Source: a virus. From it: a stretch of DNA of 64,000 nucleotides. The stretch lies in IMG/VR virus record IMGVR_UViG_3300026531_000002, positions 5,351-69,350 of that record; one strand, given 5' to 3'. The notes below the pieces were generated by a model. It did not search any database and was not told where the DNA came from. It saw only the letters and a program-made list of their open reading frames with translations. The translations under genes and the position numbers were made by a program. This document shows, piece after piece, positions 1 through 64,000 of this stretch. Numbering within the stretch: the first letter of the stretch is position 1; each line of letters opens with the position of its first letter.

Positions 1-2
1 GT

Positions 3-2243
3 GTTTCAGGTTATAAATATAAAGATAAAATTGTATGGGCTGATTGGGTAAATGATGGAGATATTAGTGGAGCTGAAACTTATGAATTTAAAGGTAAAAC
101 AGGAAAACCACCAGAAGGAGATGTTCCACATAATTTTTCAGGCGTAAGCAAGATAAAAGTCTTAGGGGCTTATGCACCTGCTGCTAGTGATATTAGCCTA
201 TGTGTAAATGGTTTCTATGATGCAAGAGGTATTGTTAAAGCGTGGTTTCACGAAGCAGAGCCTTTAGATTACGAATACAGACCTTTTGGAGCTTACATAG
301 GAGAAAATGCAACTACTATTCCAGCCACTAAACTAAGATTAAGTAATATGGACATAGGGAAAGGTGAGGTTTTAACATACTATGATAATGACGTAGATGA
401 CTTTATTTTTGGAAAGGTTGGGACAGCTCAAAATGATGCTGGAGAGGATACTTATACAGTATTACAGGATAAAGATGGTGAAATAAAAGTCTACCCTATG
501 AATAATATAAGTGCTGCTCCAGAAGTTGTAACAGCCCATAGAATGATATGGAGAAGCTGGAAAGATATGAACCCTATTGTTATTTTAGTTGATATTTTGT
601 TAGAACATTTACAAATCCCTGTTGATAATTTAGATTTAAGTAGTTTTAGGTATGCGGCTTTATTGTGTTATGTGGAAAGAATTACTTATAGTGTTTTAAT
701 AGATGAAGCTAAAAGTGTAGAGCAGTGGATTAAGTACCTTTTAAAGCCTATCTTTGGAGATTTATATTATGACTACCAAACAGGAAAATTAAAAATAAGC
801 TTGCAAAGACATATACCAGATGATATTTCAGAAGAAGAATTAAATGATTTAGAGATACCTGTCTTAGATGATGATGTAGTTGATGATGTAGTATTAAAAG
901 TAGGTAGTTGGTATGATGTACCTAGTAAGTTTGTTGTAAAATGGACTAACTTAGAAGAGAATAAAGTAGAAAGTTTTACAAAAGAAGATATTGCATTATA
1001 TCAAAACAACCAATTATTTAAGGCTGAAGAGCTAGATTATACTATGATAACAAGCAAAGAAACAGCAGACTTTATGGCTAAATATGCTACAAATATAAAA
1101 GCAAAACCTATTAAAGAGGTTAGATTTAAATTAAGTGCTTACACTCCTTTAGAATTAAGTATTACTAACATTATTTATTTAGAGTTAGAGAGTATAAACT
1201 TAAAAGGTTTTTATTATATTACAGAATTTGGTAGCAATAAAGAAGAGCAACCTTATATAGATGTAACGGCTATTTCAATAGGCTTAGACAGCTCTTTATA
1301 TTTTGCTAGTGAGGATACTCCTATGCCAAGTGGGGTTGATTTTAGCATCAGTACTTTACCAGTTTCTGATACGGAAATGATACAGCTTCCTGATTATGTT
1401 GGTTTAGCAGGAATTAACCCAGATAAATTTTTTGGAATTGTAAATGAATATGTACTAGCAAGTAATGATGAAATTATTGAGAAATACTATGCTAACAAAT
1501 TAGAGGGTAAAGTATGGAAAAAAGTAGAGTTAGATAGAGCTAACATTGATATAGAACATAATCAAACTGCCTTTAATGCTAAAATACAACTAGATGTGAG
1601 TAACATAGAACCTAATAGTAGTTTACAATATAGTTGTAGTGAAAGCGAGTTCCAACAAGGTAGATTACAAATGTACTTAAATGGGGTTGTGTATTTTATT
1701 AGAAAAATTTATAGTAATAACGGGGATTGGTTCATAGAGGGTGTATTATCTCCTTATAGAAATACTAACATCATAGAAGCAAGTGATGATAACTTAGGAA
1801 TTAACGTAAGTGGTTTAACAGCTTATATAAGATATGCAACATATAGCACTAAAGAAATGGAGGTTAACTTAAGTGGTGGCTATACAAAAGAGTACGCAGC
1901 TAGATTAGCAAATGATTATACAACAAGTGAAGAGGTAACTCAAACAGTTCAAATGCAGTATAAATATGTTCCTGAAACATATGCCTATAAAGCAAATGGT
2001 AAAGTATATTTTCAACCTTTACACAGCTACGCAGGAAACTTTGATTATAGATATGAAAAGGCTAGTAACTATAATTACAAACTATATGATGATAATGAAA
2101 TAGAGTTAACTGACCTTACATTAGGAATAGATGATGAGAGTGGACACTACTATTTTGAGGGGAATGATGTAGCAAATGCAGTATTTATAGGCGTAATTAA
2201 TCCTGTTACTAATATATTAACAAGAACCCCTATTGAGGTTTAA
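3..2243 (+). CDS. Central tail / tail-tip protein, 5'-truncated by the window edge
   Basis: Frame is open from base 3 into the 348 ATG. YIGENATTIP, NPIVILVDILLEHL and VDNLDLSSF segments resemble GTA/B3-type tail-tip proteins. Confidence 0.7.
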   Translation, partial: VSGYKYKDKIVWADWVNDGDISGAETYEFKGKTGKPPEGDVPHNFSGVSKIKVLGAYAPAASDISLCVNGFYDARGIVKAWFHEAEPLDYEYRPFGAYIGENATTIPATKLRLSNMDIGKGEVLTYYDNDVDDFIFGKVGTAQNDAGEDTYTVLQDKDGEIKVYPMNNISAAPEVVTAHRMIWRSWKDMNPIVILVDILLEHLQIPVDNLDLSSFRYAALLCYVERITYSVLIDEAKSVEQWIKYLLKPIFGDLYYDYQTGKLKISLQRHIPDDISEEELNDLEIPVLDDDVVDDVVLKVGSWYDVPSKFVVKWTNLEENKVESFTKEDIALYQNNQLFKAEELDYTMITSKETADFMAKYATNIKAKPIKEVRFKLSAYTPLELSITNIIYLELESINLKGFYYITEFGSNKEEQPYIDVTAISIGLDSSLYFASEDTPMPSGVDFSISTLPVSDTEMIQLPDYVGLAGINPDKFFGIVNEYVLASNDEIIEKYYANKLEGKVWKKVELDRANIDIEHNQTAFNAKIQLDVSNIEPNSSLQYSCSESEFQQGRLQMYLNGVVYFIRKIYSNNGDWFIEGVLSPYRNTNIIEASDDNLGINVSGLTAYIRYATYSTKEMEVNLSGGYTKEYAARLANDYTTSEEVTQTVQMQYKYVPETYAYKANGKVYFQPLHSYAGNFDYRYEKASNYNYKLYDDNEIELTDLTLGIDDESGHYYFEGNDVANAVFIGVINPVTNILTRTPIEV

Positions 2244-2255
2244 TTCAAATAAGAA

Positions 2256-2260
2256 CGAAA
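2256..2260 (+). promoter_or_regulatory. Putative late promoter box (CGAAA variant)
   Basis: aaCGAAAcaacaaacaaaaaagg, about 25 nt before the 2285 ATG, same layout as the other late boxes. Confidence 0.45.
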
Positions 2261-2284
2261 CAACAAACAAAAAAGGAAAAATAA

Positions 2285-2548
2285 ATGGCTGAAACAATCA
2301 CAATTACGGAAGACCAAACTTTAATCTTAGAAGGTGGAACTTTATACAAACTAGAGGGAGCAAACTTATTACAAAATCAAACTGATACAGAATTGTTTGT
2401 TTCTGAAATAGAAGCTGAAGCAGATAAACATAGAGGTTTTTTAGTGTTATACTCTCAAGTAGTGTATATGGACAATAATTTAGGCTATATCAAACCTAAA
2501 GAAGACACACAAGTTTACGTTCAAACAGCTGAAACAGCTTCTAATTAA
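2285..2548 (+). CDS. Hypothetical protein, probably virion-associated
   Basis: ORF with AAGG RBS, between tail and connector genes. Confidence 0.5.
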   Translation: MAETITITEDQTLILEGGTLYKLEGANLLQNQTDTELFVSEIEAEADKHRGFLVLYSQVVYMDNNLGYIKPKEDTQVYVQTAETASN

Positions 2549-2558
2549 GGAGAACTAA

Positions 2559-2942
2559 ATGGCACTTCCTAATGGTTTAGAAGAAATAGTAGAGCAAAGT
2601 AGTATTTGGAGACTGATTATTAACAGTAACTTTGCAAAATGCCTAGTTAAAAATAATGAAGTTTTAAGTCCAACTTTAACAAATAGTTGGGAAACTGAAA
2701 CAGATGCTAGAGCATTAAAAGTTGAGTGGAAAGGTGAACTAAGACACTTGCACGGTGTTATTAAGAATGGAAATAATGGTGAGGTTTGTAACTTAAGTGG
2801 GTTTGAACCTGATTTTGATATTTACTTTATTGCAGTAAATGCTGATGACAACTCTATTTGTAATTTAAAAATACAAAGTGACGGTAAGTTAGTATTTGAC
2901 AATGGTAATAACAGTAATGTAGTAATTAACATAGTATATTAG
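2559..2942 (+). CDS. Small tail-fibre-like protein
   Basis: LTNSW...HLHGVIKNG...LKIQSDGKL resembles beta-rich tail-fibre C-terminal modules. Confidence 0.45.
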   Translation: MALPNGLEEIVEQSSIWRLIINSNFAKCLVKNNEVLSPTLTNSWETETDARALKVEWKGELRHLHGVIKNGNNGEVCNLSGFEPDFDIYFIAVNADDNSICNLKIQSDGKLVFDNGNNSNVVINIVY

Positions 2943-2950
2943 GAGAAATT

Positions 2951-3493
2951 ATGTTTGTAGATTTATTAGAAAGATTTAAATTAATACTAGATTATGAAGC
3001 TTCAACAGTTGCTGAAGAAGAGTTTTTAATAGAGTGCTTAAAAAGTGCTGTGGTGTATGTTGAGAATTATACTCATATCATTTTCGAGTATAAGGAAATA
3101 GAAGAACTTGTATTAAGCCTAGACAGTAAACACTATTTCACTAAACATGGGTATATTCAAGAAGTTAAATACATCTTAGATGAGGATTTACAAGTAATTG
3201 ATAGTAGTGCTATCAAAGTAAAGCCTGAAAGCAACAAAGTGTACCATAGAGGCTTACTAAGACCTTTTTACACAATAAAATATAGTGTAGGTTGGAGAAG
3301 CATTGATTCAGTTCCTGAAAAGTACTTAACAAGTGTTTTACAATTAGCTAAAAAAGTGTATTTTGATTTAAAAAAAGATACGGATATTTATACAGCTGAA
3401 AGTATAACTGTAAGAGAATATACCAGAACAACTGATAAATTGCCTAATATTGTTAGAGATAATTTAGATAGAATGAGATTAGTATATTTATAG
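2951..3493 (+). CDS. Head-tail connector / head completion protein
   Basis: SAVVYVENYT...IKYSVGW...VPEKYLTSVLQLA is the HK97 gp6 / T5 p144-like pattern. Confidence 0.75.
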   Translation: MFVDLLERFKLILDYEASTVAEEEFLIECLKSAVVYVENYTHIIFEYKEIEELVLSLDSKHYFTKHGYIQEVKYILDEDLQVIDSSAIKVKPESNKVYHRGLLRPFYTIKYSVGWRSIDSVPEKYLTSVLQLAKKVYFDLKKDTDIYTAESITVREYTRTTDKLPNIVRDNLDRMRLVYL

Positions 3494-3500
3494 GTAGCTG

Positions 3501-3545
3501 ACAGGAGGCCAAAATGGTGTTTAATCATTGGGCTTCCTGTTTATT
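3501..3545. terminator. Bidirectional intrinsic terminator
   Basis: acaggaggcc...ggcttcctgt stem followed by T-run, between convergent genes. Confidence 0.6.
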
Positions 3546-3548
3546 TAT

Positions 3549-3785
3549 TTATAATTTTCTTGAACTAAACAATTCAGGAGCTAATTCAATAGCCTCTAAA
3601 ACATCTTTATCTCTATAAGTCAGCCCCATAGAAATCTTACCAGCTAGAACACCTTTAGTAAAGTTGTCTAAAGTATGACTAGCAAAAAAATACTTGCCCT
3701 CTTCAACAAACTTCTTTACCTCGCTTAAAGGTAATCTAGTCAATTTCATAACTAAGTTGATTTTTTTAATTTCATTCTTATTCAT
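3549..3785 (-). CDS. Hypothetical protein
   Basis: ORF with AAGGAG RBS. Confidence 0.6.
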   Translation of the reverse strand: MNKNEIKKINLVMKLTRLPLSEVKKFVEEGKYFFASHTLDNFTKGVLAGKISMGLTYRDKDVLEAIELAPELFSSRKL

Positions 3786-3799
3786 TGTTTTCTCCTTTC

Positions 3800-4015
3800 T
3801 TAGATTTCTTCTGTTTCAGATATTTGAAAGCCTCTTTTAAAATCTGGATTGCTAGTCTGTCTTCTAAAGATAGTAGAATCTTTATTCCACTCACCCTCAA
3901 ATCCTTTTTTATTTACAAAATCAATTAGTTTTTGCTTGTCTTTAGCCACTGCAACAACCTCTTCATCAGTATAGCCTTGTACTATATCCCAATCAATTAA
4001 TACATAAGTTTTCAT
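3800..4015 (-). CDS. Hypothetical small phage protein
   Basis: ORF with AAGGAG RBS; MKTYVL...VVAVAKDK start is common in small phage early proteins. Confidence 0.6.
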   Translation of the reverse strand: MKTYVLIDWDIVQGYTDEEVVAVAKDKQKLIDFVNKKGFEGEWNKDSTIFRRQTSNPDFKRGFQISETEEI

Positions 4016-4043
4016 CTTTATCTCCTTTTTATTTATATGTTTA

Positions 4044-4172
4044 GCAACTTTATAGTCACATTAAAAGTTTGACACACTCCCCATTGTTAAAACAAGGGGA
4101 TTCTGGTTTTAAAGCAACAGAAGCCGTTAAGGTCTTATTCTGTCTATACCAAGAGTTGATGCCCCAACTCTT
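4044..4172 (-). ncRNA. Putative TnpB omega-RNA (reRNA)-like scaffold plus flanking guide
   Basis: TGnTATAAT at 4186-4178 sits directly upstream of the gagttggggcatcaactc hairpin, the right-end hairpin and TCAA; guide would be ACTTTTAATGTGACTATAAAG. Confidence 0.5.
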
Positions 4173-4276
4173 TTAATATTATATCATACTTTTTCTTAAT
4201 TTTAATTTAAAAAGAATTGTTTAAGTAAAGCCTTATATCCCCATTGTTGAAACAAGGGGTTTTACGGCTAGTTTGG
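4069..4276 (-). mobile_element. Non-autonomous IS200/IS605-family miniature (PATE-like), 208 bp
   Basis: Minus strand: TTAT then left end ccaaactagccgtaaaaccccttgtttcaacaatggggatataaggc; right end agaatccccttgttttaacaatggggagtgtgTCAA with a near-identical hairpin; internal NIKRVGASTLG tnpB C-terminal codons; uninterrupted paralogous site at 8187-8265. Confidence 0.8.
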
Positions 4277-4380
4277 ATAATAAACCTTAAAGAAAAATAA
4301 AACCTATAACTTTTACAAAAAATATTTAATAGAAATTGAATAGGAGCCGAAACAGCCCCTTTAAAGTAGATTAGTAGGAA

Positions 4381-6636
4381 TTAAGAAGAACAACTTTCAC
4401 ATTCATCTTTTTCAGCACCTTTTAAGCCATTGAAGTAGTATAATGATTTAACTCCGTTTTTATAGCAGTCTAACCATAGCTTTGTCTCCTCCTTAATAGA
4501 GTATGACTTATCTTTATCATAAGCTAATTCATAAGTGTTAACTGACTGACCCTGCTCCATATATCTTTGTCTTATCCCTGCCAACTCAATCAAATGAGAA
4601 TTATCAAAAGTGTGTGCTAACTCATATCTGTTTCCAAGCTGTCTAAGGTCTGGAGCAGGGTTTGGAGTAGCGCCTAAATCTGTTGTTTTGATACTGATAA
4701 AGTCCTTAATAGGTTCTATACCCTCTGTTACATTAGCAATTAGAGAACTAGTAGCAGTAGGAGCGATTGCAAAATGAGTACTGAAACGAACTCCCCTTTC
4801 AAGCACTAAATCAGCAACTCTTTCATCTCTTACAAAACTTCTAACCCAATTTTCATCTTTCCACTTTGTGTTATTAATTAAAGGAAAAGCTCCTCTTTCT
4901 TTAGCAAGCATTGTAGAAGCCTCTATAACTGTTAATTGAAACTCTCTCATAGCCTTATCCATCTCTACTTTAGCCTCTTTGGAAGAGAATTTAATATTAA
5001 TTCTAGCAAAGTACTTAGCAAGGTTGTTGATACCAATTCCAATAGGTCTGTACATTTTATTAGTAAATTCTCCAGACTTATTAGGATAGAATGCTGTATC
5101 AATTAAATTATCTTGTGCTTTTAATAAGTTATAAACCATATTTAATCTATCAAACTTACTAAGTAACATAAAATGGTTGATATTAATACTTGCTAAATTA
5201 CATAACCAAGTATCTCCAACAGCTCTTGTTTTAGTTTCTGTGTATTCTTGTTCATTAAAACTATAATTAAGTTCTGTATCAACGCCTGCTAAGGGCTGTG
5301 CTGGTAACATAATTTCTTGACACAAATTACTTGTAAAAATAGTATCCTTAAAAGGCGTTGTTTCATTGTTTACAACTTCCTTAAACAGAATATAAATATT
5401 ACCTGTTTTCTTTCTTTGTTTAATAATTAAAGAAATTAAATCTCTAGCACTAACAAACTTCTTTTTAATATGAGGATTTTTCTCATATGTTTCATACATC
5501 TTATTAAATTCTTCAATAGTTTTACAATAATTTAGCCCAACCTCTTTAGGGTCAAATAAAGCAACCTGCTCATCTTTGATAGCTCTTTCAATCAACAAAT
5601 AATTAATAACAACACTTAGTTTTAAACCTCTAGCTCTTTTTTCAGGAACTCCCCCCTTATCATTAAGCATAACAAAATCCTCTATATCAAGACCCCACCA
5701 ATCATAAGCAGCAATTCCAGAACCCTTGCGAAGACCGCGCTGATTAAAAGCATTAATAGTAGCCTCATAAAGTTTTGAAAAAGGAACTATACCACTACTT
5801 TTTCCGCCTGTTAAGTCAATAGAACTACCCATACTTCTTAAAAAGCCTATATACCAACTGATACCACCTCCGTAACGGCTGTATAAGCCTGCATCATTAG
5901 TGTTTGCTAAAATAGACTCACTATCATCAGCAATATTCATAACAACACAACTAGCAACTTGTTGGGTTTTTGTTAGGGAACTAATCCATTTTGGTGTAGC
6001 TTCTGTGTAAGCAACCTCACCAGTATCCGTATTACCTGTTAAGTCGTTGTATCTTTGCTTAATAAGTGCTAAAGTATCTGCACAATATTCTTTAGGTTTA
6101 TTACTAAGTTCTTCTACAAATGGAGCTAAAGCAACTCTCATATAACCTAATTGAGGAAGCTCACCTTTGAATAGGTATTTATCAAACATATTAATAGCAC
6201 CCATAATAGTAAGCCTAAAATCTAATTCTGGTTTAATCATATTATCCAGCTCCTGCCAAACATCTGGTCGGATACCGTCAAGCTTTTCTAAATCAATCCC
6301 TACTATATTACCTGACATAATTGTTTCTGAAAAAATAGGGTATTCTCCTGCGTGTTTAATGCCATATAACTCTTTTTGTTTTTTTTGCACATAAAACCTA
6401 CCAGCTATATTGGCAAACTCTGGATACATTCTACTAATTAGATTCTTAGCTGTATCAATATATAAATCTAATAAGTCATCTGAACTTATTTCATTTCTGT
6501 TATTTATTACTTCTTCTATTTCACTTCTAAAAATAGGAATTAAACTCTCATAACCTCTAAAAGTAAATTTAATTTGATTGTCAAGTTTTCTATAATCAAA
6601 AGCCTCTATCTCACCATTTCTTTTTTTTACTTGCAT
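4381..6636 (-). CDS. nrdA: Ribonucleotide reductase class I alpha subunit
   Basis: N-terminal ATP cone (VKKRNG), ASC, SNLCQEI, APTATSS, KSLYY, C-terminal CESC. Confidence 0.95.
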   Translation of the reverse strand: MQVKKRNGEIEAFDYRKLDNQIKFTFRGYESLIPIFRSEIEEVINNRNEISSDDLLDLYIDTAKNLISRMYPEFANIAGRFYVQKKQKELYGIKHAGEYPIFSETIMSGNIVGIDLEKLDGIRPDVWQELDNMIKPELDFRLTIMGAINMFDKYLFKGELPQLGYMRVALAPFVEELSNKPKEYCADTLALIKQRYNDLTGNTDTGEVAYTEATPKWISSLTKTQQVASCVVMNIADDSESILANTNDAGLYSRYGGGISWYIGFLRSMGSSIDLTGGKSSGIVPFSKLYEATINAFNQRGLRKGSGIAAYDWWGLDIEDFVMLNDKGGVPEKRARGLKLSVVINYLLIERAIKDEQVALFDPKEVGLNYCKTIEEFNKMYETYEKNPHIKKKFVSARDLISLIIKQRKKTGNIYILFKEVVNNETTPFKDTIFTSNLCQEIMLPAQPLAGVDTELNYSFNEQEYTETKTRAVGDTWLCNLASININHFMLLSKFDRLNMVYNLLKAQDNLIDTAFYPNKSGEFTNKMYRPIGIGINNLAKYFARINIKFSSKEAKVEMDKAMREFQLTVIEASTMLAKERGAFPLINNTKWKDENWVRSFVRDERVADLVLERGVRFSTHFAIAPTATSSLIANVTEGIEPIKDFISIKTTDLGATPNPAPDLRQLGNRYELAHTFDNSHLIELAGIRQRYMEQGQSVNTYELAYDKDKSYSIKEETKLWLDCYKNGVKSLYYFNGLKGAEKDECESCSS

Positions 6637-6691
6637 ATAATTCTCCTTTTTGTTTTAATGTTATAATTGTAGTATATAGTAGCTGAAAAAG

Positions 6692-6715
6692 AGCTGAAAC
6701 GGAACTGTTTCAGCC
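6692..6715 (-). terminator. Hairpin / terminator
   Basis: gctgaaac...gtttcagc stem. Confidence 0.45.
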
Positions 6716-6716
6716 T

Positions 6717-7052
6717 TTAGTAGAATAAACCTTCGTCGCGGTAGATTATACTTGATTTACCTTTTAAATCTGTATAAGGTGGGATTATCTCAATCCATTG
6801 TCCATTGTCTAAATAGAATTTTTTTCTATCAACTTTAATAATTGAGTAACCCATTTCTCTAATAAGAAATCTTAATAAATACTCCAAATAAGGAACTGAA
6901 ACAGAATTTAAAGCAACAACTGTTACATTGTTTCCAAAGTCTGTTTCAGTTAAAGCTTGTATCAGCATATTAGTAGTTTTTCCACTACCTCTACCTGTTA
7001 CTACTCTATTAAATGTATTATGAACTCTATCAATATCTAATTTTTTAGCCAT
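6717..7052 (-). CDS. Small P-loop-containing protein
   Basis: Walker A-like GRGSGKTT in a 111-aa ORF. Confidence 0.55.
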   Translation of the reverse strand: MAKKLDIDRVHNTFNRVVTGRGSGKTTNMLIQALTETDFGNNVTVVALNSVSVPYLEYLLRFLIREMGYSIIKVDRKKFYLDNGQWIEIIPPYTDLKGKSSIIYRDEGLFY

Positions 7053-7054
7053 AT

Positions 7055-7504
7055 TTAGTCCTTGTTAGTAGAGCCTAAACCACCATTTCTTTGCTTGTTT
7101 TCTCTATATTTATTGCCTAATAGAGTGTTACCTTGATGTTCCATAATAAGAATTTGTGCAACCCTATCTCCTTTATTGATAACAAAAGGCTCACTATTCA
7201 AATTGTGTACAATCAATTTTACTTCATCTGTATAGTCAGCATCTAAAATACCTGTACCAGCAAGTAACCCTTTAGCTCTTAAAGAGCTTCTTAGTTCTAA
7301 CTGAATAAAAATATCCTGCATAACAATCTTTTCAAGACCGTCAAGGTCTTCCCAATCATAACTAAAACCTAATGGAATAATAGCTGTTGAATTAGCTGGT
7401 AAGGTTACAGTAACCCTGCTTACACAATCATATCCTGCACTATATTCAGTCTTAGCTTTTGGTATACAATCAATTTCTTTGTCTAAGTTTTTAAAGTTAA
7501 TCAT
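7055..7504 (-). CDS. dut: Trimeric dUTPase
   Basis: SAGYD, RSSL, GILDADY, GDRVAQ, RNGGLGST motifs. Confidence 0.93.
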   Translation of the reverse strand: MINFKNLDKEIDCIPKAKTEYSAGYDCVSRVTVTLPANSTAIIPLGFSYDWEDLDGLEKIVMQDIFIQLELRSSLRAKGLLAGTGILDADYTDEVKLIVHNLNSEPFVINKGDRVAQILIMEHQGNTLLGNKYRENKQRNGGLGSTNKD

Positions 7505-7845
7505 TAATCCCCCTTTAATACTTTAGCAGTTGCCGCTGCCATTAAAATATCAATAGTTTGTTTATTACTCTTGTCAATATAACACATAAGTTTTTTATAA
7601 TATTCATATGGAGTATCCTTATCAAGGCTGTCAAGGCTCTCTAATTTACCACTCATTAATAATTCTGGCACAATATATACAGTAAGAGCATCTAACCCTA
7701 ACAATAAAAGACCTAAAAGCTCTTCATCAGTTGGCTCTCTATACCCATTTGTTTGTGCTTCTACAACATAATCAGCAGCTTTACTTATAATACTCTCTTT
7801 ATCCTCTAATTTTTTTGGTACATTTAATTCATCTATTGTTCTCAT
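7504..7845 (-). CDS. Hypothetical protein
   Basis: ORF translationally coupled to dut. Confidence 0.6.
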   Translation of the reverse strand: MRTIDELNVPKKLEDKESIISKAADYVVEAQTNGYREPTDEELLGLLLLGLDALTVYIVPELLMSGKLESLDSLDKDTPYEYYKKLMCYIDKSNKQTIDILMAAATAKVLKGD

Positions 7846-7858
7846 TTTGTATCCTTTC

Positions 7859-8161
7859 TTATGCTTCTAAAAATTCTATTTGGTCTAAAGTTACAATGCT
7901 TTCTGCACCATCATACTCTTCAATATAAAACTTAGTCCCCTTTGGAACAAACTCAAAATCAAGGTCTTCAAAATATATAGCATCCTTGCCTAGCCCGTAT
8001 CTCTCCTCTAAGATAGAGAAAAATCTTTTTTCATCATTATTTAATACAGCCTCTACTAAATCCTTATCCATTGGGTTAATATTATTCCAAGTTGAAAACC
8101 CAGCACCAAAATTAGGTGAAATAATAACACCAACCATATTGTCTTTGATAAATTTTTCCAT
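7859..8161 (-). CDS. Conserved hypothetical phage protein
   Basis: SPNFGAGFSTWN...FYIEEYDGAESI is a recurrent small phage protein pattern. Confidence 0.65.
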   Translation of the reverse strand: MEKFIKDNMVGVIISPNFGAGFSTWNNINPMDKDLVEAVLNNDEKRFFSILEERYGLGKDAIYFEDLDFEFVPKGTKFYIEEYDGAESIVTLDQIEFLEA

Positions 8162-8186
8162 TTCATTTCCTTTTAAAATTAATTTT

Positions 8187-8265
8187 GCGACTTCATAGTC
8201 ACATTAGAAGTATAACAAACAAAACCTTAAATAAAAATAAAACTTATAGATTTTACAAAAGAAAT
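8187..8265 (-). promoter_or_regulatory. sigma70-type promoter and leader; intact paralogue of the IS-interrupted promoter at 4044-4325
   Basis: Minus strand: ttaagg...tgtTATACTtctaatgtgactatgaagtcgc. Confidence 0.65.
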
Positions 8266-8297
8266 TTGAAAGAGTTGAGGCGGAAGCCTCATAAGTA

Positions 8298-10982
8298 CTA
8301 AGAAAGTGTTGCCCAAGTGTCCCCATATTCTGGCTCTGCTTCCATAGGCAAGAAAACAGAAGCATTTTTATCAAAATAATCATCAAACTTTTCCATACTG
8401 TAACTTATTAAATTTCCTTGTAATTCAATATCACTATTACCTGAAACAACCCTTTTTAGGTATTCTCTATAATCTGGTGAAATCTCTTCTTTTAAATAAG
8501 CATAAACAGCATCATGTATAATATTAACTAAAACTGTGTCATATTTAAATGCAGGTGTGTTATAGTATAACCATTCCGTAGCATTAATAGTAGCTAATCC
8601 AGAACTTTGAATACTAAAATTCACAGCCACCCTTTCATCTTTACTGCTAATCCAGCTTAATTTACTCTTAAGATATGGCAACAGCACATAATGACTGCTG
8701 AAACGGCTTAAATAATAGTTAGCCTTTAAAGGTCTGTCACAGCCTGTTATATAAAAAATAGGGTGTGGTAACTCTAATTCTTGACTCTTAGCTTTTTCAA
8801 TAGTTTGCATATTATAATTATAAGTAGCTTTATAGGCTTCCCAATAGTTGTCATAAATAAATCTTTCATTCTTCTTAAAAGATTGTCTTTGTTTAAGATA
8901 GTTTAAAGAAAATGTATATCCCTTACTGTCTTGTCTTAATTTAGGGTACTTTTTCTTAATACTATTAATATCATCTTTAATAGCCTTAATATACTCAACA
9001 CTACCTACTTCCAAACCTTTTGTTTTATTCTCAATAGCTTCTTTCACATCTGGCATTTTGTCAGACCAATAAGAATAAGTATTGTAACAGTGACTATCAA
9101 TACCATATTTAGTAATAGCATAAAGAGCCTCATCTTGTGCTTCATTAATCCCTACACGGCTCTCTAATGCAGAATAGTCAGCCCCTACCATCATATAACC
9201 ATCAGGAGCTTTAAAAACATCTTTGATAGTCTTTCCATACTTGCTTCCAGATGGGATTGTTAATAAAGACACTACTCCAGAACTACTCAAACGGCGTGAT
9301 AAAGTTCCTGTTTGGTTGAATTGATTAAACACTTTATAGGTTCCTGCTCCTGTATGCACACAACCATCATTTAAGTTTGTAATATAAGTATTAAGAGCTT
9401 TTTTAAGGTCTTGAATATCTTTAATTTGTTGTATCAACTCTTTATCCTCTTCAGATACATTAGGATTTTCTAACCAAAATGCCAAAGTATCCTTATCAGT
9501 CTTTCTATCTTTATCTAATAAAGGTAAACCCATAACCTCATAATAAAGAGTTTGTTTATGATTAGGGCTAGCTATGTTGAATTTAATATGTTTAAAGTCA
9601 GCTATTGTTTTTTGTTTTTTGTGTTGGCGATTATATTTTTCCATAGCAGAAAACCTTAGCAGGATTTCAGCTTCAGCTATTTTTGGGTGTCCTATAACTT
9701 CCTTTTTCTTTTCTTCATCATAATACCCGATGAGAGCTTTCTCATCATCTTCAAGCATTTTTGGTAACTCTACTACAAGTCTTTCTAACTTTGCTTTATC
9801 CACTTCCATACCATTCAAAGCCATATAAGTTAGCACTTTAGATTGTCTAATCATACTTAAATAGGCTTTTCTTAGTTCGTTTTTTAAAGGGTGTTGTTTA
9901 AGAATATCTAATAACCAGTAATAAATTCTTTTAGTTGCTATTACATCTATATTATTATAAGTTGCAACCTCTCTAATATCAGCATTAATTAAGTCTGATT
10001 GGTCAATGTTCTCATCATACTCTCCAAACCACTTATAAGAAAGAGCTTTCAAAGAATTTGATGTTCTTTCTGTACTATTAAATACTAAGTAAGCTAAAAA
10101 TAAAGTATCCTCATAGTTTTGTTTTTGTGTTATTTCATAATACTTTGTGTGGTCTTCTGCATTATAAAAATTGCCTTTTAAATATAGATTATGTATTAAA
10201 AAAGGATTATCAAAGTTAGCCCAATTATGCCCTACTATTTTCTTACTTTCTTGATACTTTAAAAGAAACCTACTAACAACTTCTGAAATAGCTTCATCTC
10301 TCAAATCAAAACAATAAGCTGTTTCATCTTTTGTCCCAAAACTAATTGTAAGAAGCCCATCTTTATACCAATAAAGCCCTGTTGTTTCAATATCAACAAA
10401 CAAAATAGGCTCTTTAAATAACTTAGTCAGCACTTTTAAAGCTTCTGATTTAGTATTTATAAAGTTATCCTGTTCTGATTTTATCTTTTCAAAACCTTTT
10501 ACAAACCCTGTTTCAATTTGTCTATACACTTCTGTTTTATTCCCACCATTAAAACCTTTAAGGTTCTGTAAAAGCTGTTGTAACATTTTTAATTTATATG
10601 GTGTAGTGGTAATCTGATATGTATCAAAAATAGGCACAATATGTTTAGGACTATTTGTTATTTTTTTTACTAACTTACTTTGAGGCAGTAGCATACCAAC
10701 TGCTAAATCAGGCTTAGAAAGTGTTGTAAGAAACTTTAGCAGTGCCTTATCAGATGCTAAAATATACTCAATATCATATAAATCTTCTAGTTTAGCAATC
10801 TCTTTTAAAGCTCTCTCAACCTCGTCTTTTTTTATTGTGTTTTTTATAGGGATATCTACCCCTATAACACAAGACTCCTCTAAAATATCTTTGTATATAA
10901 CTAAATCAGAAGTTTTAAATTTATTCTCATTTACTAAAATTACATACTTAACAGCATCTGAATGATTAAATAATACTTCCAT
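8298..10982 (-). CDS. polA: Family A DNA polymerase with 3'-5' exonuclease
   Basis: DIETTG, GHN..FD, YNNID exonuclease motifs; TGTLSRRLSS; motif A ADYSALESR; motif B RQDSKGYTF; motif C IHDA. Confidence 0.93.
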   Translation of the reverse strand: MEVLFNHSDAVKYVILVNENKFKTSDLVIYKDILEESCVIGVDIPIKNTIKKDEVERALKEIAKLEDLYDIEYILASDKALLKFLTTLSKPDLAVGMLLPQSKLVKKITNSPKHIVPIFDTYQITTTPYKLKMLQQLLQNLKGFNGGNKTEVYRQIETGFVKGFEKIKSEQDNFINTKSEALKVLTKLFKEPILFVDIETTGLYWYKDGLLTISFGTKDETAYCFDLRDEAISEVVSRFLLKYQESKKIVGHNWANFDNPFLIHNLYLKGNFYNAEDHTKYYEITQKQNYEDTLFLAYLVFNSTERTSNSLKALSYKWFGEYDENIDQSDLINADIREVATYNNIDVIATKRIYYWLLDILKQHPLKNELRKAYLSMIRQSKVLTYMALNGMEVDKAKLERLVVELPKMLEDDEKALIGYYDEEKKKEVIGHPKIAEAEILLRFSAMEKYNRQHKKQKTIADFKHIKFNIASPNHKQTLYYEVMGLPLLDKDRKTDKDTLAFWLENPNVSEEDKELIQQIKDIQDLKKALNTYITNLNDGCVHTGAGTYKVFNQFNQTGTLSRRLSSSGVVSLLTIPSGSKYGKTIKDVFKAPDGYMMVGADYSALESRVGINEAQDEALYAITKYGIDSHCYNTYSYWSDKMPDVKEAIENKTKGLEVGSVEYIKAIKDDINSIKKKYPKLRQDSKGYTFSLNYLKQRQSFKKNERFIYDNYWEAYKATYNYNMQTIEKAKSQELELPHPIFYITGCDRPLKANYYLSRFSSHYVLLPYLKSKLSWISSKDERVAVNFSIQSSGLATINATEWLYYNTPAFKYDTVLVNIIHDAVYAYLKEEISPDYREYLKRVVSGNSDIELQGNLISYSMEKFDDYFDKNASVFLPMEAEPEYGDTWATLS

Positions 10983-11051
10983 AACTATCCTTTTTGTTAA
11001 AATAATAGAAAGGATAACAAAAAAAAACTTAAAAAGAGATTAAAAGAAAAG

Positions 11052-11075
11052 ACAACCCCCTAGTAGGGATTGTGT
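11052..11075 (-). terminator. Intrinsic terminator
   Basis: acaaccccctagtagggattgt stem followed by T-rich tract on the minus strand. Confidence 0.5.
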
Positions 11076-11079
11076 TATG

Positions 11080-12000
11080 TTAGTTAGTACCTAATTGAGT
11101 AGGGCAGATTTCCTCACCTAAAGCTAGAGCAAGATTTAAAGAGATGTCTTTATTAACCCAAATAAAAGAACTTACATATAATGAATGTCCATGGTCATCA
11201 TCATCAATAATAATTCCGTTAAAATAATTTGCACCAGAACTATCAGACTTAAAATAGTTAGCCGCATCTGAACCTGTGTATAAATCACCTGTATAATTAT
11301 CTTTAACTGCTAAAACTTTTTCTGATACCCTGCCACTCCCTGCTTGTTTTATATCTAATATAACTGTATACCATCTACCACTTTCTGCATTACTTCCTAT
11401 CTTATATTTGTAGTAATAGTTACTTGCAGATTCAGGGTTTCCAACTGCTACACAAAAATCATAGTCTTTATCAAAAGCACTATCTCCATAATAAAAATTA
11501 AAAATCATTTTACTATGGTTTGTAATTAAAGCATATGCGTTCTCTTTATTTGTTATTGGTCTATCAATGTAAGTATATTGATTAACTTTTAATAAAGGTA
11601 TAGGAGTGCCTTTGTAATTTTCGTCCCATGTTAGTTCATAATCTGCTTCACTATATGCTTGTACATCTGCAAAGTTTAAGTCTTCATAATCATTATTATC
11701 TTCGTTCCAGCGTCTAATCTTATCTTTGTCAGCAATCATAGGGGCTTGTGTTACAATATAAGGAAAATCATCACCAAAAGGAGTCTTTTTACCCCAATCA
11801 TACTTAGCTGCTATTACTTCCCCTCCTTTTGTTTCAAAAGTGTAGCTCTCCCTAAAATCAAAAACTGTTCCGTCACTTGTAGTAACTTTAAATAAACAAC
11901 TATTACCTACTACTTGAATATCTCTTCCTCTTTCATCACCATCTTTATCAGGAATTTGAAAGTACATATCACTATCTTTCCAGATTGTTATTTTATCCAT
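11080..12000 (-). CDS. Putative virion protein (beta-rich)
   Basis: Tyr/Asp-rich; preceded by CGAAA late-type box at 12028-12032. Confidence 0.45.
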   Translation of the reverse strand: MDKITIWKDSDMYFQIPDKDGDERGRDIQVVGNSCLFKVTTSDGTVFDFRESYTFETKGGEVIAAKYDWGKKTPFGDDFPYIVTQAPMIADKDKIRRWNEDNNDYEDLNFADVQAYSEADYELTWDENYKGTPIPLLKVNQYTYIDRPITNKENAYALITNHSKMIFNFYYGDSAFDKDYDFCVAVGNPESASNYYYKYKIGSNAESGRWYTVILDIKQAGSGRVSEKVLAVKDNYTGDLYTGSDAANYFKSDSSGANYFNGIIIDDDDHGHSLYVSSFIWVNKDISLNLALALGEEICPTQLGTN

Positions 12001-12034
12001 TGTTTAGTCCTTATTTTTTTTGGTTTGTTTCGTT

Positions 12035-13078
12035 TTATTCATCGTCTATATCCTCGTCATCTTCATCTTCAAACTCCTCTTCTTTAAACACTATCTTATA
12101 TTCTGTATCATCTTGATATAATGTAGTGTCCCAAACATCTTCATCAATTAAGTCATCACCTTGATAAACATCAAAAGGGTAGTCCTGACTTTCAAAATAA
12201 ATGTCCCCCTCATCAGCTAAAATATAAATAAACTTATCAGGGTCTTCTCCCATACCAAAAATAAATGTTTCCATATCAGGGTCAATACGGTCTCCATTAT
12301 TAGGATAAGTATTCCAAATATAGTGGTCAGTTCCGAGTTCAGCCCCTGCTCCTAATGTAATAGGGTTTGTATTAGCACCCCAAAACTCTTTGCCACCTTT
12401 AAAATAAACTTTAATAGGAGTTTCTGTTTCAAAGTGTGCAGTTCCTAAAGCCAATAAGTTCTTAATTGTAGGAGTTACATTTTCATCTATATTAACATAA
12501 GGATACTTTCCTATTGTTAAAGTTTTAGGACTATCTGTATTATTTAAAAAAGTTCTGTAAGACTTTAAATCAACAATCCCCTCACTTGTTGCTAAAACAT
12601 CAGGAGAGTTATTCACAATATAGCTACCATCTTTCTCATACTCATAAACCGCATAAGACTCTTTAATAGGTCTATTAAAGTTAATTTTTACAAAAGTTTC
12701 TAAGTTGTTAGGATTATCAATCACCACATTATCTATTTCATCATCTGTAATAGTTAATGTAACAGTCTCTTTAGACCCTTTACCCTCACTATCAAGTACT
12801 AATATATCAAGCTTATAAACATTATCTTTATTAGCATCTAAAGGGTATTCATAATCAAATTTGCGTATACCTTTAATTATGTTACTCCCCTCTTCAACCT
12901 TAAAAAATTGTTTATCTTCCCCCTCAATAATAATTGTATAAGGCTCTGTTCCACCCTCTATATCTAAATCTAAAATAATATCTGAATGTTCAGTAGTTGA
13001 AAAGGTAGTCCCCTTTAAAACAGGACAACCACCCCCACTACAACTACCGCCCATTCTAAATTGGAAATAGTGTATCAT
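12035..13078 (-). CDS. Cadherin-domain protein, probable virion decoration/adhesin
   Basis: EGEDKQFF...FDYEYPLDANKDNVYKLDILVLDSEG...VTLTITD bacterial cadherin-like repeat; late box upstream. Confidence 0.65.
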   Translation of the reverse strand: MIHYFQFRMGGSCSGGGCPVLKGTTFSTTEHSDIILDLDIEGGTEPYTIIIEGEDKQFFKVEEGSNIIKGIRKFDYEYPLDANKDNVYKLDILVLDSEGKGSKETVTLTITDDEIDNVVIDNPNNLETFVKINFNRPIKESYAVYEYEKDGSYIVNNSPDVLATSEGIVDLKSYRTFLNNTDSPKTLTIGKYPYVNIDENVTPTIKNLLALGTAHFETETPIKVYFKGGKEFWGANTNPITLGAGAELGTDHYIWNTYPNNGDRIDPDMETFIFGMGEDPDKFIYILADEGDIYFESQDYPFDVYQGDDLIDEDVWDTTLYQDDTEYKIVFKEEEFEDEDDEDIDDE

Positions 13079-13104
13079 AATACCCTCTCATTTTTTGTGG
13101 AGGG

Positions 13105-13109
13105 TATCG
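13105..13109 (-). promoter_or_regulatory. Late promoter box CGATA
   Basis: aaattttCGATAccctccacaaaaaa upstream of 13078. Confidence 0.65.
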
Positions 13110-13115
13110 AAAATT

Positions 13116-13928
13116 TCAGGGTTGCGGGTCTGTTTCTAAAGGTTTAATGTAAGGAATTTGGCTTGATTGGATATAAGAGTTATAGTTAATAGAGTTAATA
13201 GGCTTGTTAATCAAATCAGGATTATAAACACCTATTTGATAATCAATAAAATCAAGATATTCAAATCTATTTAAATTTACATACTTTCTAAAATCAAATA
13301 ACCTACTCTTAGTGGTTTTAGGCCTAGCAGGGTCAAAAAAATCATTTATAAACAGTTTCGTATCTAAACTAAACAACCAACTTTGTATTACACTTAAAGA
13401 AATAGTATTTACATCTGTTGTTTCATGCACTAAATAGCCTGTTAAATAAGTATCTCTTAAATTTAATTTTTCCAAATCTTGTTTAATATGTGGTAAATTT
13501 AGCCAATCTTGATTATCATTTGTAATATAAGCATTACCTAAATAATCTACATAAACATACACAAACATACCACCTTTAGGGGCTTCATATTGAAATGTAT
13601 GAACATTTGCTCTTATCTTTGTGTTAGGGATTACTATCTTTTCAGGTAAAGGTTTTCTTTTTAGAATACCGTTATTTATAATATCTTCAATATCCTTAAG
13701 TTCATCTTTTTGTATTCCAAATAACAACTGTGAAGCTTTTTTGTGGATATATGTCTTAGTCTCATTAAAATAATTAAGCATAATTTGCAGTCTAAGGAGT
13801 TTATCATTTAAAAGTTCGGGCTCGCTCCTAAGATTAGAAGTATCCACACCACTAAAAATAACAGGATTGAACCACACCTTAATAGGGTGTGTAAGTTCTT
13901 CTTTAGTGTTTTCCTCTAAAAAAATCAT
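13116..13928 (-). CDS. Hypothetical protein (possibly degenerate ligase-like fold)
   Basis: 270-aa ORF in a replication operon; see findings. Confidence 0.55.
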   Translation of the reverse strand: MIFLEENTKEELTHPIKVWFNPVIFSGVDTSNLRSEPELLNDKLLRLQIMLNYFNETKTYIHKKASQLLFGIQKDELKDIEDIINNGILKRKPLPEKIVIPNTKIRANVHTFQYEAPKGGMFVYVYVDYLGNAYITNDNQDWLNLPHIKQDLEKLNLRDTYLTGYLVHETTDVNTISLSVIQSWLFSLDTKLFINDFFDPARPKTTKSRLFDFRKYVNLNRFEYLDFIDYQIGVYNPDLINKPINSINYNSYIQSSQIPYIKPLETDPQP

Positions 13929-14164
13929 CTAGCCTCCTTAGTATTTGTGTTTAGTTTAAAATCATAAAAGGCTTTTAAAGCATCATCATCAAAGAAATCA
14001 TATTTAGATAACTTCCAAGTTCTTTTGTAAGTTTTCCTTTGTAATAAATTGTAAATAAAATTAGAATCCACTCCATATTTTTCTACTAAAGATGGGATTG
14101 TACTCCTGTTTGTGTAGAAATCTTCTATAATTTCTAAAACCGTTTCTTCTATCATGTTATTCAT
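13925..14164 (-). CDS. Small HTH DNA-binding protein
   Basis: TIPSLVEKYGVDSNFIYNLLQRKTYK is HTH-like. Confidence 0.55.
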   Translation of the reverse strand: MNNMIEETVLEIIEDFYTNRSTIPSLVEKYGVDSNFIYNLLQRKTYKRTWKLSKYDFFDDDALKAFYDFKLNTNTKEAR

Positions 14165-15069
14165 TATTTAGCTCCTTTCATATATGGTAAAAATTGATTA
14201 ATAACAAATTTATTAGGAATAAATCCAAATCTACTACACACCATAATCATATCATTTTTGTTTTTGAATTTTATTTGTGGTGTATTCATTTGCTCTTTTA
14301 ATGTTATTTGTTGTTTTTCATTTAAGTCTTTAAAATACATTCTTTTGAATAGTGTATAATTAAAGTCAAACATCTCCTTAGTATCTTTAAATCTTTCAGG
14401 CTGTCTCCCTACTTTATAGGCTTCATGTATATCTTCTTTCAGTTCCTCAATAGGGGCGTTAACATCAAAATACTTCATAAATGATTTTGCCCCAAACCCT
14501 CTAATACCTTGTACATTCTCTTTTGAGACACCTGTAAAAGCATCTATAACAGCTAACTTTTCAGGTTCAAAACCATACTCTTTAGTAAAATCTTTTTTAG
14601 TATATAATAAGTCTTTATTTGTATAATAAACATCAGCATTATCTTCTAAAAACTTAATCCAATCCTTGTCTTCTGTAATCATTGTAACATGATAATCCTC
14701 TTTGTCTTTTAACTTATCTGACACCACAGAAGCAATATCATCAGCCTCTAAACCATCTATTTTTAAAACCCTACCAAAATACTTAATTTGGTTTGGCAGT
14801 TCTTGTTGGTCTTTTCTAAACTGTTGAAATTTATCTAATTGAGATTTAGTTTGATACTTTTCTCTATTAGCTTTCCTCTGTGCTTTATACTCTTTAAAAA
14901 CTTCACTTCTCCAACTCTTAGAATCAAATAAGAAATACACTAAAGCATTTCTTTTATTTAATTTGTTAAGAGTAAATGAGATTGTTTCTAAGATAGATAA
15001 AAGAGGTCTGTTCCTACTAAAAGCTTTGTAGGTGTAAATAGAACTATCTACTAATATAATCTCTTTCAT
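14164..15069 (-). CDS. 5'-3' exonuclease / flap endonuclease (T5 D15-like)
   Basis: ILVDSS, WRSEVFKEYKAQR, GLEADDIA, TEDKDW, ENVQGIRGFGAK. Confidence 0.9.
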   Translation of the reverse strand: MKEIILVDSSIYTYKAFSRNRPLLSILETISFTLNKLNKRNALVYFLFDSKSWRSEVFKEYKAQRKANREKYQTKSQLDKFQQFRKDQQELPNQIKYFGRVLKIDGLEADDIASVVSDKLKDKEDYHVTMITEDKDWIKFLEDNADVYYTNKDLLYTKKDFTKEYGFEPEKLAVIDAFTGVSKENVQGIRGFGAKSFMKYFDVNAPIEELKEDIHEAYKVGRQPERFKDTKEMFDFNYTLFKRMYFKDLNEKQQITLKEQMNTPQIKFKNKNDMIMVCSRFGFIPNKFVINQFLPYMKGAK

Positions 15070-15146
15070 TTGTTACCCTTTCTGTTTTTAAGATTATACT
15101 AACAAATAGCTTAATAAGTGCTTATTTTGGAATAGTTTTTAGAAGA

Positions 15147-15170
15147 AAGAGGAGTTAAAACCTCCTCTTG
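15147..15170 (-). terminator. Intrinsic terminator
   Basis: aagaggag...ctcctctt stem downstream of the SSB-like gene. Confidence 0.6.
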
Positions 15171-15182
15171 TTTAAATGTAGA

Positions 15183-16025
15183 CTAGAACGGGATTTCATC
15201 TTCATCTATATCTACTTCAGGTACTTTATTAGTATCCGAACCATTAACAGTAGTGTCAGTAGATTGTTTAGGTTTTGGCTCAACAACTTCATCAGCATCT
15301 TTTAAAACACTATCAGCTACTTCTAATGCTTCATCAATTAAAGGTGAAAGTTCTTTTAGTAAGTCTAAAGATAATGGTTCAATCTTTTTAGCAACCATAA
15401 CCCAAATCATTGAACCAACACTATTTTTAACTTTTTCAGCCCCTAAAGTCACAAGGTCAGTTAAGATAATATCTTGCACTTTTTTACCTAGTTTCTCAAG
15501 GCTCTCTACAAATGCTGAATAAGACATATATGAGTGCGTAATAGCTCTAACTTCCCACTTACCAGATGGAAGCTTCAATAGCCAAATTTGAATTGCTTTC
15601 CAAGACATTTGTACGCCTTGCTGAACAAGCTCTGCAACAGTCTCTCCACTTTCAACTCTAGCTTTTGCTTTACTCATATACATATTGTTATAAATTGGTG
15701 TTCTATAACGAGGTTTTTGCCCAAATGGAACATACTCCTCATACCACACACCTTGTGCGACCAATACCCCATCTAATTCAGGAGCCGCCCAACCCTCTTC
15801 TTCAACTTTACCTTGTGCAATTTTCCAGTCTCCAATTAACCAACCTTTTCTGATGTCAGCAAAGTCTAAAAGAATATCATCTTTTTCTCTATTCACTTTA
15901 AAGTATTTTAATTTACTTCCGCTACCTCCAGCTGTTCCTGCTTTTTGTTTTGCAATTTTTGTAGCTAACTCTTCAGGATATCCTGCTTTTATTAAGTCAG
16001 CTTTAATATCTTCAAATCTTGACAT
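15183..16025 (-). CDS. Putative single-stranded DNA-binding protein
   Basis: Acidic tail ending DIDEDEIPF; located among replication genes. Confidence 0.6.
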   Translation of the reverse strand: MSRFEDIKADLIKAGYPEELATKIAKQKAGTAGGSGSKLKYFKVNREKDDILLDFADIRKGWLIGDWKIAQGKVEEEGWAAPELDGVLVAQGVWYEEYVPFGQKPRYRTPIYNNMYMSKAKARVESGETVAELVQQGVQMSWKAIQIWLLKLPSGKWEVRAITHSYMSYSAFVESLEKLGKKVQDIILTDLVTLGAEKVKNSVGSMIWVMVAKKIEPLSLDLLKELSPLIDEALEVADSVLKDADEVVEPKPKQSTDTTVNGSDTNKVPEVDIDEDEIPF

Positions 16026-16144
16026 TGTTTCTCCTTTTTTTTTATTTTGGCAACTTTGAAGTTACTCTGTAAGTATAGTATATTAAACCTTAAATAACCC
16101 TGAAATTAAAAATAAAACCGAAACAACACTTAAAAAGGTTGTAA

Positions 16145-17422
16145 ATGTTTAATACACAAGAGATTAATAAAATTGAACACTTCTTCTTTAATCACCTAAT
16201 TAAAACAGTAAATATCAAAGAAAGAAAAGATTACTTAGCAGATTTCTTTAAAGAAAACCCAAAACTAGCCTTTAAATTAAGACACTACGCAGAATTTTTA
16301 AACCCTGTTAGAGTTAGAACACAAAGATTAGGAGTTAAGTCTGCTATCTTTGCTAAAGAAATTGATACAGAAATTGAAACATTATACTTCAATAAATTCT
16401 TATATTACTATTTAACAGCTCCTCATAAAGTAACTGAATTAGGGCTGTATAAACATATCACACAAACTAAATACAATCTATTAGGCTTCCTAACTAGCAA
16501 GGAAATTAAGCAAGCAATTAGAAACCTTAAAAATTACAAAGTAACTATGACTAAAACAGAAGTATTAGGTTTATTCAAAGAACATATAGATAAAGATAGG
16601 GAAGAATTTGATAAAAACAAAATCAAAGTGTATAAAACAGAAGAGTTTTACCCAAATATACCTAAAATCACTATTGCTAATTTAAGAGTTCCTACTACAA
16701 GAAACCATTTATTCTTTTTTTATGTTGATAGCAAAGGCTTTACACACACTTCTTTAGATGGCAGGTTACATTATAGCTATATACAATATTTAAAAGATAA
16801 GATAAGATTAGGTAAAGTATTAATAGGGTTTGTAGAACACAAAGACTCTGATTTAATACACAATAGATTAGTTGAATTTAAACAGGTTCATAAAATCAAA
16901 AAAAGAGTTTTTAATCACATTTACCACCATATATGTCAAACAGATTTAAACCTACAATTTGAACTATTTAAAAAAGGAGAGCGAAATCACTGTGAATTTG
17001 AAGACTGTCCTAGAATAGATAGCTTTAACAATTTCTTAATAGTCCAATACTCAAACTTTAAACCTACTTATGTTAAAGCCGCTAAAAACAAAGAAACACA
17101 AGTAGCTAATTATTTTTACCAATTCAGTAGATTAGGGGTATTGCAAAAAAAATATGAAATAAAAGTTATGAAACCTAATCTAGTTGAAATAGAAGCCCCT
17201 CAAGGTTTTATCCATTACATAAAAGTAAAAATTAAAGGCAAAAATTATAAAGTAAAAATGAGAAGAAAAGCTATTGACTTGACACAAGAACAACTAAAAA
17301 ATTTAGATGTAGAAAAAACAAAAGCAAAATGTATTGTGATGAAAGATAAAGGAAAAATAAAAGGAGTTGAAATACTAGAGCTTGACCCTGTGTATAAAAA
17401 AGTAAAAGTTAGGGGATTATAG
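16145..17422 (+). CDS. Basic hypothetical protein (possibly degenerate ligase-like)
   Basis: 425-aa ORF on the opposite strand to its neighbours; CGAAA box at 16119-16123. Confidence 0.55.
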   Translation: MFNTQEINKIEHFFFNHLIKTVNIKERKDYLADFFKENPKLAFKLRHYAEFLNPVRVRTQRLGVKSAIFAKEIDTEIETLYFNKFLYYYLTAPHKVTELGLYKHITQTKYNLLGFLTSKEIKQAIRNLKNYKVTMTKTEVLGLFKEHIDKDREEFDKNKIKVYKTEEFYPNIPKITIANLRVPTTRNHLFFFYVDSKGFTHTSLDGRLHYSYIQYLKDKIRLGKVLIGFVEHKDSDLIHNRLVEFKQVHKIKKRVFNHIYHHICQTDLNLQFELFKKGERNHCEFEDCPRIDSFNNFLIVQYSNFKPTYVKAAKNKETQVANYFYQFSRLGVLQKKYEIKVMKPNLVEIEAPQGFIHYIKVKIKGKNYKVKMRRKAIDLTQEQLKNLDVEKTKAKCIVMKDKGKIKGVEILELDPVYKKVKVRGL

Positions 17423-17659
17423 CCCTAACTCATCAAGAAGCATTTTATTATGCCTCACAGCTTTCAAAACTCTGTGTATTCTTAATCTAAGCTCGTACAA
17501 ATCATTGTATGATTTAGTTTTAAGCTCATTAGCCATTAACTCATCAAGCTCTTTAGCCAGCACCTTACCAGCCTCATATTTAAATCTAATAGCCTCTTTG
17601 TAAGGTAAATCCGCAAACTCTTTAGGGTCTAACCCATATAAATATCTAGCATCAATCAT
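17417..17659 (-). CDS. Hypothetical protein
   Basis: ORF overlapping the sigma-factor stop. Confidence 0.55.
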   Translation of the reverse strand: MIDARYLYGLDPKEFADLPYKEAIRFKYEAGKVLAKELDELMANELKTKSYNDLYELRLRIHRVLKAVRHNKMLLDELGL

Positions 17660-18359
17660 ATACTTTCCACACTAATTTTACAATATCATCTAAGTCTGTT
17701 TCATCGCTTAACAAGTACTTGTCCAGAACCTCTTTAACCTCTTTACTAGCTTCTTCAATAACTTCTAACACTTCTTTCCTTTTAAGTCCTGTTTTCTTCC
17801 CTATAAAAGTTGTTTTTTCATTATAAATAAAATAATCTATTAAAACAAATAGTTCAATATCACTTAAAACTTTTCTTAGGTCTGCTATAACCCTCTTAAA
17901 AAAATTGTCTAAAATAACTTGCTCTTCTAAAGCTAATTTTTGTTGTCTCCCTACTGTTATTCTTGCCACATCTACCGTTTCAATAGTGGGAGTTAAGTCT
18001 TTTAAAGGTACAAAATCTCTTTGTTTAGGTCTAACTGTAACAGCACCATAAATAGATTGTTTGCCTATATAATCTTGCATAGAACCTACTATTCTTCTGT
18101 GGATATACCCCATATAATTATCATTTTGGGTAGGGTCATACCTACTTAAACCTCTAATATAGGCTAATACCCCCTCAACAAACAAATTCTCTTTGGTAAT
18201 AGCCTCAAAAGATTTAGCGGCAATCTTAGAAGCTTTTGTATAAATAAACCTTAAATGCTCATTTGGTATATCCCATTTCCCATTCTTAAAAACAGGAATT
18301 GGATTTCCTTTATCATTATATGTAATACTAACATCTTCTCTATCTAAAAAGTGCTTCAT
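17652..18359 (-). CDS. Phage RNA polymerase sigma factor, FliA/sigma28-like
   Basis: ENLFVEGVLAYIRGLSRYDPTQNDNYMGYIHRRIVGSMQDYI fits sigma region 2 of the FliA type; LSDIELFVLIDYF...IGKKTGL...EV fits region 4. Confidence 0.8.
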   Translation of the reverse strand: MKHFLDREDVSITYNDKGNPIPVFKNGKWDIPNEHLRFIYTKASKIAAKSFEAITKENLFVEGVLAYIRGLSRYDPTQNDNYMGYIHRRIVGSMQDYIGKQSIYGAVTVRPKQRDFVPLKDLTPTIETVDVARITVGRQQKLALEEQVILDNFFKRVIADLRKVLSDIELFVLIDYFIYNEKTTFIGKKTGLKRKEVLEVIEEASKEVKEVLDKYLLSDETDLDDIVKLVWKVYD

Positions 18360-18362
18360 TTC

Positions 18363-20039
18363 TTATCCTTTCTCTTTTTCACAACGGCTTAAACCATTCT
18401 CTTTAATAATTTTTAAAACTCTGTAATTACTATTCATTTCAATATTATGATTAATTAAATAGATAGCCTTATTATACTGTAAATTAAGCAATCTTTCAAC
18501 AAACCCTATTCCCTCTTTATCAAAAACACCTAAAATCTCATCTAACACAATAACATTTGGTGTTTGAACTCCTAAAGTATTTAAAACATTATGAACAGCA
18601 AATAACAGTACTAAATTAACTCTTAGTCTTTCTCCAGCACTTAAAGCAGAATAATTACGGTTACTTCCATTAACTTCAAAATCTAGCTTAATAGTCTTAT
18701 TCACTAAACTAATATGTATAATAAAGTTGTTTGCAGTTAACTTAAATAACTCTTCGGCCTTGATTGTCAGTAGAGCTACAAAATGTTCTAACAGTTTGCT
18801 CTCAATATCTCCTGACCTGATGTATTTGTGTAGTTGGTCAAGATTGCTTATTCTTTTCTTTAAAAACAACTCTTCTGATTCTAACTCTTTTTTCTTTTTA
18901 ATAAGCTTTGCTCTGTGTTTTAGTAACTCTTTATTCTCTTCATTCATTTGCTTAGCATTATCAATCTTATTAGTTAAAGAATTGATTGTCTCTTTATAAT
19001 AAGAAACTTTATCATCATAATCTTTGCGACGTTGTTTCAGCTCTGTTTCAATATCTTGTAATTCATTTTTAAGAGCTGAAACAACCCCTGCTTGTCTCTC
19101 TCTTGCATTTTCAAGTTTAGAAAGTGCTTTTTCATAATCTGTAACAGTTCCTGTCACATCACTCTTACACACAGGACAAGTTCCTGTCTTAAGTTTGTTT
19201 ATAATACCTTTTCCAACCTCTATTCTAGCATCTAATTTATTTAACTTTTGAAGCTCTGTGTTGTATATACTTTGTTTATCTTGTAAAGCACTTGATAAGC
19301 CCTGTATAAGCTCTACTAAGTTATTTGATGCTTTAAACTTATTATACTCTTTCTCAATACTTTCTAACTCCGCCTCATAAGGTCTTGTATCAATTTCCTT
19401 ATAATCAACTGATAAAGTGTTATCAATTCCCACTAATTTAGAAATAACCACATCTAACTTATTTTTATAAATTGTTTTTTCATCAGCTAATACAGTAGCT
19501 AATTGATTTACTGTTTCAAGATTTAATAAAGTGTTTAGTAGTCCACCTTTTTTATGCAGATTTACAATATTTTCAATAGTGTTTGGATTGTTATATAGCA
19601 TTAAAGCAAAACTAGAAAATGATAGCCCTGTAATATTTTGCTCTATATATGCTAGTTGTTGTTTTTTAGTCTTAGGAGTAATATCAATCCATTCCCCATC
19701 AATATTTTTAAAAATGAAAGTTACAGTCCTACTTCTATCATTTAAAATAGTGTATAGGTTTCCGTCAATACCTGTTAGGATTAACTCAAGCATATAAGGC
19801 TTTCCTGTAACATTATTTGAAACATCTTTAATAGTTAGTTTTTCAGACTTCAAATTTTTATCATATAGGCACTGTAAAATAGCATTAAAAACAGCTGTCT
19901 TACCTGCTCCATTACTTGTGTTATCTTCACTCAACACATCTCTATTTTCTCCCTCAACAATAGTTACACCATCTTCAAATTCAACAGTACAACTATCAAT
20001 ACTAAAAAAGTTATCTATATAAAGCTTTCTAAGGGTCAT
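18363..20039 (-). CDS. SbcC/Rad50-like ATPase (T4 gp46 / T5 D13-like)
   Basis: NFFSI, SNGAGKT, coiled coil with CPVC zinc hook, LSAGE signature, VLDE, INH. Confidence 0.92.
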   Translation of the reverse strand: MTLRKLYIDNFFSIDSCTVEFEDGVTIVEGENRDVLSEDNTSNGAGKTAVFNAILQCLYDKNLKSEKLTIKDVSNNVTGKPYMLELILTGIDGNLYTILNDRSRTVTFIFKNIDGEWIDITPKTKKQQLAYIEQNITGLSFSSFALMLYNNPNTIENIVNLHKKGGLLNTLLNLETVNQLATVLADEKTIYKNKLDVVISKLVGIDNTLSVDYKEIDTRPYEAELESIEKEYNKFKASNNLVELIQGLSSALQDKQSIYNTELQKLNKLDARIEVGKGIINKLKTGTCPVCKSDVTGTVTDYEKALSKLENARERQAGVVSALKNELQDIETELKQRRKDYDDKVSYYKETINSLTNKIDNAKQMNEENKELLKHRAKLIKKKKELESEELFLKKRISNLDQLHKYIRSGDIESKLLEHFVALLTIKAEELFKLTANNFIIHISLVNKTIKLDFEVNGSNRNYSALSAGERLRVNLVLLFAVHNVLNTLGVQTPNVIVLDEILGVFDKEGIGFVERLLNLQYNKAIYLINHNIEMNSNYRVLKIIKENGLSRCEKEKG

Positions 20040-20284
20040 TCCATACCCTCCCTAATATCTTTTAAAGTTTGGATAATGTGGTCTAAATCTTCTTTACTAA
20101 GTTCTGATGTGTCCATATCATATACATACTCCTCATCTTCTTTCAAAAAAGATAGAAAAGCTCTATTATCTACTAGACTAAAAGTACACTTAACAATAGG
20201 GCAATCAACTAGCTCACCCTCAAACTCTAACAAAACTCTAGTTTCTGCTTTATCTCCAAAATATTTAAAATCAAATTTACTCAT
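20036..20284 (-). CDS. Hypothetical protein
   Basis: Coupled ORF in operon. Confidence 0.55.
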   Translation of the reverse strand: MSKFDFKYFGDKAETRVLLEFEGELVDCPIVKCTFSLVDNRAFLSFLKEDEEYVYDMDTSELSKEDLDHIIQTLKDIREGME

Positions 20285-20516
20285 AGATATTTGCCTCCAT
20301 TTCTAATACAAAATCTTTAAAAAGTTTTTTAGGCATTTCTGTAAAAGAATGATTTTTCAACTCACCCTCTAAATCTGTGATGATAATCTCTAAAAATATT
20401 TTTCCATCTTTATTTACAAACCTGACAGAATGTTCTTCCTCTCCTGTTGTATCAACAACCTCTAATGTGTCACTTTTAGCACCTGTATTGTGGTCAAACA
20501 TAGTTACAAATTTCAT
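20277..20516 (-). CDS. Hypothetical protein
   Basis: ORF with AAGGAG RBS. Confidence 0.55.
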   Translation of the reverse strand: MKFVTMFDHNTGAKSDTLEVVDTTGEEEHSVRFVNKDGKIFLEIIITDLEGELKNHSFTEMPKKLFKDFVLEMEANIYE

Positions 20517-20528
20517 TTTATTTCTCCT

Positions 20529-20864
20529 TTATATTTTTTTAATTGCATCTAACAAATCTTGATAAAAAACTTTTTGGGCATTTGCCCAAGAACTTTCATC
20601 AGACTTTTTCGGCAAATGCCGAAGAACTTTTTCGGGAATTCCCGAAGAACTTTTTAAGCTCTCATTATATACTTTTAAGATTAATTCCCAAGTCTCTTTT
20701 TTTCTTAGATAAGTATCAAGTCTTTTAGGTTTCAACCCTTTAGCTTCTCTAATAGAATTACCAATCTCTAACACATCTTCTAATTTTCCCATCATTGTCT
20801 TGTGCCATATTTTAACACTACCAAACTTACCCAAATTAACTGTCATTAATTGATTAGTTTTCAT
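20529..20864 (-). CDS. KilA-N-like DNA-binding protein (short or truncated)
   Basis: MKTNQLM...KRLDTYLRKKETWELI resembles a KilA-N N-terminus. Confidence 0.6.
   Translation of the reverse strand: MKTNQLMTVNLGKFGSVKIWHKTMMGKLEDVLEIGNSIREAKGLKPKRLDTYLRKKETWELILKVYNESLKSSSGIPEKVLRHLPKKSDESSWANAQKVFYQDLLDAIKKI
20569..20655. repeat. Three ~23-bp units, each with a 16-bp palindrome
   Basis: ttgggcatttgcccaa, ttcggcaaatgccgaa and ttcgggaattcccgaa, each followed by gaacttt. Confidence 0.85.
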
Positions 20865-20911
20865 TTTATTTCTCCTTTATATTTTTTTTATTCATTATAA
20901 CAAAACAACCT

Positions 20912-21832
20912 TTAAAGCCCCTTAAACAACCCTAAAAAGTAATTTAACTCACTGCCTTGATATTTTTCTTTGATATAACTTTCAATAATCTCTTCGGCAG
21001 TTGTAACAGGAGCTGTTTCAATCACACTAGAAACTCTTTCACCCTCATACACAACCTCTATAATATTTTGATGTTCGGGCTTATAATCAGGATTGCTTGT
21101 CACAACCTTATACAGATGCTTATTCTTCTCCTCTTCAGATAGCTTACTAAAATCCTTATCAGATATTTTATACTTGTTACCTAAGTCTAATTTTACAGCT
21201 GTTAATTGAAGTTTGTAATCTAATTTAAATACTATATTATCAAGCATACTAGCTTCTTTAAAGTGTGTAGTATAAGGAGAGCCAGAATATATTACATTAT
21301 TTCTAATAAAGTTGTGTGTATGAATATCTCCTAATAGTGTTAAATCATATAAACCAGATACTAAATCAGGACTTACTTCATCTTCTACATAAGGGACTCC
21401 AGCTCTAAAGTGACTAAATAACACCTTACAGCCCTTTGTGTCAGTTATTTTATCTAAGTTATTCCAATCTACAAACCTACATTCAATCCCATCAATAAAT
21501 ACTACATCATTTCTAAGTAATACAAACTTATCTTTTAAATACAAATAATCAAATGTAGTAGTATTTTTATCAATAGCCTCGTGATTTCCTGCATATAAAT
21601 AGATTGTGTATTTCTCTTTCAAAATTTCAATAAAATCTAAAAACAACCCAACCTCTCTAATTGTTGGATACCGTTTATCAAAAATATCCCCCCCTAAAAT
21701 AATGTTTTCCTCATCTTTAAAAGCTTCTTTTTTAGTTAGTTGGGTAGCTAAATCAAGCACCCTATTCTCCTCAAAAGCATCAATCTTTTTATTTCCAGAT
21801 AGTTTAATGTGAATATCAGCAGTAAATATCAT
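20912..21832 (-). CDS. SbcD/Mre11-like nuclease (T4 gp47 / T5 D12-like)
   Basis: ADIH, GGDIFD, AGNHE, FSH, LGDIH, YSGSP. Confidence 0.92.
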   Translation of the reverse strand: MIFTADIHIKLSGNKKIDAFEENRVLDLATQLTKKEAFKDEENIILGGDIFDKRYPTIREVGLFLDFIEILKEKYTIYLYAGNHEAIDKNTTTFDYLYLKDKFVLLRNDVVFIDGIECRFVDWNNLDKITDTKGCKVLFSHFRAGVPYVEDEVSPDLVSGLYDLTLLGDIHTHNFIRNNVIYSGSPYTTHFKEASMLDNIVFKLDYKLQLTAVKLDLGNKYKISDKDFSKLSEEEKNKHLYKVVTSNPDYKPEHQNIIEVVYEGERVSSVIETAPVTTAEEIIESYIKEKYQGSELNYFLGLFKGL

Positions 21833-21898
21833 ATATCATCCTTTTTTGTATATTATACCTTATTTTAGCTGAAAAATAAAAGGTTTTAATGGTTGGCA

Positions 21899-21956
21899 TA
21901 GGGAAATATATAGGTAAGAATAGAAAATGGGTTGTAGGGGCTGTTAGACCCCTTTA
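21899..21956 (-). repeat. Dispersed ~58-bp 3' element, copy 1
   Basis: Reverse complement aligns to 24871-24928 at about 47/58 by eye. Confidence 0.7.
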
Positions 21957-21965
21957 TGGATAGAT

Positions 21966-22232
21966 TTAATCAGCTAATACAACATCAAACAAGAACTTAC
22001 TAAACTCTTGAAAGTACTTATTCTTATGTACTGATTTATTATTATATACTCTCACTAGAAAACCTTTTAAATCATACAAAGCTTCAGAAGCCCCTAAATC
22101 TTGTAAAATCTCATAATAGTCTTCTAAATAAATAAGATAGTCAGAACTAAATTTATAATCTTTCATAAACTTTCTAATATACTCTTCAATCTCCTGTTTC
22201 AGTGCTTTATCAGCTTCTGTTTCAATACACAT
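21966..22232 (-). CDS. Hypothetical protein
   Basis: Coupled ORF. Confidence 0.55.
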   Translation of the reverse strand: MCIETEADKALKQEIEEYIRKFMKDYKFSSDYLIYLEDYYEILQDLGASEALYDLKGFLVRVYNNKSVHKNKYFQEFSKFLFDVVLAD

Positions 22233-22757
22233 CTAATCCTCCTCATCAATATCATCAATAGCTCTAAAAGTTGCCTCAATTCCTTTAATCTCTTTTGCTC
22301 TGTCTTGTAACAAATCCTCCTCAAAAAATAGAGAAATCATTAATATCTCTAGCCTTTCTTGAATGTTATCAAGGGTCTGATAAAAATCCTCTAAAGGTTT
22401 CTTTTTCCACTTCTGTTTAGCTTTCTTAATCACAGCTTCACTATCATACTCTTTACCAACTATTGCATAAACACTCCTAACCAGTGCCGCAACAGCATTT
22501 TCAACTTTCTTAAAAGAATAGTTAATGTTGTTTTGTGTGATATAATCAAAAACTTCAAAAACAATAGGAGCAAAAGCTAAATCTTCTAAATCAGGGTTCA
22601 TAACTTCTAAATCTAATTTATAAGCAATTACCTTAGTGTATAAATCAAAAATCTTATCAACATCAACTTTATCAGCATATTGTAAAGTAATGTCACTGCT
22701 CCCTAAAAGCTCCTGTTCAATTAAATTAAGTGTTGTAACTACGTCTATATGTTTCAT
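22233..22757 (-). CDS. Hypothetical protein
   Basis: ORF with AAGGAG RBS. Confidence 0.6.
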   Translation of the reverse strand: MKHIDVVTTLNLIEQELLGSSDITLQYADKVDVDKIFDLYTKVIAYKLDLEVMNPDLEDLAFAPIVFEVFDYITQNNINYSFKKVENAVAALVRSVYAIVGKEYDSEAVIKKAKQKWKKKPLEDFYQTLDNIQERLEILMISLFFEEDLLQDRAKEIKGIEATFRAIDDIDEED

Positions 22758-22771
22758 TTTATTTCTCCTTT

Positions 22772-23986
22772 CTAAATAAATTGTTCTTCAAGAGCTTTAG
22801 ATGCTTTCTCAATTAACTCTTGTGTTTCTCTTTTCTTTCTCTCTTTTTCAAACTCGTAATACTCATAATAAGAGTCAAACCCCATTATGTGTGCCATAGC
22901 CTCATCAAAATCTTCTGCAAAAGCCTCACCTGTTAAATCACTTAAGAACTTATCAAGTAAAGCATAGCTAAGTCTATCAAAATCAATGTCTTTATTGTCT
23001 TTAGCTCCTAATAATAACATAAGAATATCTTTAATAATCTTTTTATATTTAGCGGCACTAGACTTAGAGATACCAGTAAGCTTTGCTAGCTCCCTAACTG
23101 ACATATTTCTAATTTGTTTAATAGTAAGCATATTAGCTGAAATAGCCTCTATAATCTTTCTAATAGTTTTATCTTTCTTTCTTTGTGCTAACATTCTATT
23201 AAAAGCAATAGTTCTCTCATTTGTAGTCCTATTAACATACTTAGTAATCATAAACTTATTAATACTTGCTACAATACTCTCTACTTCTTTTTTGGGTAGT
23301 GGATTTTCCATTTTCTCAAGTGTTGAATAAGCTTCTGCCACAAGTCCATCTAAGCCTATATTTCTAAAGTTTCTATAAGCCCATTTTCTTAAATAATCAA
23401 ACATCTTAACATTTCTCTCTCCTTTCTTAGCTTTAATAACATCTTTTTTAGCTACAAATACTCTCTTTCTGCTCTTAACTTTCTTAAATGTTTTTTTCTT
23501 AACCTCATAAGTAGCTAATAAATCATCAAACTCATATAAACTCTTAATAGTGTGTCCAAACTCCATTGTAGAGTGCTTTAAAGGGTTTCTCCAAACTCTA
23601 CCAGCACTAGCCGCCTTAGCGTGAATATCAGCTCCTAACTTATCTGCTAAAGCATTTAAAATAAAGTTTAATTTTTGTGTTTGTTTATAGTTAGAAGTTT
23701 TAATAGGATTTTGTAAAAACCAATGAATGTGAAACCCTCTAGTAGTCTTTACAATCATAGTTGGTAAAGGAATTTTAAGCTCTGTAAAAACTTCAATAGG
23801 GTCTTTATCTTCAAAAGGATTAACATTATCTATATCAATACTAATAGCAGGAATAAAATATTCATTTCCTAATCTAATAAAATTATAATCTAATGCTTTT
23901 TCTTTTTTAACATAACTATATTCTTCATTCTTATCATTGGTAACTAATACAGAATAATTTAAACTTTTAGTAATTAATTCTTTCAT
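22772..23986 (-). CDS. Plasmid-type replication initiator (ColE2/pAL5000 Replicase + PriCT + HTH)
   Basis: ISIDID, TTRGFHIHW, LGAD, RNP; GERNVKMFDYLRKWAY...PLPKKEVESIVASI; C-terminal HTH SVRELAKLTGISKSSA. Confidence 0.82.
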   Translation of the reverse strand: MKELITKSLNYSVLVTNDKNEEYSYVKKEKALDYNFIRLGNEYFIPAISIDIDNVNPFEDKDPIEVFTELKIPLPTMIVKTTRGFHIHWFLQNPIKTSNYKQTQKLNFILNALADKLGADIHAKAASAGRVWRNPLKHSTMEFGHTIKSLYEFDDLLATYEVKKKTFKKVKSRKRVFVAKKDVIKAKKGERNVKMFDYLRKWAYRNFRNIGLDGLVAEAYSTLEKMENPLPKKEVESIVASINKFMITKYVNRTTNERTIAFNRMLAQRKKDKTIRKIIEAISANMLTIKQIRNMSVRELAKLTGISKSSAAKYKKIIKDILMLLLGAKDNKDIDFDRLSYALLDKFLSDLTGEAFAEDFDEAMAHIMGFDSYYEYYEFEKERKKRETQELIEKASKALEEQFI

Positions 23987-24063
23987 TTCCTTTACCTCTC
24001 TTAAACTTTAAACTAATTATAACAAAATAAAACTTAAAAGTAAATTAAGTCTAATAAGAATAC

Positions 24064-24216
24064 CCAACTACTGAACTATTAAGATTATACACTTACTAAT
24101 AAATACTAATCTCTTTTACTATAAATATTTAGTATATGTATTAGATACCCTCACAGCACTGTACCAGCTCTTAAACAGTTGCTTGTTTTTTTAAACAAAC
24201 TGATGGTTTTGGACAC
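24064..24216. repeat. Left arm of bipartite inverted repeat (69-bp and 26-bp blocks)
   Basis: 24064-24132 matches revcomp of 25230-25298 (64/69); 24191-24216 is the exact revcomp of 25111-25136. Confidence 0.92.
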
Positions 24217-24337
24217 CTACAAAACCACAACTTACACAATACCTAAACAGCCCTGATACAGGACTTTTAAAGCATTTAATAACAAATTAAGAAAAAGTAC
24301 AGTACAATATAAAATAACAACTTAAAAGGAGATAAAA

Positions 24338-24844
24338 ATGATTACAATCCAAAAAACAAATAAAGGTTACAAGTTAGCTAATTCTGCTTATACAAATGAG
24401 TATATTAATTTACAAAAAGCTTATAAGGTTGCTTTAAAAGAGTTGGTAAAGTTCTTAGAGTTTATTACTAAACAATATCTAAGTAGTGTTTTAAAAAGTG
24501 AAGTTAGAAAGTTAAATAAACAACTTTATTATACTAAATTAAAGATTAGTAGTGATTTAGAGTTTAGTTATGATAAATTAAATAGTTTAGATTTTGTGAA
24601 TGAAATTGAATGTTGTATTGAAATTAAACTAAGACCTTTAAGTCCTTTAAAAGTAAATTTAATTAATGATGAAATCGAACTAGCTTATAACCGACTAAAA
24701 AATAAACAAAAAGAAGTTAAAAAACTAAGATTTGATTTACTTAATAAAATCAACAGTCTAAGACCTAAAAAAGTTAAAAATATACATGAAGTTAATAAAA
24801 TCATCAATGAATTAGAAAAAATGATTGATACTACTTTCCCCTAA
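24338..24844 (+). CDS. Basic hypothetical protein between the inverted repeats
   Basis: AAGGAG RBS, 168-aa Lys-rich ORF. Confidence 0.6.
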   Translation: MITIQKTNKGYKLANSAYTNEYINLQKAYKVALKELVKFLEFITKQYLSSVLKSEVRKLNKQLYYTKLKISSDLEFSYDKLNSLDFVNEIECCIEIKLRPLSPLKVNLINDEIELAYNRLKNKQKEVKKLRFDLLNKINSLRPKKVKNIHEVNKIINELEKMIDTTFP

Positions 24845-24870
24845 TTAACCTAACAACTGTTATACCTCTT

Positions 24871-24928
24871 TAAAGGGGTCTAGCAGGCTCATAAATCCAT
24901 TTTCTCATCTTACCTATACATTTACCTA
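24871..24928 (+). repeat. Dispersed ~58-bp 3' element, copy 2
   Basis: taaaggggtctagcag...ccattttctcatcttacctatacattt. Confidence 0.7.
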
Positions 24929-25010
24929 CCCTTAACCTTAAAAGTGCTTCAAAAGCTTATTTTGTTGTTTTTATTGTTAAAGAGTTGGTACAGTTAGTTT
25001 TTTAACATAC

Positions 25011-25053
25011 TATCCATTATTAAAACAAGGAATTTTACAATTAGTTTAGATAA
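25011..25053 (-). mobile_element. Degenerate IS200/IS605 left-end remnant
   Basis: tatccattattaaaacaaggaattttacaattagtttagataa aligns with 4236-4280. Confidence 0.55.
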
Positions 25054-25110
25054 TTCTGACAAAGTGCTTAAAAGGTGCTGTTTAGGTGCTTTGAAAGGGG
25101 TTTATATTAA

Positions 25111-25298
25111 GTGTCCAAAACCATCAGTTTGTTTAATTTTTTAAAAGCTTTTCAGTTTCCGTACCAGTCCTTGAAAGATTGCTTGTAGTCTTAACTGTAT
25201 TAGTAATTGTATCAGTATAATAAGAGTATCTAAATATTTAAATTAATAGAGATTAGTATTTATTAGTAAGGGTATAATCTTATTAGTTCAGTAGTTGG
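25111..25298. repeat. Right arm of bipartite inverted repeat
   Basis: Counterpart of 24064-24216. Confidence 0.92.
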
Positions 25299-25380
25299 TT
25301 ATTTATTAAGTAAGTTTGAGTTTGTTGAAAGTAATGAGATAATAAGTTATAATTTGCTAAACTTTTAAGGAGCTGTGTAA

Positions 25381-25887
25381 GTGTTTTATTCTCATTTGGA
25401 TAAGTATTTTTATAATAATAAGAAGAGGTTATTAATTTCTATTGTACCAGAAAGGAAACAAAATAAGAAAATAATTACTTTTTATTGTAAAGGTTGTAAA
25501 AAGTATTATACTCAAAATATGACTAACTTAATTAGACAAGGTTTAAAGAAATGTGATTGTTATAAAAATAAGTTTACTCCTCATCACAAAAATAGTAAAG
25601 AGTTAGGTTTTTTATATATTATTCAGGATTTAGAAACAGGACTCTATAAGATTGGAATTACTAAAAATATTAAGAGGAGGTTTCAAGGTAAAAGAATAGC
25701 TGTGTTATTTACTGCTTATAGTGTATTAGGAAATTTGTATGATATAGAACAGTATATTCTAAATGAGTATTCAGAATACAAAAAGTTTAATCTTAACTAT
25801 AAAAGTAATGGTGGAACAGAATTTTTTAAGTGTGATTATGATATAATTAATAAAATGATTAAAGACATTAATAAGGAGTTACAATGA
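25381..25887 (+). CDS. GIY-YIG (T5orf172/MUG113-like) endonuclease
   Basis: CKGC...CDC zinc motif, GFLYII, YKIGIT..IKRRF, GGTEFF. Confidence 0.8.
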   Translation: MFYSHLDKYFYNNKKRLLISIVPERKQNKKIITFYCKGCKKYYTQNMTNLIRQGLKKCDCYKNKFTPHHKNSKELGFLYIIQDLETGLYKIGITKNIKRRFQGKRIAVLFTAYSVLGNLYDIEQYILNEYSEYKKFNLNYKSNGGTEFFKCDYDIINKMIKDINKELQ

Positions 25888-26066
25888 AAATTTACACTAT
25901 TTTTTGTGACTATGATATAGGACAAGATGAGTTTGCATTCACTACTAAAGAGAAGGCTATTGAGTGGGCTAAAGAAGCTATTGAATTGGTTGGGGATATT
26001 GAAGAAGACTTTGACGAGTTAGTGAAAGATGGTCTTATTTATTTTGAAGAGAAAGAATTGATTTAA
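25884..26066 (+). CDS. Hypothetical protein
   Basis: RBS and overlap with upstream stop. Confidence 0.55.
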   Translation: MKIYTIFCDYDIGQDEFAFTTKEKAIEWAKEAIELVGDIEEDFDELVKDGLIYFEEKELI

Positions 26067-26094
26067 ACCGAAACAGGGCTTAAAAGGAATTGAG

Positions 26095-26418
26095 ATGAAC
26101 TTTATTAAGGTTATATTAGATAATTCATCTATAAATACTAAAGGAATTGGTAAAGAGCCTTTTAAGCCTAATAAGAAAGAGTTTTTAAAGCTGTATAAAA
26201 AATATACAACTAAAGAGATAACAGCTACTACTTTTAAGAAAGAATTGCACAATAGATGTGATATTATAGGCTGTGTAAGTAATAATCAAAGTATAGTTGA
26301 TTGTGATACATGTCCTATTTTTGATTGGTGTCAAGCTGAAAAGGGTTATGAACAGATTAAAATGGGAGCTGTTACAAAAGCTGTTAAAGAGCTGAATAAG
26401 AATAAAGGTAAAAAATGA
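26095..26418 (+). CDS. Hypothetical Cys-rich protein
   Basis: CDTCPIFDWC; CGAAA box at 26069-26073. Confidence 0.55.
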   Translation: MNFIKVILDNSSINTKGIGKEPFKPNKKEFLKLYKKYTTKEITATTFKKELHNRCDIIGCVSNNQSIVDCDTCPIFDWCQAEKGYEQIKMGAVTKAVKELNKNKGKK

Positions 26419-26512
26419 ATTTAATCAAATGGCTTATTTTAGAAGTTGCTTTGTTTATTTGGTTGGCTGTGTCAGTCTTAATAGATGCTATATCAGCACT
26501 TAGGAGGTAAAG

Positions 26513-26983
26513 ATGTTAAAAGTTGGTTTAGACTTATCAAGCACTGCTTCGGCTGTTGTAATATTAAATGAAAATAACACTCTTATTGACTTCTTTTTAA
26601 TTCAACCTAATAAAGCTTTAGACATTATGGATAGAATTATTGAGATAGGTAAAAAAATAAGAGATGTTTTAGGGTATTACCAATTAGAGATTGAAAAGGT
26701 GAATATTGAGAGTGGAGCTTTTATGGCTAAAGGCAAGAGAAATGAACTAGCAATGCTGAATGGTATTGTTTATTTTATTAGTAGAGATTTAGGCTTCAAT
26801 ACTATTACAACGCCTCCAAACTCACTTAAAAAGAAAGCCACAGGAAATGGAAGAGCTTCAAAAGCGGACATGTTCGATGCCTTGCCAGATGCTGTTGCTA
26901 TGAGATTTATAAATAGTGAGTATAAGAAATTAGATGATTTAACTGATGCTTATCATTTAGCTAAAATTATTGATATTCCTTAA
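26513..26983 (+). CDS. RuvC-like Holliday junction resolvase
   Basis: VGLDLS, IES, PPNSLKKKATGNGRASK, DDLTDA. Confidence 0.88.
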   Translation: MLKVGLDLSSTASAVVILNENNTLIDFFLIQPNKALDIMDRIIEIGKKIRDVLGYYQLEIEKVNIESGAFMAKGKRNELAMLNGIVYFISRDLGFNTITTPPNSLKKKATGNGRASKADMFDALPDAVAMRFINSEYKKLDDLTDAYHLAKIIDIP

Positions 26984-27117
26984 CAAGACAGGCTACTTTC
27001 CTATACTCTCTTTTACGGGAGTATATCCTTTTCTTATTTTGTTAAACTTCTACTTTTATTTTCATTTAAGTTTTATTAGGTATAATGGGTGTATATAAGC
27101 AAATAAGGAGAATTGAA

Positions 27118-27819
27118 ATGAAAGATATAATTCAAATTAACACACAGGTAATAGGTGCTGATACAGTTAATGCTGTTAATGCTAGAGAGCTTTGGAAGGC
27201 TTTAGAAAGTAAACAACAATTTGCTGATTGGATTAAGAAGAGATTAGAAAGATTTATTGAAAATGAGGATTTTATAGTTATTCATAATTCTATGAAAAAC
27301 CCTCAAGGCGGGAGACCACAAAAAGAGTATATTATAACTGTTGATACCGCTAAAATGATAGCAATGATGGAAAACAACCAAAAAGGTGATGAAATAAGAA
27401 GATACTTTATTGAAATTGAGAAAAAATATAAAGCTGATAACCCATCTTATATGATTGAAGACCCAATTAAAAGGGCTGAAAGATGGATTGAAGAGGAAAA
27501 AGAAAGACAAAAATTAGCTTTAGAGAATAAACAAATGAAACCCAAAGCAGAATATTTTGATGCTTTAGTAGAGAGAAAGTTATTAACTAATTTTAGGGAT
27601 ACTGCTAAAGAATTTGGTATAGGTCAAAAAGACTTTATTCATTTTCTGTTAGATAATCATTTTATTTTTAGAGATAAGAATAAACAAATAAAACCATATA
27701 ATGAGTTTGTTCCAGAGTTATTTGAAATAAAAGAGTGGAAATCTAAAAAGAAATCAGGGTTACAAACCTTAATAACACCTAAAGGTAGAGAGACTTTTAG
27801 ATTATTATTAAATAAGTAA
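27118..27819 (+). CDS. Antirepressor (AntA/AntB N-terminus + KilAC/ANT C-terminus)
   Basis: VNARELWKAL...FADWIK...GGRPQKEY...RRYFIEIEK; KPKAEYFD...TLITPKG. Start placed at the ATG after AAGGAG. Confidence 0.9.
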   Translation: MKDIIQINTQVIGADTVNAVNARELWKALESKQQFADWIKKRLERFIENEDFIVIHNSMKNPQGGRPQKEYIITVDTAKMIAMMENNQKGDEIRRYFIEIEKKYKADNPSYMIEDPIKRAERWIEEEKERQKLALENKQMKPKAEYFDALVERKLLTNFRDTAKEFGIGQKDFIHFLLDNHFIFRDKNKQIKPYNEFVPELFEIKEWKSKKKSGLQTLITPKGRETFRLLLNK

Positions 27820-27840
27820 GACAGGCTACTTTCCTGTCTT
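27818..27840. terminator. Bidirectional terminator
   Basis: aagacagg-ctacttt-cctgtctt between convergent genes. Confidence 0.6.
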
Positions 27841-28125
27841 AACAAACTTCTTATTATACTCTATATTAACCTTATTCAGCTTCATAAATCTCTTATAAAG
27901 TGTTGTATCATACTTTCTTATTTTATTGAAATCAGATACACTCATACACAATCTATTTCCTTTTTGGTGTAAAGTTATTTTAGGTCTTTTAGGGACTTTG
28001 TAAACTGGCATTTTAGGGTATTTTGGTGTAACTTTTTCAGGACTTGCACAACCACTTAATAATAATGGTATAGTATAAAGTACATTTAGTAATTTAAAGT
28101 GTTTTTTATAAAATACATTTAACAT
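27826..28125 (-). CDS. Lipoprotein, putative o-spanin
   Basis: Lipobox LLLSGC followed by a Pro-rich segment; downstream of an i-spanin-like gene. Confidence 0.65.
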   Translation of the reverse strand: MLNVFYKKHFKLLNVLYTIPLLLSGCASPEKVTPKYPKMPVYKVPKRPKITLHQKGNRLCMSVSDFNKIRKYDTTLYKRFMKLNKVNIEYNKKFVKTGK

Positions 28126-28135
28126 TTTTTACTCC

Positions 28136-28414
28136 TTAATATATAATTGTGAATGTTTTTTCTTCTGGTTCAGTTGTTTGTTTGCTTACAGGTAAAGGTT
28201 TAATCTCTTTTACTGAAACATTTACATCTTGCAATAAAATATCTTGTACTACCTCTTGAAAATCAGAAGCTGTTTCAAGGCTTTCTAAATTCTGTTTACA
28301 TACTTTTAAAGTGCTTTCTAGCTTCTCTATTTTGTTGGTATAGTATTGATAACCGATTATTAAACCTAAAACTAAAATAGTTGGGATTGCTACTTCTAGT
28401 ATTTTTCTATACAA
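28136..28414 (-). CDS. Putative i-spanin (Rz-like)
   Basis: N-terminal TM helix then coiled coil with Cys; late box upstream. Confidence 0.6.
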   Translation of the reverse strand: MYRKILEVAIPTILVLGLIIGYQYYTNKIEKLESTLKVCKQNLESLETASDFQEVVQDILLQDVNVSVKEIKPLPVSKQTTEPEEKTFTIIY

Positions 28415-28439
28415 TTTAAACTCCTATTTTTATGTTGAG

Positions 28440-28444
28440 TGTCG
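28440..28444 (-). promoter_or_regulatory. Late promoter box CGACA
   Basis: ggCGACActcaacataaaaataggag. Confidence 0.6.
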
Positions 28445-28515
28445 CCGTTTCAGCTTTTTGTAAGTTAATTTTTGCTAGACTTTGCAAGTGTTATTATTTT
28501 TAAAAAAGGATAAAG

Positions 28516-28683
28516 ATGAAAGAAATCAAATATAAAGGAAAGCCTGCCAAACTCTTGAGAGTGGTTAAAGATAAAGTTTATAAAAGGGCATTTACTTATT
28601 ACTTAATAGAGGTAGAAAGGAAGAAAAATCCACAAATATGGTTAGGTAAAAAAGCCTACGAAGAAAATGTAGAGGAGGTATAA
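28516..28683 (+). CDS. Small hypothetical protein (55 aa, not in ORF track)
   Basis: AAGGA RBS; MKEIKYKGKPAKLLRVV...EENVEEV; stop abuts the next ATG. Confidence 0.6.
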   Translation: MKEIKYKGKPAKLLRVVKDKVYKRAFTYYLIEVERKKNPQIWLGKKAYEENVEEV

Positions 28684-28908
28684 ATGATTATTAGTGTATT
28701 GGAGAAAAACGGTAAAAAGTATTATCACACTATTTCAATTATTGATAAAGTGTTTGATAATGTATATGAGTGTTATTTTGATAAGGTTAAAACTCTTGTG
28801 AAATTTGAGAACATTATACTACAAGATTTAGTGATGGGTGTTTTGTTTGAAATAGATAAAAATGATGAAATGATAGTGCTTAGAAAGGCTTATGATGAAT
28901 GTAATTAA
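28684..28908 (+). CDS. Hypothetical protein
   Basis: GGAGG RBS; overlaps dnaB start. Confidence 0.55.
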   Translation: MIISVLEKNGKKYYHTISIIDKVFDNVYECYFDKVKTLVKFENIILQDLVMGVLFEIDKNDEMIVLRKAYDECN

Positions 28909-30088
28909 TAGAGCTGTTGCATATGCCGTTAAAGAGGGTAAGGAGAACCTTTTAACAAGCTTATTAAATATTAATAGTGAAAAAGGTTTAGTTAAAATTT
29001 TAAAAGAGTTTTATAGTACTTACAAGAGGTTACCTAATGCAAATAACTTTAAGACTTATATTTTACACAAACACCCTAATTATAGTAGCACTTTTAATAA
29101 GCTAATAGAAACTGAATTTGATGATATCACAGTTTCTATTATAAAATCTTCAGTAGCTAAAGAAGTTGTTATGAAGGATATTAATAAGCTACTAGAAAAT
29201 ATTAATGAAGAAGAAACTGAATCAGTGCTGGTTAAGTTAGATAAAATAAAATCTAGTGCAGTTAATATTTTAGATAGTGGGTTAGTAAATCCAAAAGATG
29301 ATGAGTATGCTGTTGAAGCAATGACAACAGTTGAATCTTTTATTCCTATCCTTAAGCAAAAGAATTATCAATTTGCTGGTTTAAACATTATTGGTGGTGA
29401 TACAGGAGGGGGAAAGTCTATTTACTTACTACAACAGCTTATGTATAATTATGAGAGAGGAAAAGATGTAGCAATGTTCTCTTTAGAGTTAAGTAGGTTT
29501 GAGGTTTATGCTAGAATGTATAGTTTAGTTAATAATGTACCATTTGAGAAAGTGTATGCTAATCCTAATTATATTGATAGGGTTAATGAGTGGAAAAAAG
29601 ACTATTTTAATAGGGATAATCAATTTCTTATTATGGATAATGATTTAACAACAGATGGTTTATATTCTGAATTAGAAACTTTAAAAGGGTATGTAATAGG
29701 GATAGACTATCTAAATTTAGTAGAGCCAGCTGAAAAAGATAGCTTTAAAGAGAACTTCTTTGTTTTATCAAAAATGGCAAAGCACTTACACAAGCTGGCT
29801 AAGAGGCTTGGTCAGGTCATATTCAGCCCTGTGCAGATTAATAAAGAAGATGTGAAAGAGAAAGATAATGTTATTAAAATATCTGTTAGAGGTTCTAAAG
29901 AGTTATTGTTTAGTGCTACTTCTTTTGTGTATTTATTAAAGAGTGAAGAGAGTAACGGAGAAGATGAGTTTGATATTATGAAAGCTTATTTCTTGAAAAC
30001 TAGAAATGCTCCTAAATGTGTTGTTATTTTAGAGGCTGATTTTGCTTGTATGAAGTTTTTACCAACTGTTATTTATGAGAGAATTTAA
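28892..30088 (+). CDS. DnaB-like replicative helicase
   Basis: GGDTGGGKS, FSLEL, IGIDYLNLV, SPVQIN, KTRN. Confidence 0.88.
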   Translation: MMNVINRAVAYAVKEGKENLLTSLLNINSEKGLVKILKEFYSTYKRLPNANNFKTYILHKHPNYSSTFNKLIETEFDDITVSIIKSSVAKEVVMKDINKLLENINEEETESVLVKLDKIKSSAVNILDSGLVNPKDDEYAVEAMTTVESFIPILKQKNYQFAGLNIIGGDTGGGKSIYLLQQLMYNYERGKDVAMFSLELSRFEVYARMYSLVNNVPFEKVYANPNYIDRVNEWKKDYFNRDNQFLIMDNDLTTDGLYSELETLKGYVIGIDYLNLVEPAEKDSFKENFFVLSKMAKHLHKLAKRLGQVIFSPVQINKEDVKEKDNVIKISVRGSKELLFSATSFVYLLKSEESNGEDEFDIMKAYFLKTRNAPKCVVILEADFACMKFLPTVIYERI

Positions 30089-30123
30089 GTATAATACGTT
30101 AAAATAAACAAAAAGGAGATTGT

Positions 30124-30708
30124 ATGACAAAAAATCAATATAAAAAAACAGGTAGTGATGAATCATATACTTACCCATATTTGATAACACCTTTATTGTC
30201 TTTTATTGAAGAATTTAAAGATAAAATAGGAAAGGAAAATTTGACAATATGGTGTCCATTTGATTTAGAAAAAGATTTAGAGATTAAAGGTGTAAAATAT
30301 TTTGAAAGTTATTATTGTAAAATATTTAAAGAAGCTGGTTATAATGTAATATGTTCTCATATTTTAACAGGACAAGATTTTTTTGAGTATGAACCATTAG
30401 ATTATGATATTATTGTTAGTAATCCACCATTTAAAAATAAAAGGCTTTTTTTTGAAAGAGCTTTAAGCTTACATAAACCATTTGTTTTATTAAGCACTGC
30501 TTCGTGGTTTAATGACGGCGGTGTATATAATGTATTTAAAAATGAAAAACTACAATTATTAATGCCAAAGGAAAGGGCTGTATTTTTTGATAATAGTAAA
30601 AATCAAATTGGTAAAAGAGCCTCATTTAAGTCTATATACTATTGTAAAGATTTTTTAGTTGGTCATGATATTAAATGGTTTGAGTTAGGAAAACAAAAAG
30701 GAGTTTAA
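30124..30708 (+). CDS. Putative N6-adenine DNA methyltransferase
   Basis: DESYT, IWCPFD, GQDFF, IVSNPPF, KPFVLL. Confidence 0.75.
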   Translation: MTKNQYKKTGSDESYTYPYLITPLLSFIEEFKDKIGKENLTIWCPFDLEKDLEIKGVKYFESYYCKIFKEAGYNVICSHILTGQDFFEYEPLDYDIIVSNPPFKNKRLFFERALSLHKPFVLLSTASWFNDGGVYNVFKNEKLQLLMPKERAVFFDNSKNQIGKRASFKSIYYCKDFLVGHDIKWFELGKQKGV

Positions 30709-30709
30709 A

Positions 30710-31585
30710 ATGAGAGAGTTAATTTTAGATTATTTAGAAACAAGTGGTATTCCCTATAAAGTAACAGGTGACGAGTGGATTTTATCTAAATGCTTTAATC
30801 CAAAACACAATGATAAAAGTCCATCTCTTTCAATTAATACTGAAACAGGGGCTGGAAAGTGCTTTGGGTGTGGTTTTACTATACACCCTATTTTTTGGAT
30901 TAAAGGTGAGATAAATGATAAAATACTATTAGAAATGGAAGCTAAAGCAATACTTAATAAGCATTTTAAAAAGAAAGATGAGCCAAAAGAAAAAGTAGAG
31001 TTTAAATTACCAATCAAAACTAGAGATGTTGAGGCAGGTTGGAGAGGTCTTGAGGAAGATACTATTAATAAACTAGATTTATTCATTACTGATAAGGGTA
31101 GATTTAAAAATAGAGTAATATTTCCTTTTTACAACTCTAAAAAGAAGTTACAAGGGTTTAATTCAAGAGCTTTGGGCAATGAAACTCCTAAGTACTTATA
31201 CAGTAAAGGTATAGACCCTTATTCAATTATTTATCCAGCTTTTAATGTGTTTGATATTCAAAGAAGTGAAGTTGTTATTGTAGAGGGGATTATAGATGCT
31301 ATTTTAATGAATCAGGTGGGTTTGAAGGCTATATTTAATTTTGGAACAGCAAATATTTTTACTGATAAAAAAATAGAGTACCTTTTAAGTCAAGGTATAG
31401 AAACTTTAGTGTTAGCTTTAGACAAAGATGAAGCAGGCTTTAAAGGTAACGGTAGGTACTTATCAGATAAGAAGATAAGAAAGTACTTTGATATTAAATT
31501 AGTAAAAGAGTACAAACCTCTTCAAGATTTTTTTGTATCCGACTACAAGGACTTTTCAGACTATTATCTGTCACTTATTTCTTAG
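30710..31585 (+). CDS. DnaG-like primase
   Basis: Zinc finger CFNPKH.D..PS...CFGCG; RVIFP; PKYL; TOPRIM VEGIID, LDKDEAG. Confidence 0.92.
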   Translation: MRELILDYLETSGIPYKVTGDEWILSKCFNPKHNDKSPSLSINTETGAGKCFGCGFTIHPIFWIKGEINDKILLEMEAKAILNKHFKKKDEPKEKVEFKLPIKTRDVEAGWRGLEEDTINKLDLFITDKGRFKNRVIFPFYNSKKKLQGFNSRALGNETPKYLYSKGIDPYSIIYPAFNVFDIQRSEVVIVEGIIDAILMNQVGLKAIFNFGTANIFTDKKIEYLLSQGIETLVLALDKDEAGFKGNGRYLSDKKIRKYFDIKLVKEYKPLQDFFVSDYKDFSDYYLSLIS

Positions 31586-31740
31586 TTTTATTTTTATTTA
31601 AGCTTTATTTTGTTAAACTTCTACTATATACATTAACAAAAGGAGAAACAAAATGAGTAATAAATTAAAAGGTTTGTTTGGGAACATGGTTATATTGGTG
31701 AACCAGTTATTAGATGGTTATAAAAGTAAAAGGGATTAAA

Positions 31741-32328
31741 ATGAAAGTAGTAGGATTAATAGGAAAAAAGAATGTTGGTAAGGACACTATTGCTGACATT
31801 ATGACAAGACATTTAAGGTTTAAAGGGTATAAAGTTGCTACAACAGCCTTAGCAGTACCTTTAAAATCTGAAGTGGCTGATATGTTAGGTATTTCATTAA
31901 CTGAATTAGAGGAAAGTAAGAACACTGATAAGTTGTATGATGTTAGAACTATTAGAGAATGGTTGCAGTTTATTGGTGAGGAAAACTGTAAAACAAATAA
32001 AAAATACTATGTGAATAGATTAGGCGAGTCTTTAATTTACTATAAAAATATAGGTATGGATTTTGTAATAGTTACAGATGTTAGAAAGATTATTGAAGCA
32101 GACTATTTGAAAGAGAAATGGGACAGTGTAAATATTAAAATTATTAGGGATACAGGCTTAAAAGATGTTCACACAACTGAAACAGAAGTTGATAAAATTC
32201 CTGATAATTTAATTGATTATACTTGCTACAATACTGAATATGACAGCCTGTACCATAAGGTAGAGGATTGTCTTATAGGTTTAGGTTTATTAGATGAGTT
32301 TTGGTATGTAGGAGCATCTGATGACTGA
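31741..32328 (+). CDS. Deoxynucleoside monophosphate kinase
   Basis: GKKNVGKDT, REWLQFIGE, VTDVR, HTTE. Confidence 0.85.
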   Translation: MKVVGLIGKKNVGKDTIADIMTRHLRFKGYKVATTALAVPLKSEVADMLGISLTELEESKNTDKLYDVRTIREWLQFIGEENCKTNKKYYVNRLGESLIYYKNIGMDFVIVTDVRKIIEADYLKEKWDSVNIKIIRDTGLKDVHTTETEVDKIPDNLIDYTCYNTEYDSLYHKVEDCLIGLGLLDEFWYVGASDD

Positions 32329-32755
32329 AAAAGAGATTGATATTGTTATGGCACATATTATTAAGGTTACTGATAAAAAAGTGTTACAGCCTTTTACAGG
32401 TGGTTTTTCTAAAGATAGAAAAAAGATTATAGCATTTAGAAAGAATATGTATCCCTATGTTAGAAAAAAGATTGAGAAAAATCAAGACCACTCATTTGTA
32501 AAGTATATTGATTTTAAAAATTATATAGAGAATTTGTTTGATAATGATATAGATAGCACTATAAATTATGGTAAAGCTAACTTAGTTATTATTGATAATG
32601 TAGGGTTAGAATCGTTTAAACCCACTACATCAATTAAGGCCTTAGAAAGTTTGATTTTAAATGCTGGTGATAGATATATAGTAGTTAATATTTTTAATAA
32701 TTTTGTTGAGTATAGTAAGTTATTATTTGATTTAGGTTTTGAAAAGGAGCATTGA
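32321..32755 (+). CDS. Degenerate DnaC/IstB-like helicase-loader domain
   Basis: LVIIDNVGLE resembles the LLIIDDLGxE Walker B region; no Walker A. Confidence 0.4.
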   Translation: MTEKEIDIVMAHIIKVTDKKVLQPFTGGFSKDRKKIIAFRKNMYPYVRKKIEKNQDHSFVKYIDFKNYIENLFDNDIDSTINYGKANLVIIDNVGLESFKPTTSIKALESLILNAGDRYIVVNIFNNFVEYSKLLFDLGFEKEH

Positions 32756-35226
32756 TGAAAAAGCTAATAGAGGTAGATATTACAGGAACTTTACAAGTTC
32801 CTTTTGAGTTATCAACATACTTTGATTTAGAAAATTATTTATACTACAAGAAGAAACACCAAACAATAGAGGCTGTAACTACTATTAAGTTTGATGATAC
32901 AACAGCATATTTTCCACGTAATTTAGAGAAATTTATAAAATCTATTAAAGAGCCTGATAAGTTTAAGATTAAGTTTCATAACAAGACTGTTACAAATCCT
33001 GCTAATATATCTGTTTCAGATACTTTCTCATTGCTGGATAGACAAAAAGAGCCTACTAGACAAATGTTAGAGCTACTAAAAACAAAATCACAATGTATCT
33101 TACAGGCCCCGCCCTCGTGGGGGAAAGAGCAACCATTATACTCAAAAATATTAACACCAAATGGTTGGACAACAATGGAAAAAATTAAAGCAGGAGATTA
33201 TGTTATAGGGTCTGATGGACTACCAAAAAAGGTCTTAGAAGTATTTCCACAAGGTGTTAAAGATGTTTATAGATTACATTTTTCAGATAAAACATATGTT
33301 GATTGTGGTTTAGAACACTTATGGACTATTGAGGTTGATAATACCGAAAAAACAGTAACTACTAAGTGGTTATTTAATAATTTAACAAGAGCATATATTA
33401 GACTTCCTAAATATACACAATCCAATAACAAAATATATTATGATGCTTACAGTATAGGTAAAAATGTAAAACAAAGTAAATATATACCTAAAACATTATT
33501 ATACGCAAACATAGAGGATAGAATTTTATTTATAAAAGGGTTATTAGGTATTATTAGAAATATAAATATCCTACCAACAGCAAGTTTAACTTTAATAAAA
33601 AAGTCTATATTACAAAACAATATAGCAGATATTATAAGAAGTTGTGGTTTTTTAGTCACACAAAGTAATGATGATTTATATATTGATTTTGTTACAGATA
33701 AAAAAAGAATAACAAAAATAGAGAAGCTACCAAATAAAACTGAAATGAAATGTATAGCTATTGATAGTCAAGACCATTTATACGTAACTGATGGGTATAC
33801 ATTGACACATAACAGCTATTCATTAGCACACATTGTAAAGGAACTTGGTCAGAAGTCTTTAATATTAGTTGATAAGACTTTATTAGCAGACCAAATGTAT
33901 AAGGAGTTTAAAAATAACACTAAAGATACTGATATAAGCTTGTTAAGTAGTAAGAATAAAAAATTAGGAGATGTTAATATAGCAACTCTTCAGTTCCTAT
34001 TAAAAAATAGTGATTTACTAGAACAACTAAGTAAAGAAATTGGGTTTGTAGTTCAAGATGAGTGTGTAACTGGTGATACTGAAATTTTTACTGAAAAAGG
34101 TTGGGTTAGGTTTGATGAATTAGATAGAAGTACTAAAGTTGCTCAAGTTAATCCTGATACTCTAGAATATGATTTTGTGATGCCTACTAGGTACATTAAA
34201 AGGTTTTCTAAATTAATATATGGGGTTAAAACAGATAAATATAAAATAGAAAGTACAGCAGGACATAATCACTTAATAAAAGATACACAAACAGGAAACA
34301 AACTAACAGGTTCAATTAAATGGTTTCCTAATAATTTTAACTTATTTAATATTGACGGAACTGAATATGAATTTATAAATAGTAAAAAATACAACTATAT
34401 ATATAATGATTATGTTTATTGTGTAGAAGTCCCAACACATTATATTTATATTAGACAGAATGGATTGCCATATGTAACAGGAAATTGTCATTCAATTTCA
34501 ATAGGAGCTTTTACAGATGTGATACACTCAATTCCTGCTAGATACCGATTAGGTCTTTCAGCAACCCCTACAAGGTCTGATGGGCTGACTGAAGCTATTT
34601 ATGATGCTTTGGGTTATCATAAAGTGATTGCTACAAATCCTGATAATTTAGATGTTGATATATATTCACACCATATTCCTATTTCAGCTTATGGAGAGGA
34701 TTACCATTCATTCTTATTTAATCTATACACTCATAGGGATTTTTTAAAGAGATTAGTAAAGCTTGTTACAACTGCTGTTAAGAATAAAAGACAGGTTTTG
34801 TTATATACAACTTCACAGTCTATTCAAGTGTTTTATCAAGAGCTGTTTAAACAGCTTAAACCTTTATTACTTAACAGCAACTCAACACAAAAAAAGAAGA
34901 ATGAGATATTAGAGAAGTTTGATAAAAGAGAAAGTCCTATTCTAATTTCAGGAACATCTGTAACAAAAGGAGTTTCAATTTACACATTAGATACAATTAT
35001 CAACTGTGCATTTAATACTAAAGAGAATTTAGAACAACTAATAGGTAGGTTAAGAAGAAATGATGATACTAAAAAGAAGCCTGTATTTATTACATTTAGT
35101 TTTGATAGTGCTTATAAACAAGGGCAAAAGCAAGAGAAAATATTAAGAAATCTTGTTAAACCCACTAATGATACTTTTAATAAGGTTGGTAAGTTTGGAG
35201 ATTTAGTAGATGTGTTAGAGGCTTAA
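32752..35226 (+). CDS. SF2 (DExH) helicase with two inteins
   Basis: After intein removal: APPSWGKS, VQDECH, LGLSATPTRSDG, EQLIGRLRR. Confidence 0.92.
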   Translation: MMKKLIEVDITGTLQVPFELSTYFDLENYLYYKKKHQTIEAVTTIKFDDTTAYFPRNLEKFIKSIKEPDKFKIKFHNKTVTNPANISVSDTFSLLDRQKEPTRQMLELLKTKSQCILQAPPSWGKEQPLYSKILTPNGWTTMEKIKAGDYVIGSDGLPKKVLEVFPQGVKDVYRLHFSDKTYVDCGLEHLWTIEVDNTEKTVTTKWLFNNLTRAYIRLPKYTQSNNKIYYDAYSIGKNVKQSKYIPKTLLYANIEDRILFIKGLLGIIRNINILPTASLTLIKKSILQNNIADIIRSCGFLVTQSNDDLYIDFVTDKKRITKIEKLPNKTEMKCIAIDSQDHLYVTDGYTLTHNSYSLAHIVKELGQKSLILVDKTLLADQMYKEFKNNTKDTDISLLSSKNKKLGDVNIATLQFLLKNSDLLEQLSKEIGFVVQDECVTGDTEIFTEKGWVRFDELDRSTKVAQVNPDTLEYDFVMPTRYIKRFSKLIYGVKTDKYKIESTAGHNHLIKDTQTGNKLTGSIKWFPNNFNLFNIDGTEYEFINSKKYNYIYNDYVYCVEVPTHYIYIRQNGLPYVTGNCHSISIGAFTDVIHSIPARYRLGLSATPTRSDGLTEAIYDALGYHKVIATNPDNLDVDIYSHHIPISAYGEDYHSFLFNLYTHRDFLKRLVKLVTTAVKNKRQVLLYTTSQSIQVFYQELFKQLKPLLLNSNSTQKKKNEILEKFDKRESPILISGTSVTKGVSIYTLDTIINCAFNTKENLEQLIGRLRRNDDTKKKPVFITFSFDSAYKQGQKQEKILRNLVKPTNDTFNKVGKFGDLVDVLEA
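33127..33813 (+). mobile_element. Class 3 intein (229 aa) in Walker A
   Basis: GK|EQPLYSKILTPNGW...EHLW...MKCIAID...YVTDGYTLTHN|S; non-nucleophilic first residue plus W-C-T triplet. Confidence 0.85.
34063..34485 (+). mobile_element. Mini-intein (141 aa) in Walker B
   Basis: DE|CVTGDTEIFTEKGW...TAGH...VYCVEVP...VTGN|CH. Confidence 0.9.
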
Positions 35227-35237
35227 ACAGCCTCTAT
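35217..35237. terminator. Bidirectional terminator
   Basis: tagaggct-taaac-agcctcta between convergent genes. Confidence 0.55.
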
Positions 35238-35576
35238 TTATTTTGGTAAAGTGTCCTTGAAAGCCTCTCCACTAATATACTTTTCCAGAACTTCTAAAGC
35301 ATCATAAGCTTTATTAATTCCTATATTAGTTCCTAAATCAATTTCAATAGCCACAAATAGACTGCCTATAACTGCTGAATACATATTTGAATTGTTGTTA
35401 TACATAATTACTAATAACTCATCAATATCATTAAGTACTTCTCCTAAAATTAGGATTGCTTCAGCCTCTTTTTTAGTTTCTAAACCTGTAACTTCTAATA
35501 GGTAACTAAGTCCCTTATAAGTATCTAAAAACATTTCTATTTTTTTCTTTTTAAACCTGTAACTACATTCAACCAT
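35238..35576 (-). CDS. Hypothetical protein
   Basis: ORF with AAGGA RBS. Confidence 0.55.
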   Translation of the reverse strand: MVECSYRFKKKKIEMFLDTYKGLSYLLEVTGLETKKEAEAILILGEVLNDIDELLVIMYNNNSNMYSAVIGSLFVAIEIDLGTNIGINKAYDALEVLEKYISGEAFKDTLPK

Positions 35577-35627
35577 TTTTACTTCCTTTTTTTATTGTAT
35601 TGTATAAAAATTATACTACAAAGTCAA

Positions 35628-36044
35628 TCAAGTTGCTGAAAAAGTAACTTCTAATGTTATTTCAGCAACTGAATAAGGGTGTAACAATCCACCGTCTCTT
35701 TTCATACTTGTAAAGTTATAATTAACAAGCTTATCACATTTTAGGTTATCATACACGCTATTATAAACTAAATCTATTAAATCACTTAAGTTATCTTCAT
35801 AAGTATCTCTATGTTGTTTATTGTAGATTAAAAATCTTATAGTTCCGTATACTCTATTGTATCCTGCATAATTAACTCTATTTTCTCCAACATTTTCTTT
35901 TTCATAAATTACACCAATGCTTGGGTAGTATCTAGCTTTTTCCCAAACAGGAATATGATTTTTATAAACCTTTTTAAATGCACCTGTGTTTTCAAGTATT
36001 GAAACTATATCATCAATGATTTTTCCACGAATATTGTTAGACAT
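35628..36044 (-). CDS. Tail terminator / tail completion protein
   Basis: IRGKIIDDIVSIL...YPSIGV...DGGLLHPYSVAEITLEV, T5 p142-like; late box upstream. Confidence 0.65.
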   Translation of the reverse strand: MSNNIRGKIIDDIVSILENTGAFKKVYKNHIPVWEKARYYPSIGVIYEKENVGENRVNYAGYNRVYGTIRFLIYNKQHRDTYEDNLSDLIDLVYNSVYDNLKCDKLVNYNFTSMKRDGGLLHPYSVAEITLEVTFSAT

Positions 36045-36067
36045 TGTTTAAGTCCTTTTTAGGTGTG

Positions 36068-36072
36068 TGTCG
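36068..36072 (-). promoter_or_regulatory. Late promoter box CGACA
   Basis: aaagCGACAcacacctaaaaagga. Confidence 0.65.
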
Positions 36073-36115
36073 CTTTATTTTTTTTAATGATTTTGTAAGT
36101 AGGAGTAGAGGCTGA

Positions 36116-36337
36116 TTAAGCCTCTGTGAAAGAGTTTGGAAAAGTTTTTAAAAGATATTCAAAAGTTTTTGTATCAACTTCTTTTATATCTTCATTTTTG
36201 AAGTCAATTCCACATGATGTAATTCCTGTTCCAGTGTATTTAACTTTTTTCTTAGTAGGTTTTTTAGGAGTTTTTTTAGGGGTTTCTTTTTCAGTTGTTT
36301 CTACAACCTCTTCTGTTTTAATTTTTCTCTTTGCCAT
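36116..36337 (-). CDS. Small capsid-operon protein
   Basis: Directly downstream of the major capsid gene. Confidence 0.55.
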   Translation of the reverse strand: MAKRKIKTEEVVETTEKETPKKTPKKPTKKKVKYTGTGITSCGIDFKNEDIKEVDTKTFEYLLKTFPNSFTEA

Positions 36338-36366
36338 AGCTTATCCTTTATTTAGCAAGCTGGGGA

Positions 36367-37557
36367 TTACCCAACATTGCTAACCATAGCTACTGCAGTG
36401 TCATTAAGAGTTAATTTTTTAAAGTCAATGTCTCTATATCCTACAAAGATGTTAGTAGAATTTACAATGTTTCTATCAGTTTCAAGAGTGATACCACCTC
36501 TTTCTGCAACACCAAAGTAATCTCTAGCAACTACTAGAACAGCAGTTTTATCACCACTCTCATCATCACTTCCATCTGCGTTCATATTTTCTGGAATGTG
36601 ACTAGAAACAACAATGCTCATACCCCAAACTTTACCAATTTCACCTCTAATTAAAGTTGCCATACTACCATATTTGTCAAGAGTTGTTACCCTATCATCA
36701 GCATTTAATAGGTCATAACCAACTTTAGGGTTTACAACTACTACTAAGTCAGCTGGTCTTAGTCCGTAAAGCCCTAATTTAGCTCTAGCTTCTAAAATGT
36801 TATCAATGTTGATTTTAGCACCGCCATTATCAACAACATTTCCAGCGTCTTTAGCCATTTTTAAAAGTCCATCGAAAGACTTTCTTACATCATTAACATC
36901 AGATATATTCACATCCCCTCTTACAATAGCTTTTTCAGAAGCATCTTTAATACTTCTAACAACTTTAGCTCTAATTAGTGGAGTTAAAAATGGAATTGTT
37001 TCGAGGTCTGCTTGGTCAGCACTTGTTACTAATGCTTTTAGTCTGTCAGTTTTAAAGCTGATTTTACCAGCACCTAAAGCACTCTCAATAGCATCTTGTG
37101 CAGGTTGAATTCTGTATGTTACAATATTATCTACAACTGCTGGAATAGAAAGTGTTTCTCTATTTCTTGGTAAAGTGAATTTAGGGAAGATACTTTCAAG
37201 CTCTAACATTGCTTGTAAATCTTCATAAACAGTTCCTAAGAATTCCTCTGCTAACCAATCTTGTAAATCATCAGGAACTAATGCTTTTTCTTCTAAGATT
37301 TTATACTCATCAAAAGACTTAGCTGGCATACCTGTTACCAGTGACTTAATAAAAAGAACATCTTTAACCTTTTCAACTTCTTTATCAGTTGCTTTTTCAG
37401 GAGTTGCGGTAATATTTTTCTTAGCAAGTTTTTTAAGCTCCATAACCTCTTTGCTTAATTCTTCTACTTGCTCTGCTGTTAGTTTAGATTTTTCTCCTAA
37501 CTCTTGGTTAAGCTCTTGTAGTCTGCTTTCCATTTCTTCAAATTTTTTAATGCCCAT
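36367..37557 (-). CDS. Major capsid protein (HK97 fold, N-terminal coiled-coil delta domain)
   Basis: SEKAIVRGD, FDGL, GEIGKVWGMSIVVS; follows the prohead protease. Confidence 0.9.
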   Translation of the reverse strand: MGIKKFEEMESRLQELNQELGEKSKLTAEQVEELSKEVMELKKLAKKNITATPEKATDKEVEKVKDVLFIKSLVTGMPAKSFDEYKILEEKALVPDDLQDWLAEEFLGTVYEDLQAMLELESIFPKFTLPRNRETLSIPAVVDNIVTYRIQPAQDAIESALGAGKISFKTDRLKALVTSADQADLETIPFLTPLIRAKVVRSIKDASEKAIVRGDVNISDVNDVRKSFDGLLKMAKDAGNVVDNGGAKINIDNILEARAKLGLYGLRPADLVVVVNPKVGYDLLNADDRVTTLDKYGSMATLIRGEIGKVWGMSIVVSSHIPENMNADGSDDESGDKTAVLVVARDYFGVAERGGITLETDRNIVNSTNIFVGYRDIDFKKLTLNDTAVAMVSNVG

Positions 37558-37586
37558 TATACATTCCTTTTATTTTTTGTGTGTGC

Positions 37587-37591
37587 TATCG
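37587..37591 (-). promoter_or_regulatory. Late promoter box CGATA
   Basis: aatttacCGATAgcacacacaaaaaataaaagg. Confidence 0.75.
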
Positions 37592-37600
37592 GTAAATTTT

Positions 37601-38392
37601 CTATGAAAACTGCTCGTTAATTTTTTCTTCTAGTAACTCATAAATTCTTAATTGGTCTTCTAAAGGTAAACTTGCTAATTGCTCTTCAATAGTTTTTTCA
37701 GCCTCTGGTTCAGTTGTTGGTTCAGCCTCTGGTTCAGTTGTTGATTCAGCCTCTGGTTCAGTTGTTGGTTCAGCCTCTGGTTCAGTTGTTGGTTCAGTTG
37801 TTGATTCAGCCTCTGGTTCAGCCTCTGGTTCAGTTGTTGGTTCAGCTTCTTCTTCAAGTGCTTTATAAGCTAATACACATTTCCCATCAGCACACTTAAA
37901 CATTTTAACTTCACTATCTACTTCTGCAATTTGGCTTTCTACATTCATAGGTAGAGGAACAACACTAATTTCAAATAACTTAATTTTAGTTAATAAATAG
38001 TAATCTTCTTTCTTTTCTTCCTCTAAAACTTCATATCCTATTGATAAAGTTCTAAGTGTTCCTGTTTTAAGCCCAAAATATACTTTAGGATAAATATCTC
38101 TAAATACTTCTAGTTGGACATATAGACCATCATCTCTCATTTCAATTTCTAAAGTTTTACCTATAAAGTTTCTATGTTCGTGGTTATACAAAACAATAGG
38201 GTTTTTTAAGTAGTAAGATAAATCATAAGCATCTGGAGCAACAGACTCATTCCATTCATCTTTTACAATTTGTCCTGTTTCATCTTTATAGCGGTTCGCA
38301 TAGCCCTCCACAATAACAGACTCATAACCGTCTGCTTTCTCATTAACCCTAACAGCTTTAATTTCTAAATTAAGGTGTTTAGTTTTCATCAA
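37601..38392 (-). CDS. HK97-family prohead protease with low-complexity C-terminal linker
   Basis: EGYAN, VLYNHE...IGK, DDGLYV, LSIGY, LFEISVVPLPMN. Confidence 0.92.
   Translation of the reverse strand: MMKTKHLNLEIKAVRVNEKADGYESVIVEGYANRYKDETGQIVKDEWNESVAPDAYDLSYYLKNPIVLYNHEHRNFIGKTLEIEMRDDGLYVQLEVFRDIYPKVYFGLKTGTLRTLSIGYEVLEEEKKEDYYLLTKIKLFEISVVPLPMNVESQIAEVDSEVKMFKCADGKCVLAYKALEEEAEPTTEPEAEPEAESTTEPTTEPEAEPTTEPEAESTTEPEAEPTTEPEAEKTIEEQLASLPLEDQLRIYELLEEKINEQFS
37699..37846 (-). repeat. 12-bp-unit coding repeat (EPEA/EPTT/ESTT)
   Basis: Mixed cagcctctggtt and cagttgttg(g/a)tt units. Confidence 0.9.
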
Positions 38393-38417
38393 TTTTCCTT
38401 TTATTTTTTGTGCAGAA

Positions 38418-38422
38418 TGTCG
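38418..38422 (-). promoter_or_regulatory. Late promoter box CGACA
   Basis: aatctaCGACAttctgcacaaaaaataaaagg. Confidence 0.7.
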
Positions 38423-38465
38423 TAGATTGCTTGTATTTGTATTTTGGGATAATGTCAGCTAAAAA

Positions 38466-39848
38466 CTAGCCAACATTGTTAGAAGTAGAATCAACATCTA
38501 AAGGATTATCATTAGCCCCTCCTAAAGGGTCAGATGTTGATGGGTTGTTTGTAGTTACATCTCTTGTAATATCTTCAACGGTAGGGATACCGTTTTCAAC
38601 ATAATGTGGTATTTCTCCTATAATAGAAACTGCTAGAATGTGTTTATCAGCATTTTCAACATCTTTTAATGGTTCTAGCCCTACTAATTCTCTACTTTCA
38701 TTTAAAGATGTTATACCTGTAATATATAGCTGTCTTGCACTTGTTGCTTTAACATCTAGGCTTGTATCTAGTTCTACAACTCTATTTAAATCAAATTCAA
38801 AGTGTAACCCTCTATAAAACTTATTCAAGTGTTGTTGTATTTTATCTTGTATTTTATATAGATAAGGTCTAACAGCTGTATTAAACACCATTTTCATTAG
38901 TTGTTGTGGTTGTGTTGGAGAAGTAATCTCACCACCTAAAACAACAGGGTGTATTTTATAGGCTCTAAAAATTCTCTGTTCTGATACTTTTAATGAGTCT
39001 AATAACATACTATCTCTAGGGTTTGCTTGAATAGGGACATAATCAGCCTTATTAGGTAACACAGCAGTACCTCTTTTGAATTTACCCTCTTTTCCATATA
39101 AATCCCTAAACTGCTCTCTTAAACTCTCTATTTGGTCTGGAGTAAGTGGTAATTCAGATTTTATTAAACCACTTATTAGGCTAGAGCCATCATAAAATGT
39201 TTTAAGCTCCTCTAAAGATGCTTTGTCAAGTTGCATAGTATTTAATAATGCTCTAATAGGGCTGACACCGTAAAAAGGACTTGCTAAGCTTGCATTTCTG
39301 AATTGGATAAGTTCCTCTTCTTTATATGGAATAGAGCTGTTATAAATATAACCACTAATACCGCTATCACTATCATTAATCACAACATCAACAAGATGAG
39401 GTTGGTATAGATACCAGCTTTCAAGTTCAGTCCCTATTTTATCAAAAGTTACATAACTATTACCATTTAATAATAAGCCCTGTGTAATTAACTCAATCAA
39501 CTCACCCCAACTTTGATTAGGGTTTGGAGCTTTGCTCCATTTTATTAATTCAGGCTCTTTAACTTCTTTTTTGTTTCCATCTTTGTCTATTCTATATAAT
39601 GTAGGAATAGCTTGGCTAGCGGCTTTTGCAATATAATCTACACAAGCATAAATCAGTTCACTTGTGTGAAAAGCTGTTGTAGTTCCTGCACTATTTGGGT
39701 TAGCTGTACTCATACCATTAGATAAAATAGTTTCTTCTTTTTTAAGCTGTTCTCTTGTATTCCCACCTAAATGATAAAATGCTTGAGGAGCAGGATTGTT
39801 TTTCTCTTCTATCTCTTTTTTACCAAAGAGTTTTGTAAAAAATCCCAT
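38466..39848 (-). CDS. Portal protein (HK97/T5-like)
   Basis: IYACVDYIA, PNPNQS, LLLNGNSY, YGVSPI, ITSLNESRELVGLEP. Confidence 0.93.
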   Translation of the reverse strand: MGFFTKLFGKKEIEEKNNPAPQAFYHLGGNTREQLKKEETILSNGMSTANPNSAGTTTAFHTSELIYACVDYIAKAASQAIPTLYRIDKDGNKKEVKEPELIKWSKAPNPNQSWGELIELITQGLLLNGNSYVTFDKIGTELESWYLYQPHLVDVVINDSDSGISGYIYNSSIPYKEEELIQFRNASLASPFYGVSPIRALLNTMQLDKASLEELKTFYDGSSLISGLIKSELPLTPDQIESLREQFRDLYGKEGKFKRGTAVLPNKADYVPIQANPRDSMLLDSLKVSEQRIFRAYKIHPVVLGGEITSPTQPQQLMKMVFNTAVRPYLYKIQDKIQQHLNKFYRGLHFEFDLNRVVELDTSLDVKATSARQLYITGITSLNESRELVGLEPLKDVENADKHILAVSIIGEIPHYVENGIPTVEDITRDVTTNNPSTSDPLGGANDNPLDVDSTSNNVG

Positions 39849-39868
39849 AATCTACCTTTTTGGCAGGC

Positions 39869-39873
39869 TATCG
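39869..39873 (-). promoter_or_regulatory. Late promoter box CGATA
   Basis: ctaaaaaatgtgCGATAgcctgccaaaaagg. Confidence 0.75.
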
Positions 39874-39937
39874 CACATTTTTTAGAATTTTTCTTGTTGT
39901 TAAGGTTTGTTTAAGGTTACTTATATTATAATTTCAA

Positions 39938-40080
39938 CAGGTGGCAGGAACAAGACCTCCTACCAAATGATTTTAACTGTCACCTAAGACTGATTGGATT
40001 TATTATCCACTTCATTCTATCTCCTTTTTTAATTATTTATATTTTTGTTAGCCTTGAGTTTAATCCTCTCAAGGCTTTTA
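39938..40080 (+). ncRNA. Candidate small RNA
   Basis: TTAAG..TATAAT promoter 39911-39932; 9-bp stem 39939-39947/39977-39985; terminator 40050-40079; no plus-strand ORF with RBS. Confidence 0.4.
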
Positions 40081-40155
40081 TCCACTTTTTCTATTTCAGT
40101 TTATTTTAAGTTTTATTTTGTTATACTTTCTTATCTAAATTTTAAGGAGATAAAA

Positions 40156-41154
40156 ATGATAAAACTATTTAAGTACGAAGAGAGTAGTATTTATACTAAA
40201 CTTTTTGAAAAAGGGTTTGCAGACTTCTGGACTCATAACTCTGTAAATTATGATAAAGACTATTTAGGCTTTCAAACAAAACTACCAAAAACTGCACAAG
40301 ATGTATTTATGAAGACAATAGGGTTTCAATCTGTAATGGATAGTGGTGTAGTAAATGGATATATCCCGCTTGCTAAAGACTCTGAAGATAAGATGTTGCA
40401 GGCTCTTTATATGTATATTGCTCAAAACGAGTCAATACACAGCCTTAGTTATGCCTATGGACTGCAACAGACTTTTGGAAATCAAGCAGACCAAATTCTT
40501 GAGGAACTTGAAAAGACTCCTGAAGTACAAGATAGAATGAAAGTTGAAGAAGCAGTTGAAGAGGCTTATTCAATAGCTGTTGAGAATAATTTACCTCATA
40601 AAAATAACTTAAGACTCCAACACTTAATTAATACATACCTATTAGAGCATATTAAGTTTCCTGTTAGTTTCTTTGTAGTTTTTTGGTTAAATGATAAATA
40701 CAGTAACCCTTTAAATGGTTTTACTCAAGCTTTGAAAGAAATTGCAAATGATGAATTAAACCTACACACAGTAGCTAATATGAATGTAATCAAAAAAGGG
40801 ATTAAATCAGGAGAGTTTGACAGATATGATGTAGAAAACCTTGCTAAAAATAGGGCAATGTTTATTTATGAGGAAGAAGAAAAGTGGGTTGATTTTCTTT
40901 TAGGGAAAGAAGATTTAAAAGGATTAAATAAAGATTTATACCTATACTTTGTAAAATACCAAACCTATTTAGCACTCAAAAAGTTAGGAATAGAAACTGA
41001 AGAAGTGCCTAAAAAGAGTGTTGTAAGTTGGTTTGATAATTACCGTGATATCAGTAAAGCTCAAGTGTCACAGCAAGAAACTGATGGGGTTTCTTATCAA
41101 AATTTTATAGTAGATGATGTATCAGACTTAGGCGAGCTTGAACTTTATATTTAA
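40156..41154 (+). CDS. nrdB: Ribonucleotide reductase class Ia beta subunit
   Basis: DFW, VMDS, ESIHSLSY (E/H ligands plus radical Tyr), LEHIKF, DELNLH, SQQET; start after AAGGAG. Confidence 0.92.
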   Translation: MIKLFKYEESSIYTKLFEKGFADFWTHNSVNYDKDYLGFQTKLPKTAQDVFMKTIGFQSVMDSGVVNGYIPLAKDSEDKMLQALYMYIAQNESIHSLSYAYGLQQTFGNQADQILEELEKTPEVQDRMKVEEAVEEAYSIAVENNLPHKNNLRLQHLINTYLLEHIKFPVSFFVVFWLNDKYSNPLNGFTQALKEIANDELNLHTVANMNVIKKGIKSGEFDRYDVENLAKNRAMFIYEEEEKWVDFLLGKEDLKGLNKDLYLYFVKYQTYLALKKLGIETEEVPKKSVVSWFDNYRDISKAQVSQQETDGVSYQNFIVDDVSDLGELELYI

Positions 41155-41173
41155 CCAATTTTTAGCAGGTAGT

Positions 41174-41905
41174 CTATATACTACCTGTAACAGGGTTGTT
41201 TTCTGGTATTCCTAAAAATCCTCCAAAATTTCTTTGATTATCAAATTTTACTTTACAAGTTGTATAAGTTTTGTCGCAACCTTTATGTAGGTAAAATCCA
41301 CTAGAACCTATATCAGGACTGGCTAAGTTCCTGTTAAGTGTAATAATATTGTTATCCACATCTACATCTACAATCATTCTATTTGGTTGGTTAGGTATAA
41401 TAATATAACCATCTTTAAAGCTTTCTAAATCAGGAACACTTTGATTTATTTGGATTTTGTTTCCTGATACAATACTGAAAACATTAACTAGTATTTTTAA
41501 ATGTGTTAAACCACAATTTACATCGCCTAACTGAAATCTGCATTTTTTAGAGTAGTATTGAGTTGGAAATTTGCCCCCTGTCAAGATTTTTAACATATCC
41601 CCTGTTGTAATTGTTGCAATTCCTGTTGCATATTCTGTCTCAATAGCTGTTATAATTCCTGTATATAATTGCCTACCACTTTCATTTTTGATAGTCACTT
41701 TTTGAATCATATCAATTAATTCAGTATTGATTTTATTAAAAGGCTCTTTATTATAGGGTACTTTTATTTTTATTTCTTTTTTATTAATATCATTATCTAA
41801 CTTATCAATACTAACAGCTAGAGGTTCATATTGTCCGAATGCTTGTGTAGTGTTATTGAAATACCACACTTTATTATTTATTGTAAATTCAAATAGGTAC
41901 ATCAT
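41174..41905 (-). CDS. Tail hub protein (DUF2163/BR0599-like)
   Basis: CRFQLGDVNCG...GCDKTYTTCKVKFDNQRNFGGF. Confidence 0.85.
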   Translation of the reverse strand: MMYLFEFTINNKVWYFNNTTQAFGQYEPLAVSIDKLDNDINKKEIKIKVPYNKEPFNKINTELIDMIQKVTIKNESGRQLYTGIITAIETEYATGIATITTGDMLKILTGGKFPTQYYSKKCRFQLGDVNCGLTHLKILVNVFSIVSGNKIQINQSVPDLESFKDGYIIIPNQPNRMIVDVDVDNNIITLNRNLASPDIGSSGFYLHKGCDKTYTTCKVKFDNQRNFGGFLGIPENNPVTGSI

Positions 41906-42139
41906 TTATCCTTGACAAACTCTAGTAGGTATCTTATCAATACTATCATTATAACCTAAAAAATTTCCTGCTACCCACGCTGACCCATACAATACAGGTA
42001 TAGGTTTGGAGAGTGTATTTTGAGGTACACTAAATTCCTGTGAAAGCGCTGGAGATGGTGGTGTATCAGGAATTTGAGGTACATTTAATAATAAGTATGT
42101 TAAAAATAACAAACCACCAATTAAAAATAAAAGAAACAT
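41906..42139 (-). CDS. Small tail-tip assembly protein
   Basis: Hydrophobic N-terminus then FSVP...KPIPVLYGSAWVAG. Confidence 0.7.
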   Translation of the reverse strand: MFLLFLIGGLLFLTYLLLNVPQIPDTPPSPALSQEFSVPQNTLSKPIPVLYGSAWVAGNFLGYNDSIDKIPTRVCQG

Positions 42140-42859
42140 TTACACCTCCTTTCCTGCTTTAGTTGCATTTGCATATGTAGTATATACTAATCTTTTCTCA
42201 CAATTATCATTAGGCATTCTGAAATCAATAAATACAGATTTTCTATATTTTTTAATACAAACTTTATCATTTTGATTTCCTCCTAATATATACAGATATC
42301 TCTCATCAGAACTAATACCTAATACTATTCCAATATGTCCACCACCTTTTCTACTTTTAATAGCTAAACTACCATAATAAGGTTTACCAACACTAACCCC
42401 AAAATTTAACCAACTTTTAGCTCTAAAAGGGTATTTAGGTAGATTGTGATAGCCTGCTTTTACCATGATAAAACTAATAAAACTAGCACACCATGGCACA
42501 TCATCTTTCCAATGATACCCCCCTGCTACTCTGTGGTATTGCTCTATTCTTTTATTAGAACCTGCTCCCCTTATTTCAGTTACTCCTAATTCTTCTTTTG
42601 CTATTTTTACATAGTTGTAGGGACATTTTTTAGTGGCTTTTTTACCCTCTTTAAAATATTCTAATAAGAGTTTGACTTGGTCTTGGTTAAGATGATTCAC
42701 AGTGTATAAAGTGATATTACCAAATATATCATCTTCAGTTAAATGTTTATCAAACAATTTATTGATAATTCTTTGTAGTTTCCTAACACTGTATTTTTTA
42801 AATAGGTTTCTGATTTCTTTATTTTTTATTTTTTTGATGCTGACTAAGTATCTACTCAT
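42140..42859 (-). CDS. Endolysin / cell-wall peptidase (TIGR02594, CHAP-NlpC/P60-like)
   Basis: AKEELGVTEI.G, DDVPWCASF, AKSWL.FG, GGGHIG, LGGNQ. Confidence 0.85.
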   Translation of the reverse strand: MSRYLVSIKKIKNKEIRNLFKKYSVRKLQRIINKLFDKHLTEDDIFGNITLYTVNHLNQDQVKLLLEYFKEGKKATKKCPYNYVKIAKEELGVTEIRGAGSNKRIEQYHRVAGGYHWKDDVPWCASFISFIMVKAGYHNLPKYPFRAKSWLNFGVSVGKPYYGSLAIKSRKGGGHIGIVLGISSDERYLYILGGNQNDKVCIKKYRKSVFIDFRMPNDNCEKRLVYTTYANATKAGKEV

Positions 42860-42880
42860 ATCAATTCCTTTTTGTTTGTG

Positions 42881-42885
42881 TGTCG
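42881..42885 (-). promoter_or_regulatory. Late promoter box CGACA, back-to-back with a sigma70 promoter at 42898-42920
   Basis: aaagCGACAcacaaacaaaaagg. Confidence 0.7.
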
Positions 42886-42949
42886 CTTTATTTTATTTTA
42901 AGCTTTATTTTGTTATACTTCTAAAAATAACATATAAAAAGGAGAAAAA

Positions 42950-43261
42950 ATGTTAATCCATAAAAACAATACAACTACAACGGCAGTGAGGTTAAATAAG
43001 CATTATCAGGATTTATACAATCTCACTAAACAACATAATTTAAACTTTAAAAGTAGTTTAGAATGTTTTATTTGTAGTAATATAGATAGTGATTTTGTGT
43101 ATAATAATAAAGACTCTAATAAAGATAACCAAAAAATAGTAGGTATATCATTAGGTAAAGAATTTATAGAACTACTAAAGGAAAAGGAAAAACCCCTAAC
43201 AGATGCTGTTAAGAGTTTTCTTGATTACTTTGAAGCTAGTTTAGGTAGCTCTCTGCATTAA
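42950..43261 (+). CDS. Putative tandem ribbon-helix-helix DNA-binding protein
   Basis: Two strand-helix-helix-like repeats (TTAVRLNKH..., IVGISLGKE...). Confidence 0.4.
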   Translation: MLIHKNNTTTTAVRLNKHYQDLYNLTKQHNLNFKSSLECFICSNIDSDFVYNNKDSNKDNQKIVGISLGKEFIELLKEKEKPLTDAVKSFLDYFEASLGSSLH

Positions 43262-43622
43262 GAGGGTCTTTAGTTACTGATACAATTATTTGTGCAACTT
43301 CTGCAACAATATCAGCAGGTAGCAAATTGATACTCTCATCTAACAGCTGTCCTGCTTGATTAAATTTAGGTTTAATTTCTTTATCATTTTCATCAAATAA
43401 ATTCTTCCAACCCGTTACAGCATTTTTAAATACTTGATAAGCAAATGTACCAGATTGAATAAATGCTTCTTCGCCTCCATTGGTGAATTTAGTAAGGTTA
43501 TCTTCAATTTTTGCAAAAGTTTTGTTGTCAAGTCTTTTAAAAGTAACTGTGAAAGGTTTTTCTTCTGCTCTTTCAATAAGTGGTATATATGTGTATTCTT
43601 TTTGTTTGGTTACAATTTTCAT
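43236..43622 (-). CDS. Tail assembly chaperone (gpG-like)
   Basis: MKIVTK...YIP...AVTGWKNLFDE...LLPADIVAEVA; start placed after the late box and AAGGA. Confidence 0.7.
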   Translation of the reverse strand: MKIVTKQKEYTYIPLIERAEEKPFTVTFKRLDNKTFAKIEDNLTKFTNGGEEAFIQSGTFAYQVFKNAVTGWKNLFDENDKEIKPKFNQAGQLLDESINLLPADIVAEVAQIIVSVTKDPLNAESYLN

Positions 43623-43650
43623 TGTTGTCCTTTTTGAATTTTTTGTTCGG

Positions 43651-43655
43651 TATCG
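43651..43655 (-). promoter_or_regulatory. Late promoter box CGATA
   Basis: actttcCGATAccgaacaaaaaa. Confidence 0.7.
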
Positions 43656-43710
43656 GAAAGTTTGAAAAATTAAGTTTTTTAGGGTATAATAAATAAAAAA
43701 AGGAATTGAT

Positions 43711-43896
43711 ATGAATACTGATTTCACTTTCTGTGATGGGAATGAGTGCAATAAAAGGTATGAATGTAAAAGATGGATTAATAACTACCCTGAAGACTAT
43801 AAAGATAAAAAATTGTGGTATATGTTTAGCTTTGAGTGTATAGAAAATAACTATTCAGCATACATTGAAATAGAAAAGGGTAAAAATGAAGTGTGA
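43711..43896 (+). CDS. Small Cys-rich hypothetical protein
   Basis: DFTFC.G.EC.KR.EC.R; sigma70 promoter 43670-43690. Confidence 0.65.
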   Translation: MNTDFTFCDGNECNKRYECKRWINNYPEDYKDKKLWYMFSFECIENNYSAYIEIEKGKNEV

Positions 43897-44095
43897 TAAC
43901 TGTCTAAATAATTTTGAAGAAAATGATATTTTTTATATGCTACCAACTGAAATAGTTAAGTTAGATGAGAATGATATAGTTACTTTCTATGATAAAAATC
44001 ATAGACCTTTTACACCACTCATCAAGGTTTGTAGAGGTTGTATAATAAAAACAATTAATTATTATTGTGAAGAGTTGGAAATAAAAGAGGGATAA
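43886..44095 (+). CDS. Small zinc-finger-like protein
   Basis: CDNC...CRGC. Confidence 0.6.
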   Translation: MKCDNCLNNFEENDIFYMLPTEIVKLDENDIVTFYDKNHRPFTPLIKVCRGCIIKTINYYCEELEIKEG

Positions 44096-44096
44096 A

Positions 44097-44128
44097 ACAC
44101 CAGCGAAGCCCTGATGAGGGGCTGGTGT
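44097..44128. terminator. Bidirectional terminator
   Basis: acaccagc...gctggtgt stem between convergent genes. Confidence 0.6.
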
Positions 44129-44140
44129 ATCTTAGAAGAA

Positions 44141-45139
44141 TTATACTTCAACAGCTACATAAATTGCTTCGCCGTTATCATCAAGACTAGCCATAAATTC
44201 AATATTATTTACTAAAATTCCGTCATCATCATCAATAGCAACTGAACTATATTTAGATTTAGGAATATAGATAGCAAATTTTTTACCGCCTGTCATAAGT
44301 TCTAGGTAGATTTCTGCATCAGCATTGTTCTTAAACTTGTTAAGTTCGTCCCAACCTGTAAAGTCAATAGTGAATGAACCTTTTACTTCTTTAGCTGTAA
44401 CTTCTTTTGAGTCAATACCACTTGAAGTAATTGCTTCTCTATCTGAAACAGTATTTGATACAGTAAATTTAAGGTTTTTAGCTGTATAAGAAGTCCCATC
44501 AACAGTAAATACAGCATTTTTACCTACAATAGGGTCAAGAATTTCTGGAGTAGCTAGTAAATCTTCACCACTTACACTTTCAAAAGAACTAGCTCCTAAA
44601 TCAAAACTAATAGTAGCAATATCAGCAACTGTAAAGTCAAAATCAACACTATTTGGTACAATACCTTTTAAAGTTAATGATTGAGAGTCTGAAGTATCAC
44701 ACCCCATCATTTCTTTAACAGCTAGTGAACTACCTGTACCACAAGGTTTATTAAGTTTGTATAAAGTAGCTGTTCCTGTTTCACCGCTTTGTGCTTCTAC
44801 AATTTTTTTATTATCACTATCAATAATTGCACCTGTACCATCTCCAGCTGCTTCTTTAATACCTAAAGCTACTTCTAAAACAACATCACCAGCTATTGTA
44901 CCATCATCTTTTCTTGCAAGCTCAAGTCCTAAACTCCCTGAACCTTTTTCTTTACCAGCAAGACTAGGTAGTTTTACGAATGAGTTTACTTGTGCCTTTC
45001 TCTCAATAGTATCAACTTCTGGTTTTAAATTTGTATCACTTGTTACAGCAACTGTATCAGCATCTGTGAAAGTTCCCCCCTCATTAAAGTTAGCTTCTTT
45101 AATGATTGCATAAAGTATCCCTTTACTAGAATAAGCCAT
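44141..45139 (-). CDS. Major tail tube protein
   Basis: Acidic, beta-rich 332 aa; KFTVSNTV...KEVKGSFTIDF...YIPKSKY tail-tube pattern; late box upstream. Confidence 0.8.
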   Translation of the reverse strand: MAYSSKGILYAIIKEANFNEGGTFTDADTVAVTSDTNLKPEVDTIERKAQVNSFVKLPSLAGKEKGSGSLGLELARKDDGTIAGDVVLEVALGIKEAAGDGTGAIIDSDNKKIVEAQSGETGTATLYKLNKPCGTGSSLAVKEMMGCDTSDSQSLTLKGIVPNSVDFDFTVADIATISFDLGASSFESVSGEDLLATPEILDPIVGKNAVFTVDGTSYTAKNLKFTVSNTVSDREAITSSGIDSKEVTAKEVKGSFTIDFTGWDELNKFKNNADAEIYLELMTGGKKFAIYIPKSKYSSVAIDDDDGILVNNIEFMASLDDNGEAIYVAVEV

Positions 45140-45166
45140 TTTTATTCCTTTATTTTTTGTGTGGGC

Positions 45167-45171
45167 TATCG
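45167..45171 (-). promoter_or_regulatory. Late promoter box CGATA
   Basis: tttttagCGATAgcccacacaaaaaataaagg. Confidence 0.75.
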
Positions 45172-45205
45172 CTAAAAATTTGAGGAGAATAAGAGGCAGA
45201 CTTGG

Positions 45206-46477
45206 TTAGTCTGCACTTTGAGGTTTTCTATAAAGTAGGAAAAGGTCAGGATAATTATCAATTTTAGTTTTGAATTTATTATTTTCAATATGCGGTAAAG
45301 AGCTATATAAAATTTCTTCTGTTTCTGGAATATCATACTCAACAACTTTATAAGGGTCTGGGTAAATAATCTTGACCATGTCATTAAAGTCGTCTGATAC
45401 AATTATAGCTCCGTCTTCATTTCTAACAATCACACCTTTAGGGGCATAAATTCCATTTAGTTTTGGTGGGGTTGTAGCAAGATTTTCTACACTAGCTTGA
45501 CCAGCAACCCAAATAATATTTCTATTTTCTAAATCAAAACCAATAACTTGTTTTAAAGCCTCACTAACTACTATTAATTGATTGCCATAAACACAAAAGT
45601 CATTTATCATTAAATCAAAAGTAATCCCAAATTCAGGCGGTGGGGTATATGTTGTTATATATGTTGCATTATTGTTTTCATCTAACTCAAATACAGCTAC
45701 TTGATTTAAATAAATAGAAACATATAGTTTATTCCCTATAATTCTCATAGCTTTAGGGTTTTTAATATAACCCTCTTCTGGATAATAACTGTTATTTCCT
45801 CTGTATAAAATGGTTTTTACTAATTCACCGTTTGTGTCTAATTCAAAAACAACTCCATCACTCTTATTTGTTAAATATGTATCATTTTCAACATCATAAC
45901 CTCTACCATACAGTTGTGCTACTGCATAATTTCCATTAGGTAGTTTTGAAATTTGTCTTACATAATTTAATCTTCTATCTTTTAATTCGCCACGGCTATT
46001 ATTCCCAAAATCCCATAAATGTTCTAAAGTTGAGTATTTTACAGCTTCTATTTTATAGTCTTTAGCAACTATCATAATATCATTCTCAATATCAACTAGA
46101 ACGGTTCTTAGTGATACTTGTCCTCTGTATCCTTTAATAAAGTTAAAGTGTTTGTCATAAATAAAAGCTCCGTAATAGCCAGCAACAGCAAACATTTCTT
46201 CACCATCTTCATAAAATCTATAAAATTTATATTGGTCTCTATTTGCTAGATTGTAACCATCTCTAGCAGTATGTAAAAGTAACCAATCTCTTGTCTTAAC
46301 AGGCTCTTCTAAAGGTTTGTAATAACCATATGCTAAAGCTTCTACTTCAAGCTGTTCTAACATCTCATCAACTACATAATCAGGAAGAGCATTACACACA
46401 TTATCATAGTATCTACTATTTGCTTCAACTACTTTAGCTTGCCCCTCTTTTACTTTTAATAGGCACTCTTTAATCAT
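45206..46477 (-). CDS. Beta-propeller (NHL-like) protein, probably virion-associated
   Basis: NPKAMRI, APKGVIV...IIVSDDFNDMVKII blade-like motifs; late box upstream. Confidence 0.55.
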   Translation of the reverse strand: MIKECLLKVKEGQAKVVEANSRYYDNVCNALPDYVVDEMLEQLEVEALAYGYYKPLEEPVKTRDWLLLHTARDGYNLANRDQYKFYRFYEDGEEMFAVAGYYGAFIYDKHFNFIKGYRGQVSLRTVLVDIENDIMIVAKDYKIEAVKYSTLEHLWDFGNNSRGELKDRRLNYVRQISKLPNGNYAVAQLYGRGYDVENDTYLTNKSDGVVFELDTNGELVKTILYRGNNSYYPEEGYIKNPKAMRIIGNKLYVSIYLNQVAVFELDENNNATYITTYTPPPEFGITFDLMINDFCVYGNQLIVVSEALKQVIGFDLENRNIIWVAGQASVENLATTPPKLNGIYAPKGVIVRNEDGAIIVSDDFNDMVKIIYPDPYKVVEYDIPETEEILYSSLPHIENNKFKTKIDNYPDLFLLYRKPQSAD

Positions 46478-46503
46478 CTTTTAGTCCTTATTTTTTGGCT
46501 CGC

Positions 46504-46508
46504 TATCG
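46504..46508 (-). promoter_or_regulatory. Late promoter box CGATA
   Basis: aaatttgCGATAgcgagccaaaaaataagg. Confidence 0.75.
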
Positions 46509-46518
46509 CAAATTTGGG

Positions 46519-47022
46519 CTAAATGATTTTTCTAAGGCTTGCTAGTTCATCAAATACATCAGCTATACTTAAAACTGAACCTCTTCCACCTCGTTTTGTT
46601 AAAACATCATTAACCCATTTTTCCCATTTTGGTGTTGCCCCATCTTTTCTAGCAGGTTTTCCGTAGTTTGTAAAGTAGGCATAATCAACTCCTATCTCAC
46701 CTGAAGCAGTAATTGACACATTTCCTTGACCTGTTATTTTTGTTTTCAATTTTCCACGAATATTTCTTTTTTGTTTTCCAGAATTTTGGTATGGAAATAA
46801 TCTGTTAGCTGGTCTAGCCCTGTGTAGGTACTGCTTCGGAATTAAGATTGAAACAGCCTCTTTTAAAGACCTTTCCCATTTGTTTATTTCTTCATGTGTA
46901 AGCTGTATAAAAGCATCAATAGTATCTTTACTGAATTTATCTAAGTTTAGTCTAAAGTTTTTCCAGCTTTTTGGAATATAACCCCTTGCATCTGCTTTTT
47001 CAATCCATAATAAATTAGCCAT
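46519..47022 (-). CDS. Putative neck / tail completion protein (HK97 gp10-like)
   Basis: Basic; PYQNSGKQKRNI...VDYAYFTNYG; CGAAA box at 47044-47048. Confidence 0.55.
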   Translation of the reverse strand: MANLLWIEKADARGYIPKSWKNFRLNLDKFSKDTIDAFIQLTHEEINKWERSLKEAVSILIPKQYLHRARPANRLFPYQNSGKQKRNIRGKLKTKITGQGNVSITASGEIGVDYAYFTNYGKPARKDGATPKWEKWVNDVLTKRGGRGSVLSIADVFDELASLRKII

Positions 47023-47110
47023 TTAGTATCCTTTTAAGTGCTGTTTCGATTTATTTTATTTTAAGGTTTATTGTGTTATACTTTCAACATATACAACAAA
47101 GGAGTTCAGA

Positions 47111-47230
47111 ATGAGAAATTTTCATATTGTAAAGGCTTTTAAAAAAGAGGTTGATTTAAAAACTCGTGTTGTTAAATCTAAAAAGAAATATACTAGAAAA
47201 GTTAAACACAAAAGGAGAGGTTGTGAGTGA
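47111..47230 (+). CDS. ArfA-like small basic protein (39 aa, not in ORF track)
   Basis: sigma70 promoter 47062-47083, AAGGAG RBS; MRNFHIVKAFKKEVDLKTRVVKSKKKYTRKVKHKRRGCE. Confidence 0.6.
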   Translation: MRNFHIVKAFKKEVDLKTRVVKSKKKYTRKVKHKRRGCE

Positions 47231-47726
47231 GTATTTAACAGAAGCTAAGTTAGAATTATACCTAAAAAATATCTTTCCAAATACAAATATAATTAGAGAT
47301 AGAATTGTTCCTAATTCTGGTATAAAAAACAGACCAGATTTTAGAATAGATGAATTAATGTTAATTGTAGAGTTTGATGGTTATGGACACTATACAAAAC
47401 CTAAAACAATACTAACTGATAATATGAAAGATACTACTTATCAAAATATGGGTTATACAGTTGTTAGAATACCTTATTTTATTCAATGGTCAAAAGAACT
47501 TGTTAAATCATTATTTGGTATTGACACTACAATAAAACAAACTTACCCGCACGGATTTATTGATAAGAAAGCACCTCTACCAGCTGAATTTTGTAGTTTA
47601 GGTTTAGAAAAGTTTAATGAAGATTTAAATAAATTTAGTTTTGCTAAAAATGATATTTTAATATCATTAAAAAATAAAATAGATAGTGGTTTAGACTACT
47701 TGTTAGTTTATCCACTAAATTTTTAA
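47223..47726 (+). CDS. PD-(D/E)xK / Vsr-like endonuclease
   Basis: RPDFRI...IVEFDGYGHY...GYTVVRIPY; GTG start after AGGAG. Confidence 0.78.
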   Translation: MSEYLTEAKLELYLKNIFPNTNIIRDRIVPNSGIKNRPDFRIDELMLIVEFDGYGHYTKPKTILTDNMKDTTYQNMGYTVVRIPYFIQWSKELVKSLFGIDTTIKQTYPHGFIDKKAPLPAEFCSLGLEKFNEDLNKFSFAKNDILISLKNKIDSGLDYLLVYPLNF

Positions 47727-47749
47727 ATAGAGGCTAATTAAGCCTCCAC

Positions 47750-49141
47750 TTACAACACTATAAAATCTGTACTATTTTTTTCTTGATTAATAACACTTGC
47801 ATACAAATACCGCAAACTTGCTAAAGCTAAGTCAAAGTGTTTATGCTTCTTGCTAATCATAATTGTTTTAGTATTAGGGTTTTTCCATCTCAAATTTTCA
47901 ATCTCATCTATTAACTGTGTGCAGTTTTCACTAATAAGTAGTTTACCTTTATCAAACCCTGTATTAACATATTCCAAACCATTATCAATAGGGTTGAATG
48001 CAGGGTATGTATAATACTGATAGTTATTCACTAAATCAACTTGTGTTTGTGTTGCAGATGGGTCAAGAAACCTTAAAATCTTTTGAACACCAAACTGCTC
48101 TTCTAGTTGTACCCACCCTTTGTAATGTGTTTCTAAAGGAGCTTGTGCAACACTATACTCACCAACAATGTAAAAGTTACCTGTAAAGTCCTCTTTAAAC
48201 CCTAATAAATAACCTGTGTTAGCGGCATATCCAACATCTATTCCAGCATAGAATTGTATATGTTCAGGGTGTTTTAACTTCTCTAAAATAACACTATGTT
48301 CAACTACATTTTTATCTCTATCAAAAGCATAATAAAGTTGCTCATTTGCACCTTTTGTCCAAACACATTCGTACTCTCTTTTAAAGGTAACTTCATCAAG
48401 CTCTTGTTTGATTCTTGCTAAAAAATCTTTAGAGATATATGGGTTAGTTGCTGTTGGGTAACTTCTAGCAACATAGTGGTTGAAAGTTTTTCCTTTACAC
48501 TCAAATTGATACTTTTTAGATTTTGCTCTGTTGTATAATGTGTAAAAATCATTAGTTTCATCTCTAGCTGTTCCAATAAAAATTGTTTTAGAGTTTGCAA
48601 AACCGCACTCATCTGAACCAAAATCTGCTTGGCTAGGGCCTAATATACTCTCATATATATGAAGTGCATTGTTGATTGATTGGGTTTCCTCAAAAACAAT
48701 TAAACTAAACCTGTCAGATAGAGCCGACTCATAGCTTGTATCAGTAACTACACGGAGTTTTGCTCCATTCTCTAGTTTAATGTACATATTTTTAGTGTTC
48801 TGTTCGGCAATATCTAATTTAAGTTTCAATATGTTTTTTTTAGTTTCATTAAATATTGCGTAAGCATTAGCAAATTTTGGAGCAACAACTAGTACAGAAG
48901 CATTAGGAGCTAACATATCTGAAATTACAATACTAGATGTTAAAAAAGATTTTCCCCATCTTCTCCCATTTACTAATACAAGATAACTGTATAGTCTTGA
49001 TTTAACAATTTCTAAGACTTCCCTTTGTTTAGGGTGTGGTTTTTGTCCTAATAAATCCCACACCTTTAAAGGGTCTATTAATCTAGCCACATCTAAGTAT
49101 TCTTGTATCTCCTGTGGCAGTTCTGGTAAAGTTTCTTCCAC
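47750..49141 (-). CDS. terL: Terminase large subunit
   Basis: PHPKQ, GRRWGKS, LIVFEE, FIGT, FKREY, GIDVG, DPS. Confidence 0.92.
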   Translation of the reverse strand: MEETLPELPQEIQEYLDVARLIDPLKVWDLLGQKPHPKQREVLEIVKSRLYSYLVLVNGRRWGKSFLTSSIVISDMLAPNASVLVVAPKFANAYAIFNETKKNILKLKLDIAEQNTKNMYIKLENGAKLRVVTDTSYESALSDRFSLIVFEETQSINNALHIYESILGPSQADFGSDECGFANSKTIFIGTARDETNDFYTLYNRAKSKKYQFECKGKTFNHYVARSYPTATNPYISKDFLARIKQELDEVTFKREYECVWTKGANEQLYYAFDRDKNVVEHSVILEKLKHPEHIQFYAGIDVGYAANTGYLLGFKEDFTGNFYIVGEYSVAQAPLETHYKGWVQLEEQFGVQKILRFLDPSATQTQVDLVNNYQYYTYPAFNPIDNGLEYVNTGFDKGKLLISENCTQLIDEIENLRWKNPNTKTIMISKKHKHFDLALASLRYLYASVINQEKNSTDFIVL

Positions 49142-49339
49142 TTACTTCACCTCCAAACTAATTATACCTTTTTTGATTTTCTTTTTAGTAGGTACCGCTC
49201 CTTTGGTTTTAACAGGTTCTACTTCAGACTTTGGAACTAATCTTAAAGACCCACCAAACTCAACTTCTACAAACTCTCCTTTTTCTTCTACAATTCTACC
49301 TTTTCCAAATGTTTTATGTTTTACTATTTTAGTTTCCAT
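49142..49339 (-). CDS. Small SH3/Tudor-like protein upstream of terminase
   Basis: VKHKTFGKGRIV...VEVEFG. Confidence 0.55.
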   Translation of the reverse strand: METKIVKHKTFGKGRIVEEKGEFVEVEFGGSLRLVPKSEVEPVKTKGAVPTKKKIKKGIISLEVK

Positions 49340-49368
49340 TATAAATCCTTTACAAATTTTAGTTAAGG

Positions 49369-49373
49369 TGTCG
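49369..49373 (-). promoter_or_regulatory. Late promoter box CGACA
   Basis: aaatagCGACAccttaactaaaa. Confidence 0.65.
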
Positions 49374-49451
49374 CTATTTAAGAAATTATTAAGTTTTTTT
49401 TGTTATACTTTTATCAGCCCTTGAGGTGAATTTAATTTTTAGGAGATATAA

Positions 49452-49658
49452 ATGGAAAACAAAGAAATGAGTGCTGAAGAAAAAGCTAGATTAGAAAGAA
49501 AAAAGAAAGAAAAAGAAATGGTAGAAAGAAAAGCAAGAGCTGTTGCTAAAGAGAACGGTATTGATTTTTCTCAAGACTGGGAACAGTATTTTCTTAGTTA
49601 TAGACTGCTAGGTTTTTCAGAAGAGTTAATTGTAAGTAAATGGAAAGAGGAGGTTTAA
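49452..49658 (+). CDS. Hypothetical protein
   Basis: AGGAG RBS; sigma70 promoter 49389-49409. Confidence 0.6.
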   Translation: MENKEMSAEEKARLERKKKEKEMVERKARAVAKENGIDFSQDWEQYFLSYRLLGFSEELIVSKWKEEV

Positions 49659-50357
49659 ATGAGAATAGAATTATTACATAACACACCTTTATCAGTTGCT
49701 GTTATGGCAACTAGAACTTGTTATGACAGTTTTGATAAATCTGATACTGAAATTAATTGTGTAGATAAACATTGTGATTATGATAAATTTTTAGATACAA
49801 GAAAGTTTTGTTTAACTTGTGAGCAAAATAAAGCAGATTTAGGAGAAAAAGATAAAGAGCTTATCAATAGAATAGGCAACAAAATGCAACACCGTAGTGT
49901 ACTAAGACACTTACACTATACTTTTTATATTGAGGGTATGAGTACTAAAACTTTACTAGCTTTAACTAGACATAAAGTTGGAACAGAATTTTCTATTCAG
50001 TCTAGTAGGTTTACTTTAAAAAAAGAATATAAAAAAGGAAAGGTAAATTATACTTACACAGGAAATAAAGATGTTGATACAATACTTGAACAAATTATTG
50101 AGTTGGTTGGAGATGCTATTGACACAGGAGCTAGTAATGATGAGTTAAGTATGTTACTTCCACAAGCATATCAATATAATGGTGTTGTAACATTTTCTTT
50201 TGAGGCTCTTTATCACTTCTTAGATTTAAGATTAACCAAAGAAGCTCATTTTGATATTAGAAAACTAGCTGTAAAGCTTTATGAAAGCATACCTTTTGAA
50301 CACCTTTATTTATTTGATGGTGTTAGAGATAAGTATGGAAATTTATTAGATTTTTAG
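49659..50357 (+). CDS. thyX: Flavin-dependent thymidylate synthase
   Basis: ATRTCY, HRSVLRH, TRHK...SIQSSRF, LLPQA, FLDLR...AHFDIR. Confidence 0.88.
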   Translation: MRIELLHNTPLSVAVMATRTCYDSFDKSDTEINCVDKHCDYDKFLDTRKFCLTCEQNKADLGEKDKELINRIGNKMQHRSVLRHLHYTFYIEGMSTKTLLALTRHKVGTEFSIQSSRFTLKKEYKKGKVNYTYTGNKDVDTILEQIIELVGDAIDTGASNDELSMLLPQAYQYNGVVTFSFEALYHFLDLRLTKEAHFDIRKLAVKLYESIPFEHLYLFDGVRDKYGNLLDF

Positions 50358-50358
50358 G

Positions 50359-50625
50359 CTACCTCTTTAGTAGCCTATCCTCTTCTTTTTGTAAAATTGC
50401 TCTTATTAATAACACAAAATTTACTACTAATAACAATACATTTCCATAATTTAGTTCATGACCTTTATTGAGATACACAATAATAGGAGTAGCTAAAGAT
50501 AATAAAAATGTACTATAACTCCTCCTATAAGCCTTAGTTTCTAATGCTATTAATGGTAATAATAAACTAACAAAAATCACAACATCACAAGGAGTTATTT
50601 TATTTAACATTTTCTCCACCTCCAA
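50359..50625 (-). CDS. Small membrane protein (holin/antiholin candidate)
   Basis: Three hydrophobic segments. Confidence 0.45.
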   Translation of the reverse strand: MEVEKMLNKITPCDVVIFVSLLLPLIALETKAYRRSYSTFLLSLATPIIVYLNKGHELNYGNVLLLVVNFVLLIRAILQKEEDRLLKR

Positions 50626-51052
50626 AAACCTTTTTAACTCTTTTAACTAGAAAATCAAACACAGGAACACTATACCAACTTAAATAGAATGCTATAATAA
50701 ACCAAATAGATTTATCTAACCTATAATCTTGTTGTGTTACTTCAAAATACTTAATAACAAACTCATTACCTACTTTGCTTAATATTAAATACCAAAAAGG
50801 AATGCTGAATAAACCTATGACTAATCCTTTTACCAAACTTCCTATTACAATCTTAGTTGTTAAGTCTTCTTCGCTAGTACTTAGTTCATGAACTACACCA
50901 AATGCTGACACAATAGCTCCTACACCAGCCAAATATAAAAACCCTGTATCTGTTAAAATTGTAATTTCTGCCAAAACACTTGAAGATGCTACGGCTACAC
51001 CTGTTGCAATAGTATTATTAATTTCAGTGGTCATACTATTACCTCCAACCAT
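50600..51052 (-). CDS. Putative holin
   Basis: Three to four TM segments, basic C-terminus, late operon. Confidence 0.55.
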   Translation of the reverse strand: MVGGNSMTTEINNTIATGVAVASSSVLAEITILTDTGFLYLAGVGAIVSAFGVVHELSTSEEDLTTKIVIGSLVKGLVIGLFSIPFWYLILSKVGNEFVIKYFEVTQQDYRLDKSIWFIIAFYLSWYSVPVFDFLVKRVKKVFGGGENVK

Positions 51053-51431
51053 AACTAATCCACTTTCCTAAAGTAACTCCATAGTAGAATACTTTAGCAG
51101 TTAATTTTGAAATACCTAATTCAAGTAAAGCTGTGTAAAATACTTTGTCAGCTCTTGTGCGGCGGTTTAGCCAGACTTCTCTGCTTTTAGTTTGCTCATA
51201 GAAATTATTAGCTTGACTGCATAGGTAATCATGTAAGATAACAGCAGGTAAATAGTCAGTTTTGTTCGGTGGGTACACGCACCAAAAAGGTCTAGGAATA
51301 TCTGCTCCATTTGTAGTGTAATCTTTTGGTATAGTATAGGAGTGTTCCCCTACTTTAATCTTGTAATCTCTATTAACCTCTAATCTATTATTAGGTAAAG
51401 GTGTAAGAGATAAATCTTTATAAAAATCCAT
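51039..51431 (-). CDS. DUF1353-family protein
   Basis: IPKDYTTNGADIPRPFW...AVILHDYL...RADKVF. Confidence 0.85.
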   Translation of the reverse strand: MDFYKDLSLTPLPNNRLEVNRDYKIKVGEHSYTIPKDYTTNGADIPRPFWCVYPPNKTDYLPAVILHDYLCSQANNFYEQTKSREVWLNRRTRADKVFYTALLELGISKLTAKVFYYGVTLGKWISYGWR

Positions 51432-51453
51432 TAAATACCCTTTTTTGGGGCGT

Positions 51454-51458
51454 TATCG
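51454..51458 (-). promoter_or_regulatory. Late promoter box CGATA
   Basis: ctaaaaaatccgCGATAacgccccaaaaaaggg. Confidence 0.75.
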
Positions 51459-51471
51459 CGGATTTTTTAGG

Positions 51472-52050
51472 TTATTTTTTAGTGGTAATAAGCTCTAAAT
51501 CCGCTGTTGTGTAGTCTTTATTTACTAACTTAAAAGTTAATGAGTCTGAATTAAACCTAACATTAAATAATATATCAAAAGGTTCTTCAACATTGTGGTC
51601 TTTGGTTGGGGGATTTTCTAAAACCAAAGACAATCCCCCTCCGTCTCTTTGTTGTATATCTTGAATCCAAATAAAGTCTTCGTCCTTTAGTTTAATAGCT
51701 AATTTAGTATTAATATTGTGATAAAAACTATTATACCCAAAATCATTTGTTTTAATTACTGAACTATTTGTAGTTACAGGCTCTGTTAGGACACCGTAAC
51801 ATAATTTTGGGTTAAACACAAAACTTTCTTGTCTTCCTTGCACCTCTTTAAAAAATGAGTGTAAAATATATTTCTGTTCTATATTTATAAACTCTAAAGA
51901 AACTCTAAAAGCTAGCTGTGTAGGTTTTAGAGTATATAGTTCTTGTTTTTGGTAATCTTTTCCTATTGTTTTATTGTAATGAATATAAGAACTAGATATT
52001 TTATTTTCTCTAATTAATACTTCTGGAAATTCTCTAATAACTTCAGCCAT
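51472..52050 (-). CDS. Distal tail-like protein
   Basis: FFKEVQGRQESF...VRFNSDSL, DUF2460-like pattern. Confidence 0.6.
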   Translation of the reverse strand: MAEVIREFPEVLIRENKISSSYIHYNKTIGKDYQKQELYTLKPTQLAFRVSLEFINIEQKYILHSFFKEVQGRQESFVFNPKLCYGVLTEPVTTNSSVIKTNDFGYNSFYHNINTKLAIKLKDEDFIWIQDIQQRDGGGLSLVLENPPTKDHNVEEPFDILFNVRFNSDSLTFKLVNKDYTTADLELITTKK

Positions 52051-53121
52051 TTATAACTCCTGTAATGTTATATTAATTTTAGTAAAGTTCTGTGTAGGGT
52101 AATCTACACTAACCGCATCAGTAATTTGCATTATCTTACAAGGCATCACATAATAGTTTAAATCTAAAATTTTAATATTAGATTCTAATGTAATTACTCC
52201 ATCACTTATTTGAATTACTTTAGAAATAAATCCTGTATCATTTTTATTATAAACTGCCACATATTCTCCTAAAGTAAACAAATCTTCTGTCCCTTGTTGA
52301 ATGTAAACCTTTTTATAGTTATTTTCATTCGTCTGTTTAACAGACTGTAACAAACTCCACAAAGGTTGAATAGCAGTCAATTTTATATATTTAATTAAAT
52401 TATCTAAAATAGATAGCAATTTTTGTTTACCTCCAACACTAATTGTAAAAGATGTTTTATATTTACCACCTAACAAGAAATTTTTTCTACTTTCTGTACC
52501 ATTTAGGCTAGTAAATATTCTGTTATAAAAAAATAAAGTATCTGAATAAGCATTGAAATCAGGCTCTACAAGTACTGACACAGGAGCTAATTTAACTCTT
52601 TCTCCTAATATCCTAACAGGTATTTTTAATTTGTTCCCATCTTCATCTTCTAACTCTACATAAATTGTTTCATCAATAAAATCAACACCTACCATTTTTT
52701 TAGCAGTTAATTCAATCAAACCTTTTGTTTTAGGTAGCATTTGTAAAGTTAAAACATTATACTCAACTTCAGCACCTTTAGAAATATACACATTTGTAAT
52801 ACTAAAAGTATGGACAGTTGAGTTATATAATTCTAAAATAACTGAAATATCTTCTGTTGATATTATTCCAAAATTAACCTCTAACTGCTTATTATTTCCT
52901 GTTCCTATAATATATTGTTGCAAATCAAAATATAAAACATTATTATTTCCAATAGGTTTATTTTGTCTTCCCTCATATTCAAGTTCTGTTGTGCTTATAG
53001 TTCTACCTTTATTATCTAAAGCATAAGCCCTTTCTAACTCTTCTATCTCTTTAACAGTGTCTTCTGTAAACACAAAAGGGAGTTTAGCAGGGTATTTACC
53101 TGCTCCAAATTCTGTTGCCAT
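52051..53121 (-). CDS. Virion structural (tail) protein
   Basis: EPDF...IFTSLNGTESR...PLW, as in B3/YuA-type tail modules. Confidence 0.6.
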   Translation of the reverse strand: MATEFGAGKYPAKLPFVFTEDTVKEIEELERAYALDNKGRTISTTELEYEGRQNKPIGNNNVLYFDLQQYIIGTGNNKQLEVNFGIISTEDISVILELYNSTVHTFSITNVYISKGAEVEYNVLTLQMLPKTKGLIELTAKKMVGVDFIDETIYVELEDEDGNKLKIPVRILGERVKLAPVSVLVEPDFNAYSDTLFFYNRIFTSLNGTESRKNFLLGGKYKTSFTISVGGKQKLLSILDNLIKYIKLTAIQPLWSLLQSVKQTNENNYKKVYIQQGTEDLFTLGEYVAVYNKNDTGFISKVIQISDGVITLESNIKILDLNYYVMPCKIMQITDAVSVDYPTQNFTKINITLQEL

Positions 53122-53987
53122 TAGAATAAATCCTCTTCTTCTGTCATAATTGTACCCTCAAATTCTCCTGATTTAGGTAAGAAAGGATATGCTAAAAATT
53201 CTTTATCAAATTCTTCAAACCTAATTGCTTCAGGAGCTATTGGGTGTCCATCTGGAAATAAATAATGAGATGTGCTTTCCCCTACTAATTTAAATTCATC
53301 CCCACTTTCTGCAACAAAAAACTTCATAGGAGTTAAGTAAACACCACCATGTTCATCAACCCAACTGTGAGTCTGTCTATCTATATCTAATTCAACCCTA
53401 AATTGATACTCCCCACCAGCTACTTTTTTATAGCTGTACCATTTGTCATCATTAAAATAAAAGAATGCTTTAGTGTCATCTTGTTGTCCTAATAGGTATT
53501 GCCCACCACTAACTGCATCGAAATTTCTAGTAACACCTGCAAAGATGCTGGTGTGGTATTTATAGTTAATATTTTTTGTATAATAGTCCCTAAATCCAAA
53601 TAAATACACATTTAAAAAATCTTGCCCTACATTCATAACTAATAGTCTAGGACTCATAGATGGATTTAACTCTCTACTAAAATTATACCATTGTTTCCAA
53701 TATGGAAAGTTGTTACCGTCTTGGTCTTTTGGTCTTCCATCTTGGTCATCAAAACTAACACTTGCGTCATAACTATTAAAGACACTAATTTCTATTTGCC
53801 AATCAGTCCCATCTTCGGTATTTCTAAAACCTAAAATTAAATCAACTCCTGTTGATGTTGTTGATTTAATTACTTTTAAATTAGAATCATTTACTAAACT
53901 ATCCCAACCATTATTAACTGCAAAGTCATGAATAGTCCCTAAAATATCTGTTGTCTTTTCCCTTAATGTTTTAAATACATAAGCCAT
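53121..53987 (-). CDS. Virion structural protein
   Basis: MAY...DFAVNNGW start typical of this tail module; coupled to neighbours. Confidence 0.6.
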   Translation of the reverse strand: MAYVFKTLREKTTDILGTIHDFAVNNGWDSLVNDSNLKVIKSTTSTGVDLILGFRNTEDGTDWQIEISVFNSYDASVSFDDQDGRPKDQDGNNFPYWKQWYNFSRELNPSMSPRLLVMNVGQDFLNVYLFGFRDYYTKNINYKYHTSIFAGVTRNFDAVSGGQYLLGQQDDTKAFFYFNDDKWYSYKKVAGGEYQFRVELDIDRQTHSWVDEHGGVYLTPMKFFVAESGDEFKLVGESTSHYLFPDGHPIAPEAIRFEEFDKEFLAYPFLPKSGEFEGTIMTEEEDLF

Positions 53988-56158
53988 TACATTACCCCCT
54001 CTTCATCTAGTTTTATTAAATACAGCTCGTTACTACCACTTCTTATAGAAGAACCCATTGTTACATAAGTTGTTCCTCCATTTGTTAGAGTATCTTCAGG
54101 AGCGACTCCTTGTCCATACACCTTTAAGAAATGTTTGCTTGTTCCATAATATACTCTTCTTAATGAGTTTTTGCTAGCACTATTTATAACTTTTTTAGTA
54201 TAAAACTGAATAGGGTATATTAACGGGTTGTCACTATCTTGTGTAATACTAACACTACTGCTCCATTTACTAATAATAGGAGCTGTGTCAAACTTATAAG
54301 TTGTATACATAGTACTATAACTATGGTATCTCCAATAATTAGGAGCAACCCCTATAAATACTGAATTAGGGTTTTTAACCTCTGTAAAAGCAAATAAATC
54401 ATCTACTTTTTCCCAATCATTATAATAAGTGTAGTAGTGCATACCAAAGTTGGCTTTAAAAGCTTCTGTTTGTGTTAGCATTTGGTCTGCTTTACAATAA
54501 TAACTAGGGGCTGAAACATTACTATTGTCAGGTTGGTATATTTTGTATGTTAAAGAACTATTTTTAAAGTCTGTATCAAAACTGAACCAGAACTTATCAA
54601 TTCTATGTTCATAATTTTTAGGAGCTGGACTATAAGGTTTTCCATAGTATCCTACACCTAATCCTGTCATAGTACTAAATAAGTTACTACTAGAAATATA
54701 TAAACTATCATCAAAACTATTATATACGTTAGTTAATGACATCAAATACATATATGGTTTATCAGTAAATAAATGATAACTTTTGCATTTAATTCTGTCT
54801 TGTACTCTACCTAAAGTAATTGCAACATTTTCTGCTAAATACTGTGTTTCAAAATTCTCAATTCCACCTAAATAGTATAAGTCTTTGTCTTTTTTATAAA
54901 ATCTATTTTGATGTTCCTGTACTGACTCATTTAATGATAAAACACTTGCAAGATTCGGATAAGTCCCTGCTTGTGGTTTATTTTGCATATAGTTATCAAC
55001 ATCTGCTTGAGTCCAATACTCATCTAAAGTAAATGTATCCCCATACTCTGCTGTTGTAAGTTTTGATAAATAATGATATAACCCTTTTACATACCCATTA
55101 TCAGTCGCACTATAAACATTTTCACCATTAATATACACATCAATATTTCCATTTGTCCTGTCAGTACATACAACATAAGTAATATAATCAGACGTATCTA
55201 TACTATCTGGTAAAACTTCATTTTTAGCTATTGCTCTATCATTATCAGGAATATAATCATAAAAAGTGTTATCAACTTTATCAGCATATACTCCTGTTTT
55301 TGTCCCTGCGTTATACACCTTATTTTTTCTTAAAAAATTTACAGCGTATTTGATATTATTAGTGGTGTTGTATAAACTCACCTCAATAAACCAACGACCT
55401 TTAAACTCTCCTATACTAAAGTGACTTCTAGTTCCGCGTGAAGAAGTGTAGGCATCGGCACTATAAAACCATAAACTATGGTCTGGTCTAATATTTACCA
55501 CAGTGGTTCTCACTTCTGGGATATTATCTATAAATTGACTATCTTCTAATAAATCAGTTAATAGAATATAATTAGCTTGTACATAGTTACTATCTGTACC
55601 GTAACCACTTTTTGTTGTATTACTAGTCATAGGTTTGTATAGCCCTGTAATTAAAATACTATCACTATTAGTACTAAATCCTCTATCTTTTCCTAAATAT
55701 GCTGTGTGGTACCTCATAATAGTTTGTCTAGGTTTATTGTTATATACAACAACTCCTCTGCTTCTTAGTTTGGCTAAGTAAGAAGGTTCAATAGGAACTA
55801 GAGGGGTTGTTGTAGTGTTTTTAACTTCAAAACTTATAATATCACCCTCTTGCCATTCATTGCTACCCTCTATAATGAGAAACTTTACTTCTCCATTATC
55901 ATAAGGTTCTCCAACTGTTGCATCATCTGTTTGCCCACTAATACTCCCCTCAACTTCAAACTTACTTGTATCACTTTTACAAGTCAAAGTCCATGTTTGT
56001 GGAGTTACTTGATTACCACTTTTATCAATACCTATTGCACTACCATTTCCATTTCCTGTTACACTATATGCTGTAACAACAATTTGGTGAGTTATTGCTA
56101 TATCAATCTGGTCAAGCATATCTGGAGCTGATATATTTCTTCCAACTATATACGCCAT
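53987..56158 (-). CDS. Virion structural / receptor-binding protein
   Basis: TGNGNG...TWTLTC...FEVEGSISG...ATVGEPYDNG; LamG-like YVVC...IDVYINGE insert. Confidence 0.65.
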   Translation of the reverse strand: MAYIVGRNISAPDMLDQIDIAITHQIVVTAYSVTGNGNGSAIGIDKSGNQVTPQTWTLTCKSDTSKFEVEGSISGQTDDATVGEPYDNGEVKFLIIEGSNEWQEGDIISFEVKNTTTTPLVPIEPSYLAKLRSRGVVVYNNKPRQTIMRYHTAYLGKDRGFSTNSDSILITGLYKPMTSNTTKSGYGTDSNYVQANYILLTDLLEDSQFIDNIPEVRTTVVNIRPDHSLWFYSADAYTSSRGTRSHFSIGEFKGRWFIEVSLYNTTNNIKYAVNFLRKNKVYNAGTKTGVYADKVDNTFYDYIPDNDRAIAKNEVLPDSIDTSDYITYVVCTDRTNGNIDVYINGENVYSATDNGYVKGLYHYLSKLTTAEYGDTFTLDEYWTQADVDNYMQNKPQAGTYPNLASVLSLNESVQEHQNRFYKKDKDLYYLGGIENFETQYLAENVAITLGRVQDRIKCKSYHLFTDKPYMYLMSLTNVYNSFDDSLYISSSNLFSTMTGLGVGYYGKPYSPAPKNYEHRIDKFWFSFDTDFKNSSLTYKIYQPDNSNVSAPSYYCKADQMLTQTEAFKANFGMHYYTYYNDWEKVDDLFAFTEVKNPNSVFIGVAPNYWRYHSYSTMYTTYKFDTAPIISKWSSSVSITQDSDNPLIYPIQFYTKKVINSASKNSLRRVYYGTSKHFLKVYGQGVAPEDTLTNGGTTYVTMGSSIRSGSNELYLIKLDEEGVM

Positions 56159-56179
56159 TTCATTACCTTTTTGGCTCGC

Positions 56180-56184
56180 TATCG
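56180..56184 (-). promoter_or_regulatory. Late promoter box CGATA, back-to-back with a sigma70 promoter at 56221-56241
   Basis: ctaaaaaatctgCGATAgcgagccaaaaagg. Confidence 0.75.
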
Positions 56185-56294
56185 CAGATTTTTTAGGAAT
56201 TTTCCTTGTTTAAGATTTATTTAAGTTTATTGTGTTATAATTTTAGTAGAGGTTGTAAATAATACAACCAAATACTTAAAAAAAGGAGATACAA

Positions 56295-56645
56295 ATGAAC
56301 TTAATTGTATTAATAGGAACAATAGGAGTAGTGGTTGTTTTAGCAATCATTGTGGGTGTTTTTTTATTCGCTGTTTTAGGAGTTGTAGGGGCGACTGATG
56401 TAGCAACAGGTGGAGCTGTATCAAGTATTTTTTCATTAATTCATGGAATACTAATTTTTATTGGTTTAGCTGTTTTATTTGTAGTATTTGTTTCAACAAC
56501 TATAATAGTTACTCATTATATCCACCTTTTTTCTTATATAGTAGCTTACTTCTTAACTAATGAAGAAGAAGCTTTACAAGAGGTTTTAAATGAACTAAAA
56601 CAAACTAATAAAATTGCAATGGAAGCACTAGAAGAGACTAAGTAG
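56295..56645 (+). CDS. Membrane protein (superinfection-exclusion candidate)
   Basis: Two to three long hydrophobic segments; stand-alone sigma70 cassette. Confidence 0.5.
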   Translation: MNLIVLIGTIGVVVVLAIIVGVFLFAVLGVVGATDVATGGAVSSIFSLIHGILIFIGLAVLFVVFVSTTIIVTHYIHLFSYIVAYFLTNEEEALQEVLNELKQTNKIAMEALEETK

Positions 56646-56650
56646 GAGGC

Positions 56651-59600
56651 TTATTCAGCTCCTACAATGTTCTTAATAATTCTTGTACCCTCTCTACTTG
56701 TTAAATACTGTGCAAATACTTGAGGGTCTATTGTATTAATAATCACAATCTCACTTTCACCAGAACTTACATTACTACTTTTACCACTCTTAACTTTATT
56801 TACATCATCTCTACTTAGAACATACTCACCTTTTTGTAAAATAGCAGGTATCTCATCATCTTTTAATCCACCCATTTTAACATTAGCTGTATCTCTATCA
56901 ACATAACCACCTGTATGGTATCTAGGAGGTTGCTGTGCTTTTATTGCCGCAACCTGTGCCATACCTTTTGCAATTATCAAACCCGCAACTGCTAAATTCA
57001 TTGGGTAAGGTAACATAGGGTTTGCTAAGGCTTGACTAGCTCCCGCATAAGTGTTGATAATAGCTTCACCAACTCTTAATAATTTCAAAAACTCAAACAT
57101 TCTTTTACTTTTAATGTATCCATCTTGCATCAACCCACTTATAATTCCATCTACTTGTTGGATAGTAAATTTTGCTAATGCTAACTTAGTCTCAAATTGT
57201 GCTTGTGCTAAACTAGCTTTCTGTTCTGCTGTTACTCTAGTTAATTCTAACTCTAACTTGTTTAGTTTCTTTTCAGCCTCTAAACCTTTTAATAAGCCCC
57301 TTTCTTTTTCATAGTTTATTTCTTCCATTTTAAGTTTAATAATATTTCTAATGTCATCATAATGTTTAGCTATAACATCTGGACTTTCCATATCCTGTTT
57401 CATTATTCCACCATACCCACTAGAAATTCCAAAAGTAGTTTCTAATAAGTGTCCTTGTTGAATAGGACTATAACTTCTTTGAATTTCTTTCTCTTTTTTC
57501 TCAATAGTGCTTCTACGCAATTCAATAATCAACTCATCAAGCTTACTTCCTCCGCCTAACTCTTTAGCTTTTTCAATATACTGTTTAAACTCTTGCATAG
57601 TATCCATAAAAATTGTGCTTTGGTTTTTATTTTCAGCTATTACTTTTTGGATACTCATAGTAAACTCTTGTAGCTCTTTTATTCTCTCCTCTTCTTTTTT
57701 CATTAAAGCTAGTTTTTTCTTCAACTCTTTTTCAGCACTCTTTTCAGCTTTTTTACTAGCTTTACTAATAGACTTGCTAGATATTTTACTAGCTTTTTTA
57801 ATAGACTTGCTAGCTTTACTAAACTCTTTACCATACTTTTTAGCATATTTTTCAATATCTTTAAAGAATTTGTTTAAACCTTTTAAGTTACTTTTACTAG
57901 AGTTTGCTTTTTGGATTAAGCTTACATCTCTTCTACTTAAAACAACTTCTCCTGTTTGTAATACAGCTACTCTTTCATCACTTCCTACAACACCACCTGT
58001 ATGGTATTTTTTGACCTCATTAGTTACTTTTAAGTCTGTTTTAACTTCTCCTGATTTAGTTTTAGCACTAGATGCTGTTACAGATGTTGAAACATCTGGC
58101 ACTTTAATAGTAGGTGTAATAACTAGACTATTAATTTCATTCAGCTTTTTCTTTAGTAACTCTGTTTTACTAATACCTTTTTGAATAGCTGTTTCAAGAA
58201 CTTTTCCGACTCTTTGAAACTTCTCCCCACTTTTAATAGTAGCTAATAACTCTTCTTTAAATTTAGCAGTCAAGCCTGTATTATGTTTTATCATTTCTGC
58301 TAAAGTCTTTTGAGGTAGTTTCAAATCACCATACTTTTCTTTTAATTCACTAAACTTAGCTTTTAGTTTTTCTGCTTCACCTCCTGCTTTAGCTAATTTA
58401 GTTTTTAGGTCAGCAGGAACTTTATTAAACTTATTCAAAACTTTATCAAGATTATCTCCAACATTCATAAACTCTTGATTACTTCTATCAGCAACACTTT
58501 TTAACTCATTTAATTTATTATAGGTCTCCCCTGTTAATTGGTTAGCTTTCTCATTTAAAATATTCTCTAACTCAACTTTCTTTTGTTGCATTTCTAAAGC
58601 AATTTTTTTGTACTCTTTCAATCTTTCAGCTGGGTCAGCAATTTTATCAATATTTACTACCCTACCTTGTAAAGACTGCATAGTTGTTATAATATCTTGC
58701 ACCTTAGCTTTAGTTTGTGTGTCTAATCTACTTAAATCTAAGCCATCAAGCACTAACTCAAGGTTATGCTTTAATTGTTTTGCAAAGTTAAATAACTCAA
58801 CACTACCATTTTGGAATAATTGTGTTGCTCTTACCTGTAATGTTTTAAAATGCTCCTCTAATTTAGCATCACTCAAATCTTTCATCAACCCTTTTAAGTT
58901 TCCTGCAAAACTAACAAAAGAAGTTACATCATCTTTACTTAATACTTTAGTAACTGCCCCATTTGCTACAATAGCAGCTTGTTGAACATCATTTAGACTC
59001 TGTTTCAGTTCCGCTAAGTATCTTTTATTATTTGCAATAGCTAAATCAATAGCATTAGCCGCTGTTGTTTGTCCTTTACTTAGGTACTCCTCTTTTACTT
59101 TTGTTAAGTTCTCAATAGTTTGCTTAATCTCTTCTAATTGTTTTAATTGTTGCTCTTTTTTAAGTTCTAACTCATACCCCACAACAATTTTATTGTGTTG
59201 TTTAAACTCTTCTTGATACTTCATAATCTGTGCTTGTATTTTTTTCTTCAAAGCGGGGTCATCTGTTATCTCTAGCTCTGCTTGTTTTATTTTAATTTTG
59301 TCTTGTATCTCACTCATTTTCTCTCTAGCTTGTTGAACTTGAATTAACTTTCTTTCTGCTTCAGCTTTTTTCTGTAATGCTTTAATCTCTAAATCAACAT
59401 TAGCAATTTTCTTAAGTATCTCTTCTTTTTCTGCTCCTGTGGCGTTTTTAGCTTTTTTCATTAATTCAATAATCTTACTTCTTTTTAATGCAACTTGTTT
59501 TTCAGTTTCTGCTAATCTCTCTTGTGCTGTTTTTAGTTTATCAGTTTCACTAGCATATTTTTCAGTCTCTTCTGAAGCACCACTTAAACTGCCTACTAGC

Positions 59601-62600
59601 CAGCTTATACCTTGTTCTATGCCTAATCCTACTAACCATGTAATAGGATTTAACATTCTTAGTTTTCTGAATAACCCTAACATAGATGCAAAAGCTCCTT
59701 TTAGTTTGTCCATACTCCCTAACATTTTACGAGGAGCTTTTACAAATGCTGAAACAGCATTTCCACTTTGAATACTAAAGTTTGATAAAGCCATAGTTGA
59801 TGCTATTACAGCTGTTTTTAAAGCTTTGAACCCACCAACTAAAATAGGAATACTTTTAATAGCCGCTAAACTTCCTAATACTATACTTAAAGATTTTACA
59901 TTATCAACTATTGAAGCACTATTTTCTTTAATCCATTCCATACCACTTTTCATTAAATCTAAAGCACTTTTTAAAGTCGGCTCAAAATCTTTCATAATAC
60001 TAACAAAAGCCATACCAGCTGTATTTTTCAACTGCTCCCATTTCTGAATATAGCTTTCTGCCATTACATCTGCTTTTTCTAACTCATCATCAACACCATT
60101 TTTCAAAATCTTTAAATGCGTCATAATAGCATCTGCATTGTTTCTCATTAGGTTTACTACTTGTGAACTTAATACATTCATACCAGAAGTAGCTTCTAAG
60201 AAATCTACTTTAGACATTTCTTTAAGTCTTTTAATTAGCCTAACAAGAGCCTTATCAGCTACTTCTCCACCTTTTGCAAACTCCATTGCTAGTAACTTCT
60301 GGTCTAGTCCTAATTTCTTAAAGAAGTTCTTAATTTTAGGTGAACTATCCTTTAACATAATACCAAATCTTCTAATTTGTGTACCTATTGTACTAGCATT
60401 AACACCCGCATTACTAAAAGATACTGCCATAGCATTTACTGCTTCCATTGTAATACCACTAGCTTTTGCAGTTGCTAAAGCATAGTTTGCAAATGTTCCT
60501 ATATCTTGTACACTCAATCTTGAAGCATTTGCTGTATACGCTAATTGGTTAGCAAAATCTTTTAAAGTTTTACCTGTATCTTTAAAAGTTTGATTATAAG
60601 AAATCAAAGCACTGCTTGAAGTGGCAATACTGTCTCCTGTTAATTTAGCTAGCTTAACAACATATTCAGTACCTTTAGCAATGTCTTTGTAATCTAAACC
60701 TGCACGAGCTAATTCCATTCCTGCTTCATTGATTTCTTTCAGCTCTCCACCAAATCTTGCTCCAATCCCTGCTAATTGTTTTTCTAAGAATTTAGCACTC
60801 ACAGCAGATTGGTCTAAAACTGCTTGAAACTGTTTAGTAGCCTTATCAAGCTCTACCATATACCCTACACCCATTTTAAAAACTTCAATCACTTTATAGA
60901 ATGATGTATATAACCCAAAATAGGTTGCACCTGTCTTAATCTGGTTTGTAAAGTACTTAAAAGAGTCATAACCTGATATCTGTGCTTTTATTTCACTTAA
61001 CTGCATTTTAGTTTTATGTAACGCACTATTCACACTTTTTATTCTATTAACATCATTCTTGCTTACTATTGTAACATCACTTGTTTTTAATGCTTTATTA
61101 ACTTTTTGTTGTACTCTATTTAAATCTTCATATTCTTTTTTTAGTTTTTCAACTTCTGCTTCAGCTTTTTTTAAAGCTTCTGGGTTAGCTGTTCTTCTTT
61201 TACTTTCAATAAGTCTTGATAAAGCTTGTATCTCTCTTTCATACTGCTTCAACAATCTATCATTTATTTTTTCAATCTTTGCTAATGAGTCTAATTCTTT
61301 TAAATCTTTCTGATTTAACGAAGTTTTTATTTTCCCTATCTTTTCATTTTGTTTGATGATTTTAGAATACATATCTAAAATTTTATTACTATTAGAACTT
61401 GGAATATTAACATTTTTAAGCTCTTCTAACTTTTCAATAGGCATTTTCTTAACTATGCTATTAAACTCTTTTACACTTTTAACAGCACCCTCTAAGTTTT
61501 CAGATAATCCATTTAGTTTCATAGAAAATAACCCTCTCTTAGCAGGGTCTGTTCCAATCTCTTTTTCAGCCCTTTTAAGTTCGTCTAGTCTAGCTTTGTA
61601 TTTATCAATAGACTTATCTAAAGATTTAATAGCTTTGTCATCAGGACTAAACCCACTTTGTAACAGCCTCTTTTTTTGTTCTCTTAAAGCTCTTATGTTT
61701 TTGTATAATGAGTTAAACACTTTTTTATTCTTTTGTAGGAAGTCATCTAATTCTACTTTCATTTTCTTAATTTGATGTGCTAATTCTTCAGTTTTTTTAA
61801 GGAGCTTTTTAGGGTCTGTTTCATTTAGCTTACTAAACTCCTCTAATAAACCAAAAACTTCTCTTTTAGCTTGTGTTGTTTTAAAATTTTTTACTACATC
61901 TTGAATTTGTTTTAACTTTCTAAAAGCTTTTTCAGCATTTGAAACATCTACTTCTAGTTTAATTTTATCAAGTCCTGTTTTAGCTCCTTTAGCTTTCTCA
62001 AATAAGTCTTTAGTAACTCTTTGTTTAACTCCATTCATTAATAAGCCTGCATCAGCTCCTAAATCAATCTTTTTAATTCTATTAATAAGCTTTTGAGTCT
62101 TCTCTAGTTTAGTGTTAATAGCATCTAAAGCTTTAACAGCTTTTGGATTATCAATTTTAGCAATAGCTTTATCAATCTCTTTAGAAAGCTTTTTAAACTC
62201 TTCTTCCGTTATATAACCTGTATTTTTAAGCTCTAACACTTTCTTTTTAAGTTCACCTGTTTTACCTGTAAAGCCTCTTGTAATGTTGCTGTTAATAGCT
62301 TCCATTCTATTCTTAATAGTTTGGTATTGCATATTAAACTTAGACAGGTCTGCTAAAGCCTTGTTCAGAACTGATGGATTAACAGGTTGGTTGTTTGCAA
62401 AGCTATCTGCTATATGTTGGTTTAGCTTATTTTGAGTGCTTTGTATTTTTCTTTGTAGAGTAATAGCCTCTGCTTCCATTTTTTTAATAATGTTTTGAAA
62501 AGGTGTATCACTCAACTTAACATTTTTAAACATTTTCATCAAGTCTTGAGTAACTTTAAAGACTTCTTTCTCAATCTTAGATAAACCTCTTTGAGAAAAA

Positions 62601-62632
62601 TCAATAACAAATTCTGCACTAAACTTTTTCAT
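56651..62632 (-). CDS. Tail tape measure protein (1993 aa)
   Basis: Long helical protein; TP901-type core (ELARAGL, LAYTANAS, NAGVNASTIGTQIRR); C-terminal YHTGG...EIPAILQKGEYVL. Confidence 0.92.
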   Translation of the reverse strand: MKKFSAEFVIDFSQRGLSKIEKEVFKVTQDLMKMFKNVKLSDTPFQNIIKKMEAEAITLQRKIQSTQNKLNQHIADSFANNQPVNPSVLNKALADLSKFNMQYQTIKNRMEAINSNITRGFTGKTGELKKKVLELKNTGYITEEEFKKLSKEIDKAIAKIDNPKAVKALDAINTKLEKTQKLINRIKKIDLGADAGLLMNGVKQRVTKDLFEKAKGAKTGLDKIKLEVDVSNAEKAFRKLKQIQDVVKNFKTTQAKREVFGLLEEFSKLNETDPKKLLKKTEELAHQIKKMKVELDDFLQKNKKVFNSLYKNIRALREQKKRLLQSGFSPDDKAIKSLDKSIDKYKARLDELKRAEKEIGTDPAKRGLFSMKLNGLSENLEGAVKSVKEFNSIVKKMPIEKLEELKNVNIPSSNSNKILDMYSKIIKQNEKIGKIKTSLNQKDLKELDSLAKIEKINDRLLKQYEREIQALSRLIESKRRTANPEALKKAEAEVEKLKKEYEDLNRVQQKVNKALKTSDVTIVSKNDVNRIKSVNSALHKTKMQLSEIKAQISGYDSFKYFTNQIKTGATYFGLYTSFYKVIEVFKMGVGYMVELDKATKQFQAVLDQSAVSAKFLEKQLAGIGARFGGELKEINEAGMELARAGLDYKDIAKGTEYVVKLAKLTGDSIATSSSALISYNQTFKDTGKTLKDFANQLAYTANASRLSVQDIGTFANYALATAKASGITMEAVNAMAVSFSNAGVNASTIGTQIRRFGIMLKDSSPKIKNFFKKLGLDQKLLAMEFAKGGEVADKALVRLIKRLKEMSKVDFLEATSGMNVLSSQVVNLMRNNADAIMTHLKILKNGVDDELEKADVMAESYIQKWEQLKNTAGMAFVSIMKDFEPTLKSALDLMKSGMEWIKENSASIVDNVKSLSIVLGSLAAIKSIPILVGGFKALKTAVIASTMALSNFSIQSGNAVSAFVKAPRKMLGSMDKLKGAFASMLGLFRKLRMLNPITWLVGLGIEQGISWLVGSLSGASEETEKYASETDKLKTAQERLAETEKQVALKRSKIIELMKKAKNATGAEKEEILKKIANVDLEIKALQKKAEAERKLIQVQQAREKMSEIQDKIKIKQAELEITDDPALKKKIQAQIMKYQEEFKQHNKIVVGYELELKKEQQLKQLEEIKQTIENLTKVKEEYLSKGQTTAANAIDLAIANNKRYLAELKQSLNDVQQAAIVANGAVTKVLSKDDVTSFVSFAGNLKGLMKDLSDAKLEEHFKTLQVRATQLFQNGSVELFNFAKQLKHNLELVLDGLDLSRLDTQTKAKVQDIITTMQSLQGRVVNIDKIADPAERLKEYKKIALEMQQKKVELENILNEKANQLTGETYNKLNELKSVADRSNQEFMNVGDNLDKVLNKFNKVPADLKTKLAKAGGEAEKLKAKFSELKEKYGDLKLPQKTLAEMIKHNTGLTAKFKEELLATIKSGEKFQRVGKVLETAIQKGISKTELLKKKLNEINSLVITPTIKVPDVSTSVTASSAKTKSGEVKTDLKVTNEVKKYHTGGVVGSDERVAVLQTGEVVLSRRDVSLIQKANSSKSNLKGLNKFFKDIEKYAKKYGKEFSKASKSIKKASKISSKSISKASKKAEKSAEKELKKKLALMKKEEERIKELQEFTMSIQKVIAENKNQSTIFMDTMQEFKQYIEKAKELGGGSKLDELIIELRRSTIEKKEKEIQRSYSPIQQGHLLETTFGISSGYGGIMKQDMESPDVIAKHYDDIRNIIKLKMEEINYEKERGLLKGLEAEKKLNKLELELTRVTAEQKASLAQAQFETKLALAKFTIQQVDGIISGLMQDGYIKSKRMFEFLKLLRVGEAIINTYAGASQALANPMLPYPMNLAVAGLIIAKGMAQVAAIKAQQPPRYHTGGYVDRDTANVKMGGLKDDEIPAILQKGEYVLSRDDVNKVKSGKSSNVSSGESEIVIINTIDPQVFAQYLTSREGTRIIKNIVGAE

Positions 62633-62667
62633 TCCTATCCTTTATTAGCTTCTTTTCTTGCTCGTGT

Positions 62668-62696
62668 TGTCGTGATTTTTAGGTTTGTTAGCGATT
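62668..62696. promoter_or_regulatory. Divergent late boxes: CGACA (minus, 62668-62672) and CGATT (plus, 62692-62696)
   Basis: Lie between the tape-measure start and the 62725 ORF. Confidence 0.55.
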
Positions 62697-62724
62697 GGTA
62701 TTTTAAATAAATAAGAGGATAAAA

Positions 62725-63561
62725 GTGAAAGATAGTATATTTATTAATAGAGTTAAGAGGCACTTTACTCTTAACTTAAGCAGAACTGAATCGGATACGT
62801 CACGGAGCTTTAACAGTGCTGAATCAGATGCTGGAATAGATAATGAATCGGATACGTCACGGAGCTTTAACAGTGTTGAATCAGATATTGAAACAATTAT
62901 GAACCAGAACCTTAACAGTGCTGAATCAGATGCTGAAACAATTCTATATATAGAGTATAAGATTTTGTCTTACAACCAATTAGAGTACCTCAATCAGTTT
63001 CCTAAACAACAGATGACAAAGTTAGGACATTACAAAACTTTACAAGAGGCTGAAGTAGAGATTGAAACATTAACTGAAACAGTTCCTTTAGAAGAGTTAC
63101 CATACAATTTAATAGAAAAAATAGCAGTCAAAATTATAGAAGAGTCAGAAGTTTTTGAAGACACTTATCAAGCTCTCTTAGATAGTTATGAACTGTCAAA
63201 ATTCACTCAAGGCTCTGACACATGGGATTGTGAAGTGTGTAAATCTAAGGGGCTTGATAAGTACCGCAACTGTGCTTTGTTAGGTAATAATAAGAAAGGT
63301 AGTAAAGGGTATCAAGAAGATTTTACTGTTAGGATAGGGAAAAGAATACTGCGTGAGTGTCCTATTAATTTGATTGATAAAGATATAATAGAGATTGCAT
63401 ATGAGGCTTATTCAATGTATGATAAAGGGTTGTTACCTTGTGATGGTGGATTGTATGACCAAACAAGAGCTTTTGTAGTGTTTAGTAGGTTTATTGATAA
63501 TGAGATTGAGAAAGAAAAACTGAAAGAGATGAAGAAACAGAACCGCTCCAAATCTGGATAG
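62725..63561 (+). CDS. Stand-alone gpGT-like tail assembly chaperone with repetitive N-terminus
   Basis: CEVC...RNC...ECP...GLLPCDGGLYDQ resembles the pre-tape-measure chaperone motif. Confidence 0.5.
   Translation: MKDSIFINRVKRHFTLNLSRTESDTSRSFNSAESDAGIDNESDTSRSFNSVESDIETIMNQNLNSAESDAETILYIEYKILSYNQLEYLNQFPKQQMTKLGHYKTLQEAEVEIETLTETVPLEELPYNLIEKIAVKIIEESEVFEDTYQALLDSYELSKFTQGSDTWDCEVCKSKGLDKYRNCALLGNNKKGSKGYQEDFTVRIGKRILRECPINLIDKDIIEIAYEAYSMYDKGLLPCDGGLYDQTRAFVVFSRFIDNEIEKEKLKEMKKQNRSKSG
62787..62940 (+). repeat. Coding repeats (ESDTSRSFNS.ESD)
   Basis: tgaatcggatacgtcacggagctttaacagtg twice; ttaacagtg(c/t)tgaatcagat three times. Confidence 0.85.
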
Positions 63562-63769
63562 GCTACTGCTGAAGTGCTGGGTAAGACTCCGTGTCGGGGC
63601 TGGGTAGGCTACTGCTAAAGTGCTGGATAGGGGGCTGTGTCAGTGCTGGGTAGGCTACTGCTGAAGTGCTGGGTAAGACTCCGTGTAAGACTCCGTGTAA
63701 GACTCCGTGTAAGACTCCGTGTCAGTGCTGTGTCAGTGCTGGGTAAGACTCCGTGTAAGACTCCGTGTC
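63554..63769. repeat. GC-rich array of 23-bp and 12-bp units
   Basis: ctgg(a/g)taggctactgct(g/a)aagtg x3, alternating with other 23-mers; taagactccgtg x7. Confidence 0.92.
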
Positions 63770-63929
63770 TTTAGGAAATATGTCAGGTTTTTACAGATGC
63801 TGGAAAAGTCCCGTGCGAGTATTTGAGTAACTCCGCCCTACCAACACAAAAACTCACCTTTTCAACCCCCCCCCTACCTTGACATAAATTGACTCAATAA
63901 AATATCCAGCCCCCTACACTCAACTTAAT

Positions 63930-63982
63930 CAGCCCCCTATCCAGCAGCCGCACCAGCAGCCGCACCAGCGTTGACACAGCAC
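63930..63982. repeat. Inverted copies of array units
   Basis: 63930-63946 is the revcomp of 63621-63637; 63972-63982 is the revcomp of 63725-63735; ccagcagccgca twice. Confidence 0.8.
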
Positions 63983-64000
63983 GGCTAAAGAAACTGATTA

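What the first reader, a model, noticed from the sequence alone, without database searches (positions are those of the whole stretch)
4044..4280. Promoter-equipped orphan TnpB omega-RNA cassette whose guide matches another promoter in the same phage
Seen: a 208-bp element (4069-4276, minus) with two near-identical terminal hairpins, a TCAA right end and the last tnpB-like codons (NIKRVGASTLG), but no tnpA or tnpB. It sits inside a -10 box (TTAT|ACT). An intact paralogous promoter survives at 8187-8265. Inside the element, TTAAG...TGATATAAT lies just upstream of the scaffold. The would-be guide ACTTTTAATGTGACTATAAAGTTGC matches 8211-8187 (ACTTCTAATGTGACTATGAAGTCGC) at 16 of the first 17 and 22 of 25 nt, directly after TTAT. 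Established: IS200/IS605 elements insert 3' of a short motif that doubles as the TnpB TAM, and the guide comes from DNA flanking the right end. Inference: this mini-gene could load a host or trans TnpB/TldR and target the phage's own 8.2 kb promoter or uninterrupted alleles in competing phages. It also replaces the promoter it destroyed. The match may be only a by-product of landing in a duplicated promoter.
Basis: partly seen in the sequence, partly recalled or inferred. Interest (0 to 1): 0.78.

Follow-up and report, generated by a model that had tools for sequence, protein, structure and literature searches.

The report
Gene-less TnpB guide-RNA mini-transposon in phage
A 208-base, protein-less jumping element that still carries the guide-RNA part of a TnpB nuclease has landed inside a promoter of a hydrothermal-vent phage; this kind of element is already known, and its match to a second phage promoter is best explained by the two promoters being copies of each other.

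Summary
Window 4069-4276 (minus) is a 208-bp IS608-type (IS200/IS605) element with no gene. It sits between TTAT and ACT of a phage promoter that has 8 intact copies in the window.

- **Guide-RNA scaffold:** its right 104 nt match a covariance model built from 33 relatives, the phage copy left out (90.5 bits, E about 1e-18, full length). That alignment shows strong covariation: 92.9% of cells paired, against at most 52% with slid partners.
- **Promoter:** a perfect extended -10 (TGATATAAT) lies 7 nt before the scaffold. Helicobacter mini-elements carry the same feature at the same place.
- **Target rule:** the left-end guide AAAA fits the target TTAT. 136 of 144 AAAA-type left ends elsewhere also sit at TTAT.
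- **Second copy:** a 48-bp one-hairpin derivative lies outside the window, also after TTAT.
- **No nuclease or transposase:** the 69-kb record (about 56% complete) holds no TnpB or TnpA.
- **The 8.2-kb match:** real (16 of 17, 22 of 25), but it follows from the two promoters being paralogues. Nothing tested supports self-targeting.

Standalone omega-RNAs and omega-RNA-bearing PATEs are in print. This scan has met phage-borne examples before on other DNA. It is a new member of a known kind.

The parts
4069..4276 (-). 208-bp non-autonomous IS608-type element (PATE / standalone omega-RNA element)
   Evidence: Boundaries come from comparison with the intact paralogous promoter. Both ends are homologous to IS608-type ends.
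4277..4280 (-). Target tetranucleotide TTAT (TnpA cleavage site CL, and the expected TAM)
   Evidence: 136 of 144 AAAA-type left ends elsewhere sit at TTAT within 1 nt.
4239..4263 (-). Left-end guide AAAA (4263-4260) and left subterminal hairpin (4259-4239)
   Evidence: For the role of the four bases 5' of the hairpin foot in IS608.
4178..4205 (-). Internal promoter: TTAAAA (4205-4200), 16-nt spacer, TG (4186-4185), TATAAT (4183-4178). Start expected near 4172-4170.
   Evidence: 10 of 12, TG present. The same feature is in Helicobacter mini-elements. Expression is not shown.
4127..4180 (-). Remnant of the last tnpB codons (NIKRVGASTLGIDRIRP, stop)
   Evidence: 80.4% identity over 51 nt to the 3' end of ISHp608 orfB in a Helicobacter phage.
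4069..4172 (-). Omega-RNA-type scaffold: helices P1, P2', P2, a shortened P3 and the right-end hairpin. It contains GAAT (4103-4100), the hairpin (4099-4079) and TCAA (4072-4069).
   Evidence: Model R1 built from 33 relatives without this sequence: 90.5 bits, E 9.8e-19, model positions 1-107. Covariation. The single-sequence fold gives the same helices.
4044..4068 (-). Flank that would be read as the guide (ACTTTTAATGTGACTATAAAGTTGC). It is also the leader of the interrupted promoter's transcript.
   Evidence: Established rule that the guide is the DNA just outside the right end.
4281..4320 (-). Upstream half of the interrupted phage promoter (TTGTAAAA...TTTAAGGTTTA)
   Evidence: Read by eye against 8216-8265. 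Promoter family.
8187..8215 (-). Intact paralogous site: TTAT (8215-8212) plus a 25-nt near-match to the guide flank (8211-8187)
   Evidence: It is the only other TTAT-flanked site in the window with up to 3 mismatches to TTAT plus 16 nt.
3800..4015 (-). First gene downstream of the interrupted promoter (71 aa, no family), followed by 3549-3785 (78 aa)
   Evidence: Probably now transcribed from the element's promoter (inference).

Best explanation
This is a non-autonomous IS608-type (IS200/IS605 family) mini-transposon, of the kind called a PATE or standalone omega-RNA element.

How it got there (inferred): a Y1 TnpA supplied in trans, by the host or another element, pasted its single-stranded circle 3' of TTAT. 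That TTAT happens to be the first part of the -10 box (TTAT|ACT) of a repeated phage promoter.

What it keeps (shown):
- Everything needed in cis to move: both hairpins, the left guide AAAA that fits TTAT, GAAT, and TCAA 10 nt after the right hairpin.
- A structurally complete 104-nt TnpB guide-RNA scaffold, preceded by its own extended -10 promoter.

How it most likely works (inferred): the promoter makes an RNA that starts at the scaffold and runs out through the right end into the flank and the two small downstream genes. This would replace the promoter it broke. If the infected cell holds a compatible TnpB that reads TTAT, that RNA would guide it to TTAT+ACTTTTAATGTGACTA, the uninterrupted site. 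That would favour keeping and spreading the insertion, which is the ordinary homing role of TnpB.

The near-match to the 8.2-kb promoter is a by-product of promoter paralogy, not an evolved target.
For: Identity:
- The ends and the tnpB remnant are homologous to IS608-type elements.
- The scaffold scores 90.5 bits, E 9.8e-19, full length, against a model built from 33 relatives without it.
- In the 34-sequence alignment 92.9% of cells are paired against 77.8% in shuffles (0 of 500 reach it) and 34.7-52.1% with slid partners. 18 of 28 pairs change on both sides.

Target rule:
- AAAA-type left ends sit at TTAT in 136 of 144 distinct cases.
- 16 of the 17 AAAG-type left ends with a readable flank sit at TTAC, by my count of the 20 rows.
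- The mechanism of this recognition in IS608 is described in the passages read.

Promoter:
- It is the best site of the region.
- Ten Helicobacter mini-element junctions of at least two types carry a TG-extended -10 (9 TATAAT, 1 TACAAT) 8-10 nt before the scaffold. Only 1 of 18 relatives with at least 290 in-frame codons upstream has a 5-of-6 hexamer there.

Size and precedent:
- In ISDra2 a scaffold of about 116 nt suffices, and an inner stem can be deleted.
- Standalone omega-RNAs work in trans with compatible effectors, as stated. PATEs often encode omega-RNAs.

Other support:
- A second, decayed copy also lies after TTAT.
- Family members occur in the same vent metagenomes. Summed contig depth over 4019-4235 in run X3 is 8301, against about 20 on the flanks.
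Against: - No TnpB or TnpA in the 69-kb record. The record is only about 56% complete and the host is unknown.
- No RNA run holds the locus, so transcription is not shown.
- Helix P3 has 2 pairs here against 5 or more in most of the 33 relatives. This could mean decay.
- No relative closer than about 78% was found for the scaffold, and no exact match to the right end. The cognate full-length element is therefore unknown.
- Within this scaffold family the left ends that I could find are of the TTAC type, except two compact mini-elements at TTAT. No TnpB of this family is shown to read TTAT.
- The single-sequence fold is not unusual (z -1.52).
- Rfam has no matching family.
- No true empty site in a sister phage could be read, because contigs break in the repeated promoter.
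Confidence: 0.5

Rival explanations
1. Inert relic. The element is a decaying mini-transposon that no longer makes a usable guide RNA. Its only present effect is on transcription: it breaks one phage promoter and supplies another for the two small downstream genes.
For: - P3 is shortened to 2 pairs.
- A 48-bp one-hairpin derivative in the same record shows that copies do decay by deletion between the hairpins.
- No TnpB or TnpA in the record.
- The -10 box straddles the deletion junction and could be a chance product of AT-rich DNA. Promoter-like sites are not enriched in the region: 4 found against 2.9 expected.
Against: - All other helices and both ends are intact, and the model match is full length.
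- The extended -10 is perfect and lies at the same distance from the scaffold as in Helicobacter mini-elements.
- The left-end guide still fits its target.
Confidence: 0.33
2. The cassette is a working mini-gene whose guide is aimed at the phage's own 8.2-kb promoter, for regulation through a dead TnpB/TldR or for cleavage.
For: - The site 8215-8196 has TTAT and one difference in 16 nt. By my reading that difference would be an rU-dG wobble at position 5.
- It is the only such site in the window.
- It lies at the start of the operon that holds the dUTPase and ribonucleotide reductase genes.
Against: - The match is what promoter paralogy predicts. The similarity between the two sites runs on upstream of TTAT as well.
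- Differences 5 and 18 keep a leader hairpin (my reading), so the sequence is shaped by the promoter family, not by the guide.
- No TldR or TnpB was found.
- In ISDra2 double mismatches at positions 1-12 abolish cleavage. Single mismatches were not covered in the passages read.
- A nuclease aimed at its own genome would be costly.
Confidence: 0.05
3. Weapon against competitors. The cassette's main role is to cut uninterrupted alleles in co-infecting sister phages, as exclusion or a gene drive between phages, using the host's TnpB.
For: - It uses the same mechanics as ordinary TnpB homing.
- Related phages about 90% identical occur in two other vent runs.
- Earlier notes of this scan describe similar phage cassettes whose guides match sister phages (unchecked here).
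Against: - No sister phage with the empty site could be read. The contigs of X2 and X3 break near 4290 in the repeated promoter.
- No TnpB is known for the host.
Confidence: 0.12

Closest known systems
IS608 / ISHp608 of Helicobacter pylori (IS200/IS605 family, IS605 group)
   Same: - Subterminal hairpins at both ends.
- Right end TCAA 10 nt after the hairpin foot.
- Four-base guides 5' of each hairpin.
- Insertion 3' of a tetranucleotide without duplication.
- The tnpB 3' end is 80% identical over 51 nt.
   Different: - No tnpA or tnpB.
- Target TTAT with left guide AAAA, instead of TTAC with AAAG.
- The distance from the cleavage site to the hairpin is 17 nt here, against 19 nt stated for IS608.
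- The right end reads GTGTGTCAA instead of GTATGTCAA.
Standalone omega-RNAs and omega-RNA-bearing PATEs of OMEGA/TnpB systems (Altae-Tran 2021 as summarised in PMC10691335; Meers 2023, PMC10055086; PATE concept from Dyall-Smith 2011, PMC3119063, search listing only)
   Same: A protein-less, evidently mobilised element that keeps transposon ends and the guide-RNA scaffold. It needs TnpA and TnpB in trans.
   Different: - It sits in a phage genome from a hydrothermal vent, inside a promoter's -10 box.
- It carries its own extended -10 promoter at the deletion junction.
- No effector-bearing copy is known in the same genome, whereas the published cases were found beside effector loci.
Mini-elements of about 180 bp in Helicobacter suis and relatives, and of about 230 bp in Campylobacter fetus plasmid pCfviMP1 (found here; I did not search the literature for them specifically)
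   Same: The same layout: left hairpin, short spacer with a -10 box, then the P1-to-right-end scaffold.
   Different: - 71-84% identity in the scaffold, and 69% for the C. fetus plasmid element.
- They use TTAC with AAAG.
- They are multi-copy in bacterial genomes that also hold tnpB-length frames. 11 of the 45 right-part hits have an open frame of at least 300 aa ending in the module.
TldR (nuclease-dead TnpB repressors)
   Same: Only the idea that a TnpB-type guide can aim at a promoter.
   Different: No TldR or any TnpB-like gene was found. No conserved guide-target pairing is shown.

Membership tests
IS200/IS605-family non-autonomous element (PATE) | Imperfect-palindrome hairpins near both ends | tested here: met
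   21-nt hairpins at 4239-4259 and 4079-4099, differing at 1 base. They are homologous to left and right ends of relatives.
IS200/IS605-family non-autonomous element (PATE) | Insertion 3' of a short target without target duplication, and an element end at TCAA-like CR a fixed distance from the right hairpin | tested here: met
   TTAT|element|ACT against the intact TTATACT of the paralogue. TCAA ends 10 nt after the hairpin foot, as stated for IS608. A true empty site in a sister phage was not obtained.
IS200/IS605-family non-autonomous element (PATE) | Left-end guide bases fit the target tetranucleotide | tested here: met
   AAAA with TTAT here, and in 136 of 144 distinct AAAA-type left ends. 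AAAG with TTAC in 16 of 17 (my count).
IS200/IS605-family non-autonomous element (PATE) | No transposase or other protein gene inside | tested here: met
   All three forward frames have stops. Only an 18-codon tnpB tail is left.
TnpB omega-RNA | Derived from the tnpB 3' end plus the right end, with the guide taken from the flank | tested here: met
   Homology to the ISHp608 orfB 3' end. 11 of the 45 right-part hits in relatives have an open frame of at least 300 aa ending in the module.
TnpB omega-RNA | Conserved secondary structure supported by covariation | tested here: met
   P3 is shortened in the phage copy.
TnpB omega-RNA | Expressed as an RNA and bound by a TnpB | not testable with these tools
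   No RNA run was listed for the locus. No protein partner is known.
TnpB omega-RNA | A compatible TnpB in the same genome or cell | tested here: not met
   0 matches for PF07282, PF01385 and NF040570 in the 69,350-bp record.
Rfam RNA families | Match at the gathering score | tested here: not met
   7 matches at E up to 10, all far below gathering. The best over the element is PyrR, 20 bits against 54.
TldR-guided repression | A nuclease-dead TnpB homologue with a guide conserved against a promoter | tested here: not met
   No TnpB-like gene in the record. The target similarity is explained by paralogy.

The most novel reading that the evidence does not exclude
The cassette is a live RNA-guided module of a vent phage. 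It is transcribed from its own promoter and loaded by the host's TnpB. It cuts uninterrupted alleles in co-infecting sister phages, acting as a gene drive between phages. Through its one-wobble match after TTAT at 8.2 kb it also throttles or nicks the phage's own nucleotide-metabolism operon. That would be a transposon guide co-opted as a phage regulator.
Probability: 0.07. Interest if true: 0.75.

Novelty: new member of a known kind. Interest (0 to 1): 0.33.

Why it matters
It adds a well-anatomised phage example to the known class of effector-less TnpB guide-RNA elements.

- The ends, the target rule, the scaffold and the promoter can all be read from the sequence.
- The TTAT inside the -10 box of a repeated phage promoter makes every such promoter a landing pad.
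- Two results found along the way may help people who annotate these elements:
  - The left-end guide predicts the target: AAAA with TTAT, AAAG with TTAC.
  - Mini-elements in Helicobacter and in this phage carry an extended -10 box just before the scaffold.
- If a host TnpB does use this RNA, the element would behave as a homing drive in a phage population. That is testable with simple plasmid assays.

Tried and rejected
Searches and tests that led nowhere:
- Rfam scan of 3500-4900: nothing near a gathering score.
- Megablast of 3000-9000 against phage records: no match.
- Exact right-end 27-mer: 0 in viral contigs and 0 in genome contigs. A 20-mer of the right end: 0 in metagenome contigs.
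- Ribonucleotide reductase as a handle for sister phages in viral contigs: 3 pattern matches, none confirmed.
- MAFFT of the two promoter regions misplaced the insertion. I aligned them by eye.
- The 171 AAAA-type left ends do not share the right half. Only 3 hits of 31 nt to the right hairpin. They gave the target rule but not the parent element.
- Element against 401 genomes of the class of the genome that holds L055 (record title Sulfurimonas crateris MAG): 11 with a match at E up to 1e-6, best 75-80% identity. No host was identified.
- My first regex for right ends found none, and one row (L088) was a false mini-element.
- The single-sequence fold z-score of -1.52 is not informative.

Sequencing runs:
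- No RNA holder was listed.
- Three DNA runs of three studies were laid. X1 may be the source of this DNA and is not independent.
- X2 and X3 hold phages about 90% alike, but their contigs stop near 4290 in the repeated promoter. Presence or absence of the insertion in sister phages could not be told.
- No joint 4068/4277 was listed.
- One X3 contig holds a 92%-alike copy of the whole element at its end, with a different right flank. I could not place it.
- Loose ends at 4181 in X2 and X3 read on, by my eye, as an open tnpB-like frame. This is a hint that gene-bearing relatives live in those samples, nothing more.

Other limits:
- Structure prediction, complex prediction and the large protein searches were not used, because there is no protein to test.
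- Supplements of the papers were closed and may hold lists of standalone omega-RNAs or TAMs that bear on novelty.
- I did not search the literature specifically for the Helicobacter suis mini-elements.
- That ISDge10 TnpB uses a TTAT TAM, and that GAAT is the IS608 right guide, are recalled and come from no call.

Full report
**Context.** The window is bases 5351-69350 of a 69,350-bp linear virus record, estimated 56% complete, with 30.7% G+C. The only run that holds the stretch in full is a hydrothermal-vent metagenome. It may be the source of this DNA. Around the finding lie minus-strand replication and nucleotide genes:
- a family A DNA polymerase (8298-10982);
- small genes and a dUTPase (7055-7504);
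- ribonucleotide reductase large subunit (4381-6636; phrog_84 3e-169, PF02867 1.1e-104);
- after the finding, two small genes without family (3800-4015 and 3549-3785).

**Observation.** On the minus strand the sequence reads ...TTTAAGGTTTATTAT|CCAAACTAGCCGTAAAACCCC...GGGGAGTGTGTCAA|ACTTTTAATGTGACTATAAAGTTGC. The intact site at 8.2 kb reads ...TTTAAGGTTTTGTTTGTTAT|ACTTCTAATGTGACTATGAAGTCGC.
- The 208 bp at 4069-4276 are therefore an insertion between TTAT and ACT.
- The two 21-nt hairpins differ at one base, the right end is TCAA, and frame 0 gives YNIKRVGASTLGIDRIRP-stop.
- The flank differs from the 8.2-kb site at positions 5, 18 and 22.
- The 22-nt flank motif occurs twice against 0.03 expected.
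- The promoter motif TTTAAGnTTTATTnTGTTATACTT has 8 copies with up to 3 mismatches against 0.02 expected (also families D3, D4 and D6). So TTAT|ACT is the -10 box of a repeated phage promoter.

**What the element is.** Distant BLAST gave only partial hits:
- bases 97-147 are 80.4% identical to the 3' end of the ISHp608 orfB (TnpB) gene in a Helicobacter phage;
- the right end matches Clostridioides phages at 94% over 36 nt;
- bases 1-147 match a spot in Campylobacter fetus plasmid pCfviMP1 that occurs at 11 places in that plasmid.

Read out, the C. fetus spot is itself a gene-less element of about 230 bp with the same layout. An 18-nt word from the first helix (GTTGGGGCATCAACTCTT) found 103 stretches in the species-representative genomes. 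In 45 BLAST hits the phage's right 112 nt align at 71-84%. In 11 of these an open frame of at least 300 aa ends inside the module, so they look like full tnpB genes. Many others, above all in Helicobacter suis, have only short frames.

**Structure test.** From 78 modules I kept 33 that are under about 93% alike and aligned them with the phage copy.
- RNAalifold gave 22 pairs, 14 of them with compensatory changes.
- For a five-helix structure that I drew from the alignment, 92.9% of 940 cells pair, against 77.8% in shuffles (0 of 500 reach it) and 34.7-52.1% when partners are slid. 18 of 28 pairs change on both sides, in 154 cells.
- P1 never varies, partly because the search word lies in it.
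- A covariance model built from the 33 relatives alone hits window 4172-4069 with 90.5 bits, E 9.8e-19, over model positions 1-107. It finds nothing else in the window above 16.4 bits.
The model is mine, because Rfam has none that fits.
- The one departure is helix P3: 2 pairs here, 5 or more in most relatives.
- For scale, in ISDra2 the RNA 5' of position -117 is dispensable, an inner stem can be replaced by a tetraloop, and double mismatches at guide positions 1-12 abolish cleavage (passages read).

**Target rule.** In IS608 the cleavage sites are read by four bases 5' of each hairpin foot. The left site is TTAC, the left guide is AAAG, and TCAA lies 10 nt after the right hairpin (passages read).
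- The phage element has AAAA and TTAT, and TCAA at 10 nt.
- 16 of the 17 AAAG-type left ends with a readable flank sit at TTAC, by my count of the 20 rows.
- Of 144 distinct left end plus flank sequences, 136 have TTAT within one base of the predicted cut, 4 have TTAC and 4 something else.
- TTAT is therefore the proper target, and the expected TAM, of this left end.
- These 171 stretches do not share the phage element's right half. Within the scaffold family I found only TTAC-type left ends, plus two very compact mini-elements at TTAT.

**Promoter.**
- TTAAAA-16-TATAAT with TG at 4205-4178 is the best promoter-like site between 3700 and 4500 (10 of 12). The number of such sites in the region is not above chance, 4 against 2.9.
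- Its -10 box ends 7 nt before the GAG that opens helix P1, and it straddles the junction between non-tnpB and tnpB-derived sequence.
- In one search, ten distinct Helicobacter mini-element junctions of at least two types have a TG-extended -10 (9 TATAAT, 1 TACAAT) 8-10 nt before the same point.
- Among the 18 relatives with at least 290 in-frame codons upstream, one has a 5-of-6 hexamer there.
- This recurrence makes a working promoter likelier than chance, but no RNA evidence exists.
- Nothing terminator-like follows the right end on the minus strand, so such a transcript would run into 3800-4015.
- The ribonucleotide reductase gene ends with a terminator-like hairpin at 4360-4342.

**Partners.** No Y1 transposase and no TnpB family matches anywhere in the record. 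In 401 genomes of the class of the Sulfurimonas genome that holds L055, 11 have a match. None is closer than 75-80%. The host therefore stays unknown.

**Other copies and relatives.**
- A 48-bp element at G000:C1:2573-2620 begins like the left end, has one hairpin and ends like the right end, again after TTAT. It is best read as a deletion between the two hairpins.
- Laid contigs show phages about 90% alike in two other vent runs.
- A 92%-alike copy of the element lies at the end of a 5-kb contig in X3, with another right flank.
- Summed depth is 8301 over 4019-4235 in X3, against about 20 nearby. Relatives of the element are thus abundant there.
- The contigs break in the repeated promoter, so no empty site could be read.

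**The 8.2-kb match.** A search for TTAT plus 16 nt with up to 3 mismatches finds three places:
- the element's own flank, with TCAA in place of TTAT;
- 8196-8215, with one mismatch;
- one site with TGAT and three mismatches.

The target exists, but the similarity of the two loci extends upstream of TTAT through the whole promoter. Differences 5 and 18 keep a hairpin: ACTTC...GAAGT against ACTTT...AAAGT (my reading). The match is inherited from promoter paralogy. Whether a TnpB would accept the single rU-dG at position 5 is unknown.

**Comparison with what is known.**
- The PNAS 2023 survey states that standalone omega-RNAs, mobilised yet without effector or transposase, occur beside effector loci and work in trans, with unknown biological role (passage read).
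- Meers et al. state that PATEs often encode omega-RNAs that need TnpB in trans (passage read).
- IS608 copies in Helicobacter phages are on record.
- Earlier notes of this scan describe several phage-borne omega-RNA mini-elements on other DNA (unchecked by me).
- The finding is thus a new member of a known kind. Its local features are the landing in a -10 box, a promoter of its own, a TTAT-type left end joined to an IS608-type scaffold, and a vent phage as carrier.

**Verdict.**
- Observation confirmed; interpretation partly supported.
- Identity as an IS608-type PATE with an omega-RNA scaffold is about 0.95 sure.
- The element is mechanically fit to serve as a trans-loaded homing guide, and it replaces the promoter it broke.
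- Odds for the whole statement given under Best explanation, which includes transcription from the internal promoter and the by-product reading of the 8.2-kb match, are about 0.5.
- Actual loading by a host TnpB during infection, taken alone, I put at about one in three.
- The inert-relic reading is about 0.33. A role against sister phages is about 0.12, and self-targeting of the 8.2-kb promoter about 0.05.

Noticed in passing
G000:C1:2573-2620 (minus), outside the window; L002 1492-1539: A 48-bp derivative of the same element. It has the left-end start, one hairpin and the right-end tail, again right after TTAT. It is probably a deletion between the two hairpins.
   Followed up: partly
window 8208-8231, 11010-11033, 16071-16094, 24015-24038 (minus); 31597-31620, 40105-40128, 42897-42920, 47060-47083 (plus): A phage promoter family TTTAAGnTTTATTnTGTTATACTT, 8 copies against 0.02 expected. 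Each holds TTAT in its -10 box, so each is a possible landing site for TTAT-type IS200/IS605 elements.
   Followed up: partly
window 4047-4068 and 8190-8211 (minus); a looser third copy near 16042-16070: The leader just after these promoters can form a hairpin, with a compensatory change between copies (ACTTC...GAAGT against ACTTT...AAAGT). It may be a shared regulatory stem-loop of the early or middle operons.
   Followed up: no
window 5317/5330 and 4753, in contigs of run X3: The sister phage in X3 has 978 extra letters in the ribonucleotide reductase gene at 5317/5330. Two of its contigs stop at 4753, in a conserved part of the same gene, and go on with sequence like the element's left end. 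These may be intron, intein or IS insertions. I could not read the contigs.
   Followed up: no
L006, L022, L023, L033, L038, L060, L064, L090, L104, L291 (Helicobacter suis and relatives): Many mini-elements of about 180 bp: left hairpin, a TG-extended -10 box, then the P1-to-right-end scaffold. All are inserted after TTAC.
   Followed up: partly
L109-L279: Left ends with guide AAAA sit at TTAT in 136 of 144 distinct cases, while AAAG-type ends sit at TTAC. The left-end guide could be used to predict the target and TAM when annotating these elements.
   Followed up: yes
L027 and L056: Very compact mini-elements in which the left hairpin lies about 19 nt before helix P1, flanked by TTAT(C). Their guide bases differ (AATA, ATTA).
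   Followed up: no
window 4151-4172 (plus): Read on the plus strand, helix P1 followed by a T-run scores as an intrinsic terminator. The element could stop antisense transcription.
   Followed up: no

Follow-up and report, generated by a model that had tools for sequence, protein, structure and literature searches.

Background

The middle promoters of phage T4 carry a MotA box. Models for repressor sites that are dispersed over a genome are the 'stoperators' of mycobacteriophage L5 and the C1 operators of P1, and in a lambda-like immunity region outward promoters and shared operators are placed around a repressor gene. In the plasmid RSF1010 the sites ssiA and ssiB are recognised as single-stranded DNA hairpins, in a compact oriV with RepC iterons and the RepA helicase.

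PeSLs are composite terminator/promoter cassettes that are reiterated in T4-like phages (Arbiol et al. 2010, PMC2839356; Comeau et al. 2014, PMC4122927). Some T4 middle promoters double as replication origins (PMC3016281). Among plasmids, ColE2-type origins lie inside the 3' end of rep or directly behind it (PMC5304414), and the ColE2 origin has CAGATAA twice as a direct repeat together with a primer site, AGA (PMC3632715). On RSF1010, RepB' primes at ssiA and ssiB, a pair of 40-nt sites in inverted orientation (PMC8567376, PMC4538821).

Here we analyse a junction between two divergent operons of a virus from an uncultivated hydrothermal-vent phage family (genomes of about 82-90 kb). The window, i.e. 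the whole stretch that was analysed, comprises 64,000 nt (positions 5,351 to 69,350 of record IMGVR_UViG_3300026531_000002). A sequence-only reading of it had proposed a ColE2-type Rep beside a mirror-image pair of origin-like sites, with an invertible segment, a phage-plasmid lifestyle or duplicated promoter/operator blocks as other options; the comparative evidence presented below favours the last of these.

Like PeSLs, the candidate cassettes of this phage family are small, reiterated and orientation-specific, lie in intergenic regions at gene or operon boundaries and are alike within a genome. Terminator-like hairpins are found nearby here too, and variable orphan genes and indels are flanked (the enclosed ORF168 in the window, and the corresponding region of the related sequence L012). 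They differ from PeSLs in their unrelated sequence, in belonging to a different phage family and in their lower copy number (2-5 per genome). Moreover, their core is a 25-nt asymmetric box that does not obviously resemble a sigma-70 promoter.

Results and discussion

Three mirrored blocks at the strand switch

Minus-strand ORFs extend up to 23986 and plus-strand ORFs run from 24338 to 35226. Between Rep and the rightward operon we find three pairs of mirrored blocks (Table 1). The longest inverted repeat (74 nt) is 92% complementary according to a repeat-finding tool, with arms that are identical at 68/74 positions; over the shorter extent given by the sequence-only reading (24064-24132 against 25230-25298) this amounts to 64/69. 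The second is a 26-mer pair (24191-24216 against 25111-25136), identical at 26/26 positions, which can be extended to 29 nt at 97%. A third pair of 11 nt (11/11 identical), colinear with the other two, is added by the present analysis. The two 26-mers are 894 nt apart, and the spacers between the 74-nt and 26-mer blocks (58 and 93 nt) cannot be aligned to each other, which makes the conservation of the duplicated module block-wise. Searching the window with a 26-nt core taken from the 74-nt block, or with a 20-nt core from the 26-mer, gives exactly two hits in each case, and two core matches were reached in 0/100 dinucleotide shuffles. No further copy of either repeat block is present in the entire 69,350-nt contig.

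The two longer repeats, the outward TATAAT in both 74-nt arms, the enclosed ORF and the strand switch had all been listed by the sequence-only reading and were recovered at the same positions. Its further statements that the spacers are not conserved, that a Rep of the Replicase-PriCT-HTH, ColE2 type lies at the main strand switch and that PolA, DnaB and DnaG are encoded by the phage agree with our results as well.

Table 1. Features of the junction between the leftward and rightward operons, in window coordinates
Feature	Position	Strand	Description
Rep	22772..23986	-	404 aa; AEP primase domain, PriCT-1 helix bundle and C-terminal HTH
Rep proximal promoter, sigma-70-like	24016..24044	-	TTTACT-17-TATAAT with TG; belongs to the phage's reiterated promoter family
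Left 74-nt arm	24059..24132	-	AT-rich stretch, two ATTAGTA repeats 10 nt apart, outward TATAAT (24084-24089), about 25 nt of conserved downstream sequence
Left family-motif copy	24191..24219	-	minus-strand reading GGTGTCCAAAACCATCAGTTTGTTTAA; directed at Rep; nhmmer E 1.2e-6
Terminator-like hairpin	24203..24228	-	overlaps left motif copy; not conserved at right copy
Left 11-nt block	24241..24251	-	GCTGTTTAGGT on minus strand; 24 nt from motif
Enclosed cassette	24279..24844	+	weak promoter of its own (24279-24315) and orphan ORF168 (24338-24844, 168 aa)
Right 11-nt block	25077..25087	+	23 nt from motif
Right family-motif copy	25108..25136	+	directed at T5orf172-RuvC-Ant-DnaB-DnaG operon; nhmmer E 3.1e-6
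Right 74-nt arm	25230..25303	+	outward TATAAT (25273-25278); ATTAGT at 25252, 25262 and 25282
Rightward-operon proximal promoter, sigma-70-like	25325..25353	+	TTGAAA-17-TATAAT, 11/12
First gene, rightward operon	25381..25887	+	T5orf172-domain protein, Pfam T5orf172 1e-8

Between its 74-nt arm and its first gene, each operon is preceded by a further, proximal promoter of sigma-70-like type. The one that serves Rep is a member of a second promoter family in this phage (6 direct and 2 inverted copies), a precedent for extensive reuse of promoter cassettes, and the inverted-repeat pairs I3 and I6 tie positions 24015-24058 to members at 40085, 42886 and elsewhere. Folding of the left hairpin gives z values of -3.0 and -3.8 against shuffles, compared to +0.7 and +1.1 on the right. 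In a source-like run, contig depth is raised at the right motif copy, and loose ends of foreign sequence occur there.

In the leftward operon the gene order is Rep ... SbcD-SbcC-sigma ... FEN ... PolA ... RNR. The rightward operon reads T5orf172-RuvC-Ant-DnaB-DnaG-dNMP kinase-helicase, and its Ant antirepressor (27085-27819) is recognised by both AntA (6e-24) and ANT (2e-21). The enclosed ORF168 has no Pfam or PHROG family, its only homolog found is itself, and no fold match was obtained (best TM at most 0.39). In a close relative this region is indel-rich (deletions of 22, 201 and 96 nt) and both 26-mers are kept; in L012 the content between the arms is different and consists of 8 small ORFs.

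A plasmid-type initiator-primase

Rep matches the Pfam Replicase family (PF03090) with 31.1 bits (cut-off 26). Against PriCT_1 the window Rep alone scores 17.5, under the cut-off of 21.1, and the domain is found in 31 of the 37 members of the Rep family. Catalytic motifs of AEPs are defined as I (hhhDhD/E), II (sxH) and III (hD/E) (PMC5862659). Across the 37 homologs D51xD53, H86 and D120 are invariant and H88 is conserved in at least 90%, and all five residues are invariant among the 9 closest homologs. The HTH module (helices at 289-325) has a conserved S296-x-R298...G305 and matches the HHH/HTH Pfam families weakly; a lineage-specific acidic helical tail occupies about residues 330-404.

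Over the PriCT-1 region, the family profile matches the DNA-binding domain of ColE2-P9 Rep (3vw4_A, 7.9e-7). A Foldseek search with the AF2 model of Rep (pLDDT 85.5) returned the S-2L PrimPol (9.8e-6), RepB' (1.5e-5) and 3vw4_A (prob 0.98, TM by target 0.48). Identity to plasmid initiators is about 24%, and Reps of different lineages are 31-60% identical. We conclude that Rep is a true AEP-PriCT-HTH initiator-primase of the ColE2/RepB' kind, from a new phage clade. As in ColE2-P9, a class C theta replicon, the AEP, PriCT-1 and HTH parts are combined without a helicase domain, and a family A polymerase accompanies the protein. In 8/8 loci with at least 600 nt upstream, one arm of a divergent junction begins with Rep or with a small ORF followed by Rep. 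This describes a new clade of plasmid-type initiator-primases at divergent junctions for the vent-phage family.

A family-wide motif directed at operons

The 26-mer turned out to be a member of a family-wide motif, GGTGTCC(n)AA(A/G)ACC(T)AT...TGTTT. Scanning 24 related sequences yielded 30 copies in 15 of them and none in the remaining 9. The strongest single association is with Rep: the motif lies upstream of the gene and is directed at it in 11 of the 14 Rep-bearing sequences. These 11 copies head the Rep operon and the other 19 are located elsewhere. The next ORF is co-directional for 25/30 copies, and among the five exceptions the one in L013 is due to one inserted gene, and the one in L011 reflects a miscalled ORF where the contig ends.

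Three relatives of 82-90 kb have 4 (G001), 5 (G002) and 4 (G003) near-identical copies. Some of these mark the FEN|Rep and the portal|TerS-TerL junctions or precede an ORF of about 700 aa that encodes a GHKL-ATPase; others lie elsewhere. Lineage B carries the motif in gaps of 25-100 nt, ahead of TerL, ahead of portal and behind the tube gene; in one case a downstream stretch of about 85 nt, with TATATAAT in it, is common to such a copy and the copy of the Rep operon. Overall, the motif is long (about 25 nt), asymmetric and non-palindromic with a genome-specific 3' half, and its copies are near-identical inside one genome and diverged between genomes. Judged from this pattern, the 26-mer is a conserved cis-element, evidently under selection. 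The vent-phage family thereby gains a defined cis-element with genome-specific variants and a map of its positions.

At the heads of the Rep, TerL and portal operons the motif is found 45-245 nt upstream of the start codon, and CGAT(A/T)A or TATAAT promoter-like boxes intervene, so that it is not obviously required as a promoter. By eye it can be read as a -35-like GTGTCC/TTGTCC plus a -10-like TAnnnT (with a spacing of 17 to 21 nt across lineages); the promoter scan tool did not call it as a promoter. A terminator-like hairpin precedes the motif directly in 2/3 relatives' copies tested (none at the third), in addition to the left copy of the window, and by reading of the sequences no conserved hairpin is present in the relatives' motif copies.

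Candidate control cassettes at operon heads

Given that relatives place the motif before packaging and other operons too, the repeats look like duplicated gene-control cassettes and not like a special bidirectional origin. In G002, TerL and portal diverge from a junction with an outward-facing motif pair (45 nt apart), at a distance of about 36 kb from Rep, which indicates that a mirror pair appears wherever two divergent operons each bear the element. Conversely, where FEN and Rep diverge in G001, G002, G003, L007 and L011, one motif copy only is present; hence pairing is not a family trait.

On balance, we think it probable that the mirrored repeats of the window are two copies of an orientation-specific transcription-control cassette, one at the head of each divergent DNA-metabolism operon. 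That the motif is specifically a promoter-type element is a real possibility, which we would put at slightly under even chances. We infer a transcriptional role for the motif as well as a trans-acting factor. Each module consists, in order, of the 11-mer, 23-24 nt, the 26-mer motif, a variable spacer, the 74-nt block and the proximal promoter, with one copy heading each operon and the orphan gene cassette in between. The 26-mer represents the phage's own version of a family-wide, orientation-specific operon-head element: most likely a phage-specific promoter or recognition box, or else a promoter-coupled regulatory site, that would be read by RNA polymerase with a putative phage-encoded factor. 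In this way several operons could be brought under one control. Uniformity of the copies within a genome may be kept by selection or gene conversion, and the 74-nt arms could act as a second shared promoter/leader block. A T7-type RNA polymerase was not found in a search that lacked a positive control, and no trans-acting factor for the motif was identified.

As at T4 middle promoters, several operons are headed by a candidate phage-specific recognition box that lies upstream of a -10 element, even though the box is much longer here than the MotA box. If the cassette reading holds, a 'mirror-image origin' in one genome can be the ordinary outcome of two divergent operons that share a head element, which calls for caution when origins are inferred from inverted repeats and GC skew.

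Origin of replication

The main competitor, which we regard as unlikely but worth serious attention, is that the motif is Rep's cognate origin or priming site. Rep would melt the DNA and make a primer that the phage PolA extends unidirectionally, in analogy to ColE2 Rep and Pol I, and the opposed pair would give bidirectional initiation at the strand switch; extra copies in relatives would be additional unidirectional origins, co-oriented with transcription. The association with Rep described above points this way, since it persists in Rep's orientation while the Reps of different lineages have diverged, and so does the consistent position of Rep on one arm of a divergent junction. A site of about 25 nt that is asymmetric and non-palindromic is expected for a monomeric initiator, and shortness and asymmetry are shared with the candidate's ColE2-P9 counterpart. 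The genome-specific 3' half recalls the specificity sites of ColE2-type origins (PMC3632715). The required PolA, DnaB and DnaG are encoded by the phage, and the repeat region is the most AT-rich part of the window (GC 0.252). Also in line with an origin, L012 and L013 combine identical motifs with Reps that are 60% identical.

Against this stands the distribution of the motif: 19/30 copies are away from Rep, where they head packaging, portal and ATPase operons in strict co-orientation, and the G002 pair belongs to TerL|portal. Pairing at Rep is not conserved in five relatives with a single FEN|Rep copy. In contrast to ColE2, the motif is upstream of rep, lacks the CAGATAA pair and is reiterated at non-replication operons; across rep and the 400 nt on either side of it, the repeat pair is absent in 7/7 loci (at most one copy each). 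For the origin-like sites, the evidence supports a conserved cis-element upstream of Rep, and it does not support the proposal that the opposed pair forms a Rep-specific, bidirectional origin.

The resemblance to the RSF1010 oriV is partial. RepB' primes on two inverted sites and is among the top fold matches of Rep, and here too two inverted copies of a candidate primase recognition site are present (26/26 identical). Unlike in RSF1010, these copies are 894 nt apart, an ssi-type hairpin is possible at the left copy only, and counterparts of RepC and RepA were not identified in the phage.

Of the orientation-independent switch points in the skew at third codon positions, the best falls at 23.5-25.5 kb, with a variance reduction of 19% (reached by 18/500 permutations). 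This is weakly in favour of the origin reading, but the signal is gone at four-fold sites (377/500 permutations reach it) and is confounded by gene class. Raw GC skew, the check suggested by the sequence-only reading, tracks gene orientation, including its minimum.

A wider form of the origin reading, to which we give slightly less credence still, is that the vent-phage family replicates from several unidirectional Rep-primed origins at operon heads, pointing with transcription, and that the opposed copies at Rep|T5orf172 here and at TerL|portal in G002 fire bidirectionally. If so, co-orientation of replication and transcription would be built in genome-wide, and site and initiator would co-evolve per genome. 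A ColE2-type Rep would then offer a naturally occurring example of priming at multiple origins that are co-oriented with transcription. With the exact motif sites now known, the origin reading is directly testable.

Repressor sites and rearrangement of the enclosed segment

The motif might instead represent dispersed asymmetric operators or roadblock sites, at which a phage repressor silences several operons until the Ant antirepressor relieves it. The asymmetric site with its orientation bias to transcription (25/30), the position in short intergenic gaps, the uniformity of copies within and divergence between genomes and the presence of Ant in the window would all suit such a system. We nevertheless consider it improbable. 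Genomes hold 2-5 copies only, and where the motif heads Rep, TerL or portal it precedes the promoter-like boxes instead of lying over or behind them. ORF168 is an orphan without DNA-binding signature that is eroded in the close relative. Neither a repressor candidate nor an integrase was identified in the contig, which is incomplete, making absence of a gene weak evidence.

The same reservation applies to the phage-plasmid lifestyle, which finds no support: no ParA or ParB match (PF13614, PF02195) is present in the incomplete 69-kb contig. A lambda-like immunity region is not supported either: the enclosed ORF168 is without family, homolog or DNA-binding fold match and is eroded in the close relative.

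Finally, inversion or mobility of the ORF168 segment, with the repeats as recombination sites or terminal repeats, is very improbable in spite of the single-gene layout between inverted repeats and the indel-rich segment in the close relative: no tyrosine or serine recombinase (PF00589, PF00239) is found in the 69,350-nt contig by searches whose controls matched in 14/14 and 12/14 genomes, and ORF168 is unlike any transposase. A source-like run includes one contig that covers positions 20000 to 24922, both left arms included, without a break, and no inverted joint is reported, with the proviso that assembled contigs could miss rare inverted forms. The arms themselves face outward, towards two operons that have promoters of their own.

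Mirrored repeats beside Rep

The repeats at the strand switch proved to be exactly what a sequence-only reading had described: in its own coordinates the arms agree at 64 of 69 positions, the 26-mer is identical at all 26 between its inverted copies (97% when extended to 29 nt), and both block cores occur exactly twice in the window, two matches being reached in 0 of 100 shuffles. No further copy of either block is present in the whole 69,350-nt contig. Complementarity of the 74-nt arms amounts to 92%. A third mirrored block of 11 nt lies colinear, 23-24 nt inside each 26-mer, and thus each side consists of the same ordered module: 11-mer, 26-mer, spacer and 74-nt block. The spacers (58 nt on one side, 93 nt on the other) cannot be aligned.

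The 74-nt block contains an outward TATAAT and ATTAGT(A) repeats spaced 10 and 20 nt; it was not called a promoter by the scan, since no acceptable -35 is available. Each side does have a proximal sigma-70-like promoter. That of Rep belongs to a promoter family with 6 direct and 2 inverted copies in the window. This reiterated sigma-70-type family, with a consensus of about TTTATTTTATTTTAAGnTTTATTTTGTTATACTT and an extended -10, stands at the head of numerous small cassettes as well as of Rep itself. An RNA hairpin as the cause of the 26-mer conservation was rejected because it forms only at the left copy (Rep side), and sigma-54 and DnaA-box readings of the motif were dropped as unconvincing after inspection by eye.

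Coordinates of the features in the window and in three related phage records.
Feature	Sequence	Position or length	Strand	Basis
Rep	window	22772-23986	minus	
ORF168 (168 aa)	window	24338-24844	plus	
74-nt arms	window	24059-24132, 25230-25303		
26-mer copies	window	24191-24216, 25111-25136		
Proximal sigma-70-like promoter, Rep side	window	24044-24016	minus	promoter scan; precedes the side's first gene
Proximal sigma-70-like promoter, right side	window	25325-25353	plus	promoter scan; precedes the side's first gene
Promoter-family copies	window	8204-8251, 24015-24058	minus	repeat analysis
Promoter-family copies	window	31587, 40095, 42887, 47050, 49377, 56209	plus	repeat analysis
Rep-bearing long relative	G001	82,148 nt		whole record searched for Rep
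Rep-bearing long relative	G002	89,672 nt		whole record searched for Rep
Rep-bearing long relative	G003	83,427 nt		whole record searched for Rep
GHKL-ATPase ORF	G001	6811-8895		HATPase_c_3
GHKL-ATPase ORF	G002	81765-83957		HATPase_c_3
GHKL-ATPase ORF	G003	1992-4073		HATPase_c_3

Rep and its relatives

An exhaustive HMMER search yielded 176 relatives of Rep at E <= 1e-3 and 31 at E <= 1e-30, with 32-45% identity and a length of about 290-400 aa; a word-based protein search returned only 2 weak relatives. A 37-member alignment shows no variation at the AEP motif residues D51, D53, H86 and D120, and conservation of at least 90% at H88; PriCT_1 is found in 31 and the Replicase domain in 25 of the 37 members. 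The family profile matches the DNA-binding domain of ColE2-P9 Rep (solved structure 3vw4_A, 7.9e-7). The AlphaFold model (pLDDT 85.5) matches cyanophage S-2L PrimPol (9.8e-6), RSF1010 RepB' (1.5e-5), CAPP Prim-Pol and again 3vw4_A (prob 0.98). Given the AEP residues, PriCT_1 and these profile and structure matches, the label ColE2-type Rep is correct as a description of architecture. Among plasmid proteins, the closest carry a replication-initiator annotation and come from enterobacterial plasmids of 4.4-4.9 kb; identity is ~24% across 70-75% of the query, and all 133 records stay <60%. IMG/VR queried with the single Rep and its two best homologs gave no match, nor did NCBIfam above its cut-off for 7 Reps.

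The window Rep carries an acidic, aromatic-rich, helical C-terminal tail (residues about 330-404, window 22772-23000), which is missing from the other 8 sequences of a close alignment. Model confidence falls to 53-68 at residues 321-370 and returns to 75-88 in the last helix.

Distribution of the motif in related loci and phages

Ten metagenome loci encoding Rep relatives formed the first comparison set. In five of these (L004, L008, L010, L012 and L013) the motif GTGTCnAAAACCAT(N3-5)TTGTTT lies upstream of Rep and on its strand (nhmmer E 1.6e-8 to 4.6e-4), and L007 and L011 have, likewise upstream of Rep, a diverged version in which the exact 11-mer ACCATCAGTTT is common with the window. In L012 the motif recurs in inverted orientation at a distance of 3.5 kb (38 nt, 97%). 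Taken by themselves, these Rep loci made the idea of an origin look good. At L004 1617-1636 the 10-mer ATGTTTCACG occurs twice in tandem before Rep, the motif following ~35-55 nt downstream; it has an iteron-like look and is seen in this lineage only. In the relatives, small ORFs that separate the motif from Rep had no Pfam hit above cut-off.

Related phages are represented, as fragments, by the viral contigs L015 and L017+L018 (TerL ~40%, portal 47-48% and capsid ~39% identical), which upset this simple picture. In them the identical motif precedes TerL, lies in the gap from TerL to portal and follows the tube gene, with every copy co-directional, and no Rep was found in them. Three other viral contigs (L014, L016, L019) were judged unrelated. 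A second set of 12 further related viral contigs was collected via portal alignment; of the 10 whole records searched for Rep, 3 encode it (G001, G002 and G003). In each, the divergent FEN|Rep junction carries a motif variant of its own, upstream of Rep, and 4, 5 and 4 near-identical copies, respectively, are dispersed over these genomes. The generic pattern gave 12 matches in the four genomes, against 3 in 50 shuffled sets.

Apart from two odd sites, the copies away from Rep in G001-G003 head a TerS-like/TerL operon, the portal operon and a GHKL-ATPase ORF. The latter (~700 aa) follows a motif copy in all three records; no counterpart was found by blastp among ORFs from the 69-kb contig that holds the window. 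In G002 an outward-facing pair, 45 nt apart, sits at the divergent TerL|portal junction ~36 kb from Rep. This pair (locus L068, G002 17770-17880) spans the palindrome TTTTTGACGTA...TACGTCAAAAA and resembles a compact form of the mirror layout of the window.

Altogether, 30 motif copies were counted in 15 of 24 sequences scanned, 11 at the head of Rep and 19 elsewhere, and the ORF that follows is co-directional for 25 of them. The other nine sequences (L005, L006, L009, L048, L049, L050, L055, L057 and L058) gave no copy. Copies from the same genome are nearly identical over 24-33 nt, with a shared unit longer by 25-45 nt in G001 and G002; the 3' half of the motif differs from genome to genome. 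A terminator-like hairpin directly precedes the motif in two of the three relatives' copies tested and at the left copy of the window. Prokaryote genomes totalling 596 Gb, scanned for the motif, returned 24 matches, taken as chance, none with extended motif similarity; no Rep-family ORF was found in the DNA fetched around them, with one weak match (L021, 2.8e-4).

Transcription control or replication origin

Given the distribution over operon heads and the orientation of the motif, the best reading of the window repeats is as putative transcription-control cassettes, duplicated at the heads of divergent operons. Each operon head would carry one copy, oriented along the operon, and a mirror pair would appear wherever two divergent operons each have one. 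Such a rule explains the architecture of the window with no appeal to replication. The window module would then represent an inverted duplication of a head cassette, longer and in part decayed, in which the constrained blocks have been kept and the spacers have not. In kind, the repeats appear analogous to the terminator/promoter cassettes (PeSL) of T4-like phages (PMC4122927). The phage sigma factor is also present in G001-G003 (25-28% identity). In relatives, CGAT(A/T)A boxes separate the motif from the starts of Rep, TerL or portal; none occurs in the window at 23900-25500. The T7-type RNA polymerase family gave no match in genomes G000-G003, but control genomes were equally without match, so the result carries no weight.

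It might be argued that the motif is instead the site of Rep, acting at multiple origins. The motif is a long, asymmetric site and stands beside Rep in 11 of 14 Rep-bearing sequences, even though the Reps are 31-60% identical between lineages. Moreover, third-position G-C skew of the coding strand tracks a gene's strand and the side of 24.5 kb on which it lies: genes co-directional with forks leaving this point have +0.28 and +0.31, the others ~0. A two-term model places the best orientation-independent switch at 23.5-25.5 kb, with a variance reduction of 19% that 18 of 500 permutations reach. However, early versus late gene class confounds this contrast, four-fold sites give no signal (377 of 500 permutations reach it), and ColE2 origin hallmarks are missing in 7 of 7 loci tested. 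We consider this reading unlikely.

The stronger proposal of the sequence-only reading, that the mirrored pair forms a bidirectional origin, is unsupported as stated, as most motif copies lie away from Rep and a mirror pair also exists at the TerL|portal junction of G002. Raw GC skew offers no origin signal because it follows gene orientation. Among the papers listed by a keyword search of the literature, none describes a phage with paired ColE2-type origin sites. The sole plus-strand gene inside the minus-strand block (16145-17422) has a strongly negative third-position coding-strand skew (-0.39), unlike nearly all other genes.

Possible inversion and plasticity of the junction

An invertible segment and a phage-plasmid lifestyle had also been suggested; no integrase, resolvase, ParA or ParB family is found in the 69-kb contig. 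Sequencing runs were compared as assembled contigs; X2 and X4, of small share, do not serve as evidence of habitat. In X1, a source-like run, one contig is unbroken from 20000 to 24922, across both left arms, and no inverted-form joint is listed among the contigs. These break at 24893-24927 and 25110-25140 with foreign loose ends at both, and depth at the two break bins is 25.4 and 36.6 against ~14 (2-3x), so other DNA in the sample shares both short stretches. The shared stretches are one of 35 nt located after ORF168 (the orphan ORF between the repeats) and the 26-mer.

X3 holds a close relative (~93% identity, as estimated from mismatch counts) that keeps both 26-mer regions, while its contigs break at the 74-nt arms and its ORF168 has deletions of 22, 201 and 96 nt. 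Also missing from it are 349 nt (20533-20883) and, in an 835-nt skip (26983-27819), the Ant gene, whereas the interval from 25886 to 26080 holds 3768 additional letters. These differences mark the junction region as highly plastic. ORF168 itself has no family, homolog or fold match; it was therefore rejected as a regulator and is implausible as a conserved repressor.

Contig and gene content

The full viral contig (69,350 nt, IMG/VR), of which the window covers 5351-69350, has a CheckV completeness estimate of 56%. G001 (82,148 nt) has direct terminal repeats, which suggests a genome size of ~82-90 kb in this phage family; consequently, CheckV may underestimate the completeness of the contig. 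The DNA (~30% G+C in the window) probably comes from a hydrothermal-vent metagenome. A phage collection searched with the window DNA and Rep gave no match, and neither did Rfam and tRNA scans of the whole window.

Minus-strand genes run from 4381 to the Rep start at 23986 and plus-strand genes from 24338 to 35226. The window encodes RNR large and small subunits, PolA, FEN, a sigma factor, SbcC, SbcD, Rep, a T5orf172 protein, RuvC, Ant, DnaB, DnaG, dNMP kinase, an SNF2-type helicase and ThyX, together with the virion module of a tailed phage (capsid, prohead protease, portal, tail tube, TerL and tape measure). [quoted passage not shown]
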